Positions 1 through 64,000 of a DNA stretch of 64,000 bases are shown here, one piece after another; the stretch's first letter is position 1, and every line of letters starts with the position of its first letter. The notes under the pieces are model-generated. The model was not told where the DNA came from, made no database searches, and saw only the letters and a program-made list of their open reading frames with translations. This DNA is from Takakia lepidozioides (lineage: Eukaryota; Plantae; Bryophyta). The translations under genes and the position numbers were made by a program. The stretch lies in contig CM060733.1 of assembly GCA_030704615.1 (NCBI GenBank), positions 44,764,001-44,828,000 on the forward strand. The letters run 5' to 3'.

Positions 1-147
1 AGCTCACATGTTCCTGATGCGCACCAGAGTCTAAGCTCCAGACACCAAGTTCAAGAAGAGTCGTCATCTTCACAACGATCTTCTCCACCGCTGATTCCAG
101 GTTCTTCCATTGGCACCCCACCGATCGAAGAACTCCCACAGTGTCTG

Positions 148-1566
148 TTGAGCCCTCCCCCGCTGCGCCTCTCAGGTAGGGTTCGAGGTCCCACGCCAGT
201 CACTTCTCCTCCAGGTTTTCCATCCCATTCTCGGCAGCGGCTTCAAGGCAGCCCAACTCCTCTTGATCATGAGCCTCTCCATGTGCCTTCTTCTCCAGTT
301 GTGCAGCCTGCATTGCCGACCCCATCACTCTTACCCCAACAGCAGGCGCCTCTCCCATCAGACTGTACCCCATGCCCAGCTTGCGGTCGTCTTTTTGCGC
401 GCATTAGAGGGCTTGCGCAACACCAGCGCACGTGTGCGGCTCTTCATCAGTCCCACACAAATGGTACTTCTCCATTTCAGCCCAGTGTCTTGCACGCGCC
501 ACCTCCTGCCTCTGCTTGGCATTGGCTTTCAGCGCTAGATGTTCTGGGCGCATTTCAGCTAGGACTGCCAAGGCCTCGTCTTTATACAAGAATTCCGGTG
601 GCACTACGTCATGAGGTTCACCTGGCACTCCGTCTACCCTTAGACATGCTGGCTCGTGATCCTAATGATATACCAGCATGATATCTTTTCTTGTTATTTC
701 CTCAATGGTGTTTGGTTTTGCCCCCTCGTGGCGGTCAGTCAGGGCACAGAGAGACGCGCCTCCGTCTTCGCCGTTTTTTATCTGGAGATTGGAATAGTCT
801 GCAAGATGGGCATCAATTACGGGCACTAGCCCTTGCGGCATGCGCCCCTCCCGCTTCCTCCACGCAGCCACCCTCATCGGCCTACAGGCGACTTCGTCAT
901 AGTCTCATGTTAGGCCGCGTTGGCGAGTACTCACGTGCGGCCAAGGCTTTAGCATCTTTCTCGCCAGCGCCTCCATCACCGGATACTGTCACTGCCCTCG
1001 AAGCCCTTCACCCATCAGCTCAGGATATTCTGTCGCTTTTTGTTGAGGACTTCGAGCCAGACCAGGATCTTAAGCTAGATCGGAAGGTCTTCACTCAGGC
1101 CTTCACGCGCAGTCCCCATCTTGCAGCGGCAGGTCCTTCCGGTCTCTTGTATGAGCACTTACGTGACTGTTTCTCTCCATATGACTCTGCTAGTGGCTTC
1201 TCTCAGCTATTTCAGATTTGCTCCTTTATTGCTGCTGGCCGTATCCCTGCCCCAGTGGCCCGTCTCCTTGGGATCTTCAAATTGTTGGCTATGAGCAAAC
1301 CCTCAGCTACTGGCATCCGACCTATCGCAGTTGGAGAGGTTCTTTACCGCATTGTCAGCCGCTCACCTTGTCTTCAGTTTCGAGATGTCTTCTCCGGACA
1401 TCTCTTTCCGCACCAGTTCGGGGTCGCCACTCCAGGCGGTTGCGAGGCGGTGGTTCAGGGGATTCGTGCAGCTCTTGATCTTCATCTGGATTGGGTGGTT
1501 CTCCAGGTCGACGTCACCAACGCTTTCAACACTGTGTCACGAGTGGCTATCTTTCAGGAGCTCCGT
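148..1566 (+). pseudogene. CRE-like ORF, 5' part (zinc finger + RT N-half) with an in-frame stop at 679-681
   Basis: ORFs 148-681 and 691-1569 are in the same frame separated by one TGA; coding ends at FQELR where the insertion begins. Confidence 0.8.
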
Positions 1567-1585
1567 TAGAGAAATCAAACAATAA

Positions 1586-1930
1586 TGTCGCGGCCCTTTG
1601 CCTTGAGGGCAGGGGGTCGGGATATGTGAGGGGCTGCCCCTGTGGTGGGGGCAGCGGCAGCGATAGGTATGGGGGGTTGAAGCACCCTTGAGTGCCCAAG
1701 GCACTCAAGGAGGCGGAGGCGCTCTCTAGGTGGAGCCCCGCACACCGGGTTGCGGTGTGTCGCGGCCCTTTGCCTTGAGGGCAGGGGGTCGGGACACGTG
1801 AGGGGCTGCCCTTGTGGTGGGGGCAGCGGCAGCGATAGGTATGGGGGGCTGAAGCACCCTTGAGTGCCCAAGGCACTCAAGGAGGCAGAGGCGCTTACTA
1901 GGTGGAGCCCCCGCACACCGGGTTGCGGTG
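1586..1930 (+). repeat. Tandem duplication (2 x ~172 bp) of the LTR 5' end
   Basis: tgtcgcggccctttgccttgagggcagggggtcggga...ccgggttgcggtg at 1586-1757 and 1758-1930, near-identical. Confidence 0.9.
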
Positions 1931-2484
1931 GGGGTGGCTCCACAAGGGGTGGTGGTAGCTTAGCGGGACTTAGTGGGGGTGGCATAGGACTCACCATGGG
2001 GCGGAGACCTCGTGGGGGAGTCGTGGGGAGTCTTGGGACTCATCACGGTCCATAGGGGCCGTGGTGAGTGGGCCAAGACTCACCGTGACTCATCACCGGG
2101 AGTCGAGGGTTTTCGTGGTGGTTCGCCATAAAATGGCATGGCTGGTTGTGAAACCCCCGCGGACAACTACAGAAGTATATATAAGGGGAGTAGTGACCCC
2201 GAGAATGGTGCAAGCCCGTTGGTGACCAAAAACTAGTGAGTAAGCGAGCGAGCCGGAAAGCGACCAAAGAGTGGGGAGCTGTTCCGGACTGCCATTTACC
2301 AAAGGGAATTCCACTAGGCCCAAATAGGTGGAGGGTTTAGTGGGAGAGTGAAGGGGGACCGTTATGTCCCGGTGAGCAGCCGAAGCTCCGAGTTGGCCTG
2401 GCGGCCAGGTTGGGAGTCAGGCGCGCGCATCAGAGCGAGTAACTATGACTTGAAGGGGAGCTTACCGAAGTGAGGTGCGCGACA
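1586..2484. mobile_element. Solo LTR with 5-bp target-site duplication AATAA
   Basis: Inverted termini TGTCGCG...CGCGACA; AATAA at 1581-1585 and 2485-2489; TATATAAGG box near 2177; no internal coding domains. Confidence 0.85.
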
Positions 2485-2787
2485 AATAAAGTAGAAGATG
2501 GAGACATGGAACACAAACCTTACCTGGAGAGAGAGCGAGCTGGATGAGTTGTAGAGACACTTAGGGCTACAGCCCATGGGTGGAACCGGAACAATAACCG
2601 CTTTGGAGTCCCCAAACCCGGTTCCCACACATGTGGTCGTAGCTGGAACCGCCGGTTCCGGTTCCCACGCAATCCCCAATTTCCAGTTTCGGTTCTGCAC
2701 AGGCGGGTCCGGTTCCGGTCCGGTTCCACATAACCGGAACCGGAACCGGCGGTTACCCGGGCCCAGACGAATAACCGCCCAACACTG

Positions 2788-4554
2788 GTTGGGACCCGCC
2801 AAGGCGACCCTTTAGGAGGACCTTTGTTTGCCATGGCTCATGTCCGCGCCCTCACGGCTTCTACACAAGTTCACTCATCTTGTCTTTTTCCGTCGGTGGC
2901 AGACGACACGCACATTGTAGGCCTTGCCTCACAGGTAATTTCCGCTTACTATCATTTTGTCACCCAACTCTCTGCCATGGGCCTTTCAATGCAATCTCGC
3001 AAATGTGCGGTGTGGTCTCCGTCCGGTCTTCTTGCAGATTTTGTCCTCCATGCTCACTTCATTGCTCTGCCCAATGGCATCAGAATCCTGGGAGTCCCTT
3101 TTGGCACCACCCAGTTCACAACGTCCTTCTTGGAAGATGCACTCCACCAGGATGCCACCCACGCCGATCTCCTTCCTAGGCTCGGAGATGTACAGGTAGC
3201 ATATGGAATCTTGACCAAATGTTTCCTTCAGCGTCCCTCATATCTCTTGCGCACTGTTCCACCCAGCCCAGATTTCCTACACCTCTTATCTGGGTTTGAT
3301 ACTACCATGATGACTATCTTCGGGAGATTGTTAGGACCAGGAGCTCTGGAGGGTGCTCAGGGACTTTTTCCACGACAGCGGCTACCTTGCCTGTCTCTTC
3401 CGGTGGTGTGGGTCTTTTGTCCACTGTCACTACCGCCCCGTCAGCTTTCCTCGGCAGTTGGGCATTGGTGGCGCCAGCCCCTCGCTTCACGATTTCTCTG
3501 TGACCATCGTCCCATCCTTATGGACGTCATTGCATATGTCGACAGTGGCATTTTACCCTTCCAGCAGCATCTCCGCCTGCACGAGATCTTCTTCCGGCAC
3601 CGGCGCGAGCATGTCTACCACCATTTGAGCAGTTGGTTGCTCAAGGCCTCAACCATCTTCAGGAGTCCATTTCCGAGCGCGTGCACGGTCATTCATTTTC
3701 CGACATGCTCTCAAGTGCTTCTTCTGAGTTGCATCGAGCCCGACTTCTATCATGCGCAGGAGCTGGAGCAGGGGCATGGTTGACAGCACGACCCACTATC
3801 GCACATTTTTGCCTCTCATCCCCTATTTTCACTACTGCGCTCCGCCTTCGACTCAGTTTGCCTCATCCTTCGGCATTGGGCCTTCAGCGCTGCATCTGTC
3901 TTCAGCCCATCGATGACCTTGCCAACCATCTCCTCCGCTGTCCATGTGGTGGTGAGCGCACTGCGTCTCATGATATGGTTCGCGATGCGGTGACATCTAT
4001 TGCTCGGAGGCAGGGTATCATGTACTGCGTGAGCAACCACATCTACGACCCACACTCACGTCCCACTCTACACGCCGCCGTATTGACATCGTCCTACCTA
4101 GAGATGGTTTGCGTACCTTAGCAGATGTCGTTCTCGCCGACCCCACTCGAGCGGATCTGCTATCTCGCGCAGCTACAACACCAGGCACGGCAGCCACTGT
4201 AGCAGCCCAGGCCAAGGAACGCGATTACAGCGATCGTCACCCCACCGACACATTTCTTCCATTGGCGGTCGAAATATTTGGCTCATTGCACCGACACTTC
4301 GACGATTTCCTGCGGACATGTGCACATCATGTAGCCAAGAGCGGGGCACTGGCATCCCACATGCCTCCGTCCTTGTCGCCTACTATCGACAACGTGTTTC
4401 AGTTGCTTTGCAGAGAGCACAAGCCATCTCTATTTTGCATCGGGCTGATGTGGCTAGCTCCGCGTCATCTCGTCTTCCGCCTCTGCCTGACACTTTGCCT
4501 ATCTCTTTGCCTGATCTCCTCCAGACTGTTGGCTGGGAGGGTCGCTCTGCTTGA
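2788..4554 (+). pseudogene. CRE-like ORF, 3' part (RT C-half, CCHC knuckle, REL endonuclease), several frameshifts
   Basis: VGTRQGDPLGGPLFAMAH in frame with ORF 2824-3783; continues through frames of ORFs 3633-4121, 4109-4558, 4318-4554 (RQRVSVALQRAQA). Confidence 0.8.
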
Positions 4555-5036
4555 GTAGTTTACTATAGCTTCTGTTTTCGTCGCTGGTTGAGTAGTTTAC
4601 TATAGCTTTTGTTTTTTTCTCTAGCTGAGTAGCTAGCTTTTGTTTTTCTTCTCTTGTTTCTTGTTCCTCTCCCCTTTGGGAACTTCACATCATATGCACG
4701 TTCACCCATTGTTACATGTTGTAAATAAAGTCTTACAGGTTTCATCATTTGTTTGTCTCCAGTAGCAATTAGTTTTTCAGATCATGAAGGTCCGTTTTCA
4801 ATCAGTCTCATGACACATCTACTGGTCGCCGAGGACGCTTCGATCAGCGTAGTCAGATACGTAAAGCTCAATAAATAGTAAAGGACATTTCTTAAAGGAG
4901 CCATTGTGGGTTTGTCTACCTTAGTAAATTACAAGAGAGGCAGGGGAATGTAAACAAGGAAGACACGGGAGTGGAACATGGAAGGGTGTTGGAGAGAATG
5001 TTCTTGTGGCAGCAAGGTGTGAGGGAGTCGGGAGAC

Positions 5037-8000
5037 ATGGGGGTGGGAGGTGGATTCTGGGACGAGTTGCGGCCATTCAAGAAATGCGAGGGGCTTGAAT
5101 GGTTGCGGGACAAAAAGCTAGAAATTGATCTGTCCTACTGGATAGTGCAGCAGCAAACAGCTCTCAAAGGGAGAGCGCGCAAACCCCACCTGCGTATTCT
5201 ATTCTTCCGAGTTGTCAACTTGGGGGCACGGGTGAGTTGCATCTCAAGAACTCCATCCGGGATTTTTATAACATCTGAGGTAGAGCTTTATTCGGCAATT
5301 CCATGTGTGTTTTAAAGATAGAGAATGTACTCTCTGTACTCTTTGACCGGTATTCCTACAGGGAGAGAGATCCAACAACTTCCACTCTTGAAAGTAAGAA
5401 ATAGGGATCATTGCAGGTTCGTACGTTCTTACAGCCAATTTGTTTTATTTCCAATATTTTTGGGCTTCAATCTTGACATTATATTTTTGGGCTGTAGGTG
5501 GGGGCACTACCAGTGTTCATTGTCGATGGAAGCCCTCCTCCATTGAAACTGCATGCTCGTATGGAGAGGTTCAGTCGCATGCTGAACATTCCTCTCTCTC
5601 TTGACCCACAGGAACTGTCCTCGTCAGAATCCAGCAATTGTCGCAACAGTTTTTTCCAACAGTGCATTGAAGAGTGCATTGTGCGTGGTTGGCCATGCTT
5701 TCTTGATCTTATGGGGCTTTCTCATTCTACAAGGCTACGTTATAGAGTTCCGATCATAATGATATATCATAACTCATGTTTCAACGATGGCTTTTATACC
5801 TGCATTGTCTGCAATTCAGTGGCTTTTCTTGAGCCAGTGGTCGTTTTCAAAATTTCTTCATTGATTCAGAGACAGAATATGATGAGAAGTTGTTTGCCAT
5901 AGCCTTGTGGCCGTAGACCCAGTGCCCAGTTTGGGCAGAACAACAGTGAACAGACAACAGACAGTACCTTTGTGAGGGGCTCACTCCAGTAGTGGGACTT
6001 ACCTTAGGTATAAACAATTGGTTTGAGCTTTCCAATTTCCTCTAGACTCCCCTTCACACAAGCATCAATCTGCTGTGTAAGCTGCCCAGCAGTTAGAAAG
6101 TTTGTGAACAGAGGTGCAGGGACTATGTTCTTGATGGTCCTGAAGAGGGTCACTCTCTGATGAGAATACCCCAACATTGTATCAGAAAATAGACCCACCG
6201 CCCTCAGTTTATATTCCAGTCTAATGCCGAGGGTAGGTAGGCCTTCAGATCATCCCCAAGGTCCTCACCCATGAACTAGACACAAGTTCAAGGAACTTCT
6301 GTTATTGATTCAGAGACAGATTTAATTATTTTGTTGAGATTCATAGGACTCCCTTTTACTCCTTTGTTATTACTTCACACAACGGTTAACGAAGTGGTTA
6401 AGTGTGCATGTGACTGGTATCACAGGAACTTTTGGACTTGCTAGGGATGCCAGTTTTTCGAGCCAAATGGGAAGCAGAGGGGCTGTGTGCTGAGCTGGAC
6501 AGAGAGGGTTGGGTGGATGCGTGTGTCACCCCTGACAGTGACGCATTTTGCTATGGGGCCAAGTGCATTATCAAGTATTTGCAAGCTGATTTTAGGGTGT
6601 GTGCTTGTGGCATCTGTGATGTTTGAGCCATCCTGTGAGACTATTATCATCTGTGTATTGTCAAGTACCATCATAGGTGTTTCAGCAAGTGTGCAGAGAT
6701 GCCTCTGATCCCTTCTCTCTCTCTTCGTTTTTTCTCTGTTCACCCACACCCAATTCACCCTCTCCCTCTCCGGAGCATGTCTATTGTGGATTGATGCAAG
6801 TCTGCTGCTCTGACATTTTTCTTCTGTAACTTGGAATATGAACAGAACCCTTTGGTTGAAGCCTACAGAACCACAGACATTGAGACGACACTGGGGCTGC
6901 GAAGACAACATTTTGTGGCACTAGCCCTTTTGATTGGTTCTGATTATGATGCCAAGGGGGTCCCAGGCATTGGCTGCAGCAATGCCATCCGTCTTGTCCG
7001 CTCCTTTTCAGAGACAGAGATTCTAGATAGGTCTGATACTTTCTCTTCATGTTAGTGGGGTATTAGGACTAGGAGGATCCGAAAACAAAATAAAATTTGC
7101 ACTGAAATGCTTACTTTCACATATGGCACACAAAGACGGCAATTTTTGGTTTTTCTCTCTTCCAATAATTTTCCAATTTGTTGTTCATATGTGCTTGTAC
7201 ACGTGTGTATAATACTACCTCTTGAATCAGGCTGCGGGGATGGGGACAGGGTGAATGCCCTCCGAAAGCTGAAATGGAAGTAGAGAGGACCAGCAGTGAC
7301 CAATCAGAAGGCGAGCGACATCAAGATGACACATATTCAAATAGGTGCTACAATTTGGGGACCTCACCTGGCACGGGGATCCAGGCAAAGAGAAGGCCTG
7401 TCCATTGTTCCACTTGTGGACATCCTGGTACCAAGAGAGAGCATGGTATTTCTGGGTGCCATTTTTGTGGGAGTTTTGAGGGATGGGTGGCGGAGGACTG
7501 TAAGCAGGGCTGTAGGAAGAAGACAAAAGGCTTCCAATGCACATGCAAGGTTTGCAATAAGGTGTGTGAGAATTAGTGATACTCTTTTATCGTGGGGGTT
7601 AATACTCAAGCAAAGGAGAGGATGGAAAGGAAAGGAAGTCTAGCATTCAGAAAGTTATAGAGCATAGAGCTCAGTCAAGGGGCCAATGGACACGTGTAAG
7701 AAGATGTGTAAAGAGATCAGGTTTCTAGCCAGGTCAAGTGTGCATATTTGCTTAATACCATTTTCTTTCGCAGAAGCGGAAGTCAAAAAAGAGGAGAAAG
7801 CAACAAGATTGGTGGGGAAAATACTGTAGTAAGATTGCTACAACTGCTGGGTTTCCTGACGAACGCATAATCAACATATTCCTGCGACCTGTGAGCAATT
7901 TGGCAGGTGGGTCACTCTCCCCTGACAGTGTTCTCACCATAGAGAGAGAGAGAGAGAGGTGGAAACTATAGTACTGCAGCCACTTTCCGTCTTTGAGAAA

Positions 8001-9394
8001 GAAGAGCAGCTAAAGAGGGAGGATGTAGCAAACCTCTGCAACGTTTACTCAGCAGTGAAAGGTCTGTTTCTCTCTCTCACAGTATCTTTTCACTCAACTC
8101 TGACTCTGCATCAGGGAGCTGTCTTTATGCTGCAGATTGTGATAATCTTGCCTCATCATTACAGTGGCGCACCCCAAACATGGAAGGGCTGGAGGATTTT
8201 CTTGCCATACACTTGGCTTGGGATCCCCCATATCTGCACCAAAAGATTTTGCCTCTGCTCTCACTCCTCTGTCTAAAACACTTGGCTGCCAGGCACCAGA
8301 CAGACCACCATATCCCGTCCGCACAGTGGGTTCAGCTGGTGATGAAATGGGCTGCAGATTGGTTGCAGCCGGGAATCATTCAGGCCATGACCATAATTCT
8401 TATGTGATTGGACCCCTGAAGGAGTTAACCAATGGACATTACTACCCGCACTCAATTCAACGCATCAAAATTGATCACTCCAAGCAGTTCTATATGCTGA
8501 GATGGCAATGTATAGGGGCCCTAAGCACAGTGGATGACTGGTTAGGCCAGAAAATCCAGAATAAGAGTCCATCAGCATTGAGAAACAGTCAAGCAACAGA
8601 AGGGGATGGGCTTCTAGACGGAGCTGCTGAAGGGAGCCTGGTGAAGATTGAAACTGGAGATGGAGGTAGTAAATGGTTTATAACAAATGAGGACATGGAG
8701 TTGGTTAAAGCTGCATGCCCAAAGTTGGTGGAGGCATTTGAACAAGAGCAGGTGAGCAAAGACAGTTTGCCCTGAGTGTCATTCATTTTCATTCTTTTGC
8801 CTGATCCAGTGGATAGATTGTTTCATGGAATTCTGATGTATAAGCAAGTTTTGTTGTGTCCAGGCTGTAAAGAAGGAGAAGGCCAAAAAGAAGGGGTCGA
8901 AACGGAAAAAAGACAGCAGTGGACATCAGCTCAGCATTAAATCCTTCTTCAAGTCCAACAAAGCAGGGACCAGGACCATGCCACTGGAATATACTGAAAA
9001 GGTGGAGTCCAAATGGCAGGATTTTGGGTCTGAAGCATGCCTGAAACAGAGTTCCCATGTAGGCCAGTGGGACCTGGAAGAGATTGGCCATGTGTCCACC
9101 ACCCCCGTGACAGACCATTTGTGTGCCCAAAGAAAAACTTCAGAATATTCTGAAAAGGTCGATTCACTTTGGGAGGATGTTGGATCTGGAACCTGGATAC
9201 GACAAAGTCCCAATGATGGTCAGTCTGAGAGGGGAAAGAGTCCAGAGTCCCATCACGCCACCCCGGTGACACGCCGTTTGCATGAGTTAGGAGAAGCTTC
9301 TGAAAGAGCTGGGGACAGTCTCTCTCCAGCCAAGACGTCCCTGACACCCATGCGAGCCCCTGTTAGAAGAAGCCTTTTTTGGAGCTCACATTGA
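5037..9394 (+). CDS. GEN1: Flap endonuclease GEN-like 1 / Holliday junction resolvase (XPG/Rad2 family); exons approx. 5037-5231, 5498-5680, 6426-6596, 6846-7030, 7231-7561, 7774-7906, 8136-8751, 8864-9394
   Basis: MGVGGGFWDELRP..IDLSYWIVQ..KPHLR..FFR (XPG-N), PVFIVDG, EAEGLCA..TPDSDAFCYGA (XPG-I), LLIGSDYDAKGVPGIG (H3TH), Cys/His insert, chromo-like HSIQRIKI..YMLRW, PIP-like QLSIKSFF, terminal VRRSLF; GT-AG junctions keep phase except one frame change inside exon 7. Confidence 0.92.
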
Positions 9395-9827
9395 CCTGAG
9401 ACGGTGAAATGATTGAAGTTAGGGCAAGAGGTTAGGATGATGGTGTGCTCCCACCCCGTTCCTGGATTTTTAAAGATGGGTTGCAACCAAAAATTCCCCT
9501 TGCTGCAAGGGGCATCTGGACGACTTTTGAAGCTTGGGACCTTGCACTGCGGTTGAGCTTCCATCCAGGCCAAGCCAGCCTTTCCACAAAACAGTTCTTG
9601 GCTAGGAAAGATCCAGTGGGTAGGGAATTGTACCGATGGGTAAAGAGCGTCTGAGGAATACAAGGGCGTTGCCTCAAGATCCCGTTGGTTGAGGAGGGTG
9701 AACCAACAGATTGTGGAGTGTGTTGGGATTGCTTGAGATCGCACAGAGCTATGTGGAGCTTCCATGGCTCCCCTGCTTGCACTTGTAGTCCGCTAGCAGA
9801 CATTAGGAAGTGAACGACGGAGCAGCA

Positions 9828-10655
9828 TGTATCCCTTCTCTGCTGCTTGTCTTGTGGTTGATCCCCTGCCATTCACTCTGGCGCCGTTTCCACCTCATGT
9901 GGGTCATCGACAACGGCAGGCCCTGTGCTCAAGCCTCACAATCGCTCGTTTGTGTATCGACATGATCTGTTGACATCGACAATCTGGCCATCTGGAGTTG
10001 CAAGGTGCCAGGCCATGGTTACAGATGCCTGCAATCTGGCAGGATAGAAGAAAACAAAGTGCTGGGCATGCCAAGCATCTTCTCCTGGAGCGATTCATCC
10101 CGGGCCATGGATTACAAGTACCTTTTGGGTGCTTCCCTTGCAGCTCGTGTGGGATGCTTCGCCCCCATGGCCCTGCACCTCTGATGATCATGATCACAGC
10201 ACTCCTGATGACAAACAACCCAAGTCACAGATAGAATGTTCTAATGTTGGGACAGAGCCGGAGCATGAACATGCACAGCTTCATGACCATGGGACTAGAT
10301 CTGCATTCACACACCAGTGAGGCAGGACACAAGCACACTGATGAATGAAGACAGCATGAGCACCAGCAGGAATCTCATAATCATAAGCATTCGTCAGATG
10401 AGCAACATGCATTCTTATGCATCACATCAACATCGTGCGCATTGACATTCGCACACAAAGAAATTAAATGGCGTCCACTGTACGTTTGACACAAGTGCAT
10501 GGGTTGTCAAAAATTGCTGCTGCATGGCGGGAAAATTTAATTGTCTGCTGTATCATGGTGCTCCTCTTGCTGGGCGCAACTCTTCCCTTCATTTTGCCGA
10601 AGCAGTTGGCTGCCTCCGTCCAGTCTCTTCTTGTTATATCATGCCCTCCCTTTCA
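9828..10655 (+). pseudogene. HMA1: 5' fragment of an HMA1-like (P1B-4) heavy-metal ATPase: His-rich N-terminus and first TM segments, frameshifted and truncated
   Basis: His-rich tract (HDHS..HEHAQLHDH..HNHKH) followed by KIAAAWRENLIVCCIMVLLLLGATLPFILPKQLAASVQSLLVI, resembling plant HMA1 (LANYLREHLHLCC..FLAAAVCPY..LQN); no downstream ATPase exons seen. Confidence 0.6.
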
Positions 10656-12124
10656 CAGAAGTATTGGTTCTTCTTCTTTCTTCTCCTTCCGAGTCAGAAG
10701 ATTCTACTGTCAGGATTCTTTTATCTTCTGCAGTTCTTTAGTAGAATTTGTCACTTCTTTGTGTAATTCCTTAGCTTTACTCCTCATCACTACCAGAGGA
10801 CCCACCTCTGACATGCAACATGGCATCACCATCTGAGTTGCCACCACTGTGCCCACAATCATGGGATTCCATATCTCATTGTGGTGTTTTATCCAAATGG
10901 GACATGCTAACTTGCAATGTCCTGGTTGGTTGCTCTTCTCAATGGGTCCTCGCCTTTGTTTTCTTGTAGGATTATTCATATAATCCTGATTCCCTTGCTA
11001 GTAATTCCCTCTTGGATTACCCTGATAGTTCCTCCCACTCATTCTTACAATTTGCATATACATCCATAGGATAGCCATTTAATTTTTTCTGTGTTTTGGT
11101 TTGCATGGTACTAAGGCTAAGGAGGTGTCTCCTTCAAAGATCCATGCCGTCTCAAGGCATGCAGCCCCAGCCATCCTCCCAGAGGCGCCTAAACATGCAG
11201 CCCCAGTTGCACCATGGAAGGTACATATCTACACCTTCTTGGTTTCTTCCTTTGCCTTTCCTAAGCTTCCGACACTGATTGGGGTTTGGGATTGGGTGTG
11301 CAGAAGTTCGAAATGGTGTACCTCATGCACCCTAAAAATAAAAGAAGACAAGCAGCATTGGCAGAGATCACATGATTTCTTGGCAAGGATAAGTTCCATG
11401 GCAAAGACATAGAGGAGGTATTCTTGAAGGTAATGTGAAGAGAGTTTTACTTCCAAATGTGAATTTGCATGTTCCTAATTACAACGATCATCCTCCTCAA
11501 ATCATCCTAAAACATTTGAGGGCTGGGTTCATGTTATGGCCTAAGAAGAGCGTGAAGAGATGTCTGCCCCTGCCACGTCGGATATATTTACGTTGGATTT
11601 ATCGAGTCATTACTGTTACTTGTCTGTTCTCGGGACAACTCATGTCTTTAATTACTCAGATGTCCGTTGAAACTTGTCCGTAATTACTGTAGTCATTTAG
11701 TCATAAAAATAGTGGGAAAAGACAAGATTTCTTTTTCTTTGCCGTTCCCGGGGTTACTAATACTCCCTCTTGTTGCCGCTGCCCCCACCACAGGAGCAGC
11801 CCCTCTTGTGTCCCGACATGCCTAATTGTAACTTTTGTTTTGGTCTGGCAAATAATTTTGGTCATCTCTTCTTCCATAACTAATAGAGCCCGACTAGCTT
11901 CTGCTACAAATCCTACTTAATACTTCTGTACTTGGGAATTGTATAACACATATAGCATGAATGTTATTCCGTGAGCCTAGATGTGTGAGCTTGAGAGCTG
12001 TGAGCTTGTATTCGTGAGCATCAGACAGTAGACCACAAAAGATTAATACTTATTTTATTTAGTTTAAAATGTCATTTTATCTCATTTCAATAAAAATTTA
12101 TCTAGGATATTTAAACTGATGTAA

Positions 12125-12127
<3 letters not shown>

Positions 12128-12157
<30 letters not shown>
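12128..12157. repeat. (TA)n microsatellite
   Basis: Run of TA dinucleotides. Confidence 0.9.
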
Positions 12158-12164
<7 letters not shown>

Positions 12165-12199
12165 TATTCAGATTCAAAACTGATATCAACACTGTTGAC

Positions 12200-13029
12200 C
12201 ACAGGTAAAGGCCTCCCCTGTTTTGTAAGGGAAAAAACAAAAAAAACAAAAAAACAAAAAAAATGATTTGAGCATTCTGATTTTCGAATCTGTCTTCAAA
12301 CATGATTTCGTTGCCCTCTGGGTCCGAAGCCTCAACCTCCAATAGAATTATCAGACTTTGAGTAGGCTCTACTTGCCGTTGTATGGGGTTCAGACGATGA
12401 AGTACGCGTCGCATTAGTGGCCCATCGTCTCGAGAGCGTCAGCGTGATGTTGAAGGTCATGAGAGTCAGTAATTAGATAAGCGACAACTCCAATGTATCT
12501 GGTTCCTGTGACTCCATGCTACCAATACAAGATGCAAGAGTGCATGAAGTGTAGCTATATATACTGATGTGTGGTGCTCTTCCATGCTTAGCGTGTATCA
12601 GGTACATTGAATGTTGAGTCTTCACCTTTAAGCTAATTTGGCTGACATCATCGTTGTGACGTCTTATTGACGTGTAGCTCAGGGCTTAGCTGGATATCGT
12701 TGATGAAATTCTTGGACTTTGTCAGATGCATTGGCGAGGTTGGATGAAGGTTCCCACGTTCGTTTGCTGATGTCGTAACATTTGCAATGTACGAAATACT
12801 CAAGACGTTTATACTTGATACGAAAGTTTAGGATTTCGTCGACTTCATACTTAATTTCCTGATTGACTTTGATTGGTGGATGTGGTATGGAGACTCTCCC
12901 TGGAATATTCGATGGATGATACAACTCCAATAATGAAACATGAAAGACTGGATGGATGCACATACTTCGTGGGAGTTTAAACCGGAAACTGACCGAATTT
13001 ATTTGTTGAATAATTTTGAATGGTCCCAG
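12200..13029 (-). mobile_element. 3' remnant of a chromovirus (Tcn1-like Ty3/gypsy): integrase GPF motif + chromodomain, 3' UTR, candidate PPT
   Basis: GPFKIIQQINSVSFRFKLP..IHPVFHVSLLE..YEVDEIL..LEYFVHCKCY..TWEPSSNL (12679-13024); AGGGGAGG on the - strand near 12212-12219; cut at 13030 by a CACTA terminus. Confidence 0.8.
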
Positions 13030-13565
13030 CACTAGAAGAAAAACGTGGAATAACCACTGCCCCCTTAACCACTTGTCTTTTACCACTTTATAAATCACTC
13101 CAAGTAATGGTAACCACTGGCCAGTGGTTAATTCCGATGAAATGCCACGGTGGCATATGGAGTGGTTGGAAGTGTTTTCAACCATTGAGTAATCCACATG
13201 TAATATTTAATGTTATATTTATTATTCGACATTTGGTCAAATATTTATATTTAATAATGATAATATCCGACATGGACGAGTACAATGATAAATTATGAGT
13301 GATTAAAGACACCTTAGTGATGGGAAGTGGTTGAAACCACTTTCTACTCCACGTGTAATAATTTTTTTTTAAAAAGATTTTTATCATTTCAAAATAAATT
13401 ATTCCACGTGGACGAGGATAGTATACGTAATTGGTACCACTTTGAGAGTGGTGTAGAGTGAGTGGTTACAGACCATTTAGTAACTGGAACCACTCGGCCA
13501 GTGGTTACGCGTGAGTGATTACATACACACCAGTAATTGGTATTATTTATGTGGTGATACATGAA
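13030..13565 (+). mobile_element. CACTA-type transposon left end with ACCACT/AGTGGT subterminal repeats
   Basis: CACTAGAAGAAAAA at 13030 exactly at the breakpoint of the integrase ORF; many ACCACT/AGTGGT motifs; related sequence at ~39030-39415. Confidence 0.6.
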
Positions 13566-14415
13566 AAACTTTAGTGGTTTGTGTGTTGATGGAAAACCCA
13601 AAATCCATCCATCTATTGCTACATTCATCCATCCAGTCATGAGTAGAGGGGACTTGGCGTTTTTTTTGTCTTCCCTGCCACTATGGCATCTGTTTGTTTT
13701 ATTTGTGTCGAGTTTGATCGTGAAAGACAAACATGACAAAGCTGTGTTTGTTTTGTCGAGTCTGATCATGAGAGACGATGGGCGGAGCTGGTGGGATAGG
13801 GGCAGACAGGGACTCAAGACCTAGAATCAGGGCATGAAAGTGTGCACGATGATGGGACAACCGCGAACGCAAGGTGTGGCAGCAAGGCGTGAACATACGA
13901 TGCAGGGGCGTAACGAGGGGCAAGGGTGTGGCTACGAGCAGCCGACCCCTTCACACACCTTTCCAAAGTCCTGAACCAACCCCTTCACAATAGATTTCGA
14001 GGGGCCATTTCAGTGAGAAGGGTGGGGATGCTCTAAGTCTGCAAACGCCTAGCCCTTGCCAGAGAGGTAATGCGTTGCACTTGCTCCAGGATGTGTGTGC
14101 TAATTGGGTCTTAGGTGCTTGCTTGTTTGACTCCCGCTAATGGTAGATGTTTCATAGTGCAAATATGGTAGATGTGATGGAGATGATTGATGCAGGCGAG
14201 GTTATGAGGAGATGATTGATGTGCTTACACTTACAGCTGAGTTGAATGTAATGTTTGCTTACATTATCCAGAGACCATCTTGTTGGCTACTAATTTTTCA
14301 CATGATCGAGTTTATAGCTGGAGAATATCATCGCATTATACATACTAGGTGCGGTCCTTACAAATTTGAAAATTTCTGAGTACTCATACCAGCTGAGTAC
14401 TCACGAAGTTGTTAA

Positions 14416-15636
14416 CCCTTAAGTGCCCAAAACTCATTTTCACCCTCTCGTGGAAAAACATGACCCTGGCCCACAAAAACTTTTTTCATATGGAGAATAT
14501 GTGTCCCTGTGAAACTGACCGTTGGAATTACTTCCCACCTACCCCACCTCCTACCACAAAAAGTTTCATCAAAATTCAACCGCCAGATCTGAAGATTATG
14601 AAGTGTAGGGTGGGGACAAAAAATTCTCCACTAAGAAATAGGTGTCAAGCAGTTTTTTGCTCGTATTTGGGCAGTTTTAATTTTTTCCTTTTGAGAGTCT
14701 CAAGAATGTTGTTCCATACCTGATAACACACATTCTCAGAAATTTTCAGTTTTTTCTGAAACGGGCTCCTTTGTAGTGACAAATTGGGGGATTCAAATAT
14801 GCCATTTTCTTTGGGCAGGCCAAAATCTCTCTTCCTAAAATTATACAAAAAAGATCAGCCGGTCAATCCCTTATCCTTCCTGTTGAGATGTCATGGCATT
14901 CATATGAAGTCCCCGAAAAACTTTGGGACCAATCAACAAATGCCACCGCATCTTTTCCCTGCCCAAGACTTCAAATGGCACACCTATGTTATAGCCTGCA
15001 GGCCTAGTGTATTTGGAGCCGTAGCCCAGAAGGGCACGGGGTTTGGGAACTCCTACGGGGTTTGGGAACTCCTTTCGCTACCCGGCCCTGCTTTCATGGG
15101 GCCCACTCCACCCTCAACCCTATAAAACCACCGCCCCAGGTTTGGCCCACCCATCATGGGAGTTTTCTCGAGCCGCGAGCTCTGCCGCCTGCATCGTGGC
15201 TGCACTCCCTCCAGCCTGGCCTGCTATGAGCCCATGGTGTTGGCCGGAGCTGCCATCGCCGTCGATCTCAGGTTAGGGCGCAGGCCTGGGAATACCCAGA
15301 CCTCCATACCCCTGCCGGGCAATCAATGGATTCGGGCAAGCAATCAATGGATTCGGGCAAGCGTGCCGCCCATCCCTTTATGGGGTATCATTCATTCACC
15401 CTAATCTGACCGCAGTTGCCATGTCAGCAACTTGGGCAGGTTAGGGGTGCCAAAATGGCCTCAAAAAGCTGAGTTGGCCCCCTTCCAATTGGTCCAGACC
15501 CTACCCCTTCAGGCATTGACCAATGTCATATGAAGGGGGCCCCATTATCTGTCGATTGAGCCCAAAAAAGGGCCAATCAGCCTTAACCACAGGAATGTTA
15601 AGGTAAGCCAAAACGGGTCGGATTGACACTTATGGG
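14416..15636. mobile_element. Non-autonomous piggyBac-like element (TTAA TSD, CCC...GGG termini)
   Basis: TTAA|CCCTTAAGTGCCCAA (14412-14430) and ATTGACACTTATGGG|TTAA (15622-15640), imperfect TIRs; non-coding interior with short tandem repeats (21-bp caatcaatggattcgggcaag x2 at 15320-15361). Confidence 0.65.
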
Positions 15637-16306
15637 TTAAAGTGGAATACCAGTACCTCGACTGGTACACCACACTGGTTAGGACTTAGGACAGGCCAAT
15701 TACCTTCATTACATTGTGACAAATCATGAACAAGTAATGATGCCAGCTTATTCCTACCAGCATCCTGTTGCCCATATTACCCCAAATCTCCCTTAGTTTC
15801 AAAAACTCTAGGCAGAATTTAACTTCCCAAAAATTATCCACCGAGTAGTGTCTGTTTACTGCCAAGCCGGCTCTCAGCATTGGCGTGAAATGTGCATTGA
15901 ATCAATAACAGATGTTGAGGCATGCTACTTATGGAGTGATGATGAAGCAGAATGTTCACACAATCAGAGCACTCAAAGGTCACTGATGATGAAGAAAAAA
16001 TCCAATGAAATATTCTGATGAAGCACGAAAGGGGTGCCAGTGCATGTTGATGGTGTTCTGTACTAAGATTGTTCAGAGTGACGAGGCAGCACTTTTCGTA
16101 ACTACCTGCGCTCATTCTACTGAAAAGTAAAGTAAAGTTTGTTTAAGAAAGAAAGACGAGTGACGGCAGTAGGCATGAGGCATGCAGCAGCCGAGCTGAC
16201 ATTCGGAATAGAATAGTCAGAAGTTGTTTTGGGTGATTTCCCAATCCGGTGTGTGTAGAGTTTGCCTAGAAGAAGAGAAAGATGATGGTGGGGGTGGGGG
16301 GTAAAG

Positions 16307-17492
16307 CTACCTTGCCGCAGCCTTGGCTCGTTTCCAGACGATGACTACAACTTCGCAGTCGGAGGATGCCAACAAGTCTTCCCCGTGATTCCATGCCACT
16401 CCAACCACTGGCACACCATGGCCCTGGAGCTTGTTCACACACGGATGCTTGGGGCGCGTGAGAAGTCGTAGAAATAGACGTTTGCATCCTCATGCCCCGA
16501 CACTATGAACTCTCCCTTCCTTGTACTTGCAATGCAACGCTGAAGAACCGCAGGCTGCCATCTACGGTGGCGGCGAGGAGAACAGGCCCATTGGCCAAGT
16601 GGGAGAAGATGCGAAACTGGACGGTGGTGGTGGCCGATTTGCACAGCCCAACCATTGCAATGCGATGTGAATGCCTAAGGAAATGCTCTTTGTGTATCTG
16701 CAAGCTCACACTGTGAATGCAACCCTTGGAATCTCCCGCAAAGATAACGTGGCCTGCCTGGTCGATGTCCTTAGCAGTGATGTTGCTGTCAAGAGAGAGC
16801 CTATGCAAGATGTGACCAGTGCTAAAGTTGAACACCACTATCTGTTTATTCCCGTTTCCCACAAGGAGATGCCATAGATGACGTGCAGGCATTCCCCGTT
16901 CTTTACATCCCAAACCCTCACGCTCTTATCCATCGATGACGAGCTCAAGTACTGGTTGTTCAGTGACCAATCCAAGTCTGTGACTTCTTTGGTGTGGCCC
17001 TTGAGACGATGCAGAACACGAGGCGGGAGCAGCACATTGCCATTGCTGCGCAGCATACGCCAACAGATCTGAGCTCGTATGCCCAAACTTCACAACATTT
17101 ACCGAAGCCTTGCAATCGTCAAAAACGCAATGCATACCAACAAATGAGTAGCCCGGCTCAGCGGCAATCTCTGCAGCTCCGGATTCACTGACTGCACGAC
17201 CCCCCTTACTTGAGTTCCAGCTGCTCATCTCGTAAGATGCCCATAGCCCAATTTCTCCAGGAGCACTGAAAGGACTCGTCGGGTGTGATTTCTCCGACTG
17301 CTTAAGCTGCCGTATGTACTCACGGATTACCAAGTAACCACTCCCATTCAACTCCCATTCGTGTCGCAGCAGACTGCCTGCAAGGGCCTTCCGGTAGATC
17401 AGTAGGCGGCGCATGGCGATATAGGAGGCATCGTCATTTCCAGGCTCCAGCAGAGCCGCATACACTCTAGCATGGCCGGGCTTCCCACTCAT
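16307..17492 (-). pseudogene. WDR13: WD40-repeat protein WDR13-like, intronless, frameshifted and internally deleted
   Basis: LLEPGNDDASYIAMRRLL, AEPGYSFVGMHCVFDDCKASVNVVKFG, LKGHTKEVTDLDWSLNNQYLSSSSMDKSVRVWD, WNHGEDLLASSD..VWKRAK*; pieces fall in different frames with no GT-AG introns. Confidence 0.8.
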
Positions 17493-19176
17493 AGCGCTGG
17501 CATGACACTGCCCAGAATCTGCTGGAACCTGAGATCCAGTTCTCAGGAAAAAAGACGGATCGAAAGCTTCTGAAACTCCTCATCTGCACACACGATCCAC
17601 GACATGATCAACCCTGCATCTGCATCCTCGCAACACTTGTATTAGGTTCAGCTTTTAGGTGTGGAAACGTTGGTGGTTGGTGCTTTATATTCTGTCATTG
17701 GAACTTACCCGGTGCTCATTCCCCTTCCCTTTTTTTTATCATGAGGATAAGGCAAATGGAGATCGATCAACACTGTAAGTATACAGACTTCCCGCACTTC
17801 GCAACAGATCCAATAGCTGATGGTGTATGCAGAGAAGCACCCACAAGGCTCAACAATCATATCAACTGAAATTTAAGCTCAGAGAGAAGCACCACAGAAG
17901 CGCATGAACAAAACAAAACCACAACGCCATCTCGCCATATATCTAATCTTCTTTCCTACAATGCAGGCTCTTAACCTATCACATTGGAGAAGTGCTGTTA
18001 CGCACACTTCCAACACGCTTCACAAAATGAAGTCAACCAGACATGCTGACACGCTGGCTGATTCTTTGCTGTCTGCAATGATTTTTCTTGGCAGGAAGCC
18101 CAGAGATAATCAACTATGACACTACATTCTAGGAAGGGAGATTGATGTGGACAACCAAGATGTCGAGTTAGACTCAGAGCACATGCCAGTTAAGGACACC
18201 TAGGCCTCGTTGCACCAGAATCGACCCTAAGCTGTTTCATGAAGAATGCGAACAGTGAGAGATGTTCAACCACCTCCTACCCCACTGTCACTCATGACAG
18301 AGCTACTAAGTACAGACAACTCCCCAGCTAGAACGACGTAACTTTTAAGTTTACAAAGGATTAGATCACAATTGACCATCACATTCGTGTCTCACATTAT
18401 CTCCATAGTGCCAACCAATAATGACATGCAACAGAGCAACGGAGCAACGATGCGATATATTAGAACCATCTTGGAAAGCTCCAAAAATACTGTTGACAAG
18501 TTTGGTGATGCTGCACAAGTGCTTTGCCTATGAAAGCAGGCACAACTGACATGCCAAGCACCAAAGGCTCGTTTTCTATACTGAAAAATGGATGATCAAA
18601 CAGATTTGAGCCAAAGCTGATAACTACTGCACCTGTCTTCCTAACATAACAGTAAGGAACAGACCTCTTCCACCATATGGAAGGGATTTTGCACTGGAAA
18701 GATTAAGGACATGACCCAGTAACAAAACTGCTTTTAACACAGATTCTCTTGTTTCCATTGAAGCAATAACATTGATCCGCATTTACTAACCAGTAGACGC
18801 TGATCACTGAATGCCCAAAAACAACAAACTGAACTACCTCTGATGGTAGATTCACTGGCCAAGAAAGAGTCTGTTTTTTGATTGCTAAGAATCTATCAAT
18901 GGTACCTTAGGAGCCGCCACCCAGAGATGGTTGTGGACAACAAATGTCAGTGACACATAGCATCTGCAAATCAACATTTAAGTATACTAGATGGTTTCTA
19001 AAATCTGTAACAAGGGTTACAATCGAGCTCCACTCTACACCCAGCACTAACCAAATATGGACATGGCACCAATCCAGAGAGTGCCCTGCCTCAAACCTAG
19101 GTTAACTTGAAACTGTTCCCACACAAAGCGTCTGCCGAGTACTCCAAACCCCCCACCAGTGCCACAAGATGGTGAG

Positions 19177-19497
19177 CTACTTGATATACTGGGACATCCA
19201 CTGGATTCCCTCGCCATAGCCCATCTTACGCACAATACTGCACATGAAAACTTCAATTGGCCGCATGTTGGTCTCCCCCATGTTCACCTTGCCCTTGCCC
19301 GTGGTGTAGTTGCTGAGGCCCAGTGGATACCGCAGCTCATCTTCTGATGCTGCGTATGGGATATCAATCTTGTTGCCCAGGATCAGAAAAGTTACTTGCC
19401 CCAGTGAGTCATCTGAAAATAGCGCATCCAGCTCCTTCTTCGACTCCACAAACCTCTCTTTATCAGCTGCATCCACCAAATACACTATGGCATCCAC
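19177..19497 (-). pseudogene. SAR1: Last exon of a SAR1 small GTPase; upstream exons not found
   Basis: cag|[71 protein letters not shown]; substitutions at normally conserved positions (LFSD, VTFL, RYPLG, GIQW). Confidence 0.8.
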
Positions 19498-21259
19498 CTG
19501 CATTTGAAACATATGATTGTTTAAAGCCTGACTGCCATGGACTAAGAGTGAAGACACTTGAACAGCCCTGTTCAGTCTCCATACAGCCCTAATCCATCAC
19601 CGATTGTATGAGGAGGATATAGCTCCTACAATTGTCATATAGCTCCTACGTCATGTGCATGACCTTGTCCATCATTACTGGAACCCTATACTACATTCGT
19701 AGCCAGACAAACCATAAAAGACCTCATTAGTCACTATGACCGTGTGCTGCAGGTTCCAGGTGCTCCTACAGCAAAGCGGCTCCTGTGAGAAATCCAATGC
19801 AACAACAATACCCCCAATCCATAGGACAGAAAGACGGGACTATCAATACTATGATCTAGCACTTTCGTCTGCTTCAACCCTAGACAGATCTATCTCTTAC
19901 ATCATCAGTCAGGATATTGCCAGCACTCAGAGCGGCAGATATTTTCTTCTCCTGGTATCCTTCGGCGTATTATCATCCACTGATATACATACAGTACAAG
20001 TTCAATATACCTTTGACCCTTACGCCCCTGTTTTTTTCGCTCTCTTGTAACTTTCTGTGATTTACTCTGATTGAGGTGACGTTGGAAGAAACAATGTAGC
20101 CCTGAATGGCAGCTTTCCAACGACCCTTTGCACGCTTTTAACAGGGAAACACTTGATTTTTTATGAATTTTACAAGTAATTCAAGTCAGCTTTTTGGCCC
20201 ACGCTGCCCAGATCTGCATACGTGGCCCCAAACTGTGTTAGGGCACCAGGCTGGCGGGCGTGGCAGCCCGCACTGGCTGCTAGACATGGGTGGGTGTGAA
20301 GGGTGGCCCCTACGACGGGCTACTTCGGGGACAAAACAGGGGGCGAAAGAGGCGAGGCCGGCGTAGGGCAGGCCGGGGAAATGTAATGTGGAACCGCTAG
20401 GCAGCTTGGGGTTCCAGCCTGGAAGCCTCCCCGAAAATATCACCGAGGCTGGCGAGATTCGTTATGTTTACTGCGGGATCAACTTACCAATTGCTGAGAA
20501 ATGTAAACTGGAATTCCCGGCAGTCTATTCTGGAATTCCGTCCAGGAACCCCCTACACTACCCTGGCCAAAGAATTTCCTATTGCATTTGGATGCTACAT
20601 TTTGTGAAATTTCGGGCCTCCTTCAGGTCAGGCAATTGGACGCCGGATTCTGGCATAAGTCCGGCGACGTTTTCTGGGCCACGTCGACGGTCCCCCATAT
20701 TTCGCAGGGCCACCTCAATCGAACCCGGCCGCCCCTGCATGGCCCCCCGCCGCAAAATGCCACCCCCGTGGCCGCCGGCCTGCCACGTTGACGGTCAACG
20801 GCGTGGCGTCCCCCCCCTCCATCCAAAATCCTGCAAATCGCAAACTTCAAAAATCCCTCACGGCGGAGATTTTACCTGTTGGGGGCGCCGTAAAGACCGG
20901 CGTGCGCATCTTCTCAAGCGCTACATTTTTCGTTAAAGCCGCTCCTTCATCCGTCTTCATCCGTGCATACTGCGGATGGATGAAAAATCAGGCGACCCGA
21001 TTCGGTCGTTTAGGGGTTAAAAGAAGAAGTTGCAATAAGGAATTCTTCCCAACCGATTTTAAGGGTTTATGACTACCCCCGACGGAGGCTCGCATATGTG
21101 CTCATTCCCTCTACTCTCGCTCAGTCCCTTTCGCTCTCTCGCTCTTTCTCTCTGAATTCTGGTCTCCTATCTCTGATTGCTCTCCTTGCTTCCATTACTT
21201 GTCGTTGCTGCTTGCACCTCTCTTGATCTGGTTTTCTTTCCAGAAAACCATACCCCTGC

Positions 21260-23501
21260 ATGGAAGGCAGGATGGCTAAGCGTGAGCGTGTTCGAAAGCT
21301 TTTGGAGACAAAGCTACCGCCGGAGGAGTTTGAGGAAACTAGCCACCAAGATTTGGATATACTTGTGAACAATGGATTTACATCTCCAAGTGTACTTGCA
21401 GCTGCTGACAGGGATTCTTTGCTCAGTGTTCTTCCTGGCCGACTTGGTGTGGTGATATCGCTCGTTACAGCGTTTAGAGAGCCCCAGCATTCTGCAGGTA
21501 TGTTTCCAGGTGAAGGTATGGTGCGATTCGGGAAACACTCGTTCAACCCCTCTATCAATCTCGTTTTTTTTTTACCCGGGTGCACCGCGGTTTCAAGAGT
21601 TTCCTGCGGACGTCTTCTATTTCTATTCGTATAGGGCCAAACGTTTGTAGACTGCATTGCCACGAGGTCCATCTGTTTTCCTTCGTTTCCAGTTGTGCTC
21701 TATTCTTTGAGGCTTGAGGCGATTTGTTTCCGTAGATTGCTTTGTTTGAAAAGCAAAGGTTTATATTATCCATGACTTTAGAATCCTTGTTGGATTATGG
21801 CCTTTAACTGTCAATGCATGAGAAGTTTGTTTTGTGTACTCAGGATTGGTTCATGAGAGTCTTCACTCCGATGTTCAGATTTGTGGAGTCTCTGACGTCG
21901 ACGTCTGTCAAAGACAATCTAGATCGGGCGCGAACGGGCTCGGGATTTGCGATCACTTTGCCGGATGGTGTGTACTGGTTCGGTGATGAGTTGACTTTCA
22001 CCAACCAAGTTTTTTGTTCGGAGTGCTTATGTTGAGTTGAAAGAGGCTCGCCCTGCTTATTTTGAGAGTAGGCCTTTCCATGCAACTTTGTTCACGGGCA
22101 CCCCTGGAATTGGTAAGTCACACCTGGCTGCACTGATGGTGGCAAAATTCTTAATCGACGGGAAAGTGGTTGTTCTAGAAAGGTTGGCCTCAGCAGGATC
22201 CCTAGATTCGAAGGAACGTTTCATTTACAGGCTTGAGCTGCCCAAAGATGGCCCTCCATTAGTTCACGTAACAGACCGGAGCCTAGATGCTGGAAGTGCT
22301 GCAAAAGGAAGTCAAGAGGGCAGCATACGTTGTAGACGGCTGTAGTCCAAGCATCTCTGTGTCTCTGTGGGGTTGTGCCCAGGTATATTAATGTTGGTTT
22401 TTGGCAGTGCACAAAAGCAACACTTTAGACTTCAAAGGAAGCATCCTGATACCCTTGTGTTATACATGCCCCTCTTTGAGCTAGAGGAGTTGGAGAAATG
22501 TGCTGAAACCGTAACACAGCAAGTTAGAGGTGTCCAAAATTAGGGAGTGGTTTGCTGTTGCAGGTGGAATTGCACGCACAGTGCTTTATGGGCAAGTTAT
22601 GGGAAAAAAAATTGACGAGTGGAAGATGAACTTGCGTTATGCAATGACCACGTCCACAATCCACAGCCACATGCTTCATGTTGGAACTAGTGGATTTCCT
22701 CCAGGCAGTGATGAAATCTTCCACTGGACAGTTCCTGATCCTGAGGACCTCCCTGGGAATTCAAGCAGCCCAGAGAAGAAGTGTCTACGGAAGTACAGCA
22801 GAGTGTGTCTGCGATTTGCATCACCGCAAGTGGCAGCTCTCTTGAGTTTGACAATGGGGATGCATGAAGCAATAGATGTTGCGAAATTCTGCATGAAATC
22901 ACTTGGGCACATGGAGCAAGCAGCTAAGAGAGGTTACTGGTTTGAGCAGCTGGCTCACTTTATGCTGGCATCAGGTGGATGCTTTAAATGCCGCCTGTTA
23001 GGCCAACAGGTTGAGTTTGAACTCGTGCTGCCAAAGTCAACTATACATACGTTTAACAGTGTAAAGGAAGCGGCTGAATCGGTGGAAGCAAATTGTAAGA
23101 GGTACTGCCTGCCCTCTTCATCAAATTTTGCTGCCATGGATGCATTCAGCAGCCCTGTGTTGTATTTCCAGATGGCTTCTGGGAACCACCATAAAATCCA
23201 GCGAAGTGGGCTTAAAATTCTTGTGGGGGCCATGGAAGCGGACTCCGATAAGAGAGCTGAGGCATACAGTCACTTGGAGGGTATCTGCCCTCTGCCATCA
23301 CCCCAAGTGTGGCAGCCACTACTTCTGTTTGTCACAGACCCTTCCAATTATGACGATGGGTTCAAAGAGGTGCAGAAATTCTCCGATGGTTCTAAGATTC
23401 ACAAGGACCAGACGCCTTTGGTGCGGCAGGCTGTTCTCAAGCTTCCACTTGAGTCCTTAACTGACCAAGATACCAGAGATCCACAGCAATTAACAGCTTA
23501 A
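21260..23501 (+). pseudogene. Crinkler/RHS-type (CR) protein: SAM-like header + P-loop NTPase + restriction-endonuclease-fold domain; frameshifted
   Basis: Header exon 21260-21497 (LVNNGFTSPSVLAAADRDSL..LPGRLGVV), intron to 21843, LPDGVYWFG..FVRSAY, TGTPGIGKS, YVVDG, LYMPLFELEEL, AGGIARTVL, RGYWFEQLAH, YCLPSSSNFAAMDAF..YFQMASGNHH; frameshifts near 22010, 22300-22440 and 22530. Confidence 0.75.
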
Positions 23502-24928
23502 GTTCAAGCTAAGGAGGAAATCTTCGAGCAAGCGTCCAAGAAGTTCAAGACATGAACATTCATTTTACAGTTCTGGGTGCTGGCTGTGCCTTCATCTTGT
23601 CCCCAACCACTACGTTGGGTGGCTACAGACATGTCATGATGCTCAGCCAATGCTCTCTGAAACACAAATTCTCGTTGTTGCAACCAGGAGACCCTTGGAT
23701 GGATCATTAGAAGAATCTTTTAAGTACCTCGGGGACTATAAGTTTATAGGGATTCGCATGATATGGCCCATGCCCACTCCATTGGCGTGTAAACTCATTG
23801 TTTCGTTTGCGGCATTTGAGATACTTTTGCAACCATTTCTCCCCGGTGACAAACATTTTGGTCCTGTCTCTTGTCATAAACCCACTTTCTCTATCTGTAA
23901 AATCGCTTTCCAGATGGTATTATCTCATGGGATTGTGCAATGTTATGCCATGTGTGTTGATGTCTTTGCTCACGTGTTTGTACTGAAGTCCTGATGCCAT
24001 AAAAGAGGGTTGAAGCTAAGCTTAGAGAAAGATGGCTGATGGGTTTGTGTGGATGGTGTGGGGCTTCTAGGGGCAAGGGGAGAGATTGTTGGCACATGTT
24101 TGGGACCCTGAATATGCAGAATATTACTATGGATGTAGTGAACCCAGCACACGCTTCCCAAGTTTGTGGCTCTCTCTCAAAATCTGTAATTGGCCTGTGC
24201 ACGGGCAAGGCTATTGAATATACCACTGGAGATTTGCAGTATCAGTATCGTCAGACTGCTAGAGCTGCAGGAACAAGGATTCATTCATTTTTTTCTCATA
24301 TTTTGTCATGTCAATATAGATTATATGTTTCCTTGCTCAGGGATAAGCTCCTTTCCCACCAATACACTTTTTGTTGGTATGGGACCAAGTGGATATGCAG
24401 AAGGAAGCAGGAGGTTCTGCCACTCCCAGTACTTTATAAAAGCAATCCCTTGATTGCCTCATCGACAGTCTCAAGGTACTGGGACTGGAGAGTAGATAAA
24501 ACTAGGAATGAGGGTTGCCTAAGCTATCTAATGAAGGTTACAAGTACTGAATGGTCATGCTTGGTGGGAGGGAGAAAGCTAAGAGTTACATATATGTGTA
24601 TGAAGTATCCTGAAATCCCAAAAGTGGCCATTGAACAACCTGCTTCAAGTACTGTGTTTCTGTTGTTTCTGATACGAGGATACTACACCCACTCTCCATT
24701 TACCTAGTGATTTCCTGGAAACTCAGCAGCCTTCCCCTTTGGGATACACCGCCCAAACATTAATACTCTGGCATGTGGACTCTAGCTATTGGTTTTCAGT
24801 TCCTGGTTACATCTGGGACGAGAATGTGGTCAAGTCGAGTCACCTCCCTTATGTCCAAGTTTCTGGAGGGAAGTTAGTGCAATACATGAATCAGGATTGA
24901 GTTTCTGCTTGTTGAAATGTACTTGCAG

Positions 24929-26555
24929 CAATGATTATGGGCGCATCGCTCTCCACTGTATGCATTAACTTGCATCGAAAACACCCAACAAAGAATGAGC
25001 CTCTTATAGACTCTGACATTGCATTGCTGTTTCAGCCACTGTTACCTCTGGGCATCAGCATTGGAGTAGCCTTCAATGTTATGTTTGCAGATTGGATGGT
25101 CACTCTTCTTCTCATTGTACTGTTTACAGGTACCTTCTGAAACCTACAAATTTCTCTCTACTGCTGTTCATGGAATGTGTCACCTGCACATCATAAACTC
25201 ACAATATGCATCAGTGGTTTCATTCCGGCCAATTATCCATATGTTTCCATGATGAGAACGACACTTATGCAAATACTCGGATGGATGGATGCAGTGATTT
25301 CCAGGAATGCTTTTTGTAGGGCAGTTTCTGTGTGGAATGCAGAAAAGTCTGCAGAGGTCAGCTTTGGCAACTCACAACTCATATTAGAAACATTTTTGTC
25401 AATTAATGGCACAATTTTGAAGTAGATGAGGGGTCATGCTAACACTGGAGGTGGGTGGGTTAAAATGAGACGAAGATATACATTGTTTTTGTTTCTGGTG
25501 CAGCTGGTGGTGGACATCAACATTTTGTTCTCCAAAAGACATCAGTACATGGGGGTTTAAGGTTTAATTTGAGGACAACAACAGCTCAGAATTCCTGGAT
25601 TTTTCACTGGGGTGCAGGTCCAGCAAACCTCCCTGCCAAACTCAAGCTTAGATGTTAACAAAGCAGGTATTTATTTTACCTTTGACTTTGGGCGATGTCA
25701 CATGGAATAGCTGCGATCTGTTTGTGTCAGTGTATATAGTACAATATAAAGGTGGGCATCTTCATAGGGAATTGCTAGAATGCATCCAGGTTTCAGTCAT
25801 GGCTTGCCTTGCATCGGGGGTTTTCTCTCAATAGCTGTGCTTCTTTGCAGACTGAATTTCCCAGTGGATTCTGGGAAAGTTAACATAACTCTCAAATCGT
25901 ACGTCACATGTATCCCACTTCACTTGTCTGGTAAATTGAAGAAATTGTAGCGTGGAACAGATTTGTGGAGAAGGTTGCAGCCCTTGAGTCTAACAACAAG
26001 TTATTCGAACTTCTGTAGATATATAGCCACGGTGGAGTCAGAGTATGCGGCCCTTCCCTTACCACCCAGTGGTAAGTCTTCAATGGACCTCAACTTGTGC
26101 AGATGCGCATGTAGGTTTCTATGCATGTTTAGACCAGTATGTTATGAGCTTCTGCAGGGAGGAAGTTGTGGTGCGGGCATTCAATTGAAGTTCAAGTCAC
26201 ATGAAGGGATCACCAGTGGTGTGCAAGACTGCACGATGGAAAGAGATGGGGCTGCTTTGTTTCGTCTGGCTTGTGTTCCTCATCCTGCAAATTGTTAAGG
26301 CGAGACCTCAAACACTAGATGATTGGATTTTATGATAGTGTACTTTGTTGGGTTTACCATATGCTTTACTAACTGGCCGCTATACCCCTTGACAGAGTTT
26401 ATTCAGGAGTTTTTTATGAAGCTGGTGGAGGCTACAGGCTCATGTATTGCAATCGGACATGCATGACAATGACAAAGGCTTACTTTGTATGCAATGATTT
26501 ACAGACCCATGTACATACCTGCGGCGTCTAGTACTGGGTCCTCAATGTTTTATAG
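24929..26555 (+). pseudogene. Internal exons of a sulfite exporter TauE/SafE family gene (plant type), with introns, stop codon and truncation
   Basis: MIMGASLSTV..HPTKNEPLIDSDIALLFQPLLPLGISIGVAFNVMFADWMVTLLLIVLF (24929-25129), NAFCRAVSVWNAE (25295-25356), WKEMGLLCFVWLVFLILQIVK, TCGV*YWVLNV. Confidence 0.75.
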
Positions 26556-27264
26556 GTGTGTGGGCAATCTCCTGTGTCCATTCTTTGACTTAAATCAAGC
26601 CATCTGTAACTTAATTGAACTTCAGCATGTTTAGGCATCTGTGCATTAGAGTGCCTGTCTGGTATGGTGATATTTTTCTGCATCACCCTTTTTTTGCACC
26701 TGGTAAAGACAAACATTTTTGGTAGAGGTTGCCGGGGCGGCTTCATCTCGACACTTTCTGACCCATCCTCTTTCCTGTTGTCTGACCTTCTTCAGGACAA
26801 TAGAATAGTTTGATATCTAGCTCTATGAGATTTTGTTTCTCCTCTTGAGGACAGTTTTTCCCATTTGTACAGTCACCCCACTCGGATCTTTTTTATAAAC
26901 TTTCAGGATCTTCAGAGCCGCTTCCCAACTGTTCTTCTGCCCTCGCTAGCTGATTGGTCTGACCTGACATTTGATGAGATATGCACCCGAGAAATGGAGG
27001 GACGCCAAAAGCTGAGGGCGACAGTCAAGCATCTGCCTACAATCAAACCCAATAGTGGCCAAGAGCTTGTAATAGAGAATGGTGAGTATTCTCCCAGAGG
27101 TACTAACGACAGTGGAAACCAGTGACATGGGGGTGGTGTTTTTTGAGGCTGGGCCGGAGTGCGCCATTCGTGGCAAGGCCATGCAGTCACCATCATTTCT
27201 CTGCAAAGCAGCTTGCAATGAGCTCTTCTGTCAAAACTGCTTTCCTGAGTTTCATGTTACACCA

Positions 27265-28196
27265 CGCACAGGGCCAGAGACAGTCATCAAGTACCTGACC
27301 GATGGCTGCGAGAGATTCTAATCGATGAGCATGTTTCTTATTCAGTGATTATACTTGATGAGGCCCAGGTGCATACCATCAGTACTGATGGTCGGTTTGG
27401 GCTCCTGAACGGATTGCTAAAGCGCTGGCCTGATTTGCGGCTGAATGTCACGTCAGCAACTCTGGATGACGACAAAATCTCAGGTGCTCTTCCAAGCGAA
27501 ATACACAATTGGACCTTTGAACCTGCCCCTCCTGGAACGAGAAAGGTGGTGGTCGCCACCAATATGGCGGAGGCTCCTCTTACCTTCGATGGGATCCAAT
27601 ACGTGGTCGCCCCAGGGTTTGTGAAGCAGAAATTGTATAACCCGAAGCTGGGCCTGGACTCCTTAATCATCAACCCAATCTCCCAAGCTGCAGCACAACA
27701 AAGGGCGGGAAGGACAGATCGAACCGGGCCTGGCAAAAGCTACCGTCTTTCTATAGATAGTTCATACGAAAATGAGATGCTGCCAACAATGGTGCCAGAA
27801 ATTCAAAGAACCAACTTGGGTTTAACCACATTGATGATGAAAGCTACCAGGATCCATGACTCTCTCTCATCTGGTTTCATGGTCCCCCCCCCAACTACAG
27901 GCACTTATCTCAGCGATGGAACAAAGATGGCTGTCTTTCCATTGGAGCCATACTTGCATGCTGCAAGCTTTGTCAACACAGAGAACAAGGAAGAACTTGA
28001 CTTGCAGATCTTCCATGGAGAATCCAAGGAAAGGGAAACTCCGTTGACAGAATACATTCCAGAACAGGAGGAATTGCTAGACGAGGCAAGACAGCAGTCC
28101 CTGGTCGACTTCAAGGAGAAGAGGAACATAGGCTTATTGGATATGTTAACCTCAAATCCGACTCCCGAACAAAAGCTAAGAACAATGCTCACATGA
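27265..28196 (+). pseudogene. PRP22/DHX8-like DEAH-box RNA helicase fragment, internally deleted, fused to unrelated sequence
   Basis: TGPETVIKYLTDG, IILDEAQ, TSATLD, FEPAPPGTRKVVVATNMAE, QQRAGRTDRTGPGK, PEIQRTNLG; region between SAT and ALPSE is missing and motifs are degenerate. Confidence 0.8.
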
Positions 28197-30934
28197 TCAG
28201 AAAGTGCTTCTGCTTAGACGGTCCAGCATACTGAAGAAAGATAAGGACCACATTGCTTGGCTCTTGACTGGGATGAGTGAGATGAATCACACAGTGCAGA
28301 AGCAACATATGGAATTAACGGCCGATCCAGAATGGGGGAGGAAGTTTGGAGAATGGGTGGTGAAATTGCCCTGATTACGGAGCTGACCACTTCTGCCCGT
28401 GTGCGGGATATATCAGCCAACAAATGACAGCAAGCATGTATCTCCTCTGCATGCACAAACACAACAAGACAGGCCATCCAGGGAAGTGACCTTACATGCT
28501 GCGTGTGATGCCCATTCTACCTCTCACTTCAAATCATTGTGTGGCTTACTTTATATTCCCCCTTTTTAATTTCCGGACAATCTTCTAATGGACAGCATGA
28601 ATGAACAGTTAATACGAATGGGCAGGTTATTTGATCATGGAACATACTCCCTGCACTTTACCAATCTTGGTATAAACCCATTTCAGCGGTTCTCTAAACA
28701 GCTAATAACCAGGGAAATCAATCAACTGTGGAGAACATAGTCTGGAAATAATAATCGGCCAAACCTACACCTTCGCAACTCAAGCAAAACATTTCCCAAA
28801 TTCGTAAAACTAAGTCCATATTTGTAGAAACATTTACATTTTAGAAAATTCAATAGCCCCCAAAAAGCTGAAGAGAACTTATTTGTCCACCACTACATTG
28901 TTAAAGTCACTCCACCCATACAACGGAGTACAATTGTATAATTTTCTGAGGTGGTAAGTTACAAAGGTACCTTACCTTTGATGCAGTCACTGGCAAGGAT
29001 CTGAATTTGCAGAAAGTTATTCACCTCTGTGGCTGAAACTTCCATTTTCCAATTGTAAACAGGTCATTTCATTGCTACATTACTCATACATTACACATAC
29101 TGTATCTGCAGGCTGGAGCATGTTTTGCAGAGCAATCATGCTTCTGCCACCCACCAGCTAAAATGCTAGATCCTAGAAGAGCAGGACACTCACAAAGGAA
29201 CAAAAAAGACATTGCTAAAGAAGCATAATTTATGGTGTCACTTAACCGGCTTCTGCCCTTATGGCCAAATGTTGGTTATCCCCTTCTCTCAATAAGGACA
29301 CAACATCTAGGGACCACAAATGGATCGAAATTGTTCCATTCGACGTCTACTTCCTGTTTACCATCAAGTACATCAACAACTGACAACCAGTACTGTTTTT
29401 TCACCTGACAGCTACACACACTGGGAAACATTAGAGATTGGATAGGCTGATTACACTTCGACTTAATGGTACATGTCTCAATGCCGTCATTAGATTCCCT
29501 TCACAGTGAAGGTCTGCTGAAGAGTGCCAATGGCAGCATACAAAGAATCCAAATCCCAGGTCAGGAGGATAGTGGACAGAGGTTTGTCCCTGATTTGAGA
29601 GGTAGTATCTTGAATTGCTTATAACTTCAACATATCGTAAACCTGAGCCATGTGAGCGTTAAGCAAAGATGACAGACAGTCAAATCCAAGGTAAAGAAGA
29701 GCAAATGACCAAAAAAAGCAAGGGACGGACAAAACATCAAAGAAAAGAAACAACAACAAAAAGGACCAATTCACCAAAAAGAATCAAGACTATCAACCAT
29801 ATTTCATAACCTCTCACTCACTGACTACATGAGTTCCCAGTAGATGATACAAAAGGACCAAGTTCATGTGCAAAAACGACGCAGCAAAGACAGTTTTTTT
29901 ATCATTCAAATCAAAGAAAACTGACTAAAAACCACTAAGAGATAGAAAGACAACCTTAACTACCTAACAAGCATAAGTGGGCTAAATAAAGCTCCCCTTT
30001 ACGACTTGATAAGTCTGCTCTTGATCATTATTAACAGACAAAAGGACTGCAATAAATCCATATTGAAAAGTAGAGAACTTCGCACATAGAGTGTCAGGTA
30101 TATTGGCCAAAGGTCAGATAATTGTAGTCTGTAATTTTGGTCACCAGGTTTAGGTCTGTAACACATGTCATCATTCCATTGGCCAACATACCAAACTCCC
30201 AGGCCCCGATATGCCTAAAAGTGATGAATACAAGTGACATGATGGCCTCCTAGATCATTGTCACCAGATTCAGGAAGTATGGGTGGGGTCTCCAATCCTC
30301 GTTGGGCCCCATGACATATCAAAAACCAAACGCCAACGTCCGCCAGTTCCTATAATTGTAGGCTCAGATTAAAATCTGTCAAGCATATCATCATTCCTTT
30401 GGCTGACATACCACCAACTCATAACCCAGAAAAATAAAGACGGCTCAGTAAAACCATGTGATCCTTGGGGTCTAACCCCCATCACAAAATAGGTAAAGAT
30501 TTACTGCATCATTGCTTTATTCCATCTCTATGAAGGGCTACATAAGGAGGGTGATAACTCACTCGAGATAACAACAGTGATGAGGACAGAAGTGAACTCA
30601 AAAGCTATACGATCTCATCATATAATGCAGACAATGTAGGTAAGTATTAATTCCTAACTGGCCACCACATCAAATCCACAGTACTTTTCAGTACCAGAGA
30701 TATGAAAGAAAAGTCATTCAGAAACATCAACAATAGATTTTTTTTTAAAAATGAAACTAAGACGAGACAGGAATAGAAGAGAAAATAAAAAATGGCTTTG
30801 GCAACCTAGAGACAGATTTCAATCTTCGAGCTCTTTGTCTCTCAGGACTTAGCCTCGAGCTAAAGCCATTGTTACGGACGCGATGTCCTATGATGTGCTT
30901 GTTGGTGGGGCTGTGTTGTACCCCATGGAATTTA

Positions 30935-31470
30935 CATGACTTTCTTGAACAATTCTGCACGCTGATCACATGCACGTGCCCACACGTCCGGATCGTCAAG
31001 GTTAAGAACTGTAGCAGCTTCTCTACGAATGGATGTAGGGAAATCCGGCTCCCGGCAAAAGAGAAGAAAGTATGGTGAGAATGAGGCAAATGATGCTTGC
31101 TTGCTGAACCTGTAGCCCATGGCTAACCAGGGTAACTGAAGGTCCCAATCTCCTAGGTGTCCCTTCTGCAAGCCATACTTGCGCAAACCCCTCTTTATTA
31201 TCTGAACAACCCTCTCTGCCAAGCCATCGGCCTCAGGATGATCCCGAGAAGTGGTGCGGTGGTCTACCAAGGCTTTGTCACACAAAGCCTGAAACTCCCC
31301 CAAGAACTCTCTCCTTTGGTCCGTGAGTACCTCAGTTGGAGCACCGAATCGGCTAAGTACACAATCCAAGAATGCATACACAGCTCTCTCACTAGCCTTA
31401 TCAGGTAATGGAACCAACTCGATCCACTTGGAGAAGTGCTCCACCATCACCAACACGTACTGGTTGTGGC
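30935..31470 (-). mobile_element. Isolated integrase-core fragment of the same gypsy family as 41414-41948
   Basis: Near-identical to 41414-41948 (YVLVMVEHFSKWIELVPLPDK..LTDQ..DGLAERVV). Confidence 0.9.
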
Positions 31471-31948
31471 GGCAAACCTTTCTTAGAAAATTCTGTCATG
31501 TTGAAAAGAGATATAGCAGAAATCAGTAATGTATAGTCTATATATAAGTAATATATAGATCTCTTACTACCGCACAAAGACACATGAACAAACTCTATAT
31601 TAGAATTTCCAGGGCCTCTGCCCCCTGTTCTGCTAGAAAACAAAAAAAAGATACATGTGCATGTACATCACAATGATTCTCTAAGATGAGATGGATTTTT
31701 TTCTTAAAAAAAAAATTATATCCCACTCGGCCACTTTAGATTTAATCCAAGACCAAGACCAACTCAAATGCAATCTGATTCTATTGGTCGTTTTCTTGGT
31801 CGAGGGCATTTTCTTGGTCATATCCACTAAGACCAAGAAAGTTAAGAATGACAAGTCTCTAAGTTGCGTTGATTTTGGCGGGAGATTGTTGGTCTACTGA
31901 CCAAACCCATCGAATTTGGAAGACCAATTTTTGGACCCTAGACCATCT

Positions 31949-32160
31949 GCACGCATATATTTGTATTGATTTTTGTTCGAAGAAATTTTGATCTTTGTTA
32001 CAAACAACATAAGAAGAGGCTTGCAAGTTTTTTGGTGAAATTTTTGGGCATTAGGCACTTTGGTCCCATAATTTCCCAACAATTAGGCCAAAATCTGAAA
32101 AATTCACAGAATTGATTAGGCACTTTCATTTTGAATTAATTATCGCCTTGTCCAGGGACG
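31949..32160. mobile_element. Truncated copy (right half) of the TA-flanked MITE at 37427-37935
   Basis: gcacgcatatatttgtattg..ggcattaggcactttggtccc..aattatcgcct..gtccagggac shared with 37720-37935 and 55925-56120. Confidence 0.8.
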
Positions 32161-34829
32161 ATATTTCTACTCAGCCTACGGATGTCGGCCAGCACAATAA
32201 AGTTATCCGTTAAAGTCAAGGGGATGCATGGTGAGCTCGGCCAGTTTGGTCAAAAGATAGGGTGAATAGGGTGGAAGCGGGCCCACAAAGTACAAGCTAG
32301 ATAGAGAGGGGGCCAAACTCAAAATAGCATAAAAACCAGCCCAAATGTGTTTGATCCCCTCTTCCTCCGCGCGGCACCCACCAGGTGCTGAGACACGTGG
32401 ATGAGCCTAACCCCGGGCCCGCGCTCCCATCATGTTGACCTTCCAACTGATGCCGCTTTGTTCATCTCTAGTGCCCAGTTTACTCAAATTGTGCCCATTT
32501 TATTGGACTTAACGAATAGGCTCAATCTGCCTACCAAAGCTGCATGTGGGGATGGATCATAAGGTCAGAGAGAGGGGGGATAACTTTACTATCTTGGGAG
32601 TTTGGCCGCAGATTTTGACTAAGTTGATGGCCCATACAATCAGCATTGACTCTACTTGTTGTGAACCCCCTTGCCTCTTTCCCCTATCAATCCTCACCCA
32701 CAAGGACCCACCCCCCATCACAATGAGTTTTGCAGCAGATCTTGACTCAGCTCATTGCTGACAAAATCGGTAATTGACTTTTACTAATGTCTTGGTCTTG
32801 GTCTTGGTCTTGGTCCATAGCCCAAAGTCGCCAGAAGAGAGATGAGCACTGTGGATATCCGCCCTCACAAGAGCGAAAAAGGTGCATCGCATGGCACTTT
32901 ATGCAAAACCTGGCCTCAGCGTTCAAGAGCTCCGATTCTTTGGCAGGCTGTCTCTCCAACAAGTTCATCAACGCACATTCCTCTACTAACCTCCCCTCAC
33001 AATTCTGGGCATCGCACACAAGAGAGAACACTGAATTCGTATTTACATTTTGGCGGGTTGCTTTTTTAGTACAGGACGTGATCAATCGTATATCTATGTA
33101 TTTACGTACGTACGTACGTAGACGCCTAGGTAATGTATCCATTTTTTTCATTTTCTAATCCCGCTGAATTGTTTTTATCTATCGAGATCTCATCCGAAAA
33201 CATCTTGGGACCTAATTTTGAGACCTCGTTTGTCCAGCATGTTGTCGCTTCATCCAATTCGGAGAAGATGGATTCCTCGTAATCAACTCTTCACTCCCAA
33301 CGATTAAATCGGCAACAAGTTACACTGGTGCTGTGCAGTTTAGTGATTCCAGTTTTCACTCCATAGTGCTGATCATGATGGGAAGGATGCAAGTCATTTT
33401 CCTTTGCACTTTCTCTCTCCCTATGAAGTTCCTTAGTTTCTCACTTTCTCTTAACAATCACCTGTAATGAGCTGAAGTCCGATATTTGAAACTCGTCAGT
33501 CTTCCTAAGCTTGTATAGTTCAACATCTCCATTGCAATAACTGGAAGTAGGCCTAAATTTGGCATGCATATCCAAGAGGTAGTATTCAGAATCATATTTG
33601 GTACAGTTCCAGCTATCATGATGTCACCGTCATCTCTTTGCCCTTTTTGCCAGGGCACACATTGAGCATTGCTCCTTCCAGCATCATCTGATCCTATGTC
33701 TCCAAGGCTTTTTATTTACCCCACCCATGCTTGGTATATCCTGCAATCATTGTAGTCCAAGAAAAATATATTACTCAGGCACTCTGACAACACTCAGTGG
33801 GCATCCAATATGCTCCCATGTTGACCTACATGTTGAGCACTTATGCAAGAGTATTGGAGTCTGCCAAATTGCCTCCTTGTGCAAATGTAGAGCCTCTTTC
33901 AGTTGTCATGCCTCCCACTGTCCTCACCTGCCCGTAAGTGGCACAAGATCTTGTGGACTCCCCCTCTCTTGGTCATCGTTTAGAAGCTTTGGTCATGGTG
34001 GTCATTCCTGGTCTTGTCAATTGATTTGCTGCAGCTTCCGGCGACCATTTACCCATGCACGTTTCTTTCCCTGCCTCAACAACAACAAATGGATCCTCTC
34101 TTTGCTGCTAGTAGCTAACAATGACAAACTAGAACTTTGTGGAGGAAATACTGCAACCCTACTTACCACACACTAGTTCTTCAATGCATCTTCTTGTCTG
34201 CTTCTCCTTCTGCTGTAAAATAACAGGCATTCACCGGCCTCCAGTGTGCCACAATTGATTGGAATTATTGAAATATTCCTTCCAAAGCTTCTCCTCCTCT
34301 CTAATTTCAGGTTTCAGAGATTTGCCTGCAACCCCATTGGCAATAACATGTCAGACTCGGTTAGGACCACTATAGATCCAACCGTCAAGTGGACAGAACA
34401 AGCTTACATAAGAAAAAGGCACCTTCACCTCATTGTGCTTCACCTTGTGTCATAGAGGCAGCTAGCTTTTCCTTCACCCAAGGAGTTTACCTATCAGTCA
34501 GCCCGAAGGACCTCTTGTGAGCGCTGCTTATGTCTATAGTCCAGTAATCTTGGATTGGTATGTGAAGACCACTGCGGTGCAGCCTGGCCAGCCCTAGTAT
34601 TAAATACAGCCTCCTAAGACCAAGCTGACCCTCACACCAGGGAAAACCCTTAGGCCGTAAACTTTCATGGCCTGCTTAGAAGAACCTATGCCAGCAGTAT
34701 TCACGCTTTTGCAGGACAGACAAACTCCTTGACATTATACATAAAGAAAGCCGCACCTTGCTAACACACTTGTCCCACATTGTGAAGGATCTTCAAGAAC
34801 TTTCGCCATCCATGCTCCATAGTTGACCT

Positions 34830-35690
34830 TCACCCCAAAGCAATTGCCAGGTTCTCATTGCGGTGGTTGAGTGAGAGTTTCTTTTGCTCCTCCTCCACAT
34901 CATGCAATATAAAACCTGTATCAGGCACATACCCAGCTTCCTTCAGCTGCCCAGTCAATATCTTGAGGTCAGCTTGGATTTCCTCAATTTCTGGATGCTA
35001 CTTCTCGTCAACTACAGAAAAACATATTACCGAGTGGTTCACCTCGATGCAGCTCTGGCCTGGCACCTTTCTGAAACCTCTCTCTGCCATTAGTTTTCTT
35101 GTCTTTCTTGTGTACTCCCACCTGCCAGCTTCACCATATATGTTCGATATTGGTACATTCGTTGCTGCGTGCTGTGGAGCCAATTTGAGAGAGCATTTGC
35201 TGCATGTTGTGCTAGCTCCACATCACCATGGATTCTGCAGGCCGGCCTGCTGAGCCAAGGAGGTCCATCATGCAGCCAAAATGCTCCAGTGAGGCCATGA
35301 GCCTGACTCATGGATTTAAAGTAGTGATGGCCTTCATCGACTAGGCCTGCATGGCTGCATAGAGAGAAGAGATCCGAAGGTAATATCATCTAGTGTGTTG
35401 CATTTGTTCAAACAGTTGCACGGCCTCCCTACCACACCCATTCTGACCATATCCTTTGATGAACGCATTCCATTAGACCACATCTTGTTCAGCCATCTTA
35501 TCAAAAACCTAACGTGCAGCCTCTACACTCGCACATTTTGCATACATGTTGACAAGGTCTTCTCCAGATTAATGCATGATCCAATCCCAGCTTTGATGAT
35601 GTCAGCATGGACCTCTTTCACCTTTGCACATATCATGCCCTTGAATAGGCCCAGGGATTGAAATCCGGCATCACTCTCCATCAGAGAAAT
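34830..35690 (-). pseudogene. Degenerate PLS-class PPR-E/E+(DYW) gene fragment
   Basis: CSHAGLVDEGHHYFKSM, ACRIHGDVELA, SNIYGEAGRW..RKLMAERGFRKVPGQSCIEV, HPEIEEI..LKEAGYVPDTGFILHDVEEEQKK..HRNENLAIAFG; many frameshifts and stops. Confidence 0.85.
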
Positions 35691-35716
35691 CCGCATCAAT
35701 AGAACGCTGTTACAAC

Positions 35717-36850
35717 CTAAAGAATCACATAGCAAAGGCAAAGGAAGGCACCAATGCCACAAACAACTGCGGCCGTGTCAAGGCGACCTTCATGCCGGAA
35801 CCTCTTATCCTTCATCACACCTTGCACTTTTAGATACTGGTGGTAAGAGTCCAGAACTTCTGCGTGGTCTTTGCTTTTATCGCAAGTCAATGCCCTGGAA
35901 AGTGTTAGGAGACTGTCCCTCCCATTCAAGTGCGTACCTTCCATATCTTCTAACTGCATGCTGAGTTCCGTTAAACGCAGGGTTGTCTTCACCGCGTCCC
36001 CAACCCCAGTGTTAGAAAACCTGCATTTCATGACAATATTGCACTGGTATGCCACCAGCGAAGTATCTTTTCCCGCGGGAAGAATGGATCCAAAACGAAG
36101 CAGAAAGTCTTCGTCACAAGGCCAATGCCGCTGCCCTACGAGTGGCCGCCAACTCGCAAGATTAGCCATTTGTTTGGTCTTCTTATTGATCAAAATCCAG
36201 CTGACTCTCAGGTTGTCCCAGAGCGCTTTCCAAAACTTCCCTTCCTTCCTCTCCTTCTCCACAGATGCGATCGCAGGCAGGTCCGCCACAACTGTCACCC
36301 CTTCGTACTCCTGTCGGTCTCCATAATCTTCCTCCGAAGACTTAAGTAGATCCACTCTGAAAGGACAATTCGAAAACCAGCCAAGAAAATCGTCCGCTCC
36401 AGGAATACCTGAAACAGTTCTTGACAGTACAGATTCTCCCTTGTAGACCACATCGACAATTGAGATAAAATGGGATGCAGAAAGATCGGAGGGCTCTTCA
36501 TCGAACAAGTCGTCGCAGTCCCACCAAGTCTCACACTCCTTCAGACCAAACTCCTCTTCCTTCGCAACGGACTCCTTGCTGATGATAAGAGGGTAGCAGG
36601 ATGCGTAAAACTTACGGAACCCTCCCATCGACGAGACGATGGACTTGACATGCGGGTCCTTGGTCGAGGGCCAATGCGAGGTACACATCCTTTCCCACAA
36701 AACCTCATCCTCACACATATGACGAAATCCAGAGCTAGCACAGCTTGCCGTTGCCAGAGTCACGGCATCAAGCCGCCTCAAAACTTCATACACGAGGTCA
36801 TCACTCAAGGTTCTTCCATCTCTTCTCCCTACTTGTCGGCGAAGCGCCAT
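35717..36850 (-). CDS. Single-exon F-box protein (At2g27310/At2g36090-like family) with C-terminal hydrophobic segment
   Basis: ATG at 36850 gives a 377-aa uninterrupted ORF; F-box LSDDLVYEVLRRLDAVTLATASCASS..LWERMCTSHWPST; WFSNCPFRVDLL, LRVSWILI, NLASWRP, ELSMQLEDMEGTHLNGRDSL. Confidence 0.88.
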   Translation of the reverse strand: MALRRQVGRRDGRTLSDDLVYEVLRRLDAVTLATASCASSGFRHMCEDEVLWERMCTSHWPSTKDPHVKSIVSSMGGFRKFYASCYPLIISKESVAKEEEFGLKECETWWDCDDLFDEEPSDLSASHFISIVDVVYKGESVLSRTVSGIPGADDFLGWFSNCPFRVDLLKSSEEDYGDRQEYEGVTVVADLPAIASVEKERKEGKFWKALWDNLRVSWILINKKTKQMANLASWRPLVGQRHWPCDEDFLLRFGSILPAGKDTSLVAYQCNIVMKCRFSNTGVGDAVKTTLRLTELSMQLEDMEGTHLNGRDSLLTLSRALTCDKSKDHAEVLDSYHQYLKVQGVMKDKRFRHEGRLDTAAVVCGIGAFLCLCYVIL

Positions 36851-37130
36851 TGAATCGAGAATACAGTAAAGATCTGTTCTAGAGCGCAATGCGCGAGGCT
36901 GCGGTTGAGCGAGCGAGGAACAAGTGCAGCAGGGCAGGCAGAGCGTTCCAGCTATAAAGGCCAACGGCCCACAGCTCTCGCAGTCACGACTGACCAATTA
37001 CATCCATGACTCTGTGATTCATCCATCCAGGTGCCATAGTCCACAATAAAAAGTCAAATGAATGCGACGTGACACGTACTTGCGCGGGAGCAGCACCCTG
37101 TCAGTTTGTCAAACGAGGCAACCCCCGCAT

Positions 37131-37406
37131 CAGTGATTTTTTTCTTAAATTTGAAAAATAGCACGAGTGACTACAGGAAATAGCTATATATTCTGTTCAT
37201 CCATTGAAAATTTGGATAGAATCATCCTCTTATGTACTTTTATCCATTTACATCATCCACATTTGGTGAATTCATCCATTATTATTTTTTTCCTTGTAGA
37301 AGTTTGGCGATTTCATCCATGAAAAAATTGGGAATTTACGACAGAATATTCCATTTTAATGTTTTGAGGTCGCCATTTGGCGATTTTTCGCCAAAAAAAA
37401 ACACTG
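37131..37406. mobile_element. hAT-type MITE with 8-bp TSD
   Basis: TIRs CAGTGATTTTTT / AAAAAAAACACTG; flanks CCCCGCAT (37123-37130) and CCCCTCAT (37407-37414), 7/8 identical. Confidence 0.8.
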
Positions 37407-37426
37407 CCCCTCATGTGAGCAAAATA

Positions 37427-37935
37427 CCGTCACTGGACAACCGTTTAGGCCTAATAGTAAATTCAATCAATCAGCAAATTAGGCACGTTTTGAAAACCAT
37501 TTCTCACATTAGGCATCTTAGTGCTATGATTTTTTCAGAATCAGGCACATGAGAAGAGAAAACATTTATTTTCTTAAGAATAAAATTACAAAATAGACAC
37601 CCAATGCCCAAGGCTCCAGCTACCTTTCATTTCCTTTGAAACCCTATTATAATGACATTGTGGAGTCCATGCAAGGGCCTTTCGAAGTTACATGGAGCGA
37701 TTTGTAGGAAGTGATCTCCGCACGAATATATTTGTATTGATTTTTGTTCAATGAAATTTTGATCTTATTACAAGCAACTTCATGAGAAGAGGCTTGCAAG
37801 TTTTTTGCTGGGAATTTTTGGGCATTAGGCACTTTGGTCCCATAGTTTTCGAACAATTAGGCCAAAATCTGAAAAATTCACAGAATTCACTTTCATTTTG
37901 AATTAATTATCGCCTAAATGGTTGTCCAAAGACAG
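37427..37935. mobile_element. Complete MITE with TA target duplication (Tc1/mariner-like)
   Basis: TA|CCGTCACTGGACAACCGTTTAGGC ... GCCTAAATGGTTGTCCAAAGACAG|TA; partial copies at 31949-32160 and 55925-56120. Confidence 0.75.
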
Positions 37936-39029
37936 TAGGATACTTTACGTACTCTCATAACATTTACATTAAAGAGCAATGCCTCATGGCCTTCATTCTT
38001 GGTTATCTTTTCTAAGACTCCTTTTGAGATGAATTAAAGGGCCTCCGTCCCCTTTCGTTTCAATATATATATATATATATATTTGCAAAACTGTTACAAG
38101 TTTGTACGGTGAGCATATATATTTGTATATATGACGAAAGCCGGAGCTAGCATAAATAAGAGCCTCTTCCCCTTGCCTTTCTCAAGTGGGCCTATTAACA
38201 CCCTGGCCAGTCACAGGGAGGCTAGCTAGCCATTTTCAATCGTTTTCTCTTTCATTTGTTGAGGATTAGGGCTCTGACAATCTGATAGCTCTAAATTGTA
38301 TGGCTGTGCAGGAAGGGGGGGGGGGTATATTTAAGAGGTAGTTTGATTTTTTTATAAAGATATGGACATTACAGCTATACGTTCCTCCTATGATCTAGTC
38401 ATGAGGGCTTTGTTCCATCCATGTTGACGGAGGGCCAATATGAGCGGGTCATATTTTTCACACTTGTAAATAATCGACCGTTTTGGTACCTACCATGACA
38501 TAATATGAATTCTATAATATGAATGTTTGGGTGCCTATCATGACATAATATGAATGGCGAAGGATGGGAGTAGTCTGGCGGGAATTCCGCCAGAGTCACG
38601 AGTGAGTGAGTCCATGGACAAGTAAGATATCTGGACAAAATCTTTCTAGGTAGCGACAAGGGTAGTCTAGGCACGAGGGTATAGTGGTCGGCCTTGGAAT
38701 GTTCCTACAATCAGGAGGTTGAACCGTCTAGATTTAGGATGCGATAGAAGAAGTTTTAAGAGTTGTTTGACTCCTAGATTATGTCGGGTTATACGAAGCC
38801 CATGGATTATGGGTTGGCCACAATGGAGAAGAAGATGTGACTGCAATGTTGTCGTATTCCTCGGGCTACGCACTTGGACTACTCCCCTCACACCGCTCTA
38901 GGCCCTCAAAGGGGGGACTTCCCCCCATACATTATGTTCCAAGGTGTCGTCTTCCGGAATAATTCTCTTCCATTTATAGTAGTGGTGGCACATAATGCTC
39001 CATATTGGTCTAATCTCATTTTTCGGGAT

Positions 39030-39415
39030 AACCAGTGGCCCATGTAACCGCTCCTATTTTTTACCACTCTATAATTAACCACTCACATATAATGACATAA
39101 CTCTCAGTGTGTCTGACTTAAGTCAGTCTAGGCTGATTCAGTGGCTGTTCCTGCATAGTGTAACTGATTACTATATCTCCCAATGCTAGCACGGTAGGAA
39201 CGACTGAGCTACCACTGAGAAGTGGTTAATCCAGATGAACTGTCTGCATTAGATGGAGTGGTTGGAAGTGGTTTCAAACACTTACCACTCCACATATAAT
39301 ATTAAAATTATTATTCAATATTTATGATATGTAATGCTCCACGCGGAAAAGAGTAGTGGTAAACCGTGAATGATTAACATTTCAGTGATTCATAGCACTA
39401 TTGTGGTGATACATA
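39030..39415 (+). repeat. ACCACT/AGTGGT-rich repeat related to 13030-13565
   Basis: Shared blocks gagtggttggaagtg..tccacat.taatatt and tgtggtgatacat. Confidence 0.55.
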
Positions 39416-40939
39416 AAGTATGCTAGCGGGTTGTGCACCCATGACAGATATTTGAAAAATACAAATGTTGAATTCATTACAAGACAACAACGACGTGGTG
39501 TGAGTCTAAACTCATGCTTGTCTACATGGCTGAATTCATGGCCCATGCCACGCCATCAACTAATAAGGGTGTCTATTCCCGTTGACATGGCTCCCCTATG
39601 GCTGCGGAACAAATTGGAACAATGTGGAAAAAACATGCATCCAACATGGAACATGGAACAAAGTGAAAATGCATGATTCTAGCTTACAAACTGAAATTGA
39701 TACTCGACTTGTACACTTAATACAATCTGAATGATAGAAGAAAACAATGTGTCAAAGATTTAAACAATTTCTTCAACCACAAATAGAGCATACTCTATGT
39801 CCACTATTCACATCCCGTTGCAGAAGAGTATCCACCTATGTGTTGGTGAGTAGTACCGTTTTGTTTGGGATCACAAAACATCACGATAAGAAAAATGTAG
39901 TACAAATGTTTTCTCTGAATATCTTTCCATCTCTTGTCAAGATTAATGGATCGCATAAAAATAAAATTTGGATAGCTGCAATGAAAAATTTATCATTCTG
40001 ATGTCGTACGTCTTGTCTTGCAAACAAATCCAGAGATGACGATTGTGTATACCTATCCATATCATGCAGAATTCCATGAAACGAGTATGCATCAATGCAC
40101 AAGTAGGAACCCCCAGCCTTTCACATTGTCTTTACTACAACATGACAGAGGGCTCAACAGGTAACGGAGATCACATGAGAGATATGGGTTGCTGCAAAAC
40201 AAGTGTTGACACACACTTATTTTCCAGCCCTCGTATATATATATATATACACTTTTGGGCTGCTGCAAAGCATGTGAAGCACCATATTCATGGTGCTACT
40301 TTATTTGGTTCCTCTTATTCTAAACATCAGATTCGTAGAACACAACAAGTTCTCGGAAGTGCTCTTCCTAATATTTGGTTAGAGATGCTTTGTAATTTTT
40401 GTTGTCCCGCTCACTGTACCTACACAGACCATATCAAATGGATATAAACTTGGAAGACAGCCCTATCGACAACATGTTAAAAACATCAAATTAAAAAGCT
40501 AGACATAAAAACAAACAAGGCGATATACTTACATCACGAATTCACCATATATAAATTTACCTTCAAAAAAATCGATATCAAGAACATTATATATCTATGA
40601 GTGTCCTCTTAGACAGAATCGCGACAAAGCATAGAAACAAAATCGTTTCTGACAACCGATAGGATGAGTCATGGCATGGTCTGGATCTGCCAAGCACTCC
40701 GACTCGTCTTTCCAGGTAATATGGTCAGATTTGACATGTCTCTTATTGGCACCCAATTTAAAGGACCTGTCCATCGCAACCACCAAAGCTTGGTGTGCTC
40801 TCTCAAAATATGCATGTTGATTAATGAGAATAGGGACCTCATCAACCCTAGTGCGGCAGACCTCACCACACATATATGCACAATAAAGTAGTCTGCCACA
40901 ATATTTCTTGTTAGCCTTCCATGGTTGTATCAACTCCCA

Positions 40940-41085
40940 CTATCCAATGCAACGTGGACATAACCAATCCCCATCCGGAACCATCTCAAGAGGTAGAGTC
41001 AAGCATCCCATATGCCAACCTCTAGAGCATCGATCACACACCAGCATGGTGGCTGCCCCTTTAGCAGACCCATACAACATGCACC
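40940..41085 (-). pseudogene. PHD finger at the integrase C-terminus
   Basis: CMLYG..MLVCDRCSRGWHMGCLTLPLEMVPDGDWLCPRC* fits C4HC3 with the second Cys replaced by Tyr. Confidence 0.85.
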
Positions 41086-41099
41086 TCAAACCTGCAGAT

Positions 41100-42250
41100 A
41101 CCACTGCCAGGTTTGGGTCGATCCTGACATCGACATTCGGAAGGTGACATGGCACACAATTACGCACATGGTCCTTCCAAGTTATGCCATCCCGACCCTC
41201 CAAGACCAAGACGCCTGAGGGCAAGACCTCTCGAACCCTCAAAATAACACGTCATGCAGTCACATCCAAGGTCGTAGGAACAGTCTGCTGCAGAGAGACA
41301 TAGTCATCAGGGTTGAATCTCCGAACCCCAGGACGTTAGCCCCCACCACGTATGGTAGCATACCTCAACGTATCATGGCGTTGTGCAATGGCAAGGTTCT
41401 CGAAAGCCATGGGCATGACTTTCTTGAACAACTCTGCACGCTGCTCACATACACGTGCCCACACGTCCGGATCGTCAAGATTAAGAACTGTAGCAGCTTC
41501 TCTGCGAATGGATGTAGGCAAATCCGGCTCTCGGCCAAAGAGAAGAAAGTATGGTGAGAAGGAGGCAAGTGATGCTTGCTTGCTGAACCTGTAGCCCATG
41601 GCTAACCAGGGTAACTGAAGGTCCCAATCTCCTAGGTGTCCCTTCTGCAAGCCATACTTGCGCAAACCCCTCTTTACTGTCTGAACAACTCTCTCTGCCA
41701 AGCCATCGGCCTCAGGATGATCCCGAGAAGTGGTGCGGTGGTCTATCAAGGCCTTGTCACACAAAGCCTGAAACTCCCCCAAGAACTCTCTCCCTTGGTC
41801 CGTGAGTACCTCAGCTGGAGCACCGAATCGGCTAAGCACACAATCCAAGAATGCATACGCAACTCCCTCACTAGCCTTATCAGGCAATGGAACCAACTCA
41901 ATCCATTTGGAGAAGTGCTCCACCATCACAACAGTACTTGTTGTGACGCATGGTCAGTGGCAACGGCCCTGCGAAGTCAAGACTCCATCTGTAGCCCAAT
42001 CCCATGATCGGAAGAGGGTGCAATTGTGGAGTAGGGGCGTTGAATGAAGCACGCACCCTGTCACACACCATGCACCTAGCCACAAATTGTTGCACCTCTG
42101 TGTGCATACCACGCCACCAATACTGCCCCTGCAGTAGGCTATGGGTGCGTCGCACCCCAAAATGCCCCAACTCCTCGTGGGCATGCCGCACTAACCATGC
42201 CCGCTGTGTTGGGTGAGGCACAATCCTCACTCGACCATCCTCCCACACTC
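41100..42250 (-). pseudogene. Integrase (HHCC + DDE core + C-terminal region)
   Basis: HEELGHFG..YWWRGM..CMVC; WSLDFAGP; LTDQGREF; DGLAERVV. Confidence 0.92.
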
Positions 42251-42502
42251 GGAGCAGGTGTGTCCCCTCCCACTTGAACCTCTTGGCTCATTGTAGGATC
42301 CGATCCCTCTCCTTGGCAGTCACAGTGGCTGCAGTGTCTCCAGTGTGGAGGTAGTCCAACACAACTGAATCCTCATGTATATCTTTGGTGCCACCTTGCT
42401 CATTGTTGGCCTCAGGGTCCTCAGACACTTGATCTACAGTCATCCTGTTGCAGGTCCAACCTGGCCTTCCGCTGCCAAGATACACATAAATGCAGGTGCA
42501 TG

Positions 42503-42958
42503 TCATTCGGGCACCATCTCCTCGTCCGTCTCACCATGCCACCGAGCTCCAGTGTCATCCTGCTGGCTCGTGCATGGATTGCGACTCAACCCATCTGCAT
42601 TGCGATTGACCAAACCCGGTCGATGCACCACCTGAAAGTCGTACTCTTGAAGGATGAGTGCCCACCGTGCAAGCTTCCCCGTAAGCTTGTCTGACTCCAT
42701 CAACCACTTGAGTGGTTGGTGATCCGTGACAAGGGTGAAGAGATTGTCATATAGATAGCACCTGAAGTGTGCCACGGCCCACACTGCAGCTAAGCATTCT
42801 CCCTTATATGAGCTATACTTAGACTCTGCAGCATTGTTCGAGCGGCTAGCATAAGCCACTACAAACTCTCTTCCCTCATCATCCACCTATGTGAGCACCG
42901 CTCCAAGCCCCAGCATGCTCCAATCTGTATGCAGCTGAAAAAGACGCCCCCTGATAGG
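42503..42958 (-). pseudogene. RNase H (Ty3/gypsy)
   Basis: LHTDWS..GLGAVL, AYASRS, ECLAAVWAV, TDHQPL, ARWALILQEYDF, NADGLSR. Confidence 0.92.
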
Positions 42959-43933
42959 TCATCTCAAGATGGGCGCCGAGGTCAACCTCGCCTTGAGCTC
43001 TTGAAAAGCTTGTTCTTGCTCATCTTCCCACTGCCACTCCTGGTCCACCTTGGTCAGCTTGGTTAGAGCCTTTGCAATGGCACTAAATCCCTTAACAAAC
43101 CGTCTGTAATAGTTTGCTAACCCCATGAAAACTCGAACTCGGCTCACATCCATGGGGCGTGGAACCTTTGTAATGGACTCTACCTTAGTCTGCTGTACCC
43201 CCAATCCTCCAGGATATATCATGTGACCCAGATACTCAATCTGGTTGTGGAAAAACTTGCACTTGCATGGATGTAACTTCAATCCGTGCGTCCTCAAGCG
43301 CTCAAATACCCCCTGAAGGTGTCTCTCATGCTCCTCCACCGTAGCACTAAAGATGATGATGTCATCTATGTAGCACCGAGCAAACTCCACCCCTGCTAGA
43401 ATCCTGTCCATGACTCTTTGAAACTCAGCGAGAACGTTTTTAAGCCCAAATGGTAAGAACCGCCACTGGTATAGGCAATCCTTCCCGTGCTCATTGATCC
43501 CCCAGAATGCCGTCTTTTGCTTATCCACCTCCTTGATCGGCAACTGGTGATATCTGGATCGTAAATCCAATGTGCTAAAGACCTTGGAATGCTCAATGGC
43601 ATCAAAGATCTCCTCTGGTGTCGGCATGGCATACCTATCGGACTTGGTCTGATGATTTACAGGCCGGTAATCACCGCACATACGTCTCTCCGTCCAATTG
43701 CCATAGACATCCTTCTTGGCTGGCATCACTGTGGCTGAAGCATACTCTCCACCAGAGAGCTCCACCAAACCTGCCTCCCAGAGATCTTGAGTCCTCATCT
43801 GAATCAAAGACCTCTCCATGTCACTGTATCTATAGGGTCTCCGAAAGATTGGCGTGTCAGTGGCCAACTCAATACGGATCTCTTGACCCTTCAGTGCTCC
43901 CAAGTCCTTCAAACTGAAGGCAAAGCAATTCAT
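42959..43933 (-). pseudogene. Reverse transcriptase (Ty3/gypsy)
   Basis: RMCGDYRPVN, FSTLDLRSRYHQ, LPFGLKN, CYIDDIIIFS, YLGH, FMGLANYYRRFVKGFS. Confidence 0.95.
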
Positions 43934-44369
43934 GTAAGCCCTCAGGAACCGCCGTATACGTCGTCTCTCTCCTCCGGTGACAATCGGTCCAATGTCAGGC
44001 TCCCAATTGTCCTCCGTAACTGCAACCTTAAGTCCAGTGGGCTTATAGGTAGAGGACGCGTCCCGTGGTTGCTATGCTGCAACCTCTTGAGCAGCACTCC
44101 CTTCTTGCTCAATCAATGACAAGGCCTCATCCTGCCCCATCATCTCATCATTGAGAACCTCCTCATCCCGAGAAGAATCCCCAACCTCATCCATCACAGC
44201 TGCCTTGGCTGCCAACTCCCTCTGAACCTCGAGCACCTCCCACGTGTGCCATGGATGTCTACACCCCGTGGTCCTCACCGGCTCGCCCCCACTCGCTGCC
44301 TGTACCGTCTCGGTAGGCAGAGAGACCGTCAAGGGAAGTGCACTCCGCACTCTACGTTGCTCAGCCATA

Positions 44370-45320
44370 GCCAAGCTGATAATCCAAGTCAAGCAATTGA
44401 GATCCATTGCTTGCCCCAACATCTAACAACGTGATGCCTCAGAAAGAGAAGGCACCGCCGTGGTCCCAGTGGAAAATCCCATAGCCCGTTCTCGCTCGTC
44501 GGCATTAGGCTCCACTAACTGTTGCAACTGGCTATCCCACAAGAGGCCAGGTCCACCATCCCGAAAAGCATGGATCCTGGGAAGCTGAGCAGTGTAGGTA
44601 ATGTTGCTCGTGGTTGACCCACCCTGTTGACCATTGCCAAAGGCGAACGGTCATCGTGTCTCACACGTTGAGACTACCTCCCTGTGTCCAAAATGCCATC
44701 CACGTGAGGTGTGCTGGCCGCTGCACCCCATCAAATGCACGCTTGAGCAGTGCGGGTGGCATCAAGTTAGTCCACCAAAGCCATGGACGATGAGCCCGTG
44801 ACCCCACTGCAGCTGCATCCAGCAACACTGCTGACCCAAGCCACGACCGGACTTGATGCACACTGGCCATCACCCTGGCCCGAGAACCGCCCATCAGTGG
44901 CACATTCTCCAAGATGTATGCTGGCGATACAGCTTGATGAAGCTGCAAGTGGCGCAAAATCCGCACCATCTCCCAAAACAGACCCGTCCTCGAGTCTCGC
45001 AATCCATTGCCATGTCCGGCTGATGAATGCCCTTGGCAGGGCCAACCTGCCACTACCAAATCAATGGAGCCAACCTGCTCCAAATCCGGCGCCCCCAACA
45101 ACGAAATGTCTACTGGCAAGGCTTGTTGGTATCCACAAACTGCAGACACTGGCAACAAAGCAGGGTACTGCTGTACCAACTGAGCAACATGGCGCAGTGA
45201 GATGCGTCGTGCAGTCTTATCCCTCTCCACATACAGGTAACGCCTTACCCGCACACCTGCCTGTAGCACAGCAGCCAATCCGGTGCTGATCCCGCCAAAC
45301 AAGTCCAGAAGGCAAATGCC
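44370..45320 (-). pseudogene. C5-cytosine DNA methyltransferase domain (DNMT3-like, motif order I-X) within pol
   Basis: I LLDLFGGISTG; II YVERD; IV IDLVVAGWPCQGHSSAG (catalytic Cys at 45036-45038); V GLFWE; VI YILENV; VIII SRAHRPWLWWTNL; after a frameshift near 44700, IX ERERAMGF and X LGQAMDL. Confidence 0.9.
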
Positions 45321-45769
45321 TTCATCCGGATACTGCCTCACAATAGGTGTGGTATCCAATGGTGACAACTGAGGTGGTCCTGGTGCAATACCCGCACTCT
45401 TCTCCTCTCCTGACGGTACAAAAGTCTCTACCCAGGCTTGTTGCACCCGTCGATCAGCAACTTGCTGCAAATCCTTGCTCGTACCCCACAATGGAGTGTG
45501 AGCAATCATGGTAGGCAACTCCGCCATACCATGTATGTCATCCTGCTCTACTGGAGGTGGCACATCCTCTGCATGGGCATTGCCTTCCAGCAATTCTCCA
45601 AGCCAACTAACTGCAGCTGTAAAGGCGGCTAATGTTGGCATCTTGCCCCGTTGGGCAGCCGCAATACCCCCAATGAATGTCACAGGGTGTTGTGCACGAT
45701 GACCATCCCCTGACTGCCATCCAGGCCTGTAGGATGCTGACTCCTCCCAAAAGTCCAGGGTGAAGCCCA

Positions 45770-46050
45770 TGGGATATAACACTGCCCCACCAACGAGGAC
45801 ATCGTAAGAGACCGCGTCTGTCACAATGGCCTTGACCTGCATCACTGAGCCATCTACACGATGATCCGGCTGCAGTCTAATGGCCAACTGATGCCGTGTC
45901 ATGCCCCAAGTCTGCTCTGATCCTCCCAGAGATGTCTGTATCTGGAAAGGACAAGGCTCCATATCCACCTCCATGAGGCCCAAACCTGCAATAGCAGCTC
46001 TGCCCAACATCAGTGGCTGGGCTCCCGAGTCCAACAAGACCCGTAGTGGC
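45770..46050 (-). pseudogene. Retroviral-type aspartic protease domain
   Basis: RVLLDSGAQPLMLG ... YDVLVGGAVL inside ORF 44661-47168. Confidence 0.85.
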
Positions 46051-46949
46051 CGATACTTCTTGCCTGCCGGTCCACTCAAAGAGAAAATGCCATCCTGGTT
46101 GTCTAACAAGACAACTCCAGGTGTCACCATGGCGCGCTCAAAGGCTGGCCTAGCTAGAAGCTCCGTCAACCTGGCAGCTGCAGCTTGCCATGGCGCAGCC
46201 GTGGCAGTCTTGACCCTCAAATACGAGGATCCCTCTGCCACTACACCTTTCAGTAACTCCGCAGAAGATGATGTGACCTCCCCACTCTCACAGAGTGTTG
46301 CTACTAGTCTGAACACTGCAGCTGGTCTTACCCCCGGCGTCGCAATCATGGTTGCCAAGAATAGTGGGGCTTGACACACAGAGGTGGCTGCCCCCAACAA
46401 CACACCGGCTGCACTAGCCTTGGCAGCAGGTGTCAGTGCTGCACGTGTAGATCTCCCCAATGGCATAGAAACCTCCGCCTCGGTAACAGTCGGGCGAGAA
46501 CTAGGTGCCATGGATGGCGTTGACACTGTCTCCCCCAAGATGAATGACTGAGGCAGCCTCGCCTGACGGCTTGCCTCCCCACGTTGTGGATCCAACTCCA
46601 CCTCTGCACCTCGTGGCTCAAGATTTCGTACTGCTCCTCCAGTCACGGCTGCAGCAGACTCCACCTGCTCTAGTGGTAGTGCTGCTCCGCACATGAATCC
46701 CATGCCTCCCATATCTCCTCCCTCAGGAACAGGAGGTGGACCATCCCGCCTGGGAGCCGGTACCGCCTGAGCTGTAGCCATGGCAGCGAGCCTCTGCTCT
46801 AGCTGCTGAAGCCGGTTGACCATGCCTTGGTCAACACCCTGACCTCCGCGTCCTTGGCCATGTTGAGCTTGCCCTTGGCCTGCACCTCGTGCCCGACCAC
46901 CTCGTCCTCTCTGGGCTGGTCCACCTCGCCCCCGGCCACCATTGTTCCC

Positions 46950-48266
46950 TTGGAACTGGCCTGGGCGCAACTCAGGATGCAAGTCATAACACTGGGCATC
47001 TCCATGCCCATACTTGCCACAATGCCCACACTGCAACTGTGCAGGCTGTGTTTGTGCCAGCCTTTTGCCACTCTTTGGGCAATCTCTCTTGACATGGGGT
47101 CCTCCACATGTCCAACATATCACCCCTGGTTGCTGTTGGCCTGCAAAAGATGCCACGGGCCTCTGCACCTGAGGTCCCCTGTAAGCTCCATGGAACTTGG
47201 GTTGGGAAACCTTGCCCCCCTAACCACGCTGTTGGGCAGTCCCTTGTGCCTGTGGGCTGGCAGCTGCGCCTCGTGCATGCATGTCCTTGCCAAACCCAAT
47301 GGTAACAACTCGCTCCTCCACCATGTTGAGCTCAATCCGCTCAGCCAGCAGAAACACATCTGCTAATGTGGGTTGGGCTGCTTGTAACAGGGTTGCATCC
47401 CGCACCCTTCTCCTGAGCTCCTTGTTCAAAATTCCATACCGGAACTGGATTGCCTGAGCTTCCCCTTGGGTCACACTTATCAAGCGCCTCATACGAGTGT
47501 AGGCCTCTCGCAAGCTCTCACTGGGTTTGCGCTGGAAGTCTTGCAAACTTCGCAGCTTCTCTGTCCATACACCTTGGTAGTTCCTCCGCAACTCCTGGAA
47601 GAACTCCACCACCGGGTTGAATCTAGGCACATGTGTTGTAGTCGTGGCAGGAGGAGTAGTAGCACCTTTTGAACTGGTACCACCTGCAGAAGTACCGGCA
47701 CTACTTGTTCCACTTCTAGTATTGGTAGTGGGAGGTATTGGTACTGATGCAGCTACTGGTCGCGTCGTGCCTCGAGTAATGGAGACGTAGTCAGGTGACC
47801 AATACATCCTCCACTCCTCAATCTCTGCTTCATGTCCTCGCCTGAACTCGTGGTAATAGTCCATAGGCGGGCCTTCCAAATGCTGGAACAGTCTCTTCCA
47901 CGCCATGAATGGGGTGAATAGCTGTGGATTGCGCATCTGCTGCAAATCACACCAGCTGTCGAACTCCTGGATAAAGTCATCCAACTCGATTGTGCCCACA
48001 GCTCCAGAGTACCTACGAGGCCCCTTGGTAGCTCCATACATCTCCTCCATGTCGTCCCACAACAATGGCGAATGAAACTACACACCTGTTGATGAAGCCT
48101 CCGAGTCTGTGTCTGACTCTGCACTAGTTGAGGGTGGAGGTGAAGGTGGTCTGAAACGAACACCTCGTCTGGTGAACCCACTCTCACTGCTATTGCCTGT
48201 AGCCGTACTCCCCTCAGAACCCCTGGGTAACTCCGTGATGACACTCACAATGTGTACCTCCCCCAC
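46950..48266 (-). pseudogene. Gag with two CCHC zinc knuckles
   Basis: ORFs 48266-48078, 48065-47220 and 47168-44661 share one frame separated by TAG stops; QDFQRKPSESLREAYTRMRRL; CWTCGGPHVKRDC and CGHCGKYGHGDAQC. Confidence 0.8.
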
Positions 48267-51200
48267 GTGACACTATAAGGCTCTATTACTAATTCTAATA
48301 GTGACACGGGTAGGCACCTGTTGCAGTTTTAAGGGTCATATCCCAGTGGCTCAGGGCACCTGCACCTGCATCCACTGCAAGAACTCCTATGGTTGGCTGG
48401 TCATCAACCCAGTCTCACCATAGAAGAAACACTGGTGGTCTTGCTGGTCATCACTCCAGCCTCACCACCGACAACATACTCTAGGATTGACCGGTGATCA
48501 AATCCGGCCTAATCCCTATGAAAGCAAGCACCCACACAAAACCAACATGGCGCACAGTCAAGCATGCAGGTGTTGGGGGGGATCCAAACACAAGAAATCA
48601 AAACATCAACACCCCCACACCAAAATCCATCTGCAGTGCTGACCTGCAGAATATCCCAGCCCAAAACCCCGGACTGACTGGCCTCCACCAAGAGAGACTT
48701 TGGCAACTACAAGTACAAAGTAATGAAAATAGTAAAGAGATGGAGGGGAAGAATAGAAGCCCGACCAAGCAAGATCTAATCCTGATCTATGCTATCAACT
48801 GCCAGACTTCTCTCAAAGTGCCTCGCTCTGCATGATGGTAAGGTGTAGGAGGTATATCTATGTCCAGAAACCTGCCACTAACCTTGTCCTAAGCTACAGT
48901 AGCTCGCTCTAACCAACCCTCCTCCTCTTTCTACCATGTAGAGACAAATCAATACTCCCCTATCTCCCGCTCACTGAACACTAAAGAAAACAAAGGTAGG
49001 GTCTGATAGTCTCTCAACTCGAAAGCTTTGAGACGGTTGCGGGTGTCCTCATTGCGAATGACTGCATCTCCTTCAAACAGAACAAACTTGTCCTCGCTAA
49101 TGAACCCCCGCTCGTGGTTGTCTTGTGCAGAGCGTGTCCGGCTGCAACGCTGTCTGATTGCACAAACTTGTGTAGCTCCTGCTCCTCTACTCCAATACAC
49201 ACACGGCCTTGTGGCTGAACACCTTGGTCCACGGGGCTGTCTTTGGCTGTGTTCCAAGCCTACCTTTAACCCACTTTGGTATTTCACCTACAGCTGCAGA
49301 ACTGCTGGCTCCAATAGAGTTCTGATTGTCCAAGGCGATATTGAGGCCCTCAACGCCAACTACAGCAGTCTGTTGTCTACTGCTAATGCCTGACTCCCAG
49401 TATGCAATCAACTCGTCCAACTGTTCTCTACTCAAATCAGTCTGAGTTCCTTGGGAAACATAAATCTTGTTCCCTTGTGTGCACAGGTTAAGAGTCGAGA
49501 CCTACCCTTCAATTACGTCCTCATTTCCCCCAGCCATACAAGGAGGACATCCACAGGCTTGTCTCTCATATAGACCAGAACAGGTTCTAGAAACAGAATT
49601 GTGGATCTTTCATGGCACACTCACACTCTAAAAATTCCATAGATTTTTAGCAGAGTCCAAAAAACAAAAACCAGGTCTGCATAGGTAGATTTCCCCTTTC
49701 TGCAGCTATCCTCTCAAAAAATGAGTCAAACGGAGCTCATTTGACAAAGATATGACCAACCATGCTCTTTAAACATAACATTTTTTTAAAAATAAAATAA
49801 AATTAATAAGACAAAACAAATACAAGGAATTTTTTATTTTTATTTTTTCAATACTTGTCTTGGTTCCCTGTTCCCTGGTTCCCTAAGAATTCCTTGGACT
49901 CATAAACTGCAAGGCCAATTGGTCCTGAAAGAAATGTCCTCACATTAATCACGCATTCAGTATGCTCAGGGGAGAGAGGCAAGGCGGACGCAGATGATGG
50001 CAGCGATGGCCAAGCCTGCGCAAGCAAGCAGGAACAAGGAGGTGGTGCGGGGTGTTGGCCGATTCGGCCGATCAAAGACCTGATCAAAGGGTTGCACATG
50101 AGCAGCTTGCATGCTCGTCAATCTCCAAAGCCATGCAGCAGAGATGCCCGTCAGCTCCTACCAGCTCCTGGTTCTGCTCAGTCCTCACGGCTACCTACTC
50201 TTTGTCGTACACAACACTCAAAACCAGAAATCACCCTCGCTCCCCTTCAGGCTCACGAGGTTCAAGCTGGTTCCACTCACACAGGATGTCCAGTGAATGC
50301 TTGGAAGTCTAGTACACCACAGCACTCGGCTTAGAACAAGCACCTCCAGGGAAGCAGTGAAGCTGCGATTTCCTACTTATCTCTTCAGTCCGCCTCTCAT
50401 CCTCACATCAGCATTTCGCACGCAACGATTCGCAGATGACAACCTCTCTACCATCCTCCACGCTACAGCGGAGTTGCAGCAAACTGGTCTGCACCACAAG
50501 GAAAGAGGTCTGCATCTGGAGCATTGGAAGCCCTATCTTCCGGACTCACTTGCAATGGCTCTGACTTGTGCAGATCACCCAACCAGGCACATACGGGTAT
50601 GTCCCAGCTGCAAATCTTCTTTCTCAAATCGTCATGGTCAAAACCTTCCCTAGAGCTAGAACACTTTGCGCATTTCAGTCAACGTGAACTTCGTCCCCCT
50701 TCTTCAACAGCTCTTGAACACCTTCAGTTGGACTATCACGATGTGGGAAATTAACTATATTATCCGGCACACCTCCAAAAGGACGAGGTCCGATTGAACA
50801 ACACACTTACTGTCAACGAATGTGGTGCACAGTCAGGAACACTTGTTTTTGCAAACCTGGAGTAGGACACTTGAAGTGCACGTGGTGCGCAATCCCTCTC
50901 TGGCTTTTGTGTTTCCTTTCATGGACGTCTGTTGTGGAGCAGGAAACCATGTCCGTGAAGTACTTCCACTACTTGTGTCCACACCACCATGTCCAGCCAG
51001 CTTGATGCTAATGATCGCCGTCTCTCTCATCCGACCCTCAGCAGCCTGTCGTGCTCACCCCCTCCACGGGAACTTCATTCGATAGAGAGAGATCTGTTTT
51101 CCTGAATCACATAGCTGCGCCTCTGAAACCGTATCCTATGTTGATTGCTTATTCTTGCATAAAGCGTAGGAAACGCAGCCCGCAGTTCACAAGCACTAAG

Positions 51201-51335
51201 CTCGCCACATAATCAGAATCAGTTTCAAGAAACATGACATGGGAGATACAAGACACTGGTCTTCGATTCAAATGTCGGGCCCTGCTTTTTCTTTGCTCGA
51301 AGGAGCTCGAGCAAAGGAAGAAACGAAAACCCACT

Positions 51336-51600
51336 TTACCGCTGCTGGTGCTGGATTCCAATGAGCACCTTTAGCACGTATTGCATGGAGGGGCGTCTAT
51401 CAGGCACCTCGTGTGTGCAAAGCATGGCCACATCCATCAGCTGCAACAGCTGCTTGTCAATACCTATGGTCTTCAGCAATTTCACATCAAGAACTTGTCT
51501 GGCCAGCTCTAGCTTCGCCAATGCTTGCCGCACCCACTGTGAGCTGTTCATGCCCTTACTGACCAGAACGAAGGCTGCTTCCCCGTAGTATAGCTCCGTC
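51336..51600 (-). pseudogene. C-terminal fragment of a receptor-like kinase domain (subdomains X-XI)
   Basis: TGKQP..QWVR..VLD..QLLQLMDVAMLCTHEVPDRRPSMQYVLKVL. Confidence 0.6.
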
Positions 51601-52214
51601 CTGCCCCTGCGGCCTTATGCCAGAACCAACGCTATCCTTACCAGTGGAAAGACACCAGTTCTTTGCCCCTGCTTGACATGCAGCCTGCCTCCATGGACCA
51701 TCTATATACACAGAAACCAGAGATGATCGAAACCTGCATGTTTCTTTTGGTTTTTTTTTTTTTTTTTTAAGCTTCTCAAACTAAGCACTACTTTCGCACA
51801 GGTAATCATACAAGTGCTAACCCTCAACTCCTACCTTGCACTCACAGGTAAGAGCTCATCTCTCTCGAGTGATAAACAAGCTAAAAAGACACACACTCTC
51901 AACACAAGAAATATGAAATCCATCGCTATCACTCTTTAAAAATAGAAGTCGAGCCAGGGGCACCCCAAGCTATGGGGACTCCACCCCACAACAACCTACA
52001 CTCCCATCATAAGCACACTCAGATCTAAACGCATGAAGGAGCTCGGTCGCGCAGGCTCAACTCGAGAGAGATGAGCTGCGCGACTGCCGCTCTCGTGAAG
52101 ATAAGACGGTTCAGGTGTCAAACTAAACTTGATACCTGATTTAACACTTGACCTAAATCCAAGTGTTAAATATAAATAACTAGTTTTATTCTAGTTGTTT
52201 TCACACTATGCTTA

Positions 52215-55200
52215 TTTAACTTGACAAACCCTTGAGGCTGCTCCATATAAACCTCCTCCTCCAAATCTCCATTTAAGAAGGCGGTTTTCACGTCCATTTG
52301 ATGGACCTCCAGATTTGATAGTGCGGCAATAGCCAAAATAGTCCTGATAGAAGATATCTTTGCAACAGGTGAAAATGTCTCATTATAATCCACTTTTTCT
52401 CTCTGAGAAAAACCTCTTGCAACTAGTCTGGCTTTATACCTTTTCACTGATCAATCCATCTGCTTTAAGTTTGAGTTTATAGATCCACTTACATCCAACA
52501 GTCTTTCTCCCTTGTGGAAGTTTAGTTAGCTTTCAAGTACCATTCTTTAGTAAGGATGCAAACTCTTCATTCATAGCCTTTTGCCATCTTAACGCCTCTC
52601 TACAACTGAGAGCTTCCTTAAATGACACTGGCTCTTCATTTTCAACAAGCATTGTTTGTAACAAATCAAGAGATTCTATGAGTCTTTGACTGGGTCTTCT
52701 CTCTCTCATGGACCTGCGAACTTGGATATCAAGTTGAACCCTAGGTGCTCGTAGTTGAGGTTGAGCCACTTGAACATTTGCTGGAATATTACTTGGCTGT
52801 GATGTCTCTATTTCCTCATTAGAGCCAGAATCACAATCTTTGTCCATGTCCAAACCTAGATCCACATTTGATCCCTTCTCAGGCTCACCACCTCGAAGTG
52901 TCTTTGGTTTCCATGCTTCATTGAAAACCACATCACGACTAACTAACAAGACTTTGTTAGCTAGATCAAACAACCGATAGGATTTACTGGCTTTCGAATA
53001 ACCCACAAAAATACACTTTGTGCTTTTATCATCAAGCTTCTTCGTATTCTCCTTAGGGATATGAACAAAAGCTTCACAACCAAAAACACGTAAATGCTTC
53101 GCTGAGGGCTTCTGGCCAGTCCACACTTCCTCCGGTGTCCTTCTTGGCACAACACTTATAGGTACCATGTTTAATACATAGTTGGCCGTTTGCACAGCAT
53201 CTGCCCACCATTTGTTGTCTAACCCACTATGCTTCAACATTGTCCTTGCTGCTTCTACCAATGACCGGTTCTTACGTTCAGCCACCCCGTTCTGCTCTGG
53301 GGTGTAAGGAGCAGTCAATTGATGCTCAATTCCTTCTCTCATGCAAAATTGAGCAAAAGCATTTGATTTGTACTCCCCTCCATTGTCAGAGTGCAATTTC
53401 TTGACTCGCTTCCTTATCTGTGTTTCCACCAGAGACTTATAGATCTTGAACTTGTCTAAAGCTTCACTTTTATTCTTCAGAAAATAAACTAGTGTTCTTC
53501 TAGACAAATAATCTATGAACGTCATAAAGTATTTTGTTCCTCCAATTGATATTGTTTGCATGGGGCCGCAAACGTCTGAATGTACCAACTCCAACAACTC
53601 CACGACACGACTTCCTCCTCCTTTAGGAAATAAATGCCTATGTTGTTTGCCAAATATGCACTCTTCGCAAAAAGATTTTCCAACTGAGCAATCAATATTG
53701 AAATCTTGAACCATGTTCTTAGAATGCATTAGACGTAGAGTTTTATACTGAGATGGGCCAGCCGACGATGCCAAAGATCAATTCTTCTGTCTTTGACGAT
53801 TAAGGCACTTTCAGACGCTTTATCTTGAGGTAAGACTGAAAAAACACACAACTTATACAAGTTACCTTCTCTCACCCCCTTCGCCACCACATCTCCATCT
53901 GTTGTCTTCAAAAGACAATAATTAGCATGAAACTCAAGTTGTAATCCAGAGTAACTTTACTCATTGACAGTAAATTCTTGGTCAACCCTGGAACAAATAA
54001 CACATCATTTATATATTTCTTTCTTCCTTCTTGTATAAAACAAACCTGGCCTTGACCCTGAATTATGTGACTACTGTCGTCTCCCAAGTAAACCTTCCGA
54101 ACAAGATCCCATTGTTTGTACTTTACAAACAAATCTTTGTGAGAGGTCATATGTTGAGAAGCCCCCGAGTCAATATACCAGTCATCAAGATCCTTTGAGA
54201 AAGAAGTAGAGAGAGTTGTAACAAATAGTTTCTCACAATCAATACTATCGGCATCCTCCACTGAATGAGCTTGGGTCTTTCCATCTCCCTTCTTCATCTG
54301 CCCATCTGTCATTCTCTTCCTACATTGTTTCGCCATGTGACCGACTTTCTTGCAATAAAAGCATTTACCCTTCAATTCTTTTTCGCAGGTGTAAGAGAAC
54401 TACTTGACAAACTATTTGATGACCATTTTGTTAGTGTACTACTAATACTCATATTGTTATTTTTATTTGCTTCTGAGGCTCATTTCTTTTTATTAAGACC
54501 TGATTTCCTTCCAGCAAATAAAGCAACACTCTCAGTTGTCCCAACCCCGAAATCTCTTCGCCTCATCTCTTCTTGTAGTAGCATTCCAGTTACCCTTTCT
54601 ATAGTCAACGCTTACTGACTACTAAGAGAAATGACTAGGCTATCAAAAGATTCAGGTAGACTGCCTAATAAGGTGATTACCTGATCGTCTGCAGACACAG
54701 GAGACCCTATCCCTGCCAATTGATCGATTAATGATCTAAAGTTACTAACATGCTCTGCTACATATTCTGATTCAGACATTTTTAAACGGAGCAGTCGTCT
54801 TTTTAAATAAAGCTTAGAAGTGACATCTTTCGTTTCAAATACTGTCATTAAATGATCCCACGTTGCATTAGATGTTGTAGCCTGACTGACATGCAAAAAC
54901 TGAAAGTCTTTTAAGTTTAATAGGATTGATGCAAGTGCTTTTCCATCTCTCTTCCCCCACTCTTTCACAACATTTTGATCTGTAGCAGCAGGCTTCGCTT
55001 CAGTCCCATCTAATATGGACCAAAGATTTCTATCTAAAAATAGCATTCCGATCTTCAGCTTCCAAATATGGAAGTTTTCTCCGTCGAAACGTATCTATTA
55101 AACGGAGTTTTCCCGAGTTCCTGACTACTCCAGCCATGCTTACGAATTGATCTAGTTCTCTCTTAGAAACGACACTGTCTTTCCACCTTGCTCTCTAAGT

Positions 55201-55461
55201 GGCTCTGATACCATGTCACAGTTCCTAAAATTCCATAGACTTGACAAGACAAGACAATGACAACAGGAGAGAGATAGAACGCTTTCACGGAGCATAACAT
55301 TAAGACATGATCACAATACAAGCAGAAATATCTGCCTTGATGCCAACTGACATCTAAAACCCGTGTACCAACCAACGTAACAGATAATTACTTAGAACTG
55401 ACTAGTAAGTGTTACTCAATGTTTCAGGTAGCATAGGTTGTGACGCTTCATATCATTAACA
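52215..55461 (-). mobile_element. Ty1/copia retrotransposon, 3'-truncated within RT; 5' LTR ~55214-55461, tRNA-Met PBS 55201-55213, frameshifted gag-pol 55137-52215
   Basis: PBS TGGTATCAGAGCC on the - strand; gag (DGKALASILLNL, LLGSLPESFD), CFYCKKVGHMAKQC, WYIDSGASQHMT, LWHRRLAH, VHSDVCGP, SDNGGEY, TPEQNGVAERKNR, YKARLVARGFSQ, QMDVKTAFLNG. Confidence 0.92.
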
Positions 55462-55924
55462 CCATCAACGACATTCCCCATAGGCGTCAAAGGATACCGA
55501 TCAGGTACTCGTGGAGGTCTACGACCTCGACTTCTAGGCGCACGCACCATCTTGTTCGAATTGAATGATCAAGAATTCTAAGTATTGCTCTACAGATCCA
55601 AAATCTTGAATCCAAAACAATTTATGAGATCTCAACATGTCAGACAAGATGAGGAACTAGAACTGAAAAGCACATACAACCTAGGTCGAAGCATCTGTAG
55701 ATAAAAAAGACAAGCGCCTGCACTGAAAGAAAGAGCCAGAAGGAGATCAAGAATTGAGATACACCACACGTTATGTGTGAGCTACGTGTTTGCTGAGCTG
55801 TCAAAACAGACGTGGAATAACTCGCTAACTACCAATCACGTAAGGTAATGCCGCTCATGGGCGCCATTACCTAGTATGGAATGGTACTCTTGAGTTGTGG
55901 TAGGCTGGTAGGCTAGTTATTTCC

Positions 55925-56120
55925 GCACGCATATATTTGTACTGATTTTTGTTCAAAGAAATTTTGATCTTATTACAAACAGTTTTCGGTGGAATTTTTG
56001 GGCATTAGGCACTTTGGTCCCATAATTTCCCAACAATTAGGCCAAAATCTGAAAAATTCACCGAATTTACTAGGCACTTTCATTTTGAATTAATTATCGC
56101 CTACACGGTTGTCCAGGGGA
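55925..56120. mobile_element. Third (truncated) copy of the TA-flanked MITE
   Basis: Same right-half sequence ending gcctacacggttgtccagggga. Confidence 0.8.
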
Positions 56121-56330
56121 TTTAGCTTAGCTGGCAGCCTTGCTGTCACAGCATCTTGGGTGCAATATGGGTACCCTATGCATCAGAAGAATCACGGGAT
56201 CAGCATCGGCGATCCTCTGCCGTTTATCCTTTCTACCTAGTATGCACGCTCTGCTGAGCTGTATTTCCCCATACCAGCTTAACACTACAGAGGAAGGAGA
56301 ATCTCTAGTGGAGCAGGAATACGCCTTGAC

Positions 56331-57575
56331 AGAGCGTATCTACTTAGGTCTCCCGAGGAAGACGATGGAGACGAACATGAGCACGAAGGGGTGACAGTTA
56401 TGGCGGACCTGCCTGCCATCACATCTTTGGAGAAGGAGAGAAAGCAAGGAAACTTTTGGAAAGCGCTCGTACACTCAACCCTCATTGGGCCAAGCCCAAG
56501 AAATTTGAAATGGGACTGTTGGGCTTGTCTTGGGTGACGTTTTCTTCCACAATCCCTGAGTGCGGATTTCATCTTGAGGCTAAAATTGAGCAAAACAATT
56601 ATATTTCAATGCTAAGCTTCTTGGTCTCCACCGGTCGGGAAGTGTTCCTTTCCTTTTGGGCTGGCCCAACAAGTTGGCACCATAACTAACGCAATGTGGG
56701 CACGTAAAAACCAGTACCACATACTTGGCTTCCTTCATCTGCCCAGCCAATCTCTTGAGCTCAGCATGGATTTCCTCAATTCGTGGATGCAACTTGTCGT
56801 CAACTACAGAAAAACATATTACCGAGTGGTTCACCTCGATGAGCTACGCCCTGGCACCTTTCTGATGCATGGATGTTGCTGAAAGCTAAAGTAGCACTCC
56901 GTCATAAAGAAACCTTCGATGCTCGTGGAGTTTGTGGCACGAAGGTCAACAATGGAGCAGGGATGGCAAGAATTCTTGAAGATCCTTCACAATGGTGGGA
57001 CAACTGTGTTGGCAAGGTGCGGTTTCTTTATGTATGATGTCAAGGAATTTGTCTGTTCTGCAAAAGGATCAATACTGCTGGCGTAGGTTCTTCTAAGCAG
57101 GCCATGAAACTTTACTGCATAAGGGGTTTTCCTGGTGTGAGGGTCAGCTTGGTCTTAGGAGGCTGTGTTTAATGCAAACGGAAGGCTTGAAGCCACACAG
57201 TATCACTTTGGATGTGTTCTCTCTGCATGTAGCCATGTTGGCGCTCCGATTCCCTAAGTCAAGATGAGGCGTCACTTGTACAGTGGATCACTTTGCCTGA
57301 TGTTGAACCTTGGTCGGGCAATTGGAGGCTTAGGGCTTTATTGAAACCCAATGCTTCTGTGTGCAAAGCCTTGCTCGGTGTGCGGAATTCATGGCAGTAT
57401 GGAGGTGGCAGAACGTCGATTCTCAGGCAGGATGTGGAACATGTGTTGTCCAAATGTTGATGCTGCAGCTGGCAGGTGGGATGATACTGGAAAGGTGACA
57501 ACAACGATGAAGGTCAGAAAGGAGTAAATCGAGGCTGGATTGAGATCGGCAGTGAGGTGCTAACCTTCATTTCCA
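56331..57575. pseudogene. Mosaic of F-box and PPR fragments related to 34590-36360
   Basis: 56331-56468 is an inverted copy of F-box 36221-36360; 56715-56862 is a direct copy of PPR-E+ 34925-35072; 56941-57175 is an inverted copy of 34598-34832; 57190-57575 has + strand PPR/E motifs (VLSACSHVG, KPNASV.KALLG, AAGRWDD, GWIEIGSEVLTF). Confidence 0.75.
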
Positions 57576-60500
57576 GTGACAATTATAATCCACAAAATTG
57601 AGGAAATAGGTACTGAGCTGAGAAGATTTTCTGGTCTGGCTATTGATGTTGGACTGATTAGCACAGTTCCTGGGTTTAGTTGACCCCTAGGATTGTTGGT
57701 CATGATGTACTGTTGGTCATGGCATGTCGGCCTTTTAAGAGCCTGCAGCCGGGTGTTGGGTCTACCACCTGGAGGTGGAAACTCAGCCTGAATTGCCACA
57801 AGCCCAGCGTAATCATGGGGAATCTGGTTACAGGCATTATCATACCTTGGAACAGGCCCCACACCTGCCATTGTGTAGTAGAAAGTCCTGGCCTGAGGGG
57901 TTCGTGCCATTGAAGTCTTGCAGAGACTTTCTACAGAATGAAGACCTGTGAACCCCTGGATGATATCTCATCGAATGGACAAGAATGCTTTCCACCTTTC
58001 CACCTTTCCACCTTCTCCCCCCACAACATGGTGGAACCAGTGGTTCCATGCTACTGGTTGGGTTCCACACTCTGTCCACTTACAGGCCGTTCAAACTCAT
58101 AACGTCCCTCTAAATTACACTGGAAATTGTGGTGGGTAAGGGGGCTCCCCGGAGGACTCCATCCCAACCCACCAGAATGGCCGGTGCGGGGCCACTCCAG
58201 CTCTGCAAATCATAATGACATACCTGCACCTTATAATTCACTAGAGACTAGAGAGAGTATGTAGAAAAGTCGATTTGCCCATTACACCAGGACGTTGGAA
58301 AGAGCAGGAACCAGGGCAAATGATTCTACCTACTACTTGGCCTAATCCTTCGTCCTCTTCAACTTCGCCAGAATGAGCAAGCAAAATCCATTATGGTAGA
58401 TATACAGGGTGCTCAAGATCAAGTGTTTGCAGTACTTGAGCCATGCATGGGTCCTGTGAAGTAAGCTGACAGGGGTCCTCGGTTGACACTCCATTACGTC
58501 CAATTTGGACCTGAACAAAGTGACTAGTGAACATGGAAGCTAACATACCTTATTGGACTGGTCATCTATGATGTCGATGGAGCTGACACCTCATGAATAT
58601 CAGAGAAGGCTCTGACGCGCTGGGGAATGGTCGAAGGCTCACTGGGTGACTTATGACCAACTACCAGCGTCGGACACACTATCTTTATTGCCAAAGTCGA
58701 CCAAAGGCATGTTGATTGAATCAGTATGATTATTAGAGGGCCACTGATCTGCAAACATACCTCTAGCCTCAACCGTGAGAATGTCATTCCAGTGCATCAA
58801 CTCCCAGCAAAACATAAAGATGATATATGGGCAGTTATTTACGCTTCCTTCGGGGGGGCGTCAAATATTATTATTATGGGCAGTTCGAACTAAGTCACGT
58901 TGAGCAGTAACTCAGCTCATCTGAGAGTTCAACCCATGCAGGGTGCTAGGAATTCTTGGCAGCCGCAGCAATACAGGGCCAATAACCAGTACATCTCCAA
59001 TGATTTTCCCAGGTCACTCACTACTTGGCGCCGATATGGCCGTGCTTTACATAGATATACATGCACGAGAATGAGCTCCCTCACGTTGCTTCTTCAGCAA
59101 CATCAACAGCGTACGAACAATGGTTTCAAGAGGACCAACTTAACTCAAAATGGCTTTGCAGTCAAACAGTCCAGTCAGCAGCTGGAAAGTCGACATGGAT
59201 CGAATATCGGAAAGTGAGGCGTTGTAGGTACCTCATGTATGTAATCCAAAAGAACTTGCATTTGAGTTGGTGCCTGCTAGCGGCCATAGGCCTACCACCT
59301 GCACCTATCCTATTCGAGCATGAAAAAACAAGGGATTATCCAGTGGTATAGGGCCCACCGAGGGCCCAGCCCGGAAAGGCGGCAGTTCCGGCGTCTTCTC
59401 TCGTAGTCTTATTACGCATACCTTGGAAACAAATTCCCAATACAGACTACCTATGTCGATTGCAGTTTGCTCCACCTCATAGCATCCAATACAGCCTCCA
59501 AATGACAGACCTTCTAATGATTCACCAAAAGAGTAGGAAGATCCAGCTGAGCCTCGCCCATTTTAGAGTTTTCAAAAGTCTAGTTTGAATTTCAAAATGT
59601 GAAGGGGTCGGATCTTCATACGGTATACCATAATGTGTGTATAAAGTATAAAGTCTAAAGTGCCCACAACCTAAGCTAAGTACCTACAGCTAGTTCCTGC
59701 TCATGTGGGACAACGGAGTCAGAAATGATAGCCTGAATCTGTCGAGATAGTCCCAATTCGATCACGGGACCCACTGAGCAACTTTGATCTACGCAAAACA
59801 TTCCCCAATGTGCAATTGGGTACTTCCAAGTGCTTGGAGCCCTTGGGAAGCAATTGCTCTCCCTAACTTTTAGGTAGTATCGGAAAGCACGCTCAAATGC
59901 TCAGTACAAGTACTGTACCTGTCACCTTGCTATCGAATATACTTTGCATTCAAAGCTTGACTGAGCCCAGCGACGTGGGCCGTCGCGGACCTCGGCCTCG
60001 CACATTCATCTTCCCTGCAGGTATTCCTGGAATCTCGCACAAGACTCCAAAGTCAGAAAAACATGGAAGCATGCATGTATCCAACATCCTCCCGATTCCG
60101 TGCTCGGATCTCACTCTCACAAAAAGAGAATTACGAAGCCCTGCAAAGCGCTGCCGCTCTCCGACCCCACCCCTTCATTCTTTCTCTTTTTCTTTTCTCC
60201 TTTTCCACCTCAAAACTCGTATTTTTTTAAATTATTTTAGAAAGGGAAACACCTGGGAGCGACAGCTCACAGAGAGAGGAGAAAATAACCTCTCAGTAAC
60301 CTCGCCGTAAGGCTTTCCGATGCGACACTGCGCAGAGAAGGGGAGAAGAGCGTACCACACCCGTCAAGTAGCAGGATTTGACCCCAGGGTCATCCGGATG
60401 GCACTCAGTGCACTCAGTAAAATTTCAACACAAAAAAACAAAAATCGAAAGCCCCATTTAATTTTTGCGAAATTTTTAGCGATGCACAACAATTCAACCA

Positions 60501-60734
60501 ATGGAACCTAAGTCTAGGGAAGGGGGCGGAAAGTCAGAAAAGATTTTATGTATTGACGTAACAGAATTATCCCATATTGTTTGCAGCTATCGCGCAGTGC
60601 CTCAGTGTATATATAGTACTATTGCTAATCAATTCCAAGTAAGCAAGATAGAAATGAAAAAGGAAAAATGAAAGGAAATTATTGGATGATGGAGATTTAC
60701 ATAGAATAGTAAATGTCAGTCCTGGTTGTTATTA

Positions 60735-60894
60735 GTCGGTCCCACGGCAGAGCAAAATCGGGACACTGTCACATCCGGTTGTCGGTCCCACGGTAAACGT
60801 GCCCGGAAAAGCGCAATAGGGACACTGTCACATCCGGTGAGTCGGTCCCACTGTAAACGTGCCCGGGAAAGCAAAATACGGACACTGTCACATG
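60735..60894 (+). repeat. Tandem repeat, ~3 units of 45-60 bp
   Basis: gtcggtcccac..ggacactgtcacat repeated three times. Confidence 0.85.
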
Positions 60895-61282
60895 CGCCAA
60901 CGACGCCGCCCAGATGCCATCCAAAAGAGCGATAACCCGACGATTCCTGAAAAGTACTCGAGATTTTTATTGACACATTTGTGATCTTTTCCCGCAGTCT
61001 GTATCAATATCCAGGCAAATTAAAGGTGCTGCTAAATTTTATTTTAAAAAAAAGGGGGAATATCGATAATTAATTAATTAATGGACCACACCTTTGTGAA
61101 AATAATAATAATAATACATCCAACCCCAAATATCTTTTTTCTTTAAGCATGTGCGGAAGGAGGTTATGGACTCGTCACGGTTCTGCCCACATATCTGGGG
61201 AAATGGGTCTAACGTGACGGCTGTAGGCGTGGAATTGGGTGTAAGTAACTAACTTTTGGTGGAGTTCTTCTCTCCCGAAGGT

Positions 61283-61550
61283 TCTATAATCCTCTTCCAC
61301 CAGCGGCAGGAATTTTCCTCTGTATTTCAGGGAATACTTACCGTGCGCAACAGTCCACCATCTGGGCCGGGCGAGGACCTTCTAATCCTCTACCACCAGC
61401 TGCAGGAATTTTCCTCTGTATTTCAGGGAATGCTTACCGTGCGCAGCAGTCCACCATCTTTGGGCCGGGCGAGGACCTTCTAATCCTCTTCCACCAGCGG
61501 CAGGAATTTTCCTCTGTATTTTGGGGACGCTTACCGTCAATCCACCATCG
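61283..61550 (+). repeat. Tandem repeat, ~2.7 units of ~98 bp
   Basis: aatcctcttccaccagcggcaggaattttcctctgtattt..ccaccatc repeated. Confidence 0.88.
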
Positions 61551-61746
61551 GAGCTAGCGCGGATACTCCTTCCAATTTTTCCCACTCCACTGAGGGAGGG
61601 TTGACCCAATGTTTAAACTCAGGGTGTCGCCGAATTTAATCCGTTAAGATCAGTGGCAGACTATTCCTTCTTTGAAGTGTGGTGGATTAAGATGCTGACA
61701 TGGAATTCGCACCTTCATATGGAATAATAAGGATGTACATTTTTTA

Positions 61747-62777
61747 GGCCAATGAGGACGTGGTGAATCGAGGCACCCGCTATTCAGCTCCCATTACACC
61801 CCTAAAATCTAGCGCTCTGGAATCGGCGGTGCATTGGCGTTATTGGAATCGAGCTGAATTGGTCGCGCCCTACCACGATCACTAAAATTATTTTTGATTC
61901 CCTGTTGACAGAAATGCTAGTGCACCATTCCAAAGTAATTAATTATTTAATTAGGCCTATGAGGACGTGTGAAACGAGGCACCAGCTAACGAGGCACCAG
62001 CTATTCAGCTTAGCTAAACCCCATTCCGTCGCTAAAATCTTAATGCTCAGGATTTGTCGGTGCATTGGCATTCTTGGAATTGACCCCGCCCTACCAGGAT
62101 CACTAAAATTATTTTTGATTCCCTGTTGACAGAAATGCTAGTGCACCATTCCAAAGTAATTAATTATTTAATTAGGCCTATGAGGACGTGTGAAACGAGG
62201 CACCAGCTAACGAGGCACCAGCTATTCAGCTTAGCTAAACCCCATTCCGTCGCTAAAATCTTAATGCTCAGGATTTGTCGGTGCATTGGCATTCTTGGAA
62301 TTGACCCCGCCCTACCAGGATCACTAAAATTATTTTCGATTCCCTGTTGACAGAAATGCTAGTGCACCATTCCAAAGTAATTAATTATTTAATTAAATAA
62401 TAATATAATTAACTACTCTCTTTTTTTCTTTTTCTTTTTTCTTTTTTTCCACCAACAGGGATGAGAGGCCCTTGAAATTTATCAACAAGGGAAAAATTAA
62501 ACCCTTACATATTGCCACTACTTTGGAATGATGCACTAGCATTTATGTCAACTGGGAATCAAAAATAATTTTAGTGATCATTGATTAATAACTTTGGGTG
62601 CACTAGCGTTTCTGTCAACATCGAATCAAAAATAATTTTAGTGATCGTGGTAGGGCGCGACCAATTCAGCTCGATTCCAAGAACGCCAATGCACCGACGA
62701 GTCCAGAGCGTTACGATTTTAGGGGTGTAATGGGAGCTGAATAGCTGGTGCCTCATTTCACCACATCCTCATTGGCC
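61747..62777. mobile_element. Foldback/long-TIR non-autonomous element with an internal 221-bp tandem amplification
   Basis: ~200-bp inverted repeats 61747-61945 and 62586-62777, flanked by TA; near-perfect 221-bp tandem units at ~61877-62394 (near-identical ORFs 61905 and 62126). Confidence 0.75.
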
Positions 62778-63373
62778 TAAGAATTGGCCAAGTAATAGAT
62801 GGGCCCTGGAGTTCAATGCGAGGGAGCCGGTTCAGCCAGCGTGGACCCCCCGCCACCACCGCCCGCACATGGCGCGGCAGCCCCTCCCCCGCCTCATGTT
62901 CCCTCTTCCAGGACATGACACATGTCCTCTCACCCATCCCCATCCCACCTCCCATCCTCACCTCATGCATGGCATCGTCCTCCATCCCCCCCTGCATGCC
63001 TTCATCCTCCCCATGCCACATGCTTGCTTCCATTGCATACATGGTATCCCCAAACATACATCATGCCCTCAATTCAAATTCTCTGACATCTTTTCAAATT
63101 TTGAAATGGCAAATCTGAAGAAACGTTGGGATATATGCCACGTCGTCACATACACTGCCACCCCAATGGAGGGTTTTGCTACCCTCATCGTGCATTTCCT
63201 AGTAGCAATTCTCTCCATGTGTTTCTAGCTTGCCCACATGAATTGACAGCATTCCATTATACATGCCCAAAATATGAGTGCAAAAAGGCGCGTGTGAGGA
63301 TATGGCAGAGAAAGAAGACATTAACAAACTCAGAAGCGTCTTATTTCTATAAGCATGGCTAAAGAGGTTGAAC

Positions 63374-64000
63374 ATGGCAAGATTTTTCCCCACCTTCTTT
63401 CTAATCTGCAAAGTCAACTACAGACACCAAAGACAGGTACTTTCACACACCATGACTTGCAATAGAGGTCCCAATGGCATGGACAAATACCTGATGAGAA
63501 CATAGCTGAAATTGCACATATTCCTTGGAATTGGGTGGCGGACTTCATTGCTGGTGAGTCCTCCCAGAAGGAAGCCCAATGCACGTTCCGCACTCATCGA
63601 CAAAAAGGCACCCCTGCTTTGGACTCTCCAGGCACCACGCATGAATAGTGCCATGAACATTACAAGGTATGAATTCATCTTGAGCATGCTATGATTCATG
63701 AAAAATAAAATGAATGCTGCCACTATACAGATTCTATCCAAACCCACTAGCCATGCGCTTATGCTTTTCATAAGAGCGGTTCTAAAAGGCCACTCATGTT
63801 TTTGGCGTAGGTATCACTGCGCCTATGCCCCACAAGACAATACCCTGAACACTGTGGAGGTAACAGAGGCTATGCTTGCGAAGAAATGGCGTGTAGGTCC
63901 ACCAAAGAAAAGGGGGAGAAAGACTACAGTGGGGCCAACATCCACAGGAAAAAAAACCTAAACAAAAAAGGATTACAAACAACAAAACATGAGAAGGCAT
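63374..64000 (+). pseudogene. 5' part of a SWIM-zinc-finger/MULE-related protein (At4g13970-like), degenerate; runs off the window
   Basis: MAR..LQTPKTGTFTHHDLQ*R..IAHIPWNWVADFIAGES..CTF, intron ~63667-63809, YHCAYAPQD; resembles MARWDEIL..VALIPFARVDDFVRGES..YWCSFGPDD. Confidence 0.55.

Follow-up and report, generated by a model that had tools for sequence, protein, structure and literature searches.

Retrotransposons that carry a DNMT3-like cytosine methyltransferase (DNMT) have been described as KnitGypsy-Dnmt3 in the charophyte alga Klebsormidium nitens and as SymbioDIRS-Dnmt3 in dinoflagellates (de Mendoza et al. 2018, PMC5890265). The SymbioDIRS-Dnmt3 enzyme methylates CG de novo in yeast, and self-methylation of the cDNA was proposed; the Klebsormidium domain gave no methylation of yeast DNA, a result that the authors call inconclusive (PMC5890265). 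The Klebsormidium kind is cited under 'streptophytes' in PMC12344493 and in bioRxiv 10.64898/2026.05.21.726589, which declares its EpiLTRs and DAM-LTRs distinct from the streptophyte Gypsy-DNMT3. In the literature searched, the term 'Gypsy-Dnmt3' occurs in PMC5890265 and that preprint only. The cellular DNMT3 of moss has de novo CG and CHH activity (PMC6453930).

The accessible text of PMC5784723 gives five Marchantia DNA methyltransferases, none of the retrotransposon kind, and neither 'methyltransferase' nor 'PHD' was found in that of PMC6317226. The accessible text of PMC5890265 mentions neither Marchantia nor PHD, and the land-plant form is not described in the accessible parts of PMC12885004, PMC6453930, PMC11244446, PMC11982613 and bioRxiv 10.1101/363937. 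The Gypsy-DNMT3 kind has thus been described before, in a charophyte alga. The literature searched yielded nothing on its form in land plants, on the stop layout with its putative readthrough or on the PHD finger, though Repbase, figures, preprint supplements and most subscription papers could hold such an account.

The current work concerns a stretch of 64,000 nucleotides from Takakia lepidozioides (hereafter the window). Its minus strand carries a decayed, dead Ty3/gypsy element, a member of an abundant family, in which the domains follow one another as gag, zinc knuckles, protease, DNMT, reverse transcriptase (RT), RNase H, integrase and PHD finger (Table 1). The order gag-protease-RT-RNase H-integrase, with a DDE integrase as the last of these, is that of Ty3/gypsy elements.

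The window element and its methyltransferase

Table 1. Parts of the retrotransposon in the window, in the order of its minus strand
Feature	Position	Strand	Evidence
5' non-coding part of the element, upper boundary not fixed	48051..49700	-	Contig depth
Gag (capsid region)	47223..48050	-	Alignment with the N-terminal part of Marchantia P0004; Retrotrans_gag under the cut-off (E 0.005)
Two CCHC-type zinc knuckles of Gag	46980..47125	-	Sequence; tblastn with the knuckles of P0004
Aspartic protease (LLDSGA)	45725..46140	-	Pfam PF13650/PF13975 E 0.003, below curated cut-off
DNMT3-like C5 cytosine methyltransferase, motifs I-X unpermuted, broken here	44360..45350	-	Pfam, alignment, PDB rankings
Family-conserved in-frame stop TAG CAA CCA, end of ORF1 (stop itself 44074-44072)	44066..44074	-	
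Reverse transcriptase, start of ORF2, in the same frame as the end of ORF1	42959..44071	-	RVT_1 E 2e-28
RNase H, with stops	42503..42958	-	RT_RNaseH E 2e-27
Integrase, zinc-binding domain and DDE core	41336..42287	-	Integrase_H2C2 E 1e-16, rve E 5e-11
PHD finger, C-terminus of integrase	40940..41110	-	PF00628 E 8e-10
3' end, truncated ahead of the 3' terminal repeats	40860..40939	-	Contig depth

The gag part of the window copy is cut from the zinc knuckles by a stop at 47222-47220, where Marchantia P0004 runs uninterrupted. The protease matches the Pfam-confirmed proteases of the relatives P0069, P0076 and P0313 in a local profile; a sequence search found no solved relative of it. The integrase changes frame near 41930, and further stops lie in gag, RT/RNase H and integrase. 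Summed contig depth remains far above that of the flank as far as 49700, where the covered stretch ends; at 40860 it drops from about 7e5 to about 130, and the contigs continue unlike the window. No terminal repeat pair was found within the 64-kb window, the repeat of the related locus L054 has no match in it, and a self-complementary primer site was not found in the 5' region of the element.

Other features were also observed in the window. A decayed Ty1/copia element with gag and integrase lies at 52533-55094 (minus strand), a chromovirus-type integrase tail with SH3 and chromodomain at 12679-13206 (minus), and a GC-rich decayed RT-bearing element of the non-LTR type at 682-4558 (plus), inside which a 172-nt tandem duplication occupies 1586-1911. 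There are also an intronless-looking F-box gene of a streptophyte family (35717-36850, minus), a helicase-like remnant with Helicase_C at the cut-off (27249-28196, plus) and a 328-codon ORF with no Pfam match (22515-23501, plus). At 60781-62786, tandem repeats (60, 96, 221 nt) are clustered with inverted ones. Further repeats are dispersed near 32000, 37800 and 56000, and 34600-36360 forms inverted arms with 56330-57170. A second fragment of the retrotransposon family was seen at 30862-31471, where an integrase piece 95% identical to 41414-41948 adjoins a short, oppositely oriented protease piece.

The stop-to-stop ORF 47219-44661 (minus strand) contains the zinc knuckles, the protease motif LLDSGA and the DNMT motifs I (LDLFGG, about 45311), II (YVE), IV (GWPCQ), VI (ENV) and VIII (AHRP); motifs IX (ERERAMGF) and X (LGQAMD) are also present in the domain. 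The canonical order of the C5-methyltransferase motifs given in the initial annotation was confirmed, Pfam PF00145 matching with E 4e-12, as was its placing of motifs I-VIII in one ORF with the knuckles and the protease. It had also noted that there are no introns; natural homologous proteins align colinearly with this stretch of the element, so that no intron is needed. The same annotation called the methyltransferase complete and fused inside pol, and neither description holds as worded. The window DNMT has frame changes near 44703 and near 44571 and in-frame stops at 44676-44674 and 44425-44423, and the second arginine of its motif VIII is replaced by W; R occupies this place in 54 of 75 related loci. 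The catalytic residues are thus not intact in this copy; they are the family state in related loci. Moreover, the in-frame stop between DNMT and RT is found family-wide.

By sequence and fold the window DNMT is DNMT3-like and closest to DNMT3A, an affinity read from PDB sequence and fold rankings. A single-sequence PDB search placed DNMT3A first (2e-8), followed by M.HhaI (3e-4) and DRM2 (2e-3). With a 19-sequence profile the values were 8e-26 for DNMT3A, 1.8e-11 for DRM2 and 8e-10 for M.HhaI; entry 4onj, a tobacco DRM, stood between DNMT3A and DRM2 at 1.5e-15. An AlphaFold model of the unbroken relative P0001, rather than of the window copy, is confident across the DNMT domain, and a fold search with this model returned DNMT3A/B at the top (TM 0.82 by target length to 6f57, E 2e-17). 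An origin from DRM, CMT or MET1, which the initial annotation had already dismissed, was rejected: the motif order I-X is unpermuted, and there is no BAH or chromo match.

In intact copies the DNMT is quite likely to be catalytically active, as a de novo enzyme. In motif VI the E is present in 70 of 79 related loci and the N in 76 of 79; the SAM-binding motifs II and X and the arginines of motif VIII are also the family state and hold in algal relatives. Counts for motifs I and IV carry no weight, because both served as search patterns. The fold could instead have been kept for binding and not for catalysis, coating or shielding the cDNA or RNA or acting as a decoy for host silencing proteins. 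The inactivity of the Klebsormidium domain in yeast (PMC5890265) agrees with such a role, and production at the level of Gag, which is discussed below, would suit a structural protein; however, the preservation of motifs II, VI, VIII and X, shared with algae, speaks for catalysis and makes a binding-only function improbable.

Spread, trees and selection

When the DNMT piece was compared with 4327 candidate proteins, 35 longer proteins matched: 21 from Marchantia polymorpha (partly redundant between annotations), 2 from Calypogeia fissa, 2 from Sphagnum and 10 others. An exhaustive search gave 543 cluster representatives at E <=1e-10, the best 150 of which were returned, and a metagenome scan gave 182 relatives, from which 80 loci were kept. 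Relatives with the domain order of the window are found in Marchantia, Calypogeia, Sphagnum, Closterium and metagenome loci, and the nearest named relatives are liverwort and moss elements. Among loci with enough sequence on the side in question, a protease precedes the DNMT in 53 of 62 (over 900 nt available upstream) and RT follows it in 48 of 58 (over 1300 nt available downstream). In run X1, summed contig depth rises from 110-130 in the flank to 0.3-1.3 million over the element; this is not a copy number, but it points to a family of very high abundance. A 5-kb contig from another organism (run X9) covers the DNMT through the PHD finger.

The Marchantia and Sphagnum models P0004, P0006, P0015 and P0024 are ORF1 of this retrotransposon family, and some of them carry the UniRef label DNA (cytosine-5)-methyltransferase. 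P0353, in the cluster of P0041, is an RT-RNase H-integrase-PHD member filed under uncultured cyanobacterium; it is probably plant DNA in a metagenome bin.

A one-off capture of a host DNMT3 gene by the window copy, or a neutral passenger, might be suspected from the decay of this copy, and the related loci cannot reveal copies that lack the DNMT, because they were found via the DNMT. Nevertheless, the depth of run X1 over the DNMT bins (0.66-1.17 million) is of the same order as over the RT bins, the DNMT has the same position in liverwort, moss and algal elements, the trees are congruent, and dN/dS is low. Capture by a single copy, contradicted by family-wide presence and purifying selection, was rejected, and its probability is close to nil.

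The initial annotation had likewise proposed a family trait instead of a single capture, and this was supported by the relatives in Marchantia, Calypogeia, Sphagnum and the loci; the protease-DNMT-RT order that it had suggested looking for in other bryophytes is there in named liverworts and mosses. Its idea of an embryophyte gypsy lineage with its own DNMT stands in part: the DNMT is a family trait in liverworts and mosses, but the domain is not an embryophyte invention, since streptophyte and chlorophyte algae share this lineage. It had further suggested a DNMT tree with a matching RT tree and dN/dS among copies, the results of which are given below.

In an RT tree of 83 rows that have both RT and DNMT, a branch of support 99 splits 27 DNMT-before-RT rows (including the window, Marchantia, Closterium and loci) from 56 with RT-RNase H-DNMT-integrase; this and the other trees are quick and unrooted, with SH-aLRT support only and long-branch warnings. 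The second architecture, RT-RNase H-DNMT-integrase-PHD, was observed in P0170, P0304 (Scenedesmus), P0030, P0032 and further proteins, and the chlorophyte Scenedesmus is its sole named member. The DNMT tree needs two changes. RT and DNMT distances agree (Mantel rho 0.64, 0 of 499 permutations). A tree of 136 RT rows, with 19 of the 56 kept, separates 37 chromodomain and animal gypsy rows with support 99, and three Klebsormidium RTs, none shown to be KnitGypsy-Dnmt3, fall on the DNMT/PHD side of this unrooted tree. The window lies within a group of 17 rows (support 99) together with Marchantia, Calypogeia and a transcript of Coleochaete scutata. The trees favour long joint inheritance of RT and DNMT; horizontal transfer is compatible with them, and they do not give the direction of the domain's move. 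In a different subclade, another Calypogeia RT is found together with a DNMT-RT protein (P0055, P0050), so that several lineages of this sort may be present in liverworts.

Purifying selection acts on the DNMT, as measured by pairwise Nei-Gojobori counts on natural copies. Between families, DNMT dN/dS is <=0.23 in 9 of 9 pairs, with synonymous sites at or near saturation. Comparisons of the window with L001, L003 and L007 gave <=0.11 for the DNMT, 0.05-0.06 for RT, 0.12-0.14 for the protease and 0.26-0.46 for the linkers. Within the largest family, where 51 distinct copies are dominated by decay, DNMT values are 0.55-0.66, above RT (0.44), and linker values 0.79-0.87; saturated pairs make RNase H and integrase unusable there. 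From singletons to common variants in 50 copies, the ratio of nonsynonymous to synonymous changes in the DNMT falls from 187/56 to 81/52 (odds ratio 2.1, p 0.001), compared with 1.0 (no change) for linkers and 1.6 for RT, RNase H and integrase, in a test that omits the more distant element L065 and is blurred by recurrent CpG mutation.

The ends of the relatives do not form a plain pair of equal LTRs. Instead, split direct repeats are arranged as A1, the ORFs, a polypurine tract and B1-A2-B2, a DIRS-like layout that the 3' truncation of the window copy removes from view. Of 20 loci examined, 10 have B1/B2 pairs; L054, L062, L064/L066 and L078 show the arrangement in full. The termini are TG...CA, with a 4-bp target duplication in 3 of 4 complete loci (L054, L062 and L078; not L064). 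Element spans with split repeats and a DDE integrase include L054:1679-10805 and L062:3711-14910. The B/A and A/B joins in L054 and L025 read CA-nn-TG, resembling the junctions of repeat circles. Split repeats in gypsy elements beyond those of PMC5890265 are described in none of the literature matches listed. In L054, L028 and L007 the sequence directly behind A1 can pair over 17, 12 and 10 nt with a site inside A, about 30 nt behind a TATA-like box. This self-complementary primer site, seen in 3 of 6 loci tested and not in L062, L064 and L078, suggests a self-priming that would be Tf1-like.

The stop before the reverse transcriptase and a proposed mechanism

Motif X and the RT start are both present in 52 rows (51 loci and the window), which reduce to 42 distinct ones. 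The nearest in-frame stop upstream of RT is TAG (24) or TAA (9), followed by CAA, in 33 of these 42, although the 33 contexts are not independent and come mostly from one family, with about three independent lineages. As a control, CAR follows 31 of 975 other in-frame stops. One of the nine remaining loci has an insertion just past such a stop, and another reads TAG TAG CCA; the other seven are heavily decayed and of a distant family, in which L067 and L074 still show a stop followed by CAA or Gln. That the stop at 44074 is mere decay was rejected, as it is shared across family loci.

Protein models end at the corresponding place. Annotated Gag-protease-DNMT proteins of Marchantia and Calypogeia have their C-terminus 98-100 aa past motif X, with the exceptions of two metagenome proteins (78-79 aa) and one Marchantia model (36 aa), and the nearest RT relatives are proteins of about 1040 aa with RT-RNase H-integrase-PHD only. 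The conserved stop separates DNMT from RT, and thus ORF1 is Gag-protease-DNMT and ORF2 is RT-RNase H-integrase-PHD.

UAG-CARYYA is the plant or TMV-type readthrough signal, which works at about 10% in vivo for TMV and for which the C at +4 is essential (PMC2754532, PMC5397192). The stop before RT is likely to be leaky in the same manner. As in the TMV type, CAA and a pyrimidine follow the stop, and a polymerase ORF continues in the same frame (PMC2754532, PMC5397192); the difference is that most copies here have CAACCC and that their readthrough is a prediction from sequence. Readthrough candidates among rice gypsy elements are cited in PMC2754532. No readthrough site of this family is described among the 15 of 543 literature matches listed. 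A conserved RNA structure after the stop was not clearly seen (z -0.7 to -1.8).

ORF2 might also be expressed through splicing or re-initiation, the CAA being incidental. Spliced junctions between gag-protease and RT are found in Ogre elements. The largest family has an ATG two codons past the stop, and 30 of the 33 contexts (29 CAACCC, 1 CAACTC) miss the last base of CARYYA, which is fully matched in 3, with TAG CAA CCA in the window and L003. That ATG is, however, absent from the window and L003, both ORFs lie in one frame, and stop-CAA-CC has been preserved even across families with saturated synonymous sites. Splicing or re-initiation is therefore considered unlikely, and readthrough is taken as the basis of what follows.

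Most ribosomes would quite likely stop after Gag-protease-DNMT, while a minority would continue into RT-RNase H-integrase-PHD. Such termination would bring the DNMT to the level of Gag, roughly tenfold over RT if the readthrough rate is TMV-like, and active copies would load their particles with many DNMT molecules. In algal relatives DNMT and RT share one ORF (Closterium and other single-ORF relatives), or the DNMT lies between RNase H and integrase; they keep the DNMT without the stop, so that dosage at the level of Gag is not required for its retention.

With moderate confidence, we favour de novo methylation of the cDNA within the particle by a DNMT made at the Gag level and released by the protease. 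The lack of methylation by the Klebsormidium domain in yeast, inconclusive to its authors (PMC5890265), and the algal relatives that have the DNMT behind RNase H or in one ORF with RT weigh against this reading. Whether the protease would free the DNMT inside the particle, and the DNMT would then methylate cytosines of the new cDNA, probably CG, before or at integration, is evenly balanced when taken as a step by itself. If the cDNA were methylated in the particle, the new copy would arrive marked like host repeat DNA, and the mark might then be kept up by the maintenance methylation of the host.

The PHD finger may aim integration at silent chromatin. Its best solved relatives are CHD4, KDM5B, PHF21A and KDM5A, and the AIRE finger is also close. 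The fingers of CHD4, KDM5B/KDM5A, PHF21A and AIRE are readers of unmethylated H3K4. Steering of insertion by the integrase PHD towards nucleosomes with unmethylated H3K4 is conceivable, slightly short of an even chance, and such a role would echo the ADD reader of animal DNMT3.

A different site of action may be considered, in which the DNMT travels with the pre-integration complex, or comes from the Gag-side protein, and works on DNA already integrated in the nucleus, methylating the insertion site, older copies or competing elements. In that case the retrotransposon would limit its own burden on the host, with no disguise of the cDNA. A benefit to the host is raised in PMC5890265, the PHD reader is co-conserved with the DNMT across both architectures, and in chlorophyte-type elements the DNMT directly precedes the integrase. 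In the land-plant layout, however, the DNMT belongs to the Gag side and is separated from integrase and PHD, which fits a role in the particle better; action in the nucleus is accordingly rated as rather unlikely, and methylation in the particle remains the preferred reading.

A broader scenario is offered tentatively, and as a whole it is doubtful. A gypsy lineage spread over green plants, from chlorophytes to liverworts and mosses, would have retained both a DNMT3-like writer and a PHD reader from a time before the colonisation of land. In its land-plant branch the leaky stop would make the DNMT a stoichiometric, virion-like component, so that each copy would be methylated in the particle and aimed at H3K4-unmethylated chromatin; the split repeats and the self-complementary primer site would mean an unusual, circle-based route of integration by a DDE integrase.

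Comparison with known systems

The DNMT-bearing retrotransposons described in 2018 came from algae that are hard to manipulate. Marchantia polymorpha is a genetic model with many loci of this family, and the role of the DNMT is thus directly testable there; methylation mutants of this species de-repress transposons (bioRxiv 10.1101/363937). The conserved stop predicts an enzyme dosage at the level of the capsid, which is concrete and checkable. Some annotated 'DNA methyltransferase' genes of liverworts and mosses are transposon ORFs, and bryophyte methylomes may have had a transposon-encoded writer.

The host DNMT3 of seed-free land plants has the same unpermuted DNMT3-type catalytic domain, but is encoded by cellular genes outside retrotransposons (Yaari et al. 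2019, PMC6453930). EpiLTRs and DAM-LTRs, also LTR elements, likewise combine DNA methylation with chromatin reading; their enzymes, however, are a DNMT4-like and an adenine methyltransferase with a chromodomain (bioRxiv 10.64898/2026.05.21.726589). SymbioDIRS-Dnmt3 shares a retrotransposon-borne DNMT3-like domain with the present family, but is a tyrosine-recombinase element and, according to its authors, an independent acquisition (PMC5890265). KnitGypsy-Dnmt3 is likewise a Ty3/gypsy element; its DNMT3-like domain is intronless and unpermuted and evolves under purifying selection, and its repeats are laid out as in DIRS elements (PMC5890265). In KnitGypsy-Dnmt3, however, the DNMT is described inside the Pol ORF, whereas in the family of the window a stop intervenes and the DNMT forms the end of ORF1.
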